DNA of 64,000 nt from Balanoglossus misakiensis (taxonomy: Eukaryota > Animalia > Hemichordata), in NCBI GenBank assembly GCA_040954595.2, contig CM082590.2:7874001-7938000 (forward strand). Direction: 5' to 3'. The notes below the pieces were generated by a model. The model saw only the letters and a list, made by a program, of their open reading frames with translations, was not told the DNA's origin and searched no databases. Both the position numbers and the translations under genes were made by a program. Every line of letters begins with the position of its first letter. Position 1 is the stretch's first letter. Below, piece after piece: positions 1 to 64,000 of the stretch.

Positions 1-417
1 TTATTAATCTTACCTCTAGCTGTTGGTTAAACTGGTGTTTGGCTTCAAAATATGGCCTGTAATGAGACAAGATAAAGCATTTGAGTCAAAGACCTTCAAT
101 TCTCTGTACATAGCTGCAACCTCACCATTGAAAACAATTAGGACAGGCCACTGCTATGGTGAACACCCTCGTTTCTCTGTGCATAGGTGCAACCCCACCA
201 ATGAAAAGCATAGGTTAAAACCAAAAGATGCGCGAACACCTTCATTTCCCTGTACATACAAAAACCTTTTCACCCCCAGTTCTCGTTGTAGCGGTCCAAC
301 TTTTCCCATAGGAAACAATGTATTTGGACCAAACCATGGTAGTGAAAGGGTTAAACCCCACTGTTGCCATGCTGAAGTTGAAAGTTTGAAATACGAGTGA
401 TTGGAAACTCTACATAC

Positions 418-2501
418 CGTGATTTACTGATATTTTTCTTCAGCGACCTCTGCAATTTCTTGACCAGTCTCTCAGCCTCGTCAAATTCAGCTGCTGTTCT
501 CTGATGATCCAATTCAACCACTGCTCTCTCGTGCTCTGCCTCGTTGACCTGAACAGCAGAAAGACTGAAAAATTCACCTGTTTCCCTTTTTAGAGGTCCA
601 ACTTTATCAGAGAAAACAATGGTTTGGACCAAACCATGGCAGTGAAAGGGTTAACTTGTCATGTGAAATTTGTCTCAAACTTCAGATCAACTGTTTTGCA
701 TTATATTTCATTTCCATGACCTCAAAATGACCTTGCATCACTGTACTTCATGTTGGGACAAGAAACGTATAAAACAGAGTCAACCTTGTAATTCAGTTCA
801 TAATTCATTGACAACAGATGCACTTTACAGAGATTGTGTAGAGGTTTGAGTCAACCTGAAACAGAAGTATGATGATGTAAGGTCACGAAGATGGCCTTTA
901 GTTTTTCGAACAATGCTTGCTGCTAACAATTGGCCCACAAGTGTGATGTTTTGCCATTGAAGCTCACCTTCATAGTCGCGTGGTTCAGCATTTCCTGCCA
1001 GTTTGCGTCAAACGTTCTCTTCTCCACAATCAAGCCATGTTCAGCCACATCCACCATCTCCTTGGCAGCAGCCAGCATGCTGTTGGCTCTTTCAAACTTC
1101 AATGCTGCGTCCTGAATGGCTTGCTGAGCCTATAAACAGAAAATACAGTATTATCCCTCAAGTAAGCTCCACTAAACAACATGTTCACATCTAATCAATA
1201 AAAGTTGGTGCATCATTCCCGTGAACTCTACTTTACTCACATTTTTGGCGGTCTGTCTGGCCTCATAATAAGGTCTGGCCTTCTCGATGCAAGAGCCCAA
1301 CTTTTTGCCATGGCAATTCAGGATGTTGGTCGACTCGTTCAGAGATTGTCTGAATGCTGCACGTGCTTCCTAGATAGAAAAAATAATTGAGACTTGGATT
1401 TTAATTTTGCATACTGCTACATTGTTTAGCATTCTAAGACAGCGTGCCATCCATTTCTGCCCCAGTATAGACAAGATCATATGATTTCAATTTTGACTTT
1501 GAACACAATATAGTATGTCACATTAACTAAGAATATGGATTACAGCTAAGGTGCATGTATTTTACTCACATCCAGTTGAACTTCCAGTCGGTTGATTTCA
1601 TCTGTGGCCTTGTTGAGTTGTTCCAATTCTTCCTGAAATCAATCAATCAATCAATCAATATATCAACCAACAAATTTAAATATTGGTTTGGTTCAGTTAT
1701 TGTGTTGACTACTGTCCTGTCCTGTATTTTGAATGATAAGGTCAATCCATGTACCTGCACTACAGAACTCCACTAGGTGTACAACAGTTATATGCAGATC
1801 AGCTTTGCACCCTTGACATTGCTCCCAGGGTCCACAAACAAATATAATTTGCATGATCGAAATTGATCCCATAACTCGGAACAGGAAGCCCTGTCGCGGA
1901 AACAAGGAATTTGTTTCCTTGTACACATGTATTGCACAGCGATCAGAATTACTGTCAAAGGAAAGTTCTGCTTTCTGAATGTTTTACAGACATGTCAGGT
2001 CTGAATCACAAAACCATAAAACAGGACAGAAACAAAACTGATTTTAAATGGAAAACGCACTGATACAAATAGATCACCACATTAATATTATAAGCAATAT
2101 GATACATTTCAATTTGATGACAACCGGCCATTTAAGATAAAGGCTTGTAAGCCATTCATTACATTGGCAATTTAGTCCAGCTAAAATACAGAAATTTAAA
2201 AAAAATGAGGTGGACAAGATTGGTATAATTTGTTTAATGTCACTTATTCGTTAATTTCTCCCATTGTTAATTTCTCTCATTGGCAAACCATCGCAACGAT
2301 CACTCGAGTCCATATCACACCAACGCATAGACCCAGTTTGATTGAGAAATAAGCCCTAACTTCGATTTCCAAGAGTGCGATCGCTTGTTAAGTACGTTAA
2401 ATAAAGACTACCTTTACTCGGGGGTCCAGGGTTTCTTCGTCCGAATAATTATCTCCCTGTTCGTCGCTCTCAGCTGTCGTGTCATCACGAACCTCGGCCA
2501 T
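418..2501 (-). CDS. SH3BP5L: SH3 domain-binding protein 5-like (Rab11 GEF, SH3BP5/parcas family); 5' five exons, gene continues off the left edge
   Basis: Exons 2501-2412, 1632-1570, 1369-1241, 1129-968 and 548-418 have GT-AG boundaries and join in frame: MAEVRDD...LDPRVK-EELEQLNKATDEINRLEVQLD-EARAAFRQSL...LGSCIEKARPYYEARQTAKN-AQQAIQDAALKFERA...WQEMLNHATMK-VNEAEHER...KKNISKSR. The motifs LGSCIEKARPYYEAR and WQEMLNHATxKVNEAE are typical of SH3BP5L. Confidence 0.9.
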
Positions 2502-3274
2502 TTTGAAAAGATAAACAAGTGAGGACAGTCTCGGCAGATCTCGCGTGTGCGGCGCTCTCGTAATATACGAGATTTGATACACAATCCTTCAAGAAGTAAG
2601 TTCATCGCGAAGAATAGATTCGGATAAAATGAAAGTCTACAAAGAAAAATATATAAACTAGTTCTTCCAAAGAAACCCTAAACGAAATAAATTCGGACTG
2701 TGCTGCACCAACTGCGTGATGAACAGTCATTTATGTAGGGACTATGTAAACGTTGGTGGCGCTATAGGTTAGGGGTTGACCAGTTGATTTTTGGGGGGAT
2801 GTTTTTTTGGGGGGGTGGGGGTGGGGGGGGCGAACATTCTACTGCAATGCCTTGACATACCCTCATCCCCCAGAAATCAAATAGTTCTCCCCTTATTATA
2901 AAGGTATACAGTCACCTCTAAATAACATGTGCCCTATATAGATATGGCTTAAACAGCATGTCTGGGTTCTCTGAAAAACCTGGTGCAGCTGTTGTTTTGT
3001 ATGGCCACCCACTGAAAAATCTGTGATTGTCTAGATCTCCACTTTCCATGATAACTGTGGCTAAATTTACATAAGTGACCCTATAATTTTAAGGTTTCTT
3101 AATAACTTTCCAAAAATACAAATCTTAAGTTTTCCCTGAAATACATGTCAATATGTAAAGATGCTATCTTCAGTCTTGCCTGATAAACAACTGAATTTTA
3201 AAGTTTAGAAGTTTCTGGTTGCATAGAATATGAACTGATTGTCCATGGAATCTACTGGGGAATGGGGGAGGGAG

Positions 3275-3410
3275 TAGCCTGGCCCCAGACATACCAGACA
3301 TATTTGATTTCTGGGGGGATGAGGGTATGTCAGCCTGGCCCCAGACCAGTGTGTTTTTAGATATATAGAATTTCTATATATCTAAAACACACTGGTCTGG
3401 GGCCAGGCTA
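3275..3410. mobile_element. Short non-autonomous DNA transposon with TIR TAGCCTGGCCCCAGAC and 9-bp TSD (possibly AcademH-like)
   Basis: gggagggag (3266-3274) | tagcctggccccagac ... gtctggggccaggcta | gggagggag (3411-3419), with a near-perfect internal palindrome at 3332-3409. Confidence 0.75.
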
Positions 3411-4333
3411 GGGAGGGAGCACAGTCTGGGGAAATTCCATTCACCTTTAGATGACTTTTAATCCCCATTTGTCTCTTGCACGACTTTTATGTATGTCAAC
3501 TTGAGCTGTGACCCATCACTTAGTAGAGTTTGGACATCACCTGATTGGTATGTGGTCCAAGGGCCTGTAGCAGGGATATGCACTTATCAAAACGTGTGGC
3601 TTTGGTCCAAAAAAACATCACTTCTAAATTTTTGTCACCAGATCTGTGTGATACCAAGAGGCGACTGATTGGTTGGTGGTCATCGTATGATTATCTTGGT
3701 CTACCAATAAAATAAAGTTCTCCTGAGAATCATAAGAGTTGCTGCCTTCCTATCTATACGTTAGTTCCAACTTGAAGTCGTTCTCGCAAGTACCCAGTCC
3801 CGCCACCAAGACACTTTATGGTGAGTACATTTTATTACAGTTTTATGTTAACATGAGAAATAGGAAGCTCCCTTATGGAAACAAGCAATTAGTTTCATTA
3901 CATTGCATAGACATAATTTTTAAAAGCTTTGAGTCAATTTTGGGATTTCTAGTAATTTCGCTGAGTCAGCCCTATAGCTTTGCATGTATTGTGGATAATT
4001 TTCTTGGTTCACCAGTGAGTTTGTTGAGTCAGTGGCCTGTCAAATGGGCTTAGAAGGCTCGCTGTCCATCACTCTGTGGCAAGAGAAAGTTTTAAGTTTT
4101 GCTAATGCTTTTAATGTACTTTATGGCAGGGATAATGAAACAGAACAGAAAAAAAAAATCGAATGGAAAATGCAATCAGGCACCACTGTTCAATTGATCG
4201 ACGCAATGTATGTACAGGGTTCATGCTAGTTAATTTAATTTTTACTTGCACATGCACACAATTGATACATTTAATTTGAGTATAAGTTTCTTTGCATGCA
4301 AATTTATACACTGTAAATTGGGTTATATTCACG

Positions 4334-4541
4334 ACTGTAAAACAGGTTATTTTTGCGACAGGAAATTTTCGCGATCTCAGAAGAGGCAACTGTTATGCGA
4401 GGAGTAATTTTCATGTTCTCGTATTTCACTGCATCAGTATCGCTTGAAAAAAAATTACGCGACTTTTTATTTTCACGTTTTTTTTTGCTCTCGCGTATTT
4501 CCCAAAAATTTATTGCTCGCTAAAATAACCTGTTTTACAGT
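4334..4541. mobile_element. MITE with terminal inverted repeats actgtaaaacaggttatttt
   Basis: actgtaaaacaggttattttt-gcga ... tcgc-taaaataacctgttttacagt, with internal ttttcgcg-like motifs. Confidence 0.7.
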
Positions 4542-5642
4542 ATACATGGCACTGAAACTCAATACATGTAGTTGTCACATTTTAGAATGTCCGTTCCCGT
4601 AGTTAACAAAGCTTAAATAATGGAAACTTGCCCATATCAAACCTTATAATGGAAACGAGAATCATTACATGTAATTAATTTGTAGTTTCATTTTCCTTGA
4701 TGTTCTCTTGACTTGAAATCCAGTCAGTAGTTTATTTTCTGTAAACAAATATGTACAAGCATGTCTCCAACCTCATCTTGTGCTTGGCAGCAAAATGTTC
4801 CACTTGAATTGGCGATAATACCCTGACTGTACCGCGATCGTCGCCTCGTGATACCACCTCACAGATAAAATCCTAGCTACACAAAACTTCAAAGTTATTA
4901 AACAGGTCCCTCCTACTTCAGTGTAACTTTGTGCCAGTTACTTTTGAGTTAATATGCAAGCTGTCTTTTAATACTTAAAGTTTAATAGTTTTGGGTGCAG
5001 TGTGGCTACGTTGTGACATTTAACACAGGTATTAATCACATTCGTGGCTGTGGTCCAAAAAAACAACTTGTTCGAACATATTATCTTAATGCTTAACTTT
5101 AAAGTCACCGCATTTGGATGATACCAAGAGGCGATATGATATGATCAGGACCATGCATAATTGCCAAGTGGAACATGTACCTGTCCTCTCTGACAAGTAG
5201 GGCGCTCCAGGGGTGGGTGCTGATGTAATTTTATGTGTTTATATAGGCGTGGAATGTACAGTCCTTCATTATAGGTATATTTCACCTGGCAATCAGTGAG
5301 TGTAGACATCTATTTTGTTTAATAGTCTATATTTGGTGTATAGCTGTGTGAAACTTGGAGTTTCTGCAAAATTGAAAAAAGTTCTGGGACAAATTCGTGT
5401 GAGTCATGATCTTGACAACTAGAGGCTGAATTTTCTTTGTATGGCGTTATAGCAGTGTATTTCCTTATTACTTATTGACTTTTTACAGACGTGACCCATG
5501 CATGCAGTCTTCAAAATTACATTGATTATCCAGCCCGATGACACCATAGAACTGGAAGCGCTGGCTAACAGTTGTTGGTCTCAAGACCAGTGCATGACGT
5601 AATTTGTTTTATGTATTCCGATGCAAAGTCAATGACATAACC

Positions 5643-8600
5643 ATGGCTTTCCAGAAATATAAAGACCCATGGGTAAGTGGCCTGTGAACTAAGTTGCGTA
5701 ATACATTTATCACCCCCCCCCCCCCCCCACACACACACACACACACTGATTTAATTGTAACTGGTGTTTCAGAATAATGTCTGCAGTCTACTGAGATAAT
5801 TCATGATTCCAGTGGACTAAAGCATTTGACGGATGCAATTTTTATGTGTACACACATTGTCAAAACTATAAATTGACATATTGTCGATGAAATTTAACAC
5901 TTTAAAGTTCAATCAAGTGCAGTTTCATAAATCAAACTGCTTCAACTTGGCATTTGCTTGCCAATTAATTTGTATGTATTTTATATTCAGGCCTTGATGG
6001 GAGTACAAAATCAATGCATTGATTTGTTTGGTCATTCCGAAAATGTTGAGGGTCGATGAACATTATATTGACCAGTTGCTAATTAGGCTATGGCAATCCG
6101 ATGAAACCAGACTGGAGATGGCATGAAATAAACATATTATTGCCTGATTTTGTACGTTTAATAGGTGGTGCATTTTTGTCTAAATTTCAACTATATTTTC
6201 AAAATAATCTGTATTTTTGTCCGGAAGAAATGCTGTCTTGAAATTTTGCAAAACAAACAATGTCAGTTCTACCTGGGAGTGCCGACACAGGTTTTTGCGT
6301 TTCAGTTTGCATGCTGCCCTTTAGAGATTCTGTTTTATCTTGTTGAAGAATACTCACACAGTCTAGTGTTTCCCCACTATATGATGTCATCATGTTGTCC
6401 ACAGTGTGTCACGGTTTGTCTTCATTATAATGAAGATTTCAATATTTTCCTAGCATATTTTAAGAATATTTAAAAAAATGACAAGTTTTGCTTATTGAAT
6501 GTTACAGGTTCTCACCGATGCTGCATGGGATGGTGACATTGCAAAGATTCAGTCGCTGATAGCTGGTGGATATGATGTCAATAAAGCAAACCGTAGCTGG
6601 GTAAGTGTTTCATATCGACCGAAAGTCATCCCTAGTAACAATAACACAAGGATAACCATTTGTGAAACAGCACAGAATTGGAATTCTAGTATCAGAATTA
6701 TAATTAAGCTATAACCCCCGCTGCAGGTGGGTATACATGAGATTTTGGTACAATTCGAGACATATAGCACGAACCGTCAGGCGAGTGCTATATGGAGCGA
6801 ATTGTACCAAAATCAAGTTAGTTTTATTGCTATTATATTATATCACAACTGATTTTGTGGCATATCAGTGTCATTATCTTAACAAAACAGCGTCAGAAAA
6901 AGAAGTTACGATCGTGAACCAACATGGCGACGATGAATGTAAACACGAGCGGCCCAGGATCGAGCATTAAACATGAAGCAGACGACAAAAAGAGACAAAA
7001 ATGCAACAAGTGATTTTATGTTATTTATTTGGTTTAATCCCACGCGACTGTGGTTTAACTCCACATTTTCTCTGCGGCATGCTAGTTCTGGGGCGCGTTT
7101 TACTTACCACTGCCAGCAGTGGTAAAACAGTATTTTACCATTGCTCTAGTCCAATCAGAATGGTGGACGGTAGCATGATATAATATAATTTCCATTTTAG
7201 CATTACTTAATTGTGATAGGAAATACCTTTGTAAAAAACATCTTTCTTACTGAAACTATCTCAATAGGTATAAATTATCAGATCAATCATTCACTCTCAT
7301 ACATGTACAGTGAATTATCCACTCAACCTCAGAAAAAAATTACCATTATATTATATCATGCTACCGTCCGCAATTCTAATTGGACGAGAGCTCAATCCAG
7401 CGATGCTAAAATAATGCACTGCTGGCAGTGCTAAAACGGGCCCCTGAACTAGCATGCAGCAGAAAAAATGTGCGGTTAAACCACAGTCGCGCGTGTTTAA
7501 ACCAAATAAATGAAACAAAAATACTGTTGAATTAACGGACGTTTTATTTTGGAACTGCTCTGTGGAAATATTTGTCACTTTGCCACGCGCGATGCCCGTC
7601 TTGTCACTTTTTGCCGTGTGCTTCATGTTTAATGCTCGATCCCGGCCGCTCGTGTTTACATTCGTCGTCCCCATGTTGGTTCACGATCGTAATTTCTCTT
7701 TCTGACGCCGTTTCGGAAAGAATATGACACTGATATGCCACAAAAACAATTGTTGATATAATATAATAGCAATAACCCCCGCCTCAGTCGGGTATACACT
7801 CGATTTGGGTACAATTCGCTCCATATAGCACTTGCCTGACGGCTCGTGCTATATGTCTCGAATTGTACCCAAATCTCGCGTATACCCGCCTGCAGCGGGG
7901 GTTATTGCTTAATTATTATGATCATCGGGTTTCAAGTACATTTATTATAATATTTTAAGAGCTGTGCACTGAAGCATTTTTGGAGATCTTCAACAAAAGA
8001 TCAAACACTTGACACACATGCAGTGTATCAAATTGAATGATGATGTCATTTTTATTTCAACTTTAATTAAATGCCTTCATTCCAGATTGATTGCACAGCC
8101 TTGCATGCAGCGTGCAAGGCCGGGGAAGGTACATTGGATGCTGTCAAGGTGTTGATAAGCCATAGTGCAGACGTCAATGCTAAGAGTGCGGTATGTGAAC
8201 TGACTTATTACTTCATTTATAGGGGTAACGAAAGTGGCTACACATGTTGATTGACTTCATGGCCACAGTGGATACTCTGGAAGAATCTTTCATGGACAGT
8301 CATGGATGTCATGAAACATTTCTTTGTTAGAACCATGCATATCAAATGTTTTCTCTAAATTGCTGCAAAGACTGTGCAAATAATCATTTCTTTTGGGTGA
8401 ATGGTCACGACAGAAACAATCAAGAGCTTTATTATATTCTGCATATTAAAATAATTCCAAAAACTAAAACCAGACATTTTATTTGATCGAGAATGGCTGT
8501 TAACACTATTTTTCCTGATTTTATTTCCGATTTTTCGATTGGCTAATCTAAACCCAGCCCCAAGTTTACATTTCCTCAGCCATTGGTTCTTGTACTTGAC

Positions 8601-11600
8601 ATTGACTTTCCTTGTTTACAAGATTGCTTAGAATTCTATGCTATGATAGCAGACACCCCATGGTTAATGATCTTTCATTCCGCAATGTTTAGCTCGGAAC
8701 AGATCCAAGAGGCTGTCGAATTTACGAGAACTCAATGTAAAATCGACAGTTTAAGAGACAACAAGTAGAAGCCATTTCGTTGTGCACTGGCGGAAGGATA
8801 CCCTCGTCATATTTTTTATTGTCTTCATCAAAGACAAATCAGATCAGATTGCACTGCTGATGACTACATATGTTGAAGGCTTTTCCTTCTAATAGGGTCA
8901 ACTACGGAATTTGCTTTTAATGATACTACAGCTAACAGGTGTCCTATAAGGAAAAGCATAAATACCAAATCAGACGACAAAACTGAGACGAACCAATATG
9001 GATACTGTAACAATGAAACTCATCAGTTATCATGCTGAACCCAGACTATTATTAGTACATTCTCTTCTTAACAGGGCAGATTAAGTTTTGGGACGTTCAT
9101 GATTTAATCACCATTATGTTGTTGTGGAAAAAGAACAGGGCACAAAGTTCTGATGACTGCTTCTAGAACAGAACAAAATGTTTTCTTTCAGCCACACAGC
9201 AAGTCCACTTCATTTCACTATGCATTTCCAGGTTGTGGAGTGTCTGTGATTTCATACTGGCCTGTATGGCTTAATGGCACTAAGTGTTCACTCCAGTGTT
9301 GGAAAAATCTGTCAGTTTTTGATCACCTACGATATTGAGAGCCATAGGAATATCGCAGATGACATATTAAAAGAAATACAACATCAAACTAAATTAAAAT
9401 GCCAGTTTAAAGACTCTCTTTAAAGGAAACCTCACATTACATTTCAATTTTTGTGATATTGTTCTCATGCTCCTCCTTCATTACTTACAGGATGGAGACA
9501 CACCTTTGCACTATGCAGCAATGTTTGGTGATGAAGGTCGTGTCAGATTGTTATTGAAACACAAAGCTGATGGTAACATACAAAACAAGGTAAATTCCAC
9601 CATGACTTCTACAGGTTAATTCTAATCAACATATAAACATTTGTTTGTTTGTTTGTTTGTTTGTTTGAAGGAAACCTTGCATTACATTTCAATTTTTGTG
9701 ACAGTGTTCTCATGCTCCTCCTCCATTACTTACAGGGTGGAGACACACCTTTGCACATTGTTGCAGCAAGGTTTGGTGATGAAGGCCGTGTCAGATTGTT
9801 ATTGGAACACAAAGCTGATGGTAACATACAAAACAAGGTAAATTCCACCATGACTTCTGCAGGTTAATTCTAATCAACATATAAACATTTGTTTGTTTGT
9901 TTGTTTGTTTGTTTGTTTGTTTGTTTGTTTGTTTGTTTGAAGGAAACCTTGCATTACATTTCAATTTTTGTGACATTGTTCTCATTCTCCTCCTTCATTA
10001 CTTACAGGATGGAGACACACCTTTACACTTTGCAGCAAGGTTTGGTGATGAAGGCCGTGTCAGATTGTTATTAAAACACAAAGCTGATGGTAACATACAA
10101 AACAAGGTAAATTCCACCATGACTTCTACAGGTTAATTCTAATCAACATATAAACATTTGTTTGTTTGTTTGAAAGAAACCTTGCATTACATTTCAATTT
10201 TTGTGACATTGTTCTCACTCTCCTCCTTCATTACTTACAGGATGGAGACACACCTTTGCACATTGCAGCAAGGGATCGTGATGAAGTCTACGTCAAATTG
10301 TTATTGGAACACAAAGCTGATGGTAACATACAAAACAAGGTAAATTCCACAATGACATCTACAGGTTAATTCTAATCAACATATAAACATTTGTTTGTTT
10401 GTTTGTTTGTTTGTTTGAAGGAAACCTTGCATTACATTTCAATTTTTGTGACATTGTTCTCATTCTCCTCCTTCATTACTTACAGGGTGGAGACACACCT
10501 TTGCACATTGCAGCAAGGGATCGTGATGAAGTCTACGTCAAATTGTTATTGGAACACAAAGCTGATGGTAACATACAAAACAAGGTAAATTCCACAATGA
10601 CATCTACAGGTTCATTCTAATCAACATATAAACATTTGTTTGTTTGTTTGTTTGTTTGAATGAAGGAAACCAAGCTTGCATTGCATTGAATTTTTGTAAC
10701 ATTGTTCTCATTCTCCTCCTTCATTACTTACAGGATGGAAACACACCTTTGCACTCAGCAGCAGCAAGGAAAGGTGATGAAGGCCGTGTCAGATTGTTAT
10801 TGGAACACAAAGCTGATGGTAACATACAAAACAAGGTAAATTCCACCATGACTTCTACAGGTTAATTCTAATCAACATATAAACATTTGTTTGTTTGTTT
10901 GAAGGAAACCTTGCATTACATTTGAATTTTTGTGACATTGTTCTCATTCTCCTCCTTCATTACTTACAGGATGGAGACACACCTTTGCACATTGCAGCAA
11001 GGGATCGTGATGAAGGCTATGTCAGATTGTTATTGAAACACAAAGCTGATGGTAACATACAAAACAAGGTAAATTCCACCATGACTTCTACAGGTTAATT
11101 CTAATCAACATATAAACATTTGTTTGTTTGTTTGTTTGTTTGTTTGTTTGTTTGTTTGTTTGTTTGTTTGTTTGAAGGAAACCTTGCATTACATTTCAAT
11201 TTTTGTGACATTGTTCTCATTCTCCTCCTTCATTACTTACAGGATGGAGACACACCTTTACACTTTGCAGCAAGGTTTGGTGATGAAGGCCGTGTCAGAT
11301 TGTTATTGAAACACAAAGCTGATGGTAACATACAAAACAAGGTAAATTCCACCATGACTTCTACAGGTTAATTCTAATCAACATATAAACATTTGTTTGT
11401 TTGTTTGAAGGAAACCTTGCATTACATTTCAATTTTTGTGACATTGTTCTCATTCTCCTCCTTCATTACTTACAGGATGAAGACACACCTTTACACTTTG
11501 CAGCAAGGTTTGGTGATGAAGGCCGTGTCAGATTGTTATTGAAACACAAAGCTGATGGTAACATACAAAACAAGGTAAATTCCACCATGACTTCTACAGG

Positions 11601-14600
11601 TTAATTCTAATCAACATATAAACATTTGTTTGTTTGTTTGAAGGAAACCTTGCATTACATTTCAATTTTTGTGACATTGTTCTCACTCTCCTCCTTCATT
11701 ACTTACAGGATGGAGACACACCTTTGCACATTGCAGCAAGGGATCGTGATGAAGTCTACGTCAAATTGTTATTGGAACACAAAGCTGATGGTAACATACA
11801 AAACAAGGTAAATTCCACAATGACATCTACAGGTTCATTCTAATCAACATATAAACATTTGTTTGTTTGTTTGTTTGTTTGAATGAAGGAAACCAAGCTT
11901 GCATTGCATTGAATTTTTGTAACATTGTTCTCATTCTCCTCCTTCATTACTTACAGGATGGAAACACACCTTTGCACTCAGCAGCAGCAAGGAAAGGTGA
12001 TGAAGGCCGTGTCAGATTGTTATTAAAACACAAAGCTGATGGTAACATACAAAACAAGGTAAATTCCACCATGACTTCTACAGGTTAATTCTAATCAACA
12101 AATAAACATTTGTTTGTTTGTTTGAAGGAAACCTTGCATTACATTTCAATTTTTGTGACATTGTTCTCATGCTCCTCCTCCATTACTTACAGGGTGGAGA
12201 CACACCTTTGCACATTGTTGCAGCAAGGTTTGGTGATGAAGGCCGTGTCAGATTGTTATTGGAACACAAAGCTGATGGTAACATACAAAACAAGGTAAAT
12301 TCCACCATGACTTCTACAGGTTAATTCTAATCAACATATAAACATTTGTTTGTTTGTTTGTTTGTTTGTTTGTTTGTTTGTTTGTTTGTTTGTTTGTTTG
12401 TTTGTTTGTTTGTTTGAAGGAAACCTTGCATTACATTTCAATTTTGTGACAGTGTTCTCATTCTCCTCCTTCATTACTTACAGAATGGAGACACACCTTT
12501 GCACTCTGCAGCAAGGTTTGGTGATGAAGGCCGTGTCAGATTGTTATTGGAACACAAAGCTGATGTGACCATACAAAACAAGGTAAATACCACCATGACT
12601 TCTACAGGTTAATTCTAATCAACATATAAACATTTGTTTGGTTGTTTGTTTGTTCAAGGAAACCCCACATTACATTTTAATTTTTGTGACATTGTTCTCA
12701 TGCTCCTCCTTTATTACTTACAGGATGGAGACACACCTTTGCACTCAGCAGCAGCAAGGAAAGGTGATGAAGGCTGTGTCAGATTGTTATTGAAACACAA
12801 AGCTGATGTGACTATACAAAACAAGGTAAATATCAACATGACTTCTACAGGTTAATTCTAATCAACATATAAACATTTGTGTGTTTGTTTGTTTTGTTTA
12901 TTTAAGGAGACCTCACAGTACATTTGAATTTTTGTGACATTGTTCTCATGCTCCTCCTTCATTGCTTACAGATTGGAGACACACCTTTGCACATTGCAGC
13001 AAGGTATGGTGATGAAGGCCGTGTTAGATTGTTATTGGAACACAAAGCTGATGCTAATATACAAAACAAGGTAAATACCAACCTGACTTCTACAAGTTCA
13101 TGCTAATCAACACAATCCTAAACATTTGTTTGTTTGTTTGTTTGTTTGTTTGTTTGTTTAAGGAAACCTTGCATTACATTTGAATTTTTGTGACATTGTT
13201 CTCACTCTCCTCCTTCATTACTTACAGGATGGAGACACACCTTTGCACATTGCAGCAAGGGATCGTGATGAAGTCTACGTCAAATTGTTATTGGAACACA
13301 AAGCTGATGGTAACATACAAAACAAGGTAAATTCCACCATGACTTCTACAGGTTAATTCTAATCAACATATAAACATTTGTTTGTTTGTTTGAAGGAAAC
13401 CTTGCATTACATTTCAATTTTTGTGACATTGTTCTCATTCTCCTCCTTCATTACTTACAGGGTGGAGACACACCTTTGCACATTGTTGCAGCAAGGTTTG
13501 GTGATGAAGGCCGTGTCAGATTGTTATTGAAACACAAAGCTGATGTGACTATACAAAACAAGGTAAATATCAACATGACTTCTACAGGTTAATTCTAATC
13601 AACATATAAACATTTGTTTGTTTGTTTGAAGGAAACCTTGCATTACATTTCAATTTTTGTGACATTGTTCTCATTCTCCTCCTTCATTACTTACAGGATG
13701 GAGACACACCTTTGCACATTGCAGCAAGGGATCGTGATGAAGTCTACGTCAAATTGTTATTGGAACACAAAGCTGATGTTAACATACAAAACAAGGTAAA
13801 TACCAACCTGACTTCTACAAGTTCATGCTAATCAACACAATCCTAAACATTTGTTTGTTTGTTTGTTTGTTTAAGGAAACCTAACATTACATTTGAATTT
13901 TTGTGACATTGATCTTATGCTCCTCCTTCATTACTTACAGGATGGAGACACACCTTTGCACTATGCAGCAAGGTATGGTGATGAAGGCCATGTCAGATTG
14001 TTATTGGAACACAAAGCTGATGTGACCATACAAAACAAGGTAAATACCAACATGACTTCTACAGGTTAATGGATAGGAATATCTATTAATATGTTTCTTT
14101 GTTTGATAATGCTATGGATCCTTATTTTAAAGAAGATACAGTGACAGTTAGGCTTTGTTTTAGTTTATCTTTAAATTTATCTCTCAACAAACAGAGAACC
14201 TATTTAGATTAGTGAAACACCACAGTTTTGGCAAGAAATTACATACTCACGAGGAAACTGCCTTACTAAAAATGTAATACCATTCTGTGACTAGTTCTGT
14301 AACTCTGATAATGATTCTAGTAACTTTGTTGGTGCGCTGTTTATGCTTTTGTTTCTTGTATAGGATGGCAACACAGCACTCCACATAGCAGCAATGGCCA
14401 ACAGGTCTTCGGGGGATTATGGAAAAGTTGTGAAACTGCTGTTACAATATGGAGCTAATATTGACTGCAAAAATAAGGCAATATTTTCTATTTTCCAATA
14501 TTTCATTCCATGACACTCTACCATGTTTTCTGATCAACTTTCATTTTGTTATGTAAGTTTCTTCACAATCATTTTCTTTGAAATGATAGGCAAGTTTATA

Positions 14601-17600
14601 TGTGCAATTTATCAAACTATTTCAACAAAACAGTCATAAAGCAAAATAATTTTGATAAAGCATATTCACCATATACATGTATCTTTTGTTAAATTGTAGG
14701 GCATGTACCAATAAGCTCGAGTTAAACTAAAACTACTTCCAACATGGTCAGTTATAAAACTGTTGACTCATGACAATATGCCAATCCTAACACAGCTAAT
14801 TTCTTACATTTCTATTTAAACATCTCTGTGTGTTATCTTTTTTCTTTAAATCTGTTTTCTGAAATATTAAGGAGGCAGGGATCTAGTATAAATTTATTTT
14901 TGATGATTTAATCATTGGACGATTATAACTCTTTAAATTTATTTTGATCTCTCAATACATTAATGTTCATTTCCCTTGTGATGGTATCATTCAAAATCAT
15001 CTGACAATTGTAAAAGATTCAATGTCACAATACCTGTTGGCTATTCTACTACATTTTAAATGGTTTTGATTTCAATATAAATTGTGTGCATTGAGGTTTT
15101 GTTTATGATGTCACATCACGTTGTCATTCTTTTTGCATAAAATTTGAAATAGGATTGACTTTAACACTATTTTGGAATTTATCAACTTTCAAATTTTTCA
15201 GGTTATCAGGTACATTATTGCTACTATTATCTTATCAATATCAACATCATAAATCATTGTTAATTCTTTTTATCCTAATAAAACCTAGACCGGAAAGACA
15301 CCACTTGATGTCGCAAGTAGGTCTGTTAGGAATGTGCTATTGGATTACATGAGGGTGAGTGTAATTTTTCTTTGTCATGAATTTTAATAACCTGAAATGT
15401 TCACATTCCAATGCATCCTATTCCTGAATATCGGCATAAACGGTACAACTTATAAGTTAACGTGGTGTCACCCTCAACTGTACTTTCCAAACCTACAAAT
15501 ACAATATAGATGTATTTTTATGTTTTCTTTATTCAACAAGAAACAAAGTGAGTTCAATGACCTGATGAAGGAACCAGGCAAGAAATATGATATTCTTAAG
15601 TTGTTCTTCGCTGGATATGGTGGAGTTGGTAAGACTACACTGGTGAAGTCACTTCAGAGGGTACCGGTATGTTTAAGCAATAACCTCTGTCACAGGCGGG
15701 TATACGCGAGATTTGGGTACAATTCGAGACGAATTGTACCCAAATCGAGTGTGTACCCAACTGAGGCGGGGGTTATTGCTATTATATTATATCAACAATT
15801 GATTTTGTGGCATATCAGTGTCATTTTCTTAACGAAACGGTGTCAGAAAGAGAAATTACGATCGTGAACCAACACGCGACTGTGGTTTAATCGCACATCT
15901 TCCCTGCTGCATGCTAGTTCAGGGGCCTGTTTTACCACTGTCAGCCGCTGTAAAACTGTATTTTACCTTCGCTGGATTGAGCTTTCGTCCAATCAGAATG
16001 GCAGACGGTAGCATGGTATATTTAATATAATAATATTTATTGATTTGTGTATCAGCTCTAGCTATAGTAAGCCAAAACAATACAGGTTGTTTACAAAATG
16101 CATATGCAGGTATAGACTAGGATTTCATGCTCAATTCTGTATACTGGATGAAATGATGTGCCAGAATAAAGTATGTATTTGTGTAAAATCATCACATGAA
16201 AGTCAAATTGTCAAACACGTATTAAATTTATTACTCCAAGACTCCTTGACAGTGTTGACCTCATTAAATATGCACATATCTAATTATATAAATTGGGTGC
16301 ATTGAGGTTTTGTTTATGATGTCACGTTGTCATTCTTTTTGCATAAAATTTGAAATAGGATTGACTTTAACACTATTTTGGAATTTATCAACTTTCAAAT
16401 TTTTCAGGTTATCAGGTACATTATTGCTACTATTATCTTATTAATGTCAACATCATAAATCATTGTTAATTCTTTTTATCCTAATAAAACCTAGACCGGA
16501 AAGACACCACTTGATGTCGCAAGTAGGTCTGTTAGGAATGTGCTATTAGATTACATGTGGGTGAGTGTAATTTTTCTTTGTCATGAATTTTAATAACCTG
16601 AAATGTGCACATTCCGATGCATCCTATTCCTGAATATCGACATAAACGGTACAACTTAACGTGGTGTCACCCTTAACTGTACTTTCCAAACCTACAAATA
16701 CAATATAGATGTATTTTTATGTTTTCTTTATTCAACAAGAAACGAGATGAGTTCAATGACCTGATGAAGGAACCAGGCAAGAAATGTGACATTCATAAGT
16801 TGTTCTTCGCTTGTGGAAAGACTGACCTATAAGCAAACAAAAAGAGCTAAAGCAGTAGTTTTTGTCGGAAATAGATTCAGGGCTTGAAATTTATTGTTTT
16901 TCTCGGTAGCCCAGTGGGTACATTTGTTATGGCTGGTAGCCAATATTTCGTCCACCCCCCCCCCCCCCCAACTCTTTTCATGCTGGCTACTACAAAAAGT
17001 GGTTGTAAAATGGATTTCCTAACGAAATTTGTGACCGGTAAAAATTTATGAGTGACCAGACGTCCTTTCGTCTCACTTGTAGCTCATGTAAATAATGTAA
17101 GTACCTTAGCAACCGAAATAAACCTGTGAAATTTTCTATAAAAGCTTTATACTATTTGCAACATTGCACTTTGTTAGTGTTCTTTCAGGAGTGTTTGCAA
17201 TCTGATAAAATCAGATGTAAGGAAGGGCGACATCTTTTACTTACTCCGTATGGTTTTCTTATGCTGTTGCCTCATATCACACCACGTAAGTAAAAGACGT
17301 CGCCGTACCCTACATCTGATTTTAATCAAACTTGTGTGTTTGTAAAACTTGTAATGAGAAGTTACAACCAGTAACGAGCAAAAATTTGCAGTAATGATTA
17401 ATAGCGACCTAGAAATAGGCGGAACGAGTAAATAATATGAGGTTCCCGCAAAGTATGCACAAGGACATTTGCGCAGCGTATCGCCTGACGCATAGCGGAG
17501 TGTTGTTTGTGGAAAGACTGACCTATAAGCAAACAAAATTATATAGAAATCAGCTGAACCGGACTTCCCCTTTAATGTTACGCACCTCAAAATAAAAGGT

Positions 17601-20600
17601 TGTCTGATCATGTTGAAATTAATACTGATGATACTAACATTTAATCTATGGAATAAAAATGGGGGTTCAACCAGCTGGATTTTAGGAAAAAGTGCCCGCT
17701 ATGTAGCACCTCTTTCAGCTTTGCCAGTGCTCGTAGATCTTTGTAAAATGGCCTAGCTCATACATAAGTATTTTGGGAGGTTCATCATATTTTTTCACCA
17801 TTATAGAAACTAAACTTACTGAATATTTTATTTTAGAGCAATTTTGAGATTTTTTCTTGTTCAGTATGATAATCGCATATCAATTATTATATTATACCAG
17901 TATATTGATGGTGTAAATCACGCTATTTTATTGGTCGAGACACGACACGTGACTGTGATATATTCGTCACATACCACAGTCATATATCACGCAAAACTCA
18001 TAGTCAAAGAAAATGCCTATTTAAAATGTTTTATGCAAAGTTTCAATATACTGGTATAATATAATAGCAATCAAACACCCCCAGCCATGGTATACCACTC
18101 GATTTTGACCAGTTCTGGTCAAAATCTCATGGTATACCATGGCTGGGGTGTTTTATTGCTTAAATATAATACAACTGTTAAATTAAATACAGAATTGGTT
18201 TTGGAAACCTTTCTTGCTTGTTGACATATATATCGTGTTGACATTGTTTAATTTTGTTTTGTATTTTTTTCAATGAACAGAGGAATAAGATAATACAGTT
18301 TTTCACATTCATCTGGAATTTTTTGTCATTACCGTTTCAACCAGAAAATGTGAGTGTTTGTTAATTTATTCTTGTGTATCTTCTATAGTTTTTTGTCCAT
18401 TGCTGTAAAACACAATTTTAGCTCGTATTTAGCATGTGGATGAGGGTGCATGTGGGATACAGGTGTTCTTCACAAAAGAAAACACGAGGTTGCAATGGTG
18501 GTATACACAAGAGCAGAAAACTAAATTAATCAAATAACTAAAATTGTTTTCTTTCACTTCCCCTTATTAAAGAGTGAAGAAACAGCCCTGGAATCTGAAG
18601 AAAGTGAACACATTCCCACACCTGGTATTGATGTCCAAAGTGTTCATATTCCTGACGTAGGAAAGTGCAGTGTTTGGGATTTTGCAGGCCAGCCTGAGTA
18701 TTATGTCACTCATAACATGTTTCTGGGAGCACCCAATGCTGTCTCCATATTGATGTTCAAAGCTACAGACGAGAATGGTCAACTCAACACCTTTGAAGAT
18801 GTGTTCCCACAGGTAAGAATCTTCACAGTAAATTGACTTAACTTGAGACTGTATATCCTTATGTTTTGCATTATTTATCACTTTCCAAGTTTTAACTGTA
18901 GGAATGGAAAATATTGCTGTTTGAGAATTCATGGCTTTTTGATAGAGTTGCAGATATTTCTATAATTGTCTACTGCAGAACCAACGTGCGATTGTTGTTC
19001 AATAATTATTTGGCATTGTTTATCTCATACATAGCTCTGCATATTACCTGAATCATGAGAAATCTTATATTGAGATTCAATTCATGATCTATTTGACTCA
19101 AAATTAATGCTTTTCATGATACAAATATTCTCATTTGTAGATTTTGTTTTGGTTGCGGTTTCTGAAAGGAACAACCCACATGGACAGGTATTCATTTGAT
19201 CAGCCAGGTGAAGGATACAAGAAACCAGTAGTGATATTGGTTGCAAGTCGAGCTGATCAGTTGAAGAGAATCGATATGGCTCTAGGTGGGTGTTGTCAGC
19301 TCATTCACATACCATACAATGTCAAGCTCATAATATCATAATGTAACATGTGTTGTTTAACTGTTGACAAATTGATCGATAGTGGGAAGAACATGTTTAA
19401 TTGTTCGAAATGTCAAAGTTTGAAAAAAAAACAGCTATTACCAGCTAGCTGTCATTAAGAAAAAGATTCACAGCTGAACTTTATGCCTTTCTTTCTGCAA
19501 ATCGAGTTGTTAATATGCAGCAATTAGAATTGCGTGTTATAATTTCACAGCTCGCCATATGCTGAAGGAAGTTCTGACAAGAGCACAGGAAATGTTTCAA
19601 GATTATTTAGACATAGTGAATAACATATTTCTGGTGAATTGCCATAATTTTAAAGACAGAAAAATGAAGAAACTCCGTGCCTGTTTACATCAGAAAAAGG
19701 TAACAATTTTTTCGCTGCAGTCAATATTGCCTCTGAATTGTTCTACCTTTATAAACACACAAACACATTATAATTCACTTCAGTTACCGTACAGTTACAA
19801 GATTCAGTTTCATAGTTCCTCCTTGAAAAAATGCAAAGACCCAAAGTGTTGGCAACATACTACCAATGTATGTTTGATGACCCTTGCTTAAGCACCACTT
19901 GCAAATGATTAGGTTACATATTTATCCAATTTTAGGAGCCACCAAAATGTGAACTGTTTCAAAATGTAGCTTGAAGGAAAATGTGGTAACATAACATAGT
20001 CACATTGGACAAATATGTGATTACCTCCTTGTGTTTTATTCATCACTTGTGAGACTTGCTTGACAAGTTAATGCTGTTATTTAATATTTCTTATCAATTT
20101 TTAGACAGTAAAAACACTTCCAAGCGTGTGTGCCAAGATAATGGAAAAGAAGAGGGAATTATATGATGAGGGTTGGTATCTTAAAAAGAGAAGATTTTAC
20201 AAGTGGGAGTGCCCTGCTCTTTATTGGACAAAATATGTGGCGAAAATCAAGGAAATATACCCCACGATTGATGAAAGTTTCTTACAAAAGGCCACCAACT
20301 ATCTGCATGACATCGGAGAGGTCAGTAACACGAAACACCATATTGCTTATCCATTCTCTTTCAGTACAAATACTAGGCTGAGTGAATGTGATATTTCCGT
20401 CAGTTACAAATTATTTTCTCTTCAGAAATCTGCAATGGCATTTTATAATGTATTATTGTCTCAATGTATTATTGTAATTATTTGTGGTTTTGGGTTCCCA
20501 GCATTTCTTTAGTCATAATAATATCGCAAAATTACCAAACATTATTTTAAGATGACACTGAACCCTGCAGGCGTAGCCTTGGGGACTTTAAGATTAAACT

Positions 20601-23151
20601 ATTCAAATTGGCATACATTAATGTGCAACATGAAAATTTTCATGTATCAAAATGTTTCTTTTCTTTTGTATAGCTTTTGTTTGTGAAGAAGTCATCTCCT
20701 GAAAGAGAAGATGTCGTGGTATTGGATCCAAACTGGTTGTGTTACAGGATATTTGGACCAATGTTGGCTACCCCCTTATTTGCAGAATTCAGTTCCAGAT
20801 TTGACAGAAATTGTTTTCAGACGATGGAGAAGATAAAAGATGTACTTAGTGAAGGTGTAAACATCAATCTTCTCATCGACCTTCTAGAGGATTTTGAGCT
20901 TCTCTGTCCAGCACATATCACAAAGACTGGGGAGAAACTTTTCTTCATACCAGGGCTTCAAGACGATGATATGCCTAAAGATCAATGGAAATTGAATCGC
21001 ATGAAGACAATCTACCGTGGAATGCGGTTTGAATGCCATGATGAATCAGATTCCTTTACGGCAGGCTTCTTCCCAAGATTACAGACCCGTCTATATAAGC
21101 ATTTCACCAACCTTGGCCAGCCGCCCAGTGGCATATGGAGAAATGGTATCAAAGTGTGCCATGATGTTGAAGGTCTTGTCTTTATGACCAATGGCAGAAG
21201 AGCAGTCAATGTCTGCGTACGAGTTGAAGACAAGAAGTTGATTGGTGAGGGCTACAAGCTTCTTGAGATGGTTTCCAAAGAAGTACATGATGTCTTCTTA
21301 ATCGCATGTCCAGGCAACAGGATGAATCAGCTTATCCTGAGTGCAGATTCTCTTGCAAACCACGACATGGAACAAGTTGGGTTTTACACTCTTGATGACG
21401 TGCTACGTGCAGAAGGCATGGGGAGGAAAGTGTACAACGAGGAAGTTGGTAAAGCAGAAGATGTTTGTGACCTGCTTTGTCAAGGTCATGACACAACAAT
21501 CTTACTGAAGAAGTGGAAAAGCTGTGATATCAAATGGATGCTTGAAGAAACCAGAAAGACACTGACTGAGAGAATGGACATTCAACGTGCACCATCTTTG
21601 CACTACGCCTGCATGGCCGAACATATGGGAATCGTCTACCAGGATGTCAGGGCACTTGAAGAGATTGCGGGTCGGGCAGGCAAACCAGTTACAGAATACA
21701 TCTTTGTAGAGTGGTGTCGTAGATGCGCAGGGAAGAAACAACTTCGACGAGGACAAGACACCACTACAGCTGCAGAATTCCCGACCACTTCTCATGACAC
21801 ACATGATGTTGATAGTGGTTTTGCAACGATGTCACCGTCATCACAACCACCAGACTCAAGCGTCCAATTCCAACGAGGACAAGACACCACTACAGCTGCA
21901 GAATTCCTGACCACTTCTCATGACACACATGATGTTGATAGTGGTTTTGCAACGATGTCACCGTCATCACAACAACCAGGCCCAAGCGTCCAATTCCAAC
22001 GAGGACAAGACACCACTACAGCTGCAGAATTCCTGACCACTTCTCATGACACACATGATGTTGATAGTGGTTTTGCAACGATGTCACCATCATCACAACC
22101 ACCAGACTCAAGCGTCCAATTCCAACGAGGAAAAGACACCACTACAGCTGCAGAATTCCCAACCACTTCTCATGACACACATGATGTTGATAGTGGTTTG
22201 GCAACGATGTCACCGTCATCACAACCACCAGACTCAAGCGTCCAATTCCAACGAGGACAAGACACCACTACAGCTGCAGAATTCCTGACCACTTCTCATG
22301 ACACACATGATGTTGATAGTGGTTTTGCAACGATGTCACCGTCATCACAACAACCAGGCCCAAGCGTCCAATTCCAACGAGGACAAGACACCACTACAGC
22401 TGCAGAATTCCTGACCACTTCTCATGACACACATGATGTTGATAGTGGTTTTGCAACGATGTCACCATCATCACAACCACCAGACTCAAGCGTCCAATTC
22501 CAACGAGGAAAAGACACCACTACAGCTGCAGAATTCCCAACCACTTCTCATGACACACATGATGTTGATAGTGGTTTGGCAACGATGTCACCGTCATCAC
22601 AACCACCAGACTCAAGCGTCCAATTCCGACGAGGACAAGACACCACTACAGCTGCAGAATTCCCGGCCACTTCTCATGACACACATGATGTTGATAGTGG
22701 TTTTGCAACGATGTCACCATCATCACAACCACCAGACTCAAGCGTCCAATTCCAACGAGGAAAAGACACCACTACAGCTGCAGAATTCCTGACCACTTCT
22801 CATGACACACATAATGTTGATAGTGGTTTGGCAACGATGTCACCATCATCACAACCACCAGACTCAAGCGTCCAATTCCAACGAGGACAAGACACCACTA
22901 CAGCTGCAGGTGCCAGTGCCATCTCATATGACATAGATGCCACCGAAGATTGTCTTGCTGAAATGCACACATCATCATCCTCACAAGTTTCAAGGGCCCA
23001 GAAAACAACAAAACCGAAGTATCCACATGTAACGGGACCTGTCTTCGAAAGCAACTTTGAGAATCTGTTGGCAATATTCTACACCATGGGAAGAGACGAC
23101 ATGGTCGGATTGATTGAACAGATGTTCGAGAAATTGGAAGAACGCAGATAG
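5643..23151 (+). CDS. Ankyrin-repeat Roc-COR death-domain protein (ROCO family, DAPK1-like without kinase), about 1,900 aa if all exons are used
   Basis: Proposed exons: 5643-5672 (MAFQKYKDPW), 6508-6600, 8086-8190, 19 ANK exons within 9491-14039, 14364-14477 (GC donor), 15289-15354, 15541-15660 (P-loop GYGGVGKTT), 18281-18349, 18573-18812 (G2 TPGID, G3 WDFAGQPEYYVTH), 19141-19285 (G4-like VASRAD), 19551-19699, 20105-20320, 20674-23151 (COR: VVLDPNWLC, FFPRLQ, WRNGI; split death domain). All junctions are phase-compatible. Confidence 0.88.
6704..7186 (+). mobile_element. Non-autonomous repeat family with sub-terminal hairpin (CryptonV-like by recollection), copy A
   Basis: Begins ttaagctataacccccg and ends ccaatcagaatggtggacggtagcatgatata; homologous to copies at 7347-7912 (inverted) and 15673-16024. 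Confidence 0.7.
7347..7912 (-). mobile_element. Same family, copy B (inverted relative to A), with intact hairpin of about 140 bp at 7768-7909
   Basis: agcaataacccccg...gggtacaattcg...cgaattgtaccc...cgggggttattgct palindrome; the remainder is the reverse complement of 6840-7186. Confidence 0.75.
9420..14070 (+). repeat. Tandem array of 19 intron+ankyrin-exon cassettes (about 230-290 bp each)
   Basis: Exons 9491-9589, 9736-9837, 10008-10106, 10241-10339, 10486-10584, 10734-10835, 10970-11068, 11243-11341, 11476-11574, 11709-11807, 11957-12058, 12193-12294, 12484-12582, 12724-12825, 12972-13070, 13228-13326, 13461-13562, 13697-13795 and 13941-14039. Each is 99 or 102 bp, with cttacag| and AAG|gtaaat boundaries. 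Introns are near-identical except for a variable (TTTG)n tract. Confidence 0.95.
15673..16024 (+). mobile_element. Same family, copy C (internally deleted), 12 bp downstream of the P-loop exon donor
   Basis: ttaagcaataacc...ggggttattgctattatattatatcaacaattg...ccaatcagaatggcagacggtagcatgg. Confidence 0.7.
16290..16811 (+). pseudogene. Partial intragenic duplication of about 15080-15611 (last ANK-cap exon plus 5' part of the P-loop exon)
   Basis: Near-identical copy with exon 16495-16560 (TGKTPLDVASRSVRNVLLDYMW, intact AG/GT) and an exon from 16740 (KRDEFNDLMKEPGKKCDIHKLFFA) that breaks just before the P-loop and reads CGKTDL-stop. Confidence 0.85.
17887..18163 (-). mobile_element. Related hairpin-ended element
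   Basis: ataatagcaatcaaacacccccagccatggtatacc...ggtataccatggctggggtgttttattgcttaa palindrome at 18065-18160, the same terminal architecture as copies A-C. Confidence 0.55.
21748..22908 (+). repeat. Coding minisatellite, 126 bp (42 aa) x 9 plus a degenerate tenth unit
   Basis: Unit RG(Q/K)DTTTAAEF(P/L)TTSHDTHDVDSG(F/L)ATMSPSSQ(PPDS/QPGP)SVQFQ starts at 21748, 21874 ... 22882, an exact 126-bp period. Units 2-4 recur as units 5-7. Confidence 0.97.
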
Positions 23152-23671
23152 ACTGAATGCAGAACAGATGTTCGAGACATCGGAAGAACGCAGATAGACT
23201 GAATGCAGAACAGATGTTCGAGACATCGGAAGAACGCAGATAGACTGAATGCAGAACAGATGTTCGAGAAATTGGAAGAACGCAGATAGACTGAATGCAG
23301 AACAGATGTTCGAGACATCGGAAGAACGCAGATAGACTGAATGCAGAACAGATGTTCGAGACATCGGAAGAACGCAGATAGACTGAATGCAGAACAGATG
23401 TTCGAGACATCGGAAGAACGCAGATAGACTGAATGCAGAACAGATGTTCGAGACATCGGAAGAACGCAGATAGACTGAATGCAGAACAGATGTTCGAGAA
23501 ATTGGAAGAACGCAGATAGACTGAATGCAGAACAGATGTTCGAGACATTGGAAGAACGCAGATAGACTGAATGCAGAACAGATGTTCGAGACATCGGAAG
23601 AACGCAGATAGACTGAATGCAGAACAGATGTTCGAGACATTGGAAGAACGCAGATAGACTGAATGCAGAAC
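23116..23671 (+). repeat. 46-bp tandem repeat x 12 spanning the ROCO stop codon into the 3' UTR
   Basis: Unit gaacagatgttcgaga(c/a)at(c/t)ggaagaacgcagatagactgaatgca, with starts at 23116, 23162 ... The first unit encodes EQMFEKLEERR-TAG. Confidence 0.97.
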
Positions 23672-24901
23672 TTGTGCTGAAAAATGACAGAAAAATGTCA
23701 AAACTGGAATTCATTTGTGTCGAATTCCACCCACTAACCCAAAACCATGTGTGTGAAATGAATATCAGAATTTTAAGAATTTGTCTATTCACAGGATTGT
23801 CAATAGACGCAACGCATGGACATGGACTTCAATCATTCATAAAGTTTACATGAATAACTTTACTTGGAGTTAATACCTTGTCAAACAAATCAGAAAATTA
23901 ATATCTTTTCTCATTTTATGTTACCCAGAAAATCACTCATTTGAACGAGAGACTTCTAAAGGAAAAGTTACCTGAGAGTAGAATAATATTGATTGGTAGA
24001 ATGGTATTTCTTTCCAAGACATTTTGTGCTAGTACAATAGTGTAGTTAGATTTTGTGTTTTTTTATGGATATTCTGAACAACCGTTTGTTTTCATACAAT
24101 CTGTTCCTTGTTTCTTGATGGCAACTTGTCAAAACTCAATGAAGTGTATGTAATGTTTGTGTGCAAAAATATGTACAGTATACTTTCAATCACACAGACA
24201 GACAGACGGACGGACAGACAGACAGACAGACAGATGATACCAAGCGAAGAAGTCATGATGAACCAATATCTTTTATTTTTAATGGCAGCATTTTTTAAAG
24301 ATGCATTTTGCTTTTATCAAATAATATGTACAATTGATGCTCTTTAATAGGATGAAGGTTTTATTGAAATTTGCCTTGTGTGTCCAAGTATTCATTTATG
24401 TGATTGTTGTACACATTCATGTTTGAGTTGACCGGAAATAGATTGAAGGAAACTTCCAAAATACCTGCCTGGCATAAAAATTCAGAACTCATGTTTAAAT
24501 TTTCAAGAATTTGTTGTTTTTTCGTGGGAAACTGCCCATAGAATTACATGAAGATGCTGAAAATCTTTACCACATCACAACACCACTAGAAAACTGGAGT
24601 TATCGTCCGTTTATGATACAAAGTCAAATGGATGTTTTTTAATAAGTTAATTGACTGTCCTAAATGTTTTATGACATTTCCTTTAGGATTGAAGAAGTTT
24701 TTATTGGTGCAAAAGTTAAGTGAGAAGAGTCAGTTTTCTATAATGAGTACTGGTATGTCACTGATGTCAACGGTTTGTCTCGTCACCCTTTCACCACAAT
24801 GGTTCAGTCCAAACCCATTGTTTGCTATGGTGAGGTTGGACCTCTAAAGAGGGAACTGGGGGTCGAAGGGTTCAAGTTCAGCTTTGTGACTCTCATCTCG
24901 G

Positions 24902-27383
24902 CTAGTATGTCCAATTTTGGGGGAACCACTTGCCCATACTGACTGCAGAGTTATTTATGTGTATGATCTCGTTTTCGCGTACTTCCATGTCTGAGCTGGA
25001 GCCAGTGTTGGAAAAATCAAGTTTTACAGGGAATGGCTGGAAAGATGGAGATGGTGTGATTCCCAATGCACTGGAAGTATCTGAAGGTCTCTTTTGAAGA
25101 TGCGCTGCTTGGTCACTGTTTCCCGTGCACACATTTTGATGACGCGACACTCTGTCACCACTTTCTGTGCACACATTTTGATGATGCGACATTCTGTCAC
25201 CACTTTCTGTGCACACATTTTGATGATGAGACATTCTGTCACTATTTCTCGTGTAGACATCGCCCTGGCTGGAATTCTGTCCTGTCGACGCACTTTCATC
25301 CACAGTCATATACACCGGGCCATCCAAACTGCCCCGAACAGTTTTCTTCGGGAAATTCACAGTTCCGATCACGGGGGTGATACCAAGTTCATGCTCAGTT
25401 TTCTCAGAATCCCGACTGCCTTCATTCTCTGCAACAGTAATGTGTCCTAAGTGCCACAGGAAATTGATAATTATTGGTATATCTGAAAGAGGAAAAAAAA
25501 CAGAAAAAAACTTGCTGATCTTATTGAAAACAAGTGACCTAGCATTGACATAGCATACCTGTGATATGACAATATTCCGTGAATTCTGTCTAAACTGAAA
25601 CCTGTCTAATTTTAAGGAGAGTGCAAATTCAACGCATTGATTCGAATAGGCAACATCTGGGAATGTAGCTCTTCTGTGGTTATATCGACCAGTCACCAAA
25701 GCTACCTGGTCTGATAAAACCAGCCTGGCGAGGCTTGTATAAAAATATTATTGTCTGAATACATCGCGTGTGGGCCCTTGCGACTGGAGACCATTTGCTC
25801 TCATGCATCAGGAGATGGCTCCAGTGCTTGAGCCCATAAACCTATGTATTCAGGCGATAATGTATAATACTTACCACCTTCAGACAGTGTGTGACTGCTG
25901 AACCTTCGCACACATTTCTGGCAATATGCGTCTAGATGCTGTCCGTAGTCCCTTAGATTAATGGCTCCTTGCTGTGTGTGCCCTGAAACAAGGCAAAAAA
26001 GTTAATGGCTACCAACTGTAACACTGACACATTCATCAATTTTAGATGATCAGAAAAGAATGGAAGTTTAAAAGATCTATCTAATCTGGGAACCTGTCTA
26101 AACCGAACGTTTTTTTCTGTCCCTTTGTCATAGAAGCATGTTAAAGAACCTCTATATACCGGACGCCTCTGTAAACCGAACAGTCCATTCAGTGTTCAGT
26201 TTAGACAGGTTTGACTGTACCTTTAAACAACTAGTTTACCTTCTCTGTGTGTGTGATTAAATACTCCTGGAACTTCTCCATCAGTAGTGGGCTTGGTAAC
26301 TTCATGTCCACTGTTAGTGTTACAGTTTGATGTACAGTCTTCTGATTGTCTCCGTCGGTAAAACCGAGCCTCGAAATTCTTCGAATCGACTCTTTTCGTT
26401 TGCTTTGCATGAAGGCAGTAGTTTGTGTATTCTACAGAGCAGTTGGCTTCTTTGGAGATCTCTCTCAGTTTGTTCCCGAGTGTGTTCTTTCCAACGGGCG
26501 AGTTGTCATACCATTCGCCATACTCTCCATCTTCTTCGACTGTCTTCTTTGGTCGTTGCCAGAATGCAGAACAGAACGGGTTCAAGTGGTTTAAATACCG
26601 TTCAAATGATCTGACCGCGCAGTAAGGGTTGCCCGGGTCCTCGTAAATCCTGTCCGAGCCCTCGCTCTTGCAATCACCATGGAAACTTAACTTCTTACTC
26701 ACATTGCTGGTGCTGCTTCGAAACTTACGAAAGGCAACGTACTTTCTTCCCTTCTGATCAACGTAGATGTCAAAATCACACTTTGCGAGATCTCGGAGAC
26801 TGTCACGACCGATGATGTTCCTGAGATTCACCAAAATGTCAATGAACACTTTATTTTGAAGTCCGCGGGGGGTATTTTGATCCGTCGCAGATGAGCACAA
26901 TATTTTCGCCATATCCGCTTCGGTGACATACTTTGGCTGGTTTACTTTAGGGGATGCCCGTCGTTCATTTCTCAGAGTCGCTAGCACGGCTGCAAAAACC
27001 TCGTTGGCTGGTCTGAACGACTCGTTTTTTATGATATCCACACCGCGTATTTTCCTGAAGTGATGCTGAAGGCCGTACCTTATTGTAATAATTGATTTGA
27101 TGGCATATTTCTGTCCGTTGCTTTGGCGAACACCAGCGTAGAAGTGCCGCAGAAATGTACACAAGTCTTTACAAGGCTTCTGCTCGACATCAGCCAACGA
27201 TGTACCTGAAGCGGCACAGTACTGCTTGAAGATATTAACGGCGCACCTGATTATATTCTTCGTCTTCTGAGAATGTCTATTCTCTACAATTTGGTGAAGC
27301 TGCTCTTCCGTTACTGACACAAAACGCGAGTTATCAACTGAATGATCGCCCAAACCTGGATTTAACATTGGTACAGCCGCCAT
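24902..27383 (-). CDS. DUF3504-domain protein (KIAA1958/QRICH1/ZMYM/KCTD1-like), derived from a Crypton tyrosine recombinase, apparently catalytically dead
   Basis: The 27383-26240 exon has family motifs SRFVSVTEEQL, LRHFYAGVRQSNGQKY, IRYGLQHHF, TPRGLQNKVF, CAVRSFERYL, FWQRPK and WYDNSPVGKNTLG. It splices in phase 1 to 25982-25875 and then to 25482-24902 (low-complexity tail). The 3' end is less certain. Confidence 0.8.
25125..25250 (-). repeat. Coding 42-bp (14 aa) tandem repeat x about 3 in the DUF3504 gene tail
   Basis: DRMSHHQNVCTESG repeated; gtgcacacattttgatga recurs at 25125, 25167 and 25209. Confidence 0.85.
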
Positions 27384-27977
27384 ATTTGATCTGGGCGCAT
27401 GCGTATATTGTCACAATTACGTCATTTGTTATGGGAGAGTACCCTTTTACGACATTTGAGACTTACGCCAGCCAGTGGTCACTCTTACAGCAGACCTTCG
27501 TTTTCTCCAGGAATAACTTTGTTCAGGAAACGCCCACCATTTTTCAGGCTAGTGGATTTAACTGACAACATGTATATATGGGAATTTCCTGCAACAATTG
27601 TTTTGTCAGAGTCTTCCTAAATAAGACTACCTGATCAAAATATAAAGCTTGTCCAATAAACCATTTTCCAAACTCCCCAAGGCCCTAAGATCTCGGGACT
27701 ACCAGACAGTTTATATGATAATAGAAATATATATCGCCAGCGATATACGTTTCTCTTGAAATATAATCACCACAATACTACAGTTCAATATTTTCATAGT
27801 AAATATCGATTTTTATTTCTATTATAACATGCATTGGAAATCCTCTTTTAGTTATCAAATAATACACAGATAGTTCCCCATACAAATATTACAGAAATTA
27901 AACAGCGTAGAAAAGGTTGTTGGAACGATATACTATTTTTTTTTTCACTGGTGGACTATCAATAATTGCAATACTGG

Positions 27978-29797
27978 TTATGATTCACTGTTTTCAGCAT
28001 ATTGAAGTCTGATGGTCCAGTCCAACAACTGGGGGAAAAACGTCCTCAGCACTATCACTGGTCGTGTTTGTAGATACGGATAATACGTCTCTTCTTCTCG
28101 CATGGCGGTCGCTTTCATCACGCGCAACGCTGTGTCCTCGGCCGTTGTCGCAAACAGAGACGGGTCGAGCACGCCCTCGGTGAACTTCAAGACGTTGTCG
28201 GTCTGGATGCTGCCGATGATGCAGATGGTGACCGAGACGTTGATGTCTTGGAGAGCGAAGTCTTGGCGCAGCGATTCGAAGAATCCGATAATCGCAAATT
28301 TGGACATACAGTACGATGTGGAGTAGGGGGTGCCTATTTTACCTGTAGGAATGAAAATGTATTTTTTTACCATCATATAGAAAGTTTGAGTGAATAGTGA
28401 ACCATGATTGTATAAAGAATATTGAGAATGTTCTCCTTGGGTTCTGAAAGCAGGGTACCTAATTTGCATAAGTTATGTATAAATTTGCATATTTAATATT
28501 TGCTTGAACTACTCATTGAACACTGCCACCATCATGAGACGCTCATTCTGATTGGCTCTGTACTTCCACAAATGTCTGCATAACCCAGAGCAGTCTCTTT
28601 TCAGTAATGCATATAGCAGTTGCCATAACGATGCCAGAGTGGTTTGAGACGTGTAAAACTCACCTGCAAAGCTAGACATGACTGCAACACTTCCATTGCT
28701 CTTCTTTAACAAAGGCAGGGCATGCGTAGTCAAGCTGACATACGCCCTCACATTGACATTGTAGTATCGATCCAAATCATCCATCTGGCCATCCCATAAT
28801 TCCAAATAGTTAGCCGTCATGTGATTAAGCACAAGATGATCTAATCCGCCAAATCGTCGCTCAGCTTCATCGATTAATCTTTTGGTATGATTAGCATTTC
28901 CCATATCAAGGGGAAGGTAGTAGATTTCCGCAGCACCTAGTTCCTTGCATTTCTGGGAAACCTGGGAAACATACAAAAAATGTGTAGTACAAAGCTATCA
29001 CATTGTTTGAAAAGGTGTACAGTGTAGCACTAGCAGTTACATAGTGCCTACTTTGACTTGCTACCAACTATATCATATATGGGACTCATACCAAACAGCT
29101 GAATACAGGACAACGCCCATATCTTACCCTTACACCCCTATTTCCCTGTCTACAGGTCGAACTTTACCATAGAAATCCAATGGATGTGGACCAAACCATG
29201 GAAGTGAGAGGTTAATACTGAAAGTTCACTTGCCTTCTGTAAGACATGCTCCCTCCTTGCAGTGATCAAAATTCTAGCACCAAGTCTCGCATAACTGTAA
29301 GCTAGTTGTTCACCAATGCCTGTACTTGCGCCGGTAATAATCACTCTCTTTCCTTTTATGGATTCTGAAAAAAAAGAAGACAAAAACTGTCTGTGGGGAG
29401 GATGGGAGTTCATACTCAATCTCAGGTGGTTGTGTTATGCCCTACCACAGAAACCCTCCCCTAGCCCCTTCCACGTAATGGTTCGACCCAGTTCCATTGA
29501 TATCTACGTGGTAAAGTTGGTCCTTTGCAAATGGGACTGGGGGTAGTGTTGGATGCATAATATGGTGGATCAATTCTAATTCACCCATGAAATGAGTTTA
29601 CTGACAATATTTTCGCTTCAAGGCACTTTGCAGTACTGATTCTCTGATTAGGGAAGGTGCACAAATTCAATTGAAATGCACAAACACTCACACTTTGCAA
29701 ATTGTATGTTTCACTTACCTGGATCGAAATTATCCCACAGACAATACGCGATGTATATTGCCAGAAATGTGGACAAAATCATCAGCTTCGATGCCAT
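27978..29797 (-). CDS. HSD11B1L: 11-beta-hydroxysteroid dehydrogenase 1-like short-chain dehydrogenase/reductase
   Basis: Exons 29797-29719 (hydrophobic N-terminus ending WDNFDP), 29364-29234 (TGASTGIG; GC donor gcaagt), 28961-28664 (GGLDHLVLNH, MSSFAG) and 28342-27978 (catalytic YCMSK, SVTICIIGSIQTD). Phases are compatible. Confidence 0.9.
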
Positions 29798-30205
29798 GAT
29801 TTTGCTGTAGGAAACACCGATTTCTCCTAGACCTTGTGCAGGAATCGACGGGTCATTTGAGTGTAAAAAAGGTCGCTGACCAATGTAAATAATAGCCGTG
29901 TCACGTAAGGCCAACCAGGCGGTGAACTTACATTGGAAAGTTCCAATATTACATAGGGGTTGTCGCTTTCATGTGTTCATTCGGATTTCGTCGTTCAGTC
30001 GTTTTTATCGTGCATAAACCTACATGAAACATTAGATATATACAGACTATAAGTAATCAGTAATGTCGTTGTGAGAAACACGATCTATAAAGTTTCCTAA
30101 TTAATTATGCATTGTGTTCTCACCCTAATTAGATTTGTAGACAGCGCTCGAAGGTAATCCAGGGTCATTGGAGTACGCCCCCAACGACTGAAGTCTAATT
30201 TCAAA
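29798..30205. promoter_or_regulatory. Putative bidirectional promoter between HSD11B1L-like and MICOS13
   Basis: Divergent start codons are about 408 bp apart. A YY1-like aaaatggcg overlaps the MICOS13 start, and CCAAT/ATTGG boxes occur at about 29880, 29932 and 29943. Confidence 0.6.
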
Positions 30206-31780
30206 ATGGCGCTCTCCTTGGTTAAGTAAGTGACCGTTTATTAAGTTTTTCTTTGATTATGTGGTGTTTACGTCAAACCAGTGAGAATTGTTCATGCGGA
30301 AATGATGGGGAAGCTATCAAGCATTGTAGTTTATGTGTTGACAAGTCGCAGATTGCGAAACAGCTTCTAAAACGGTCGATGTCTGCAGCGATGCGACCAA
30401 CATGAGTTTTGTAATTGAATCGCTGATGTCGTCAGACATAGATATTTATAGAAATCATAGTCCCTGCCCCTTGCTCTATAATGTCACTGTGGTATTGTGC
30501 AGCCAGTTGTGTTCAACAGACTTCCATGATTGCTGGTTGTTGTTGTTGGTGGTGTAGCTCTCGTAGACATAATTCCCCGGTCGTGTAGGATTGCATCATT
30601 TGTCACGTACGCATTGATAGTACATGTACATTGTACTGTATGACAAGTACATTAACTACAGTACTAGCAGTGTATATATAGCTAAATTGTATGTGGGCAT
30701 ACAACACGGTCCCACAACGAACTGTCCTCTCCTCCTAAACCCCACTGATAATATTACCAAGGTATTATGGCATTTCTTTATTTCAATAATTCCATTTAAC
30801 TTTTTTCTTCTTCAGAAATCTGACCAAACTGGCTATTGGAGCTGGAGCAGTGTACATCACCGTAGACCAGGGTCTGTGGGGAGATTCAGCCCAGGGCCCC
30901 CTCACTGTGAAAAGACTCTCCAATACACTACCAGCACAGAAAGATTACTTTGAAAGGGTAAGTCAGATTGCAGCCTGATATGGGTTGATAAGTGCTAAAA
31001 CAATTGTGTTGACATGCAACAAAATGAAATAATTGTTTTGGCACCAATCTCACTCCATAGCCTGACAATATTGAAGGTGTAATAATGACCTAGGAAACCA
31101 TTTGGAACTTGGAAGTTATATTTCAAAGTAACCTCAATTATATTAACACCAATCATAATGACTTTTTTTCTTTGGGCAGATCCCCAGTACAAGGCAGGTT
31201 GGTGATTACATGCGAGAGAACTGGAATTATGGTATGAAGAAGACATGTTTATTATTTGAGTGTCTGCATTGTTGATATGGGTTTTGTTGTTGTTGTTTTT
31301 AGGTCCCATTTGGTATATGTATATATACCATGGGATCTTTTGCATCTGTATGTATGTGGTTGTTTTGTTGTGGGTTGTTGTGTTGTTTTTTTGGGTGGGG
31401 GGGGGGGTAGTTGCTTAAACCTGCAACTCTCATAAACTTGAGTTTATGCTTGTCTGTTGTCTGGACTTGTATGTCTGTATGTATGTCTGTATGTATGTAT
31501 GTATGTATGTATGTATGTATGTATGTATGTACGTATGTACGTATGTATGTATGTACGTATGTATGTATGTATGTATGTATGTATGTGTGTGTACAAAGGA
31601 TATGTAGCCACTCTGAATGTCTGAATTAGACATTCACATCATCTGCTGGCCTTAATTACACATAACTAAACTTCTCCATTGTTCTTTTTCCGTCCAGGCG
31701 TTCAGAAGACGTTTGGAGCAGTAGCAGGAAGTCCGCAGTCGTTACGACAAGCTGTGCAGAAATACATCAAGAAAACGTGA
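30206..31780 (+). CDS. MICOS13: MICOS complex subunit MIC13/QIL1
   Basis: Exons 30206-30225, 30816-30957, 31180-31231 and 31698-31780 give MALSLVKNLTKLAIGAGAVYITVDQGLWGDSAQG...YMRENWNYGVQKTFGAVAGSPQSLRQAVQKYIKKT. The GxxxG/GAVY..DQ and R.xWNxG motifs match MIC13. The exons are too small to appear in the ORF track. Confidence 0.85.
31468..31592. repeat. (TATG)n microsatellite in MICOS13 intron 3
   Basis: Directly visible gtatgtatgt tract with tctg/tacg variants. Confidence 0.9.
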
Positions 31781-32898
31781 AAGTGTCTCGTACAATACAA
31801 AAGACGTGAACGCGTGTTATAGGATACCACCTCATTTACAAAAAAAAAAATCAAACCGACTTCACTCAGATTGTAGATTTGAAATCCATGCACGTGTAAT
31901 CCCCCACCCACTTTCTCTGAAAGAAGTTTTATTTTGCTGTTAGTGCGTCTTATGATTTCAAGTACTTCAATCTGTAAGAGTGATGTAATCTTGTAAAAGC
32001 AACCTTTGAAGTCTATACAAGTAAATGTACTAGTGTGTTTGTATTAAGTTTGCAGAATTAATATACATGTTGAAACCAAATGACATTGTTGTCTGGTCAT
32101 TTTTTTAATGCAGACATTTGATGCCCCTATTTGACAATGAATTTCCAATTTGTGTTTGACAGACTGAGTTTGGCTCAAACTTCTCTGGAAATTGTCGATG
32201 CAGTGTGCCCTCTAAGTCCATATGACACGCCACTGACTCAACAAACTCACTGGTCAGGTGACTCAAGAAATCCCTTGGAAAGAAGTTAGAATTGAGCTTA
32301 TTAAAACTAATAATGAGCGACACAATCTCTGCGATTAAACAATGTGTTGGGTATTACTATTGTTTTCTCCAAAAAAAAAAAATTGACTACTGTCTACCCC
32401 TGTTGTGCATCAATACCGGTAGTACAGCCTACAGGTGGATCTTATCATTTTGTGAGTGAGAAATGCAGATAACCAACCCTCTAAACAACCGCCCTAGTTT
32501 CTCTCTGCCAAGGTCATCAAACTTGAACTTCAGAATCTAACAAACACCGGAATGCCCACCATCCAGACAGCACTGTTTCTTTGTTGGGTTGGTTGCCATA
32601 GTAACAGGTGGTAAGTGTGTCCACCGGAGTTTAAGTGGGGAGTTGGTCCCGGCCACTAAAGATGATCAATAACACCAGATATGTGTGTTTTTATCAGGTA
32701 AAGGTGAGATAGGGTTGCAATAAAACACTGATTACTATATGTGTCAACTGCAGTGATTCTACCAACAGGGACATTTCTTCCCTTCTGTGGGTCATTTATC
32801 ATTGTAAAATCAAACCACATCAAGATACAAGCCTCCACTCGGCAATCAATTCTTCGTAAAGACTCATGTTTGCTTTGGAAGAACGGAGCATATTTATA

Positions 32899-33076
32899 CA
32901 GTAAGACCTGTGTAAACCGAACCCTGTCTAATCTGGAAACCTGTCTATACTGAACACCTTTTCCAGTCCCTTTGACATAGAACCACATGTTAAAAGAACC
33001 TCTATTAACCGGACACCTCTGCAAACTGAACAATTTCTTCAGTCCCTTAGGTGTTCGGTTCAGACAGGTTTGACTG
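32899..33076. mobile_element. Tc1/mariner-type MITE (TA|CAGT...ACTG|TA)
   Basis: ta|cagtaagacctgtgtaaaccga ... tcggttcagacaggtttgactg|ta. Related copies at about 26090-26219, 51850-52030 and 52395-52624. Confidence 0.7.
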
Positions 33077-33095
33077 TACACATGCCCATATATGA

Positions 33096-33231
33096 TTAAA
33101 GGGGCACGTCTTAGTCTTCATGTGACTGTTTGGTGGCTCACTTTTTTCACATGGCCACCCCGTAAAATTGTGATTGGCTGGATCTCAACACAGTGACTGG
33201 ATAAATTTGCAAAACGATCATGTACCTTTAA
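33096..33231. mobile_element. Short TTAA-flanked element (Kolobok-like ends), related to about 2899-3092
   Basis: ttaaaggg...cctttaa ends; the internal atggccacc...aaa..tgtgattg.ct.gatctc is shared with 3002-3040. Confidence 0.45.
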
Positions 33232-34771
33232 GAGGGCAGACAGAGGGGGAAAAACTTGCAGTTGGAAATATTGCATTCATAAACAATATGTGAAAATATT
33301 TATGCAAATTATGCCACAATTATTTCTGATAACAGTACTATCAATCTATGGTTTACCATTTTGGGGTAAAACAATTCACAATAAAACTCGCCATTCCATG
33401 AAAATAAAGTATCACAACAGAATTTCATTTTGAATAGGCTAGGAATGAATTAAAGTAATTTAATTTTTTACTTGAGGATATGTTGACTTTACTGATTAAT
33501 TTCTAAATCAATACACATTTATCTATTTATTTAATGTGGTGTTTATTTTTCTTATTTGTGACAAAAAATTAAAAACTGAATAAGTTAACCATGTACAAAT
33601 GATTATTTAAGTGGTTAGATGCTATATCTGTCAATCTGGTATTCCAAAATTATTAAAACTGGGCATATAAATATTGTTTTAGTGCGAAAAGAAGAAAAGT
33701 CTAGAGGGAAAAAAAGTTTTGGGTCTTTGAAGTATTTTTCTGGTGATTATTTTTCTAGATTGCAAAAGAACTCGGCATTGACCACGGTACTATAATAAAC
33801 ATTGATCTGGGATTTTAATACAAAGGTGTATTGAACCTGTGGTTGAGTTTACCAACGGCACACACAGCGGGACTCTGACAAGTGTTTGACGCCGGGGGTC
33901 TAATTGTACTGAAGAAACTCGCTGAACTACACGAAAAAATCAACGTGTCAAGGGCAACGGGAAATCGTTCGATTGAAATGGTATTTTACCTTCAATCGAA
34001 AACATCTGATCATTTGTGAGCGTAGATCCAGATAAAAGAAGCCCGGCCCGGTATTTGGGGACGTAGCACCCGTGCGTCTGTAGTCAGGGCAAGCTACATT
34101 TGCGCGTTCTTGACAACCAACCACAAGGTGTACATTTCCCGTCATTTGAGAAGTTTTGTTAATAAACTAGTGGGTTTGAAACATAACTAACAGCATTTGC
34201 AGCAATGTGTACCCTGTTCGGATTGCGTCATTGTCAATAAAGCCATATAGGGGATAGGGTCTCGTCGTCAAAAGTTTGTGCATGTCTTATTTACGCCATC
34301 GTCATATCAACAGGCGCAAATAAATGTAAACAAATAAAAACTCCAGCATACGTCAACGGTTTGTTCAGACTTTTATCAACACTGAGCTATTCTGGAACCC
34401 TTTTCTTTACAGTGAAGGGCTAGGCTGGTTCGTTTTACGCGTCGCTATCAACTTTTCTCGTCAAATGCGCTCAAAATAAAGTTGTAAAATCAAAAGTTGC
34501 AACGTTTTGCTGGGTCAATGATAGGTCGGTGTTTCCTGCCATTGCCTAGCACGAGCCTCCGAATGACCCCGGGATGACCCTTATGAATAATCAATCATAT
34601 GCTAATATTATTTCACCCAATCCCTTTTCATGTTAGAGGTCACATGACTACATATTCTCAAATATATTTTTATTCGTATTTGTATGCAGTGACTTTGGTG
34701 GAAAATTGCTATCTTTCTGAGAGGATTTCCTACAATTTTCGCCCATGTAAGGCCATATGTGCTGTTCCTAA

Positions 34772-37700
34772 ATGTCTCATGGTGGAGAGAAGTCCCCTCA
34801 GGTAAGTCCGTCTTTTTTCCCGACGATGTTGCGAATATAATTTCGGTTACATTTCCGCCTAGACATCGCCGGGTAGCGACTCTCTCTATGCTATGACCGC
34901 CATCTTGTTCTGCATAGGAACCGATTCATTGCAAGCTTATTATCGGAAATTCATCATTTTCCGAAGTGATGGAACGTCTTCAATCGTTCCCCGGGCTAGA
35001 TTTGTGTGCATATTCCGGCGATCGCGGCGTCTAAAGCAGTGGGCGTTTTCCGCGTGCAAACATCGCTGGAAATCCCGAAACACGAACGTGTTGTAATGAC
35101 ATGCAGTGCCCGTGTTAGTGATTACGAACCGCGCCCATGCCGGTTTGACATGCGGATGAAGTGAGCGTAAATCGCCTGATTATTATGTTGATGTGGGTGA
35201 ACTTTTGCTGAAAAAATACAAGAACGTTAATCTGTATTGTTAAGTGGTGTATTCTTAAGTTGATTTCATGTGTGCGTCTGATATAGTACCTAGACAGGGC
35301 AATGATTGGGCTGGGTCATCATTGGTTCAACGCATGACCCAGGCCAACTGCCTTGCTTCATAGTCTCAAATTACTTTCTCTCACTCCAAGGCGGGACGAT
35401 CGAGCCCTGCCACTGTGATATACACCATCCCCGCATTCCTCCCAATTCGCCTTGTACCCCACCCATCACGTTTACACCGTCAGATCGAGTCCATCCGTAC
35501 ACTTTCCTGTCTAACCATATAGGGTGGTGAAAGTGTAGAATGCACGTAGAAAACGTAATATATAACATAGCTGTTTTGCCAAAACTTAAATTCAAGCTAG
35601 CAAAATATCGTTTGAACTCAGTCGCATTTTATATTTCACGATGACATTACTATTTACTAGTTATTTTGATTACAGAAACAGCACTCGTGAATTACATACA
35701 CAACTGTTATGTATAACGATGTACGTTTCTTTGTCAAATGATAATACCATTCTTTCATTCAACTTAATTGATTAACACTTAGTAAGGCTGTCCACCATTA
35801 TGCAGAGTTTCACAATATTTCTGCCAATTGCACAACCCCAGCTGTAACCGTTAAGCCACTTCAGGAAAACATCGGTTAAATTTTAACTCTTTAAATTGAA
35901 AGTATGTGTGTGTTGACATTTCTGTGTGGTGCAGTTTCAACTGGAAATCAACAATCTCTCTCCAAGCCCAAACTCGATGTGTGAGCGATATTTTGTTGAC
36001 ATGTTTTTGCATGAGTCAGCTTATGTCGTGATCATGAATTATTTCAAGTAGGCGTAAATCATTTTTTGCATCGTAAATAAAACAAAAGAAATCCTGTTTG
36101 GGGATTGTGGCCATCATATTAGAAAATATTTATATCTGAGCGTTTTGTTTCACGTGAAAAAAATCGTACTAATTGATCCGAAGTTCATGGTTTTTCTCTG
36201 GTGATTCAATTATTTATTTCATGACCTTGGCCTTTCTACCCTTCAGAAGCTCTCAGGCAGTAAATCAAAATATTGCCTCCGCTGGACAAACTTGATCTGT
36301 GTTGAGTTGGGTGTGGTATAACTTCTGGAATTTCGGTTGATAGCGTGTGTGTCGCAGTGGGGTTGCGTTGCCCAAATGCTTGCTGTTTACCCGATCTGTC
36401 TATCGATGTGAGCTATGAGAGTCTTCATCATTGATTACTCGATAGAGAACTTCAACAGAATTTGGCTTCCTGATCTTTGGTCCAGATTAGCCTCAAGGGC
36501 GGATTGACTTTGGAAAGTTCGGTTTAAAATATTATTGAGGAGAATAAGTAGCCTTTGCTGTAAAAATCGCAGCCATAGGGAATATAGGAATAAAGTTATT
36601 ACCTTAGTCTTAGTGTGAAAGTATCCACATACAAAAAGTTGTAGTATACACCAAACGTAAACTCTTATGTCTATGCTCTAATATTCGATACATTCAATTA
36701 ATGGGTGGCGTAATAATTTCTGTATTTGTAACTTGTACCAGCACCTGTAATACCAGTGCTACATAATGATGCATAATGAGATGGTCGTCGGAAAACGTTT
36801 AACTTTTGACCTGAATCAGGAAGCGAGTTTTATATCGTGTTTCATCACATATTTGCGTGCGGTGTGAGATGTGAGGATGAAACGTTGAAATGAACATTGT
36901 CGCTGTATTTCACGGAGCTGTAGTGAAGCGTTTGCCAGTTATTCGATAGGTCATGAAAGGTCATTCTTAGCGTGATGGATTGATTTGATAATCTGCGAAG
37001 GAAACAACAAAAGGGGTCAGAGGTCATGCCGTTTAATGGCAGAGTGCCCAGAACAGGCAGGTGGTCGAATCGAAATGATGTGTATATTACGTACGTGGAC
37101 AGCACTACCCCTTAAACCACCGTGGTATGGTCCAACTCAATTGTTTTCTACATGGTAAAGTTGGTGGGGGGGGGGTGGCTTGCTTTTGATGTGAACAATT
37201 AGATGATTCAATTAGATCGACCGTCCACAAGAAATTAGCTTAGCAAAGATCCTCAAGTGATTTTTTGGCTCAGATAAGTTTCATCCTGTATAATATGTTT
37301 GTCTGGTTACAGGTACTTGCTTTATAAATAATTGCAGGTTAATTGAAAATCATAAATCTGAAGTGATATTAACCGGTTTGCGACACTGTTAAATTCGCTG
37401 CGATAATTGTCTGGAAAGTGGCTAATAGTTCAGGTATTGCGGGCAGTAAATTGAAAATCTGATTTTCTCTCTCTTTATCGGTCTCAGGTTAATTTTATTA
37501 CGTTTTATAAGACGTTTATTGACGATTATTTGCTATCTGTGAAATGCTGAATTGATAGTAAAAAATGAGGAGATGAAAGAATAGGCGTGCTACGGAATAA
37601 AATGTGGCATGGGTCAACGCGTATGTAAGATTACATGTATTTCTATTGCGATTTTCTGCACATTGGTTTGTTTGTGCCAGGGTGTGTACGACAGGTTGGA

Positions 37701-40700
37701 ATTTCACGTTTCACCTTTTGCCAGGCACTCTACCTTACATGCTCTCATACGTCAATCAGGTAGATTGTACAATTGAACATGATTCAGAGTGCTCACAATT
37801 TACTTCCCTTTTGATGTTTCACTGTCTGCCGAATAATATTGTCCTCAAAACATACATGAATATTTAACCCATTTCCTGTCATGTCAGTCGAAAACGGAAA
37901 GCATCAATGTTTCTTTCACGTCTATTTTTGTCGCCGGGGTTTGTCTGGGCGTGTCTCGTACTGAAATATATAATGTGTTAAAAATTTGTTCTTTTTTTGA
38001 TTGATTGAGTACAAACCTGTCTGAACAAGATTTTCATTGACACGATGACCTCAAATTCAATGTGCCTCTTTATAAGTGTCTGCAACAAACAATTTTTTTT
38101 TTTTGGGGGGGGGGGGTTCCCCAGATCACCTTGATATAAAATGGGGAAGAAGGGAGGGTCTCTGAAATCTGACTCAAGAAGAACATTTCATCCATTCCCC
38201 AAAAAATGTAAAATGGAATCTTCCACACTTGCACCTGACATTTCAAGTTCATGTACACCGCGAATCAATGTCGTTTACATCTTATCAATTTCCTGCAAGG
38301 GCAGACTTCCCTAGATCATCCACCTGGGTCTCTCTCATCCATACAGACCGTTTCCACGGTAACCTCTCCTCCGGCGATACTGCGTTTTTTTTCCGGGAAT
38401 TGTTTTGTCGATAATCAGCGCGACATCGGGAAATGTAGTATATTCACAGATCCCTGCTGTGTTCTTACATTAACAACACTTGTTTCATTTCAAATTGTAC
38501 ACGTTGATGAAAGACAGACAAGGTCCCAAACCACATTGTTTGCACCCCTCGTAAATTTTAATGTAGGTTAATATTGACATCAAATATTCTTTGGTAAGGT
38601 CAAACTGTTGTTATCGATCTAGATTAAAATTTTCCACAGATCAATAATTTTGATTACTTTAGCTATTATTTTTTTTTGCAGAATGGACATGAAATATGGT
38701 CTTATTCATAATTGAAGTGAAATTAAACAATAATTTTTTGGAGTGGCCAAATATGCAAGAATGTCTTGACTTATATTAATTTTTTGCAGGATCTGATCTG
38801 TCAACAAACTGTCTCTAATTTTTTTAATGCTATTATTAAGAGAAAATTGTTATAGAAATTGTTCAAATTTGCCTTTTGAAGGTTATGTACATGTCACATA
38901 CATGTACGTTTGTTTGCCAGACACGCAAGAATTTCCCCCAATCAATTTGACCTTGATGTACAGAGGTCATTCCCCTGTGGGCTCTACACATTACATCATC
39001 GCAGACCACTTCTGATGATTGTATATTGTGTCATGTTTAGTGGCCATTTTATGCCGTTTGTCTGAAAACGTAAAAAACGAAAACCGCTTGTTTAGCAAGA
39101 GAGAGGTAAACTGGGTCAACGCGTTCTACGAATACATGCTCTGAGCGTAAACTATTCCGATTACTGTTATTCTCGGCAAGGCAAGTGAAAGATTTATTTT
39201 CAGGGTGCCATAAAACTCACTGACATTAAGACTAGTTTTATAGCCAACCTGCTTGAAACAGGATTTGAATTGCCCGTTTTAGAATCGTAGTCTCGTTGAG
39301 AGATTTGTGAATGAAAAGTTCAGTCATTACATTTATTTGTATATAAAATAGACTTATGTGAATGAAAGTTCCAATATGTTACATTTGTATATATAATAGA
39401 CATGATACGTGACAATGAAAATATCTTTTGGCCGTTTAAGTCTGATCGTTATCTGTGTCTGATTTAGTGACATTTGGAGTGAAAAGTCTCGTAAAAATCT
39501 GCAGTTGTTTAGGAATTGAGAACAACCATCTTAAAGGCATACAACCATCCTCATTTACATATGCCCATATATGGTTGATAGAGGCCGTATCGAACAACCA
39601 CTTTCGTTCATTCGTATCAGTTTTTATATTGCAGTCTTGTCATAGCCCCAGTGTTGATGTGTGTTTTCATACGCTGGTTAGCAACAGTGCGATAACCTCT
39701 GATAACTGTGGATGTATACGTCAATAGTATTGTGGTTTTTAAACGGTGTTATCGACAGAAAAACACCGCATATCAATAAGTATAAAGTACTGAAATAGCA
39801 TCATTGTAAAAGTACCCTTTTCTTCGCACGAGAAAGTGAAATCTTTTGGGTGTATAGGGGTTGAAATGGATGTATTTTCGTATATGCATGCATAAGTATG
39901 CACGCAATTCCGGGCGTATGTAAATTATGCACGTTGTATGTTTCAGTACAGACTTTCTATGTTGCCAACTACGAAGTCACTACATTCGAACAATATAATT
40001 ACTCGCAAAGCGACGTCCAGGTACGACTAACCAGCTGCTGTCATGATATATAATTAAACGAACAGACAGTATGTTTGAATGCTTTTCTCGTTGAATAATC
40101 TGTCTATGCACGCACATATGTACAAATCATACAACCACGTTGTATTGACTTATCTCTGTGGTTTGAAATATCACCAGATGTCACCTGTAGTGTCCGAATA
40201 TAATATATCTTTGTCATGTTGAAAATAAAAAAAATTGTCACAGCTGAATTAGGATGCGCATGAATTATTCGACCAGGCATTGTCATTTCATGTATTATCT
40301 GAGATCAGTGGGTGTGTTGAATTATTGAAACAGGAAACAGAGTGAAACTACGATACGGTTGTTGGTTGTGTACTAAGTATAATATGTTGCGTTGTGATGA
40401 AAATACAAGGAACTAAAGTTTGTTTTGAAATCAATCCATCTTCCCATAAAAGAGAGTACTTAGTAAAATTAACATAATCAACACAATTTATGAAAAACTT
40501 CTCTAGAATATCAAATTGAGTAAGTTTGCAATGGGGTTAGCTAAATTTGACCCATTATCACTCTGCGTTAGATGGAAATATTTTTATAATCGCGGACTTA
40601 TAATTTGTACAATTTGAAGGCGTGTAGCATACCTTGTATGTAGATTAGCAACTTAGTAACTAATTAACAGTCATGGCACGTTGTGTTCTTGTAGTTGTAT

Positions 40701-43700
40701 TACACTATTGCTGTATCCAGAAATATGACTTGCCCGCGGTTGGTGTTTATTTCAACGACAAGCCATCAGCCAGATGAAATTTCCGACGAGAATTTCTGTG
40801 GTAGTGTGATACTGCTTGGTGAGCTAGTAATTCTCGGATTAGCGACACCGAAAAAATTCTTGACTGCAAATTTGTTTTTATAATTGTGAATTTTCAGGGC
40901 ATATTTGACAAGTGTGACCTCCGTTTGACATGCGGTCCTAAGCCATCGATGACTCATTGAAGTACACACACGTATACAGTTACGTACAACTGCCTGAATC
41001 ATGAATTTGGATAAATTATGAATGCACAGAACGAGATATCTGTATTTCCAATTGGATAAATTCCAATAGCTCTGTTTCACTGGGTTATTTTTCTCGACGT
41101 GGGATTTTGTTCCCTTGGTTATGAATATTCATGACTTGTCACGACAACCTAGGGCTCTCATATTGCAGGTTAGATTTTTTCTACGAGGAAATAACGTTTA
41201 CTGCAATGCTAATGGTCAGCATTTTTTTAAAGAGATAGTCTGTAAAGGCACACACACACTGGTCAGTAGTGAAATATTGGTATTTTAGGGGCACGTTTCT
41301 TTCACTTGAGAAATACCATTGTCTTGATTCGTGCAGACAGGTTCTTGTAGCGTATCTCCAGATCAGGTTCACATCACGACTTGTGTGTGTTGATTATATC
41401 GGGCATAATTCGATCACCAAGCAACAGTATGTTTGCCTCGATGTCGTAGATCTATGTATTGTAATATAGTATTCATTCATTACAAATACCTATAGCTCTT
41501 TCGATTTAGTAGTTGCAATGTACATGTACGTTTGTATAGGTCTTTTGCTTCGGTTTGTAATTGCAAAGCTGACTTTTACATGAAAGTTTTATGAGTCCTG
41601 TTGCTGTATATGTTTGAAAAAGAAGTCTTAAATATAAAGTATTCAGAATTTTTTAAGGGTTTCCTAGCCAAGAGAGTAAAAAATTTCAGAGGGTGTGTTG
41701 GAAAGAAAATGTACACCTGGTAAATATGTTTACATGTCGATCAGTTAGTACCTGTTATCATTTTATGGGATAATTTGTTTTGAATTTTAGATTTCACTTC
41801 AGTGCTGTAGGCTGTCGGAATCAATATTGTTTGTTGTGAAATATTGATCGGTTTGCCTTTCATTCAGGGCATGACACTACCGATTGGTTTGTAAACGTTC
41901 AAGTCCGGACCTGTTTCATTTTGGGGGAAAAAGCGTTGTATTGTTTGAGTGCAGATCTGTCAAATATATGTGTTCGCCTCGCAGCATATTTGTATTGGTA
42001 ACCGCCTTTTAATTTGTCGAAACGAATTGAAACATTTCAATAATAGAATTAGTTCAATTGTAATGCAAATACGGTTTCGAGTATTCCTATGGTGAAAATT
42101 GCATTAATAATATTTGCCTGTAAAAACCACAAGTGGGCTTGAAAGAATTGAGAAAGATCTCTACAAACATTTTTCAAATTTATAGATGGGTGTTGTCCCG
42201 TCTGAGAGTTCGGTCCCTGTACGACACGCTTGCTAGCGTAGCTAGTCAAGTAGGTGCAAAGTGTAACTGCTACAATGTACATCATTGATAACAATATGGT
42301 TGTTACTTTGTATTACACTGTACCTCATAGTAAACAATGCCTTGTTTCGTTTTTCATCACATTTTCAACTTATTTGTATATAATATGTAGCAGTTGACAT
42401 GGTCTCTTTTTACAGAAAAGTTACATTTTGATATAATTTGAATTCCAATGTTGCAATTCTGTCTGTGATCTTTGTTCTTTTTGCAAAATTAACATCAGTT
42501 AGCAAGTGACATCCTCTATGGACATGAGTCCAATTTCTGTTCGAACAGGTGTTACTGTCTGTCAGTGATAAGGCAAAGTGTTTGCGCAAAATATACATGA
42601 ATTATTCAAGTACAGATGGTCTAGACAGTCAAAAAGTCACAGACATGTTATAGTTAATATTTGGTTGAAGAAAATGATTAAGTTTTTGGCTCAGTCTGTC
42701 TGAAGGACCCTTGTGTGTTTGCACTTTTCAATTGGTGGCATAATAAATGGCAGTTGTAATATATACTTAATTTGTTCAGTAGAATGTAGCTGTGTTTCTG
42801 TGTGCATGAGTGTGTGTGTGTGTGTGTCTCTGTGTGTGCCTTGCATACGTACTTCCGTGCGTGAGGAGTTAGCATATCTCTTGTTATCATAATCACCAGC
42901 AAACCTGTTTCTCAAGAAAGGTTTCTGTCAAATCGTTTTAGTCTTGCCGATTGACCTTGGGAAATCGAGATGACATTGTGTGGTCTCTGAAACAATTATG
43001 CACCATCGGAATTGGTGGTCTTGACTTGAAAGCTGATTAATTTCATGCCGGATTGAACGATGCGAGTTGAAACGAATACTATGAAATCGTTCATTTATTG
43101 TGTCTAGGATACCGTGACCAACATCTCCTGTGTGTGATTTCAATGTGATTGGGAACAGAGAAAAAGAAACAGAAAAAAAAAAAAACAGGTCTTTGGTCTT
43201 CGCGTGCCTGGTTACCACTGACAACACGGCAGTATGTCTATTGTCGCCGTTGTTGTATCGTGACGCACTGTAGACACAGGACGGGCCACGCCTGCTTTGT
43301 GTGGAACCCGGTGTTTATGCTGCATAATAGGCTTTGTTTGGGGCTGTTGTCTGGAGACTTGTAAATAGGTCGTGCGAGGTCAACAGGTCCGACAGCCGCT
43401 CAGTAATTTGAAAACACACGAAATTCGATTGCGGTGCGTATAGAATTCTTTCAACAATATGTTTCTAAAGTCTAGCCCTCCAGCAGTGGAAACTTTTTTT
43501 TTTGCGGTATTTTTTTTTTTTTCGTATCCACTGTGACAAATCTAGCGTTTTCATGGTTAATTTGCTATGAATAATTTTCAATTATTGTGTACTGCAGGAA
43601 TTGATGTGGTTTTATTCGAATTTTCTTCGGGCAGACTTTTTTTCTTTCAACCAAAAATGTAGGCATACTTTTATTCAACGCTCTATTCTTGTAATTGGGC

Positions 43701-46700
43701 CGGTGACCGTGATTAAATGTAAACATGATTTTGAAAGTTTTACTCACAGTTCGAATGTATGTACTCACGCACGTCAGTCAGTATGCGTGACGTTTCGCGA
43801 AAATAAAGAATACAAGGTCATTGTCAAGTAAACTCAAATCAATAAATGAGGCTACTGGAAAATAAAGATACAAAAGCTTTTGTGGACATTGGGGAAATTA
43901 CTTTATTTTGACGACATTGCGATTTTGTGATATAGACAATAAGTGTGTTTGTAATCAGAAAATTCGCACATGTGCAGTTAAGACAATCCTTCCCCTTTAA
44001 GAGTTTTTTTTATACTTTTTTTTCTAATATTTCCGTTGTTCAAACCACAGGACAAAATTAATTGATCACAGCAATCCATGCATATAAAATATCTCAGTTG
44101 TGTGTTTGTATTGGTGTGAGTTGAACAAAGCATGCTTGACTGAATCTGGAAAAAAAAATTGCGAAAAATTATTACGTGGCGAAAATGGATTACTGAAAGC
44201 TACACGTGTGTGTTTAGGCTGAAATGTACGGGTGAGGCCGTGTCAAGCCAGCATATTGGAGATTTCTGCAAAGCAGGCTGGTACAGGGGTGACTATTGAT
44301 GTGTTATAACCATATGGCGTGCAGGTTATTAGCGGAACTAGTAGGGATAGACCATTAGTGGTTAAGGGGGAGGGGGAAGAATGTGGGAAATAGGCGAATT
44401 CATTCGGGGGAAATTGATCGAACTTGTCATTCTATTTATCCACCCACCAAGATTAAATTTCTCAGTTTTCGGGTGTGCGACTAAGTACGTGAACAGCTCC
44501 AACATTGCAACTAGTGTCAGAATTTGTTCGCAAATCGAGCATGGCTACAAGCTATAAATAACTCCACTCCACTTGTTATTGCATTTGCGTGACTCATATT
44601 TGTCTCAAAGTACAATTTTTCAGGTCATATGGAAGTGTGTGGTCATCAATCATAAATTTATTGTAAAATAGTGTGTAAATAGGGGTGTTGATTTACGACT
44701 TATGTCATCAATACAGATGAATTTTCACGAACGTTTGAGAAAAGAGCGAATGGAACTGTAATATTTGCATAAATTTGCATTACGCATTTGAAATTGATTA
44801 GCCATTGAACATTGATTGTGGTCAGTGTGTGGTATCGACAAATGGGAAAAAATAAACTGTTCACTGCATAAAAAAGTCACACTCATAAAGCGTACCCTGT
44901 CATCCTGTTCAGAATTTTGGATTTCTACCAGTACATACGACAGATTCTGAGTATTTTCTTACAAATTTTGAAACGGCCTTGATCTGGAGAATTTTAACAC
45001 CAAACAATGCAAACCATTGATTACTCGACACATGATACACGCGGAGTGCTTTGCTCATTTGTCTTGTGTTTTTGTAGCCATGACAACCAGCGCAAGCCCA
45101 AAACAGAGTATAAATTATTCTCGATCGAGTCAACGGAAAACTTGCGATCTGATAAGTTGTGCGCATACCTGTGTTGGTATTCCATTGCCCAACTCTACAT
45201 TCGAGCAACACGTGATACGTTTAGAATTTGTTGAAAATGGTATTTTTGATGTGCCGTGTGTTTGTAATTGATACACTATATGTGTGGCAATGCGCATCAA
45301 TTCTTCAGGTGCCTTTTTCGCTCAGTCAATTTTTTCGTGGGTTCAACATCACTAATACAGCACAAAATTTGTTAATCACAAAAAAATAGTTAGTTCAAAA
45401 ATCATGGTGGATTATTTTCTGTGAATCATTTACAATGAGAAATATTTCTCTTGAAATCTATCAGCATAACTTTGTGAACACGTCAGCCATTTTACCTATT
45501 TTGATACAATTGCATACATTCGAGAATAATTGACCTGGGGTCAACAAACTTTACGAGTGGACATCACTCTGTTGCCAGGCGGACGAGACCAGTGTTTTGG
45601 ATAAATATTCTCAAGTAGTTTCTTTTTGTTATGTTTGTCTTTTTTTAACGGTAAAAATTGCTATTTTTCAGTGGTAGCGCTGTACGTCTTATTTCGGTCG
45701 AATGGCGAATGGTTTATAAATGTCGTAGAGTTTATATTTACGTTTATTCACTCAGAGTATGTGGAAGATACTTCTGCATGTATGAAAAGTGCTTTTATTA
45801 ATAGTACATGTGTCTGTTGAATAAAAATATATTCACTATTATGGTATTTAAGACAAGGACTATATATAGTGTTGTATTGTCTTTATATATATAACAGAAA
45901 AGGCTGCGAGTTTCGTATTTGTCTCTGAAAGCGCTGTAAACTCGTTTTTTAGGGACCATTGGTTTTTACCATGGGACCTTATGGGATCGGTTGCGTCTGT
46001 ATGTATGGATGGATGTATGTATGTCTGTATGTCCGTCTACATCAAAAACTTGAAAACCGCTGCGCGTATAACCTCGATATTTGGTGTGCAGATGCAGGCT
46101 GGGCTGTAGATGGGAGTTTGTTCAAATGAAGTTGTCATTGCCAAAAATATGCAAATTAGCTGGAAAAATGTGAATTTGGTCAAAACTCAGTAACTCAAGA
46201 ACTACTGTTTTTTTCTTCGACAGGCGAAGACACTATCAGCCGAGGTGGAGCCGTTTGTTCCGAGTCACAATCCACCGGGTGCCCGGAAAGATCCGTTGGC
46301 CGCTGGCGATTCTGTGACCGCCCCGTCGCAGCAGCCGTCGCAGCAGCAAGCGTCGCAGTCGCTGCCACCGCCCTCGGAGCTCATGCACAGCGTACCCAGC
46401 CGCAAGGACTCGACAGCGAGCAGCTCGACTCTCGGAGATCTGCCTGCGTATATGACAAACTGCTACCCGTTTGTGCAAGAACAGAGGTAAGCGGTAATCG
46501 TTACCGTTAAAGGGCAACAATCGTCTAATGCACATGTGCCAAACTAGAGACTCTGGTTACAAAAAGTATAGAGTCAATGCAAAGACAGTGTGCTGTCCTA
46601 ACAACAGACAAGATGGCGGCGACCATAGTCTGTGTCGGAGATCGGGAAACAACAGCACATTGGGTGAAAAGACCAGACAAAACTAAAGTCTACTCATATG

Positions 46701-49700
46701 ATGCACATAAAATATGAAAGGAAGCGAAGGCAGTCCACTATTTGAATGTATCGAACACAAAATTTGCTGAATAATTGAATTGGACTTTATATACACACAA
46801 AATTACGCACATGTGCAAGACGTAGGCCTACAATGACCTTTAACCCCGCCCCTAAAAAACAGAAGTAGGCTCGCATTCAGAATTCTCAACTTTCGTCTAG
46901 AAGTGCTGTGCAAACATCTCCCAGACAGCTCTCTACGTTCCCAAGGTTACTTCACATAACAGTCACTTCAAAGGAAGGAACTCTTGAAATTATATTGCTT
47001 GGCTAACTACTTGTTCATTCTCCAGTGCTATTAGGATACATTTTTTATCCGTTCTAGTTTCTTTGTAGTCTCAGTGAGCCGATCAGCATAAATAATCGAT
47101 CAAATGAAACTAAAATGGCCGAAATAATGTCAAATGTGACTGATTTTGTCCTTGTAAAGTAGCGTACGACTTAGGGACAGATTTTGGACAAATATTTCTG
47201 CAAACATTTCAATTCTTTGATGTATTGAAGTGTGTCTGGGGTCATTTTGGATCAAAGAAGAAAACAGTGTTCACTGTTTTGATTTCATAAGAATCACTTC
47301 CTTTTCTCCATAGAGTAAAACACAGATTGGCGGCCATTTTGAAATTCAAAATTGAGATAGTTTGCACCCCAAATTCAAAAATTTACACGGTGACCCGCAA
47401 TTTTCACTCGTGATTTTAAGAGCGAATAATCTGAAGTTGCCTTGAGAAAAATAAAAAGGTTTGTTGTTGAATTTCAAGACTACAACCGTAATATTTTCAC
47501 CTTTTTTTTTGCAGTGCAACTGATGTGAGGTGGCAGGCAGGTGGCCCCCCACCCCACGGCTCACTACAACACCCTTACCCGTCTTACAGCCCGCACCCGG
47601 AGTTCTACGCCGCGGCGCCCCCACCAGTCTACCCGGGCTACTATCCAGGGTACCCAATCACCCCGTACCCGGGGGGGTACCAGCCCCATCAACTACCCCC
47701 GGCCTACCCGCAACCGTATCTCCACAAACAGGGAGGTGGCCGACACAACAAGCAGCAAGGTTATAGGCAAAACAAGGTGAGTGGACAACCCTATAATCGC
47801 CATGGTTTGGTCCAAATCCATTGCGAACATGGACCTCTATATACAGAAATGGGGGTGAAAGGATGTACGAGCATTTGCAATTTGTCTCTTCTAGGATCAC
47901 TTTAACCCTTTTACCCCCAGTTCGCTGTATAGAGGTCCAACTCTACCATAGAAAAACAATAGAGTTGGACCAAACCATGGTGGTGAAAGGGTTATTAAGA
48001 ATGGCTAGAAAACCCACCTCTGCTGTTGGCATTTTCATGAAGTTTTACACAAAGCTCAACCAAACGTTTCTGTGGTTATTGGTAAACTCAAGACCCTGGT
48101 CTGGCTTAGCAGTTTATATGAGAGGACATTCTCATGTGACATAATATAGACAACACATAGCCAATCATGTTAAACCGCATAATATTACAATTTTATTAAA
48201 CCTCTGCACCTATTCTAGTTTCATACAAAGCTTGACTTGAATTACTTGCTATCAACCCATTGCTACAGTAACAAAGTCTCATGAGATCTCTCAAATAACA
48301 GAAAATCATCTCTTGCATGTCATGTTGTTTTATTTAGCCACCCCTATAAATATTTTCTTGTTTTGTAAACTACAGAATAACCGAAGGAAGAACAAATCGC
48401 AAAGTAGCGACAGCAAGAGCGTAGGTGTCCAAAAGACGGCTAGCGGTGAGAAAGTGATTATACCGAGCAAGGACATCAAGAAGAAAACCAAAACTGTCAT
48501 CTTTGTGGACGTTTCTCAACAAACAGGTATGTGTTTCAAACTGTAGGACACCCTCAGTGATTTGTAGGGTGGGATTTTTCTGTGAACAGCGACATGTAGT
48601 GTTGTTTGGCGGTCACACCTAATTTCTCTGTCTGTACTGATTGTGTATGTAATTCATTACTAGGATTTAGTCTGGATTTGTGAACTTTAGTTTGAGTGGT
48701 TTTTGGTCAGTCAGAGATGACATAATTGACACTTGGTTCTAATGAAATTTTTTTGAAATAGGTCAAAATATTGGAGGAAAAATCTGTATTTTGTATGTTT
48801 ATCAGTTTTGGTGCAATTTGGATTTAGCAAATTCTTGATTTATAATTGCGTGTCGTGAATTATGGCTTGAAAATGTTGTAGGTGTGTAAAACAAGAACTC
48901 TGACCGTAAGTTGGCTTGGCGTAGAATAATTTTGACTGAGTTAGGGGTGATTGTTATCTCTGTGCTGGGGAGTCCTTGAAGTCCGAGGACATTGGTCTTC
49001 CATGTTGGATCTCAGTGGGTGTGTGTCCGTGTTTGAGAAAAAAATGGCACCATCGAAAGGCAGTCACATGTGCGTCCGTACATGAACGGGAGTTGGAGAT
49101 CAAACATCAGGTATTTCAATGCAAACTGGTTGTGTACATGTTTATGTGGTGTTACTAGCTCGAACATGTTCTGGGTGTGAGGGGGCTACAGTTGGTCGTG
49201 GTACCAGCAGTGTTTTATAATCTGTAACATCTGCTAACGTTAGTTTTAACTAAAAGTAGGTCAAGTCGGGTCAGGTCAAATAGCCAGCTGAAATGATGTC
49301 ACATTTTAGTGGAGAACACGAGTCTTTGAACTTGTGCATTATTCATATCCTGACTGTTGCGACCATGTTTGTCTGTCAATAGAATCTCCACAATGGGCCA
49401 GTATTCAGACCATTGTCCCAATTTTATTATTTAGGTGGACCAGTTTTGTCTCTCTCAACTCATTTAAATTTGTTTTGTTGTGCGAGGCATTCATTATGGT
49501 CAGTGTCCCTAATTTTGGGAGAAAGAGTTAATATTTGTAGTTGCGCAATTGTTTTTAACATAGATATACTGCACTGTGTGTATTTTGGCCATGTGGTCTT
49601 ATCTGCTGAGATAGTAAAGATAGTGGTTATCAATGCTGTTTGTTAAATCAATAGAATGGTGTAATGTCCGTCTGATTTTGATTAAAGTCTGGCTGTTGAC

Positions 49701-52700
49701 CCTGTATTGGGTTGCAGAAATGTCAAACTGATGTTGTTGGAGATTTAGAAAAGAGGAGTGTTTCTGTTTGACCTTGGCTTTCTTGTGTTCCAAATTGACA
49801 GTTGGGGCGGTCATTTTGGTTGTGTAAAGTCTGTCTGAAAAAGTCAACACAACTGGTACACATTTATTCGAACAGTTTTGGGTATAGTAGTTGTGGATTC
49901 TAACTGCCATATGTGTGAAATTCTTACTATAATGATTCAGTATTGGTTCAGCCTCACTGTTGAAATGTGTTCATGCATATTTAGCACGGTTACCATGGAA
50001 ATTGGAGATCTAGCCAATCACTGATTTTAGTGGGAGGCCATGTGAAAATAAGTTCAGCACAACAAGACTAGATACACTCTTTTAACCATATATGGGCATA
50101 TTACAGGTGATTGTAGTCCTTTAATTTTCTAAATTTACTTTTCAGATTTTCCTGAGGACCTAGCCAGTCAATCGCTATCTGAACGACCCAGCACGTTTAG
50201 GAAAACTAAGGCGAAAAATCGTCGGAAAACCCAAAGCCAGCAGACGAGACGAACAAACGTTTCATCAACAGACTCTGAGGCTGACGAGGCGCAGGTGGAC
50301 AGCGATAGCGGATACAGCAGTCCGAAACATTGCCGGAATTTGAGCGCCGGGAGCACACAGGGAATAGTGACGCAGGACGCGGCCACGGGTACGGCCATCG
50401 CGACGAAATCGTCGACGTCGTCCGGTGGTGTGAACTCGACCGATAAGGGAAACTCTCAGGCAGCGATGGCGTCGACGTCGTCGACGGCGATGTCGTCGTC
50501 CGGGGCTGCGAAACCGATGAGCTACGCGGGGATTGTCGCGAAGCCTGTCATGGTTGCCCCGGCGACGAGCGAGAAATGTGTTAGCGACAGTGAAAGGACT
50601 AGTACGGACGCGACGCCGCAAACGAACAAAAGTGTGCAAAGGAACCGTAGCAGCCAGCGGGCGAACGACGCGACGAACCGGACGGACATCGTAAGTCCAA
50701 CAGACACGCTCAACAGCAGTATGAGCAGCAGCGGCGTCTCGCACGAAGCGCAGACCAAGAAGAAGAAGCGACAGCGCAAGCGGAACAAGTCCAAGGACAG
50801 CGGGAGATCCGCGCACTCCTCCAGCAACTCAGTCGTGCGGGCGGAGCTCCCGGTTGCCCCGGCGACCCCCTCGGAGCCCGAGCTCGGCGTCCTGCGCTTC
50901 GAAGACGACGAGGAGTACCCCGATCTGCCGTCCAGCTCCGTCAGCCAGCAGAGCCTCGCCACCGAGGGCGCTGCCGCACACCAACCTCTGAAATACAGCA
51001 TGGTTGTCCAACAGGCACCCACGGCGCAACCCTACAAGCCGCTGTCACAGGTAAGGGTGCTTTTAACCCCTGTCACCACAATGGTTCAGTCCAAAGCCAT
51101 TGTTGTCTATGGGAAAGTTGGATCTCTAAAGAGGGAACTAGGGGTAAAAGAATTAATATTATCAACCCGTTTCAAACAAATTTTTTGTCAAGTAAATTGC
51201 CCCACATTCTTTGCTTAGGGTGGGGCACATACATGATTTGGGAACCCTAGTAATAATTTTGTTCTCATGGTAAAAATGTTGCTATTACCAGTAACTAGAC
51301 TGCATTGTATGAAGGGGATCCCTGGTAAAATGTCTGGGGAACCTAGGTAACATTAACCAGGGTAACGCCCTTAACAAAAATGCTGTACTATGGGAAATTC
51401 CTTCATGCTATCATCTGATCATCATGTAACTTTTAAGCCGTACAACTTTGGTAGTAAGAGAAATAAAATAACCATTTTTGACGCTAATTTTTATCCCCAT
51501 GAACAGGAGCCACTGTCTCTGATTGAAGAGAAGAAGAAGATCTCCCCCGAGGATCTCATGTCCCCGGAGGCCGCGGTCAGTGGAGTGAAGGAAGGTAAAA
51601 ACGCCAAGAAGAGACGAAAGAAGGCACTGCTGGCAACACAGGCAGCCGCGCAGGAGTATTCAGAAATCACGGCCGAGCAGAAGCAACTACAGGAGAACAT
51701 GAAGAGACCGCATAAACGAACGAAAATGCCGATCGAGTATGATCTGGGAGATATGCTGGCTGCGCTCGAGGTGAGTGGAGGTCCTAAGCTTGTAACAGTT
51801 TTTATACTGTTTGTATTGAGCTGTCAGTATTTTTGTTGTGTTTCAAGTACAGTCAAGTCTGGATTAGTGGCCACCTCTATATAGTGACCACTTGTCTATA
51901 GTGGCCATGTTGTTACACTTACAGTGACTGTAATTTACATGTGCATTGATTGACCTGTCTATAGGCAGCTTGTCTATAAAAGGCCAGTTTAGGAAAGTCC
52001 CTTGACTGGCCACTATAGACAGGTTTGAATCGACTACACTTGTTAACTTATTCTGCTTGTTGACAACTGTTGGTCGACATAAATGCAGTGGCTGGTGACC
52101 TTGTTGACAAATACCACAGATTGTGACTGTCTTTCAATATTCTTGTTTTGTTTTGTTTTTTCCTCGCAGCGACAACAAAAACAAGAACAGAGGAGTAAAG
52201 TGCACACAAAGACTGTACACATGGCAGCCCCTGTATCGACAACCATGGGGGTGGATGATATGTCCTCCACTGGAGCCAAACCGAAAAGGAAAGAGGTAAG
52301 AGAATACTGAGAGAGAGTTGATTACAGACAAAGCTTTGATCGTGAAACGGCCAGTGCAGTATGCAGAATCTTATGCACATGCTTATCCACATGTACAGTA
52401 AAACCTGTCTCAACCAAACTCTGTCTTATCTGACACCTGTCTATACCGAATATACAGTAAAACCTGTCTAAACCAAACAGCAAACGGACTGAAGAAATCG
52501 CTGTTTGCAGAGCTGTCTGGTTTATAGAGATTCTATGGTTCTATGTCAAAGGGACGGGAAAATGTGTTCAGTATAGACTTCTTTCCAGATTAGACAGGGT
52601 TTAGTTTAGACAGAGGTTTTACTGTATTTGTTTCTACAGCTATTACGTGACTCAACGCAATACACTGCAGTAGTCTGCATACGCCATTTTATTCCAGAGA

Positions 52701-55700
52701 AGGCCTATTGATTTATGATGTTTTTTTTGTCGTTTTTAGCAATTCTCGGAATTAGTTGACTCATTCCGTAGAACATTGATTTGTCTGCATTTGACATTTT
52801 ATTCCAGAGAAAGCCTATTGATTTATGTTTTGTTTACCGTTTTTAGCAATTCTCGGCCAATCCACTGGACAGCAGCGCTCCGGCCAAACGGGGCAAAGAG
52901 AAAGAAGGAGCGGCCAAGAAGAAACCCAGCACGCTGAAGCGAGTGATTTTACGCGAACGGGAAGAGAAGAAAAGATTACGGATACTCGGGGAATGCGCGC
53001 TGTCTGACGACGACAGTACTAAGCCGGCGTTGCAGAGTGGTAATGGTGTGATGGAAGATGATGTTGGACTCTCACAGCTCTCGCAAGATGGTATGTACGA
53101 TAGGAACTCTCCAAGACCCTGTGAGATATATTGTGGCTAGACAATTTATATGTGATGTCATTCTCGTGACATAGGACAAGTAAAACATGGTCCATAATGA
53201 TCAATAGCACAATAGTTAAAAACTTATACTTTTGAGGTCAAATTCTTGCCACCCTAAGCAGGTATTTACTGTGTGCTAGGGAGTCAAATCACAGTGAATG
53301 CATTGTGGGTAAAAAGATTGACATCTCACTGTAGTAGAAGTGTGAAGAGATGATATATAACCTTGCTGCATGTCTTCTTGCTGTCTGATATTTCTGTCTG
53401 TGTAGATTGGCACATTTTGTTTTTTGTGCTACAAAATTTCTTCTAGCCTAACACTAATCTTCTAAACTCAAATTTTTAAGACATGACGAAATTATTTATG
53501 TATGAAAGCATCGTAGTCTGTCCGTTAGAAGGATTTTTCACAAAAGTGATAAAAATTTGTCATTTTTTTTTCTGTCCAGGAATTAGCGACAAGGGCTCCA
53601 GTATCAGCCTCAGCCAATCACAGAGCGAGGTGTCGCCGGTCAGTCAGATGTCACCAATGAGCATGAGTCCCTTATCACCTGGGTCTCCCCTCAGCTCGGG
53701 GTTGCCCAGTCCGATTGTCGGCCTGCGGACCCCGTCACCGAATGCGGCGATCCCAAACATCCACAGCCGGAGATTCCGAGAGTAAGTGTAAAAAATTATT
53801 TTCAAGCATGTCAGGAAAATCTCTTGGATGTTTTCAGTCTAAGAATTATTGTAGCCACTTCTTGATTGAAAGGTGGTGCAATTCACTCTTTGCGAATCTA
53901 GTGACCGCAAGTATAGTATTTGAGCAGTGAGTCTTGTATAATGTATGTAACCAACAAACTGTTCAAAATAGTATTTCTTGGATGTGGATTTCAATAGTTT
54001 CGTATGCGTAGTTGGTCAAGAACTGAACAGAGAATTGTATTTCCTGACTATGGCTATTCAAAATGTGTTCTGTAACCTGCCTCACAGAAAATCATCTTTG
54101 TACGGGTTTGGCGACAGCGAAAATGGACAGTTTCATTTTTGCGTGTTTCTTCATGCAGCTCTTGTAGCTACAATTGCTGTAAACCACGCCACCAGTGGTC
54201 AGGTGAACTAATACCTTTATTTTTGTCCTTCCTTGTTCAGGTACTGTAATCAGATGTTAGATAAGGACATAGATTCATGCTGTACAACTCTCTTACAATC
54301 ACTGTGTAAATTTCACGACAGACAGTACCATAAAGATCCCACCAAGGTAAGTCAGTTTGCGCATGTTTTTTAACCCTTTCGCCCCCAGCTCCCTGTATAG
54401 AGGTCCAACCTTACCATAGAAAACAATGGGTTTGGACTGAACCATGGTGGTGAGAGGGTTAAAGGGGAAGTGTCGTCCGGACTGCACATGTGCAAATTTC
54501 AGTGTCCCAACTCGTGTGAGAAATCTGATCCTATGTCCTTAGTGGTGCAAGATTCTATTAGACCCAAATAACTCATATATCTGTTTCTTTCTGACAGGCC
54601 AAGTCTAAAAGGCGTCTGGTAATGGGACTAAGGGAGGTCACGAAACATCTCAGGTTGAAAAAGATCAAATGCGTAGTAATATCACCCAACTTAGAGAGGA
54701 TACAGTCTAGAGGTATGTCCACTGTAAAATAAAGCAACAATTTAGATCTTGTGGCTCCTGTATGCTAGCTATGTCTTTGCTATGTGACCTGTAGTTATGA
54801 CAGTGGGTGTATAATCCAATATATTCCTGTTTTGTTATTCTAGGTGGTTTAGATGATGCACTGGACGCTATTATCAGCCTAGCTACCGAGCATAACGTGC
54901 CGTTTATCTTTGCGCTAGGCCGCAAAGCGCTCGGACGCGCTGTAAATAAACTGGTACCAGTCAGTGTTGTAGGAATATTTAACTATGATGGTGCTGAAGT
55001 AAGTCAAGGAGTTGTTTTACAGCAGCCTTTTCTATTGGTTTATTTTGAGTGTACATTATTGAATATTGTTTGGTGTTTAACCAATCACATGCAACTTGTG
55101 ATAATGCAGAGTGTGGTAACTTAGTACATTTTTCTTACACCTTTCTCTATTGGCTTGTGTAGAGTTCATTAGTATGAATAGCGTAAATTATCAAGTATAA
55201 GCTATGCTGTGTGTTCGGAAATTATTCCTTTGAGTTTGTGGAGTGATGTACAATGTACTACAAAGTAACAACCACATTGTTTGAAATGATGTACATTGTA
55301 ATACAAAGTAACAACCACATTATTTGCAATAATGTACAATGTAATACAAAGTAACACATTGTTTGCAGTGATGTACAATGTACTACAAAGTAACAATATT
55401 GTTTGAAATGATGTACAATGTAATACACAGTAACAACCACATTGTGTAAAATAATGTACATTGTTATACAAAGAAACAATGTACTACAAAGTAACAACCA
55501 CATTGTTTTTTGTGTCAATAGGAAACATTCCGAGATCTGCTTGAACTTTCCAAGAAAGCTAGGGAGGCTTACACGGAGATGGTGCAGAAATACCAGCAGG
55601 AAATAGAAGCTCAGACCGCGGCCAGGATCTCCAAACACCACCACCACATGGGACACAACCGCAACTTGTCCAACTGCAGCGGGATCTCCTTCAGCTCGGT

Positions 55701-56271
55701 CATCTCGGAGCCGATCTCGGAGAACTACCCGGTCCCCGAGCCGGAGGTGGACGAGTACGGGCGGGAGATCGAGGTTACATCGCAGCCGGAAATCGATTCG
55801 GCGCTGGCCAAGACATTGCAGGCGAACTCTGACCCCGTTGCCTTGGAAAAGACGGTGACGATGGAGGTTTTGAATAGTTTCGACGAGGACGAGTTGTCGG
55901 TTACGCGAACGACGCAACCCGGGGTGACGAAGCATGACATTGAATCGAGTGATGATGAGGAGGAGGAGGAGGAGGAGGAAGATGAAGAGGAGGAGGACGA
56001 AGGAATTTGCGATAAGGAACAGGAAGTGTGTGAATCGTCGTTTAAGTCTGCGGACAACGAACGCATTGTGAGCTGGGTCGCCGAGGCCCAGAGTTGCATC
56101 AAATCCTTGAAAATTACGGATATTGCAAACGAGGCTGTCAGGGGTAGCGGTGTCGCCAACGCTACGGTGGTGGTGGTGGAGAATGGTTGTCACGACGACA
56201 CGCTCACGGGCGAGCAACCAAGTCCTGAGGGCCGTAGTTGTAGTAGCCAATCGGAACCCTTAGCTAGTTAG
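34772..56271 (+). CDS. SECISBP2L: SECIS-binding protein 2-like (SBP2/SBP2L family)
   Basis: Exons 34772-34801 (MSHGGEKSPQ, less certain), 46224-46486 (LSAEVEPFVP), 47515-47776, 48376-48526, 50146-51050 (DFPED, DSDSGYSSPKH), 51507-51770, 52170-52295, 52847-53090 (SID: NPLDSSAP...KKKPSTLKRVILRERE), 53580-53781 (IHSRRFRE), 54241-54346, 54598-54712 (L7Ae: KRRLVMGLREVTKHL), 54844-54998 (GRKALGRAVNKLVPVSVVGIFNYDGA) and 55522-56271 (HNRNLS...SVISEPISE, poly-Glu). The C-terminal features are SBP2L-type. Confidence 0.93.
45945..46205. mobile_element. Fragment of a microsatellite-bearing interspersed repeat (Helentron/DINE-like architecture)
   Basis: A short inverted repeat, then a (tgta/tgga/tgtc)n tract, then aaaaacttgaaaacc...tttggtgtgcag...gtttgttcaaatg. 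Similar (TATG)n-containing remnants lie at about 31410-31640. Confidence 0.4.
52455..52624. mobile_element. Tc1/mariner-type MITE, same family
   Basis: ta|cagtaaaacctgtctaaacc ... gtttagacagaggttttactg|ta, preceded by a truncated second copy at 52395-52450. Confidence 0.7.
54370..54462. mobile_element. piggyBac-like MITE of about 85 bp (TTAA-CCCT...AGGG-TTAA), best copy
   Basis: ttaa|ccctttcgccccc...tgagaggg|ttaa. Related copies at about 264-354, 572-654, 24786-24872, 29125-29214, 37110-37160 (partial), 47902-47995, 51063-51150, 58214-58302 and 59757-59838. Confidence 0.75.
55243..55508. repeat. Degenerate minisatellite of about 40-43 bp in the last SECISBP2L intron
   Basis: tgatgtacaatgtactacaaagtaacaaccacattgtttgaaa-like unit repeated about 6-7 times, ending just before the 3' splice site at 55521. 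Confidence 0.85.
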
Positions 56272-59200
56272 CGTTAGCCACGGAATGTGTCTCAGTGTAG
56301 AGTACACTCCAGTAGACAGACTAGAAACGAGAAACTGGAAGATTTTCTTTTTGTATTTTTCACATGATGTTTGAGTAATGGGCCGTTAGAGTGAGTTATG
56401 CATGTGTACGTATATATGTTAACAGGATTTGCTGAATATCAGTTTTGAATGACCAATAAATTTTTTTGTGCGTCTTGATATATTTATGGACTCTCCAATC
56501 AAATTGAAATTTTAAAAAAAATGGAATTAATCACTGACTCTAACCGCTGAGATTTGAGTAACGTTAATCCGGGTTCTGGAAATTCTCGCCGTTTGCCGTG
56601 CAATGCGTTTGCGTCCACGAAACGCGAGATTGTCATGAGAATTTACAAAAATTCGATTCCGGGCCTGTCGATTGACGTGGTAAAGGACTCTTCAAAAACC
56701 TTGCAATGAGCGACCGCTTATCTGAAATCAATGATTTATGAAGAACATTTTTTATTATTTTTGCTTTTGTACAAAAAAAGGAAATCAGGTATTGTTTTAG
56801 TCTGGTGGTAATATTTGTGAATTTTTTCAGTGTCTGTCTGTACATCAAATTTGCATTTGTCGATAAGCCCTTATCAGAATTCAGATAATATATTCGCTGT
56901 TGTAAAATATGCAGACAGCGCCTGTAACCCTTCGAAAAAAGTTTTTCATGGTGTGATATTTTTTGTGTTTAAGTTTGTCGTGTGTCGTTTTTGCGCTTTT
57001 ATGAGCTCTCATCCCAGACTGTTCCATTTCATCCATGTCTCCTCAAACCCTTCATTTCTTGTTTTGTCTTGATTTTTTTGTTCCGAGAAAATTTACTCAA
57101 CCTGTAAAGAGATAATTTGTACATATAGTTAGGTAGATAGTCTCGTACTTGTAGCATATGATATTACTAAATATATCTAGATGGCTAGGCCATTGAGTGG
57201 TATTTAATGTTCAAATAGAATGTTTTTGAAACAAAATTTGGCTCTGAGGGAGGCTCTCCACCAGATGGAATTTTTTTACCATTTCTGCAGTAACAGAAAT
57301 TCACCCATAACACCCCTATTTGCGAGTAGAATAGGCCTACCCGTGCATTTAAAACACTTGGGTTGTACCAAAGCATGCTCTGATGAAAGGGTTAAGGTTT
57401 TTGTAACACAGATGCTAAATATTTACTTTCTGCTGGTCGATCTTTTTCGCATAATTACTTAAAACTAGCACCTGGGTTTGCGATTATCATACTGCAAAGT
57501 AACGATCGTTGAAACTTGTTTTGTCTTCAGTTTCTGCACCATCTGAATTTGTAATGTCATTAATTAGAAGCTGTACACGGTTAATTAAAACACCAGCGAC
57601 ATCATTGCTTGTAACCAAGTCATCAATAAAATCTCTTTACTGCAAACGAACGCTTGAAATCGCTATTTGCCTTTTATTTCTACCTCTAGCTTTCTGCATC
57701 CATTTTATAATATAGATGGCTTGTTTTACATAAAGGCTTGCTTGAATAAATTTGCGGCACTCTTCTTGATATTAAGGACAGTTTCGTTTGAACCCTTTCA
57801 CTAACATGTTTTGTTTCGACGATATTTGCAGAAAATAGGTCTGTTTGTGATGGAAATGAGGCTGGATTACTGTACTCTGTTTTGAATTGGGGATTATCAG
57901 CCAAACCGTTGGGGATAGTCAAATTTTTTCTTGCATGTGGCTCAAGACAACTTTAGATTATTCTCTCTTAAAATGTAGAATCAAAATTCATGGTAATTGT
58001 GCAAAATTAGGAGAACAAAATTGTCTCAAATTTTATATTCAAAATGGCCGCCAATCTCTGTAAACTCTATGGAGAATATTTAAATTAGTAATTTGCATAA
58101 AAGCAAGATGGTGGACATGTTTTCTTTTATGGATTTGAAAAAGATCTTTATTGAGAGAAACAACACCCTATTGAAAAAGTTTTCCTCAGAGTCAACTGTA
58201 CTAGGACAAAACTAACCCTTTCGCAAACATGGATAGGTCCAAACCTTTTGTTTTCTATGGTTAAGTTGGACCTCTACACAGGAAAATAGGGGTGAAAGGG
58301 CTAAGTGATTGAATAGTGATCAAGCATCTACCTAATTGATTTTCTTCATCTTGGGGTCCACCCACCCCTTCAAACTTCTCAAAATGATATCACCTGCTGC
58401 TTGTCAACTTAACCCAAGAATTTATTTATGCATTTATTAAAAAGACAACTTTGCCGTTGGTAGTATAATTTGTTTGGGGCCTTGACAAAATTTAGCATTT
58501 CAGAAATGTCTTTGCTTAATTTGCATGTGGATGATCATTTGTATATTGAAAATATGGATTCTTGCTTGTAAGTGGTCAATTTTCTACCTACCCAAGATAT
58601 TTTAAGTGGAAATTTAGTTTACTTTCGAGAATGCCATGTGACTACATTACAGAGGTATTTTATGCATATTACTAACAGTGTTTTATGTTTTATATGCAAA
58701 TGATATGGTAATTTATTTGTAAAAATGTAGTCTTGTTGGACAAGCTGTTATAAGTTAGTTGTCAACAAAGAGAATTATTTTCTCAGCAAAAAATATTTCA
58801 GGGTGCGTTTTAGAAAGTAACACCTGCCAACCTTATTTTCATGTATCTTGGAAAACATGGGATATTCCACTGTACATGAAAAGGAGGGGTGGACAGGGTT
58901 TGTTTTTTGGTTTTGAATTTGGCTCCATATTTTACAGCTTCTGCAAGGAAGCAACATTCCCTTCGAAAAAAATGAATAATTTTTACGTTACTACGGTAAC
59001 TTCTAGCTTCACGGCCATTATATATAGTTTATTGTGCTGTCAAGATCTGGAAGACAGTGTCTTCCTTATCAGGTACAAACTTATCGTATCAAATTTACTA
59101 CTGTGAAAGAAAAAAAAAACTTGTCTGAGAACCAAAGTATTGTTTATGACGATATCAGAACCCTTTGTGTGTGTGTGTGCTACTTTGAGAATTATATTAT

Positions 59201-60887
59201 GTCCTGTTAGACTTGTACCATCGGAAACGTTTGACAGTTTCACATGCTATCTCCCCCGCGTACCTGTATAATGGTTGCATCCTCGCCTGTGATAACTTCC
59301 TCTGGACGTTCTCGCGAGTAACATCATAAAATTAATTCTAACAGTTTGAAGGATTCTATATGAATAGTTCAGCCTAGTACAAAAAACCACATGTACATTT
59401 GTATATCATTGGTACCGTATATTTGTGTAGACATTTAAATCTTTTTTGCATGCTTATTTTTCTACTGTTTTAAAATAAGTTCTGTAGCTGTGCATTCTGT
59501 CATAGTGGAGTATGCTATGTGGAGAAACATGTGAAACTATTCTTGTCAGAAGAAAACTGGAGTAATCGCGATTTGAGAGAAAATTGATTTCAAATGTAGT
59601 CTGCAACTCTGCATGATTTGCGAAACTTTAATATTTACAGTGTCCAGTACAGGTTAGAGCAAATTCATTTTCAGATCCTCCATTAGACTGTAGGGGTGGT
59701 AGCTCAAGATCACTAGCCTGGCGTCTGATTTTCAACTAGCCCACCAGTTCAGTGTGTTAACCCTTTCACCACCATGGTTCAGTCCAAACCTATTGTTTTC
59801 TATGGTAAGGGTGGACCTCTCAAGAGGGAACTGGGGGTATTATGTTGAGGAAAAAAGGATATATTAGTTCAGATCACACGAAGTGGGGTACCCCGCCCCC
59901 TCCACCACCATTTGGTTTAATCCTACCATGCACAGAGAAGTGACTGTGGATTATCCCATTGATGTAGAATGGGGGTGGAAGGGGAGAACTATACCCACCC
60001 AAAGTGGTACACGAGTGTTGTGTAGACTATGGTGTCTCATCCAACTGTGAGGGACATTCCATTCTTGTCTACAGGGGTGTTAGTTTTTTTTAAAGGGTTT
60101 CTGATATCTGAAGCTTTTCATTTAAAAAAAAATTCGTCCAAGTCTTTGATCACAAAAAAACATGTAAGCTGTACTTATAGGTGGACACAGTGTACTACAT
60201 GTCTGTGAATAAAACACTGCTTTTAATAATGGTATTATTGTTGTCTTTGTGTTGTTATGCAAATTGTGCCAGAGACAATAGAAAATGACAAAAGCTTTCA
60301 ATTGTTTGATATACTATTGTTAATTTTGAACCTAATTTGTGAATTCTGTCTGAACAGGACGGAAATATGCAAAAGCATGCAGAAAAAATGGAGTTGTAAA
60401 ACATATGACTACATGCTGGTTGCATGAAAAGCCTTTGTAACAATGATCTTATATAATGATGAGACTGATTTATAAACTTTGCAAGTTACAGCTTGACTAT
60501 AGTCTGAAATTTATTTGGTCCAGCGTCCTGGTTGAACGTCCATTGCTATGAAAGGGAGCAGTGATTGGCTGGTTCGTGTCACATGGCCATGACTCACAGG
60601 AAGGAAAGTTTGTGAACACCAGTCCTTCAGTGCTCGGTCTTTGCCTGTTACTGATCGTCTCGAACGTTCAGTACAGATAACGGAACAACTCAATTTAAAG
60701 CTGTCACATTTATACAAGGAATTTGACAGGTATAGACTGGTGAGTATAAGTTTTTCATGTCCATTTTCCACACTTGAAAGATTATGAACTCAATTCACTA
60801 ATACTGTACAGTACATTGATCTATACATGGATATTTTCTTCATGCTTTTGCATAAACTATATGCATTGTCTGTTTCTTACAGTAATC

Positions 60888-62062
60888 ATGGAAAAGTACC
60901 GAATTATCCCAGACTTGCTTGATCGCGTTCCGGATCATGTAGTAGACGTTGAATTTCACGGAAAATACAAAGTGGATATGGGGAATGTTATCACTCCTAC
61001 ACAGGTGAATAGAACAAAAATTTACATTTTATTCCCAGAACAAAAATACTGAAAATAAAGCCAATAGTTACAGCTAGTGTCCCTTTAATTCCCTCGTGAA
61101 TATTTATACATTCTCTTGAAATTGATGTTATCGATTTGAAAAAAATAAATAATCTCTTTCTCGTAATCTTTCCAATAGGTTCACAACCAATCCCCTTCGA
61201 AGGTAAAATGGCCGACCAAACCTGATACACTGTATACATTACTGATGATTGACATTTATGACGACACTAAATATACACCGTACCAACATTGGCTTGTGGT
61301 GAATATTCCTGGCTGTGATATTAATAGAGGGGAAACCATAATGGATTTTCTTGGTATAGGACCGATGAAAGGACGTGGTATGTTTAAAGGGACAATGGCC
61401 TTCTCTTGTGATCATTTTCTTGTTAGTGTTGTTTGATACTAACAGTTGTCGAAACAATCTTACACACTGGTCAACTGTGAAGAAACTCCATTTTGCTTTT
61501 GGACAGACTGGATTAAACATTTGATGAGGGATTAAAAGGTACATACCTGTAAATCAACTCATCAACAGTAAATGGAAATACATGTAGCAATGTTTATGAC
61601 ACCAAATCCCTTTTTGAACTTATGGAACAATCTTCAAAATTCTTCTTAGGTTGATGAAATCATTCTTTCGTCAAATTTGAAATTCAAAATGGTTGCTAAT
61701 CTCTATGTTGTCTTTGCGGAGAAAATATAAAGTAGTCAATTTTTTGGAAATGAAACAGTGAGAAACTTCAAGAAACGTCTTCTTTTCTGAAAATGTGGCA
61801 CTTACTATTTTAATATAATTGTTTTAAATACTTGTCTCCCCCATTAGGTTTTCATCGTTATAACTTCTTGGTGTACGAGCAGACTGAAAGGATTGTATAC
61901 AATGGACCCCGTATTGCAAATACTTGCCCTGAAGGCAGAGAGGAGAGATCACAAGAGACTGCTGCTAAGTACAACCTCGGCGAACCTGTTGCAGCTAATT
62001 TTTTCCGGAGCGAATGGGATGAATTCTCTCCTGTTATTAGCAGACAGCTGGGTTATATTTAG
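60888..62062 (+). CDS. Phosphatidylethanolamine-binding protein (PEBP/RKIP/OV-16 family), atypical
   Basis: Exons 60888-61004 (IIPDLLD...MGNVITPTQ), 61179-61377 (LYTLLMID...HWLVVNIPG) and 61848-62062 (GFHRYNFLVYEQ...AAKYNLGEPVAANFF...WDE). A probable non-coding exon ends at a donor near 60739. Confidence 0.9.
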
Positions 62063-62567
62063 GGTCAAAAGTTTTAGGATCAAAAGTTTTGTCATCAGTC
62101 AAAGTACAATAAATCCTGTCTAAATTCCCATATAGCTGCCAAATTTCACATATTTTTTCCACAGTAAAATACTTCATATATATTCCCTATCCCCAGAGTT
62201 ATTTGAAAGTCTGTATACATATCTGTAAGCTAATTTAGATGGACTAATCTAACTTTGAAAAAATTTAATAAAAATTGTGAAATTAATTCCCAAAGTGGCA
62301 GTCCATGGGTGTTTAATTCTTATTGTACGTATACTTATATTGGTTTTAGCCAATGCAAAAAATTCAGTTGATTCACACACAAAAATCTTTAAAAAAAGTA
62401 AATAGTTTCAGCTGTTGGACTAGCAAGACTGTGAGATCGATGGATGGTCTTATACCCACAAATTGTGCGAAATTGTGAGAGCTTTTTATTCTTAAAGAAC
62501 TCTGATCTGATGATTACTCAGAGTAAAATAAACCCGAAAGTTCCAAAGTACATGTAATCCACAGTAT

Positions 62568-63120
62568 AGTACGTTGCAAGAAGGCGCTCGTCACAATTCG
62601 ACCACAGGCGAGGACTTCCGCAGCGGAGAAGCCGTAGACAAAGCTTTATGGCGATAATAATGAACTTGTCGACAAAAAAGGGGTACATGGTCTAAAATGA
62701 AGCTCAACTCGCTCCTTGCCAACATAAATTTCATGTTTTGTGGGCAGTTTCACTGGGAGAAAGCGAGAAATCGCTAATATCGTGATCGTACGTTGCAAGA
62801 GGGCGCTCGTCAGAATTTGCCAACAGGCGAGGACTTGCACAGCGGGTAAGCCATTTCCAAAGCTTTTTGGCGATAATAATGAGCTTGTCGAAAGAAAAGA
62901 GGGTATATTGTCGAAAATGGAACTTAACTCGATCCTGGCCAACATAAATTTCATGTTTTGTGGGCAGTTTCGCTAGGAAAGAGCGTAAATACTGGGCTCG
63001 CGTACGTTACAGCGTGAAACAAAGTAAGTTTGACTTCTGTCGCAAGAGGGCGCTCGTCAATATTTGACAACAGGCGATGTCAACTTGCACATCAGGGAAG
63101 CTTTTGGCAAGGGTTTACGA
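62568..63120. repeat. Degenerate tandem repeat of about 220-250 bp x 2.5
   Basis: gcaaga(a/g)ggcgctcgtca...acaggcga recurs at about 62576, 62795 and 63042; gccaacataaatttcatgttttgtgggcagtttc recurs at 62718 and 62938. Confidence 0.8.
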
Positions 63121-63132
63121 CGAAACAATATT

Positions 63133-63830
63133 GTTTTTTTTTCATGGGTTAAAGCTCATGAAAATTTTTCATGGGCTATAGCTCATGAAAATTTTCAAGA
63201 ATTGAAATTTTCGTTTTGGACATTTTTCATGGGTTATAGCCCATGAAAAAAAATCATGAGCTATAACCCATGAAAAAATTTTATGGGCTATAAACAATGA
63301 AAAATGTCCAAAATGAAAATTTCAATTCATGAAAATTTTCAAGAATTGAAATTTTCATTTTGGACATTTTTCATGGGTTATAGCCCATGAAAAAAAATCA
63401 TGAGCTATAACCCATGAAAAATTTTTATGGGCTATAAACCATGAAAAATGTCCAAAATGAAAATTTCAATTCATGAAAATTTTCAAGAATTGAAATTTTC
63501 GTTTTGGACATTTTTCATGGGTTATAGCCCATGAAAAAAAATCATGAGCTATAACTCATGAAAATTTTTCATGAGCCATAACCCATGAAAAATGTCCAAA
63601 ATGAAAATTTCAATTCTTGAAAATTTTCATGAGCTATAACCCATGAAAATTTTTCATGAGCCATAACCCATGAAAAATGTCCAAAATGAAAATTTCAATT
63701 CTTGAAAATTTTCATGAGCTATAACCCATGAAAATTTTTCATGAGCTTTTAATCATGAAAAATGTCCAAAATGAAAATTTCAATTCTTGAAAATTTTCAT
63801 GAGCTATAACCCATGAAAAATGGGCTATAA
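63133..63830. repeat. AT-rich palindromic satellite built from catgaaaattttcatg modules in both orientations
   Basis: Modules aaatgtccaaaatgaaaatttcaattc and their reverse complement gaattgaaattttc(g/a)ttttggacatttt alternate with ctataacccatgaaaa, giving nested hairpins. Confidence 0.9.
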
Positions 63831-64000
63831 GTCTAACCCAGCATCCAATCTTGAGAGCAGAAATGGTCCTATCGCCCTCTATAGTCAAAATTGTATATAT
63901 TCTCCGCCATCTTCTCCATTGTCATGAATATTTATAAGCTGGGCTAATGAATAATAAAAAGCCTGGCTGAGTTGGGGTATGACGTCACCAGGCTTATTAT

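Follow-up and report, generated by a model that had tools for sequence, protein, structure and literature searches.

The 64-kb stretch of DNA analyzed here (hereafter, the window), from a probable acorn worm, contains an open gene model for a protein in which a long array of nearly identical ankyrin repeats, each on its own exon, precedes a Roc-COR GTPase core and a predicted death domain. This locus raises the question of whether the array is a diversifying recognition surface, as an earlier note on this DNA proposed, or a repetitive segment that turns over without a recognition role.

An array of 19 in-phase ankyrin cassettes

Exactly 19 cassette exons, each encoding one ankyrin repeat, lie between positions 9491 and 14039 of the forward strand, and each is preceded by AG and followed by GTAAAT. 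TRF delineated the array as 18.8 copies of a 245-nt period (9419-14070), with the introns homogenized along with the exons, and both cassettes scanned (n=2) matched Pfam Ank (E 6e-10 and 2e-11). The exons are 99 nt (13 of 19) or 102 nt (6 of 19) long, hence all divisible by 3, and are stop-free and in phase 0, so that the earlier description of 19 open, phase-0 cassettes with canonical splice sites is fully borne out, as is the count of 15 distinct peptides, which are encoded by 16 distinct exon DNAs. The common phase and the exon lengths support the proposal that a cassette can be gained, lost, or swapped without a frameshift. However, phase 0 is not specific to the cassettes: in the gene model as a whole it holds for 29 of 30 introns, most of those in the Roc-COR region among them.

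Two further regularities pointed out earlier proved less informative. Exonic indels are indeed limited to 3 nt, but the difference consists of one additional codon behind residue 8, which occurs in two versions, each in three cassettes, and thus reflects one or two events and is weak evidence of selection. Similarly, the introns do vary in length (134-189 nt), but mostly through a single (TTTG)n microsatellite of 2-18 units, with a few additional 1- and 4-nt indels. When the flanks are included, all 19 units are mutually different, with a mean DNA identity of 91%, whereas the peptides show a mean pairwise identity of 83% and a best-match identity of 96%. Across the window cassettes, 20 of the 33 residues are invariant and the TPLH core carries synonymous variants; the multi-base differences cluster in codons 8 and 12, beside an invariant AA pair. 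A blastn search of the 64-kb window yielded 19 matches, all within the array, and no additional, inverted, or inactive cassettes outside it.

The cassettes belong to an open gene model of 31 exons and 1,907 aa, with no internal stops or frameshifts and with 29 GT-AG introns and one GC-AG intron, all features being on the forward strand. The predicted first coding exon (5643-5672; ATG, 10 codons, phase-0 GT donor), the start of which was deduced from sequence only, is followed by a cap-like N-terminal ankyrin half-repeat exon (6508-6600), which by itself has no Pfam match, and by a unique 35-aa ankyrin repeat exon (8086-8190; Pfam Ank E 9e-8). Downstream of the array are a unique last ankyrin exon of 38 aa (14364-14477), which is followed by the noncanonical GC donor, a 22-aa C-cap exon of the ankyrin stack (15289-15354), and a Roc exon containing the P-loop (G1) motif GxxxxGKT (15541-15660). 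A 538-nt local duplicate of the cap/P-loop region contains a second cap exon, 95% identical to the first, and a truncated second P-loop exon (16286-16811), both outside the open model. With the start as predicted, the model begins with ankyrins and lacks an N-terminal kinase.

The Roc-COR switch and a split death domain

The remainder of the Roc domain is encoded by four exons (18281-18349, 18573-18812, 19141-19285, and 19551-19699) with G2-, G3-, and G4-like motifs, so that the G1, G2, G3, and G4-like motifs are all intact; Pfam Roc matched one of these exons (18573-18812) with 27.2 bits, against a cut-off of 27. A weak NB-ARC match, below its cut-off, was confined to the P-loop exon. The COR domain directly follows Roc (20105-21500), comprising the exon 20105-20320 and the opening stretch (20674 onward) of the last exon, and was recognized by Pfam COR-B (30 bits; cut-off 27). 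The region is 34-49% identical to that of Roc-COR relatives; the short COR-A exon alone had no Pfam match, and in the relatives COR-A was seen, below its cut-off in all but two.

The death domain is split, with helices 1-4 (21508-21747) separated from helices 5-6 and the stop codon (23011-23151) by an in-frame tandem repeat of 126 nt (42 aa, Ser/Thr-rich; 9.2 copies, 21747-22909) located in the loop between helices 4 and 5. A Pfam match of this 42-aa repeat to tRNA-synt_1c_C2, with no passing stretch, was treated as a repeat artifact. Another tandem repeat, of 46 nt and 12 copies, extends from the last codons into the 3' flank (23116-23671). Sequence comparison barely detects the death domain: Pfam Death was weak in 4 of 11 rows and absent from those of the window, a sequence-only PDB search was weak as well (best E 0.05-0.12, with MyD88 among the matches), and Foldseek returned no match at E 0.001. 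Nevertheless, despite the insertion of the ~430-aa repeat, the two halves are predicted to refold into one domain: the model of the split domain aligned with 3mop_K over 93 of 93 residues (Z 11.7, rmsd 1.8), and the top 15 structure matches were all death-fold proteins. The predicted fold of the death domain of a relative, P0004, gave a Z of 12.2. The loop is 445 residues long in the window gene compared with 25-43 in the named relatives; of the 10 closest representatives checked, 8 have loops of 24-63 residues, one gave a length of 118, and one was unmatched. Thus, the Roc-COR switch and the death domain of the earlier proposal are supported by Pfam, motifs, and predicted fold, with the amendment that a long repeat, on which the earlier note is silent, divides the predicted output domain.

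Recombination and diversity among the cassettes

The cassettes are recombinant mosaics with block duplications. In the four-gamete test of the 19 cassettes, 168 of 595 informative site pairs were incompatible (Rm 12), a PHI-like test gave p 1e-4, and cassettes e7, e14, e17, and e18 combine blocks of different types; a distance-correlation test for recombination was not significant (p 0.09).

The signal of diversifying selection is less clear. The overall piN/piS of 0.92-0.95 is also expected under neutrality. When the binding face was defined to include consensus position 14, the most variable site of the cassettes, which we added as our own assumption, piN was 0.19 on the face compared with 0.06 in the framework, with piS of 0.08-0.10 (permutation p 0.037), and the face carried 12 alleles at 18 sites compared with 32 at 119 sites in the intron (p 0.012). 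With the published randomized ankyrin positions alone (2, 3, 5, 10, 13, and 33; PMC4308713), the excess was not significant (p 0.23 and 0.13). Furthermore, ankyrins in general tolerate change at the face positions, and variation there is thus expected under relaxed constraint as well. Exon diversity was 0.092 compared with 0.067 in introns over all 19 units, which is not a significant difference (p 0.12), and 0.080 compared with 0.046 in cassettes 1-12 (p 0.05). Of the diversifying array proposed earlier, recombination is therefore demonstrated by the four-gamete and PHI-like tests, whereas diversifying selection is weakly supported, the face excess being dependent on the position set.

Relatives in hemichordates and Branchiostoma

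The relatives of the gene model are hemichordate, and kinase-less invertebrate relatives with the automatic database name 'DAPK1-like' come from Glandiceps (P0001), Ptychodera (P0002, P0004, and P0008-P0011), Saccoglossus (P0003, P0005-P0007, P0013, and P0014), and Branchiostoma (P0012 and P0015-P0017); a kinase family is listed for none of these 17 named animal relatives. In a tree of the window model and 16 of the 17, leaving out P0008, which lacks the P-loop, and the plant rows P0018-P0020, the window model falls loosely within the hemichordate clade, on a long branch. Homogenized arrays (best-match identity of at least 80%) were found in 6 of 27 relatives with at least 4 tandem ankyrins, scattered over the tree and each with its own consensus. 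Sites that vary among the window cassettes tend to vary also in the array of Glandiceps, which is independent of them (rho 0.45, p 0.008); for Ptychodera P0004, no significant correlation was obtained (p 0.15).

A larger cassette pool in sample S1

DNA contigs from a single sample (S1), either of this species or of one very close to it, contain the cassette far in excess of what a single locus would contribute. Taking summed contig depths as a rough guide rather than as copy numbers, they suggest that the S1 genome has a much larger number of cassettes, along with several closely related paralogues, in rough support of the paralogues sought in the earlier note. S1 contigs join cassettes head to tail and also include fragments of the cassette next to unrelated sequence. 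At codon 12 position 2, a binding-face site, all four bases occur in S1, and at codon 8 position 2, three; the sole indel listed is again of 3 nt. At several sites (e.g., 13912 and 14074), the alleles of the window locus were not encountered in the S1 contigs. Genome-wide heterozygosity estimated from S1 contig depths, at 0.14 for the face and 0.002-0.010 for the intron, was set aside as a biased contrast, since summing the depths exaggerates the majority allele wherever a site is conserved.

How the array might evolve

We lean toward the interpretation that recombination both keeps the cassettes alike and mixes them, which likely amounts to germline diversification of the surface with which a predicted sensor, innate or non-self, would bind. 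Unequal crossing-over would add and remove whole repeats, aided by the long identity and by the microsatellite present in every intron, and short conversion tracts would recombine residues 1-3, 8, 11-13, 16-19, 23, and 28-29. The framework would be retained, with variation at residues 8 and 12, which lie on the concave face or next to it. By extension from known families, binding of a ligand to the ankyrin solenoid is predicted to shift the nucleotide or dimer state of Roc-COR, upon which the death domains would cluster, engage a death-fold adaptor, and elicit a cell-death or NF-kB-type output. In a bolder version, which we consider unlikely, an acorn worm would maintain several hundred exchangeable cassettes across its genome, each a single exon with one ankyrin, distributed over a Roc-COR-death-domain family. 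Recombination inside and across loci, perhaps joined by exon skipping or somatic reshuffling, would then form a natural DARPin-like repertoire for diversifying intracellular recognition in a non-chordate deuterostome.

The strongest competitor, although rather unlikely, is near-neutral, minisatellite-like turnover in a working gene, whereby a frame-safe unit amplifies and converts, selection removes fold-breaking changes, and the surface variation has no recognition role. The overall piN/piS near 1, the gene-wide phase 0, and the nonsignificant face test with the published positions are all compatible with such turnover, and the 126-nt coding repeat (piN/piS 1.14), the 46-nt repeat, and the local duplicate in the same gene imply that this locus duplicates readily whatever its function. 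What neutrality accounts for less well is the concentration of multi-base differences in codons 8 and 12 next to the invariant AA pair, the four bases at one site in S1, exon diversity that is not below that of introns, and the recurrence of homogenized arrays with similar variable sites in the family.

Alternatively, each individual could generate most of the diversity itself, either by leaving out different combinations of the 19 identically bordered exons, in a Dscam-like or brown-algal-like manner, or by somatic cassette rearrangement. With splice sites and phase identical in all cassettes, any subset would stay in frame; the S1 pool is large, and Ectocarpus ROCO genes are reported to splice their repeat exons alternatively (PMC11378527). 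We nonetheless regard this account as improbable, given that constitutive inclusion fits identical strong splice sites equally well, that intron RNA structure is not unusual (z -1.40, -0.36, and +0.61 for the 3 of 18 introns folded), that the window contains no reserve of cassettes beyond the array, and that, according to the same paper, even brown algae have yielded no report of somatic recombinants. Least probable of all is a decaying or silent young duplicate, in which repeats expand freely because the locus is no longer needed, or an array inflated by assembly. The repeat within the death domain, the GC donor, the broken P-loop copy, and the locus alleles missing from S1 would fit decay, but the 31 exons are open, the GTPase motifs are intact, the death domain is predicted to refold, and its loop varies in length in relatives as well. 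Assembly expansion, raised earlier as a possible undoing of the proposal, is unlikely because all 19 units differ and independent S1 contigs also carry head-to-tail cassettes.

Likeness to known repeat-shuffling receptors

Receptors that shuffle their repeats are known from brown algae (LRR-ROCO) and from fungi (NLRs with repeats of high internal conservation, HIC), and by analogy, the locus may be considered an animal, ankyrin-based counterpart of both. Should germline diversification hold, hemichordates would have arrived at a variable intracellular sensor by a route of their own, the third of its kind, with an LRRK2/DAPK1-type switch at its base, and kinase-less invertebrate ROCO proteins would gain a testable function. 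The analogy with Ectocarpus drawn in the earlier note is upheld by the one-ankyrin exons (19 of 19) and the Roc-COR core. Brown-algal LRR-ROCO genes (Zambounis 2012, PMC3341825; Teng 2024, PMC11378527) share with the window gene the Roc-COR core, in-phase one-repeat exons, a multigene family, repeat shuffling, and a proposed but unproven immune role. In contrast, their unit is a 72-nt, phase-2 LRR rather than a 99/102-nt, phase-0 ankyrin, and they possess the inverted and inactive reservoir exons that are lacking in this 64-kb window, whereas the window gene is animal, has a C-terminal death domain, and has its entire introns homogenized.

With fungal HIC-repeat NLRs (Dyrka 2014, PMC4986451; Podospora het-d/het-e, PMC12222747), the locus shares nearly identical repeats that evolve in concert, highly variable sites at or close to the concave face, and a sensor-switch-effector layout. 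The window array also has the high internal conservation defined there (85% over 100 aa in PMC4986451), with a best-match identity of 96% and a mean pairwise identity of 83% in protein, and 91% in DNA. Positive selection on the concave face is described for fungal HIC ANK repeats (PMC4986451), and concerted repeats are described as enriched in host-pathogen functions (PMC5100051). Unlike in the fungal proteins, the switch is a Roc GTPase rather than a STAND (NACHT or NB-ARC) ATPase, the domain order is reversed, with the sensor N-terminal, and an intron forms part of the repeat unit; non-self recognition, which has been proven for the het genes, is only a predicted role of the window gene.

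Among animals, the Trichoplax ROCO expansion (Civiero 2014, PMC4104024) and a sea-urchin LRR-NLR with highly similar repeats (Hibino 2006, as cited in PMC12222747) are likewise invertebrate expansions of repeat-switch-death-fold proteins, and the accessible text on them describes no exon-cassette ankyrin array; nor did the literature searched, which excluded most subscription journals, describe any animal ROCO gene with ankyrin exon cassettes. The DAPK1 group of ROCO proteins and the kinase-less 'DAPK1-like' models share the ANK-Roc-COR-death-fold architecture of the window gene, although DAPK1, unlike the window model, has a CaM kinase. Within this group, P0004 of Ptychodera carries a cassette-like LLEHKA repeat type, and the window array, by best-match identity, is the most homogeneous long array seen.

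A cassette array within a kinase-less ROCO gene

The array of one-exon, one-ankyrin cassettes announced in the earlier note is real and well-formed. A parse of 9300-14200 recovered 19 cassette exons from 9491 to 14039, all stop-free and each with AG upstream and GTAAAT downstream, and their 16 distinct DNAs encode the claimed 15 distinct peptides. TRF returned a period of 245 nt and 18.8 copies; the units (exon plus flanking intron) share a mean identity of 91%, and no two are identical. The exons measure 99 nt in 13 cases and 102 nt in six. The exonic indel amounts to one additional codon, present in two forms, that follows residue 8; it therefore weighs little as evidence of selection. The introns are 134-189 nt long, and most of this variation comes from a (TTTG)n run of 2-18 units.

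The cassettes sit within a 31-exon model predicted from sequence alone (5643 to 23151; 1,907 aa, no internal stops), whose introns are GT-AG in 29 cases and GC-AG in one. Phase 0 is found in 29 of these 30 introns, so the symmetry belongs to the whole gene rather than to the cassettes alone. The array is preceded by the start exon, then a cap-like exon and a single unique ankyrin, and followed by a unique ankyrin, a cap, Roc, COR, and a death domain. The G1-G4-like motifs of Roc are intact, with a Pfam Roc score at the cut-off, and COR-B scores above it. A DAPK1-type kinase is absent from the model; the product is a ROCO protein, but not DAPK1.

The GC donor at 14478 closes the last unique ankyrin exon. 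Past this donor the frame stays open for 11 codons and then meets a stop, so an ankyrin-only product could result from inefficient splicing; skipping this exon keeps the frame. Further downstream, 15075-15612 and 16286-16811 form a local duplicate (538 nt, 95% identical), in the second copy of which the cap exon is intact (16495-16560) and the P-loop exon stops short of the lysine. A 46-nt repeat (23116-23671, + strand; 12 copies, 97% matches) starts within the gene's last codons, which places the stop codon within its first unit.

A predicted death domain interrupted by repeats

The death domain gives a weak signal in sequence searches. In the Ptychodera relative P0004, the modeled domain (pLDDT 85) matches death domains at Z 12.2 and rmsd 1.8. 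Eleven named relatives have 25-43 residues between the helix-4 tryptophan and the helix-5 motif; the window gene has 445, owing to nine in-frame, Ser/Thr-rich 42-aa repeats (21747-22909, + strand) inserted in the helix 4-5 loop. In the predicted structure of the window's own domain, both halves reach pLDDT 73-94, with low values for the insert, and together they form a death-domain fold (Z 11.7, rmsd 1.8, 93/93 residues of 3mop_K); the output module is therefore predicted to survive, folding around the repeats. In P0012, from Branchiostoma lanceolatum, similar ankyrins and Roc-COR are found, but CARD and glycosyltransferase domains replace the death domain, suggesting that output modules may be exchangeable.

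Recombination and homogenization of the cassettes

In the cassettes, 35 informative sites give 595 pairs, of which 168 failed the four-gamete test (Rm 12; PHI-like permutation p 1e-4); the distance correlation among cassette sites was not significant (p 0.09). Lags of 5-6 (3/8/9, 4/10, 5/10, 6/11) and of 10 (2/12) separate near-identical units, a sign of block duplications within the array, and exons e7, e14, e17, and e18 are internal mosaics combining blocks of different types. The array therefore changes via whole-unit duplication and via conversion inside exons; the earlier picture of whole-cassette swaps has to be widened by within-exon conversion.

The locus is also present in three DNA contig sets (word shares 0.43, 0.34, and 0.06) of S1, one sequenced sample of the same or a very close species. 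Unique introns are nearly identical to the window's (3 differences over 407 nt, none over 308), yet the contigs lack several of the window's alleles, so S1 is probably another individual or haplotype. In contig set X1, summed depth, which is a rough guide rather than a copy number, was 51-84 for unique intron; it rose to about 1,300-1,600 for the exons of the last ankyrin and the P-loop, and to 129,000-145,000 for the cassette. With a single-cassette query, the lowest site total was 16,403 in X1 and 28,763 in a further set, X2; long low-depth contigs had depths of 19-37, and one 126-nt contig by itself had 1,473. From these depths we infer that there are at least several close paralogues and that the cassettes number roughly in the hundreds, well above 19. 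The S1 majority cassette differs from the window's majority type, and K at residue 23 occurs in 8 of 19 window cassettes versus about 0.5% in S1, which fits homogenization locus by locus. S1 variants at 2% or more fall in codons 1, 3, 5, 7, 8, 11-14, 17, 28, and 29, and position 2 of codon 12 shows each of the four bases. The sole indel is one 3-nt insertion, and head-to-tail cassette joins are seen in the contigs.

All seven matches of the first search were hemichordate "DAPK1-like" or ankyrin models (34-49% identity), and later searches added paralogues from Ptychodera, Saccoglossus, and amphioxus. In the tree, the window Roc-COR sits on its own long branch inside a starred clade whose 13 rows are of hemichordate type. 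The source is therefore probably an acorn worm. A motif scan of 162 proteins yielded 27 with at least four tandem ankyrins; in six of them, best-match repeat identity is at least 80%, with a different consensus in each (among them P0001 of Glandiceps, 15 repeats, 85%, and P0009 of Ptychodera, 4 repeats, 93%), so that homogenized arrays, compared here as proteins, arise repeatedly in the family. Per-position variability of the window cassettes correlates with that of P0001 (rho 0.45, p 0.008) and shows no significant correlation with that of P0004 (p 0.15).

Selection and possible function

Overall, piN/piS of the cassettes is 0.92-0.95; 20 of 33 residues are invariant, and residues 12, 8, 17, 1, and 28 vary most. 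The binding positions randomized in a designed ankyrin library (2, 3, 5, 10, 13, and 33; PMC4308713) map to exon residues 33, 1, 3, 8, 11, and 31. This set shows no significant face excess, with a piN of 0.13 against 0.08 (p 0.23; p 0.13 against introns). Exon diversity is not below intron diversity (0.092 vs. 0.067, p 0.12, for 19 units; 0.080 vs. 0.046, p 0.05, for the first 12). When the library set is extended by consensus position 14 (exon residue 12), presumably randomized in other DARPin libraries, piN is 0.19 vs. 0.06 (p 0.037; vs. introns, p 0.012). An in-gene control, a 126-nt coding repeat, has piN/piS of 1.14 and lower diversity. The selection signal on the binding face is suggestive, not proven.

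Frame-neutral cassettes, recombination, and intact switch motifs are evident at the sequence level, and a foldable death domain is predicted by modeling. We lean, at somewhat better than an even chance, toward germline cassette recombination diversifying the binding face of a predicted sensor: unequal crossing-over and conversion would yield alleles and paralogues with differing faces, and a ligand on the ankyrin array would alter the nucleotide/dimer state of Roc-COR (general ROCO behavior; PMC6337361) and cluster the death domain. Near-neutral turnover of the cassettes, which would also give the overall piN/piS, is a serious yet clearly less probable explanation. Diversification that is mainly somatic or at the level of splicing appears unlikely, and slightly more so a decaying or inflated copy, to be weighed against the stop-free model and the head-to-tail cassettes of the S1 contigs.

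Under germline diversification, the gene would work like the Ectocarpus LRR-ROCO genes (PMC3341825; PMC11378527) and like fungal NLRs with high internal conservation (HIC) repeats, whose ankyrin repeats are described as polymorphic in number, with the concave face under positive selection (PMC4986451; PMC12222747). It belongs to neither the LRR-ROCO nor the NLR class. Trichoplax has ROCO expansions with death folds (PMC4104024), and fast-evolving repeats also occur in prokaryotic AP-GTPase-COR proteins, which are proposed conflict systems (PMC8195603). The literature searched, with most subscription journals outside its scope, held no description of hemichordate or animal ankyrin-ROCO exon arrays, and an animal repeat-shuffling receptor of this type apparently is undescribed there.

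Other elements in the window

Two introns (6697-7919 and 15673-16020) contain a MITE-like element that is long, palindromic, and present in very high copy; S1 contigs link 15663 directly to 16068 without it, so the second insertion is polymorphic or missing from a paralogue. An intact 395-aa ORF (26223-27410, - strand), 3 kb from the ROCO gene and with no link to the array, has DUF3504, QRICH1, and phage-integrase SAM-like matches, all below cut-off, and we take it to be Crypton-like. No second ROCO gene was noticed within the 64-kb window. The neighbors are ordinary single genes: SH3BP5-like (350-2500, - strand), short-chain dehydrogenase (27978-29800, - strand), and an L7Ae-domain gene (46000-56300, + strand), presumably SECISBP2-like. 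A satellite at 63183-63820 has nested periods of 27, 85, and 144 nt.
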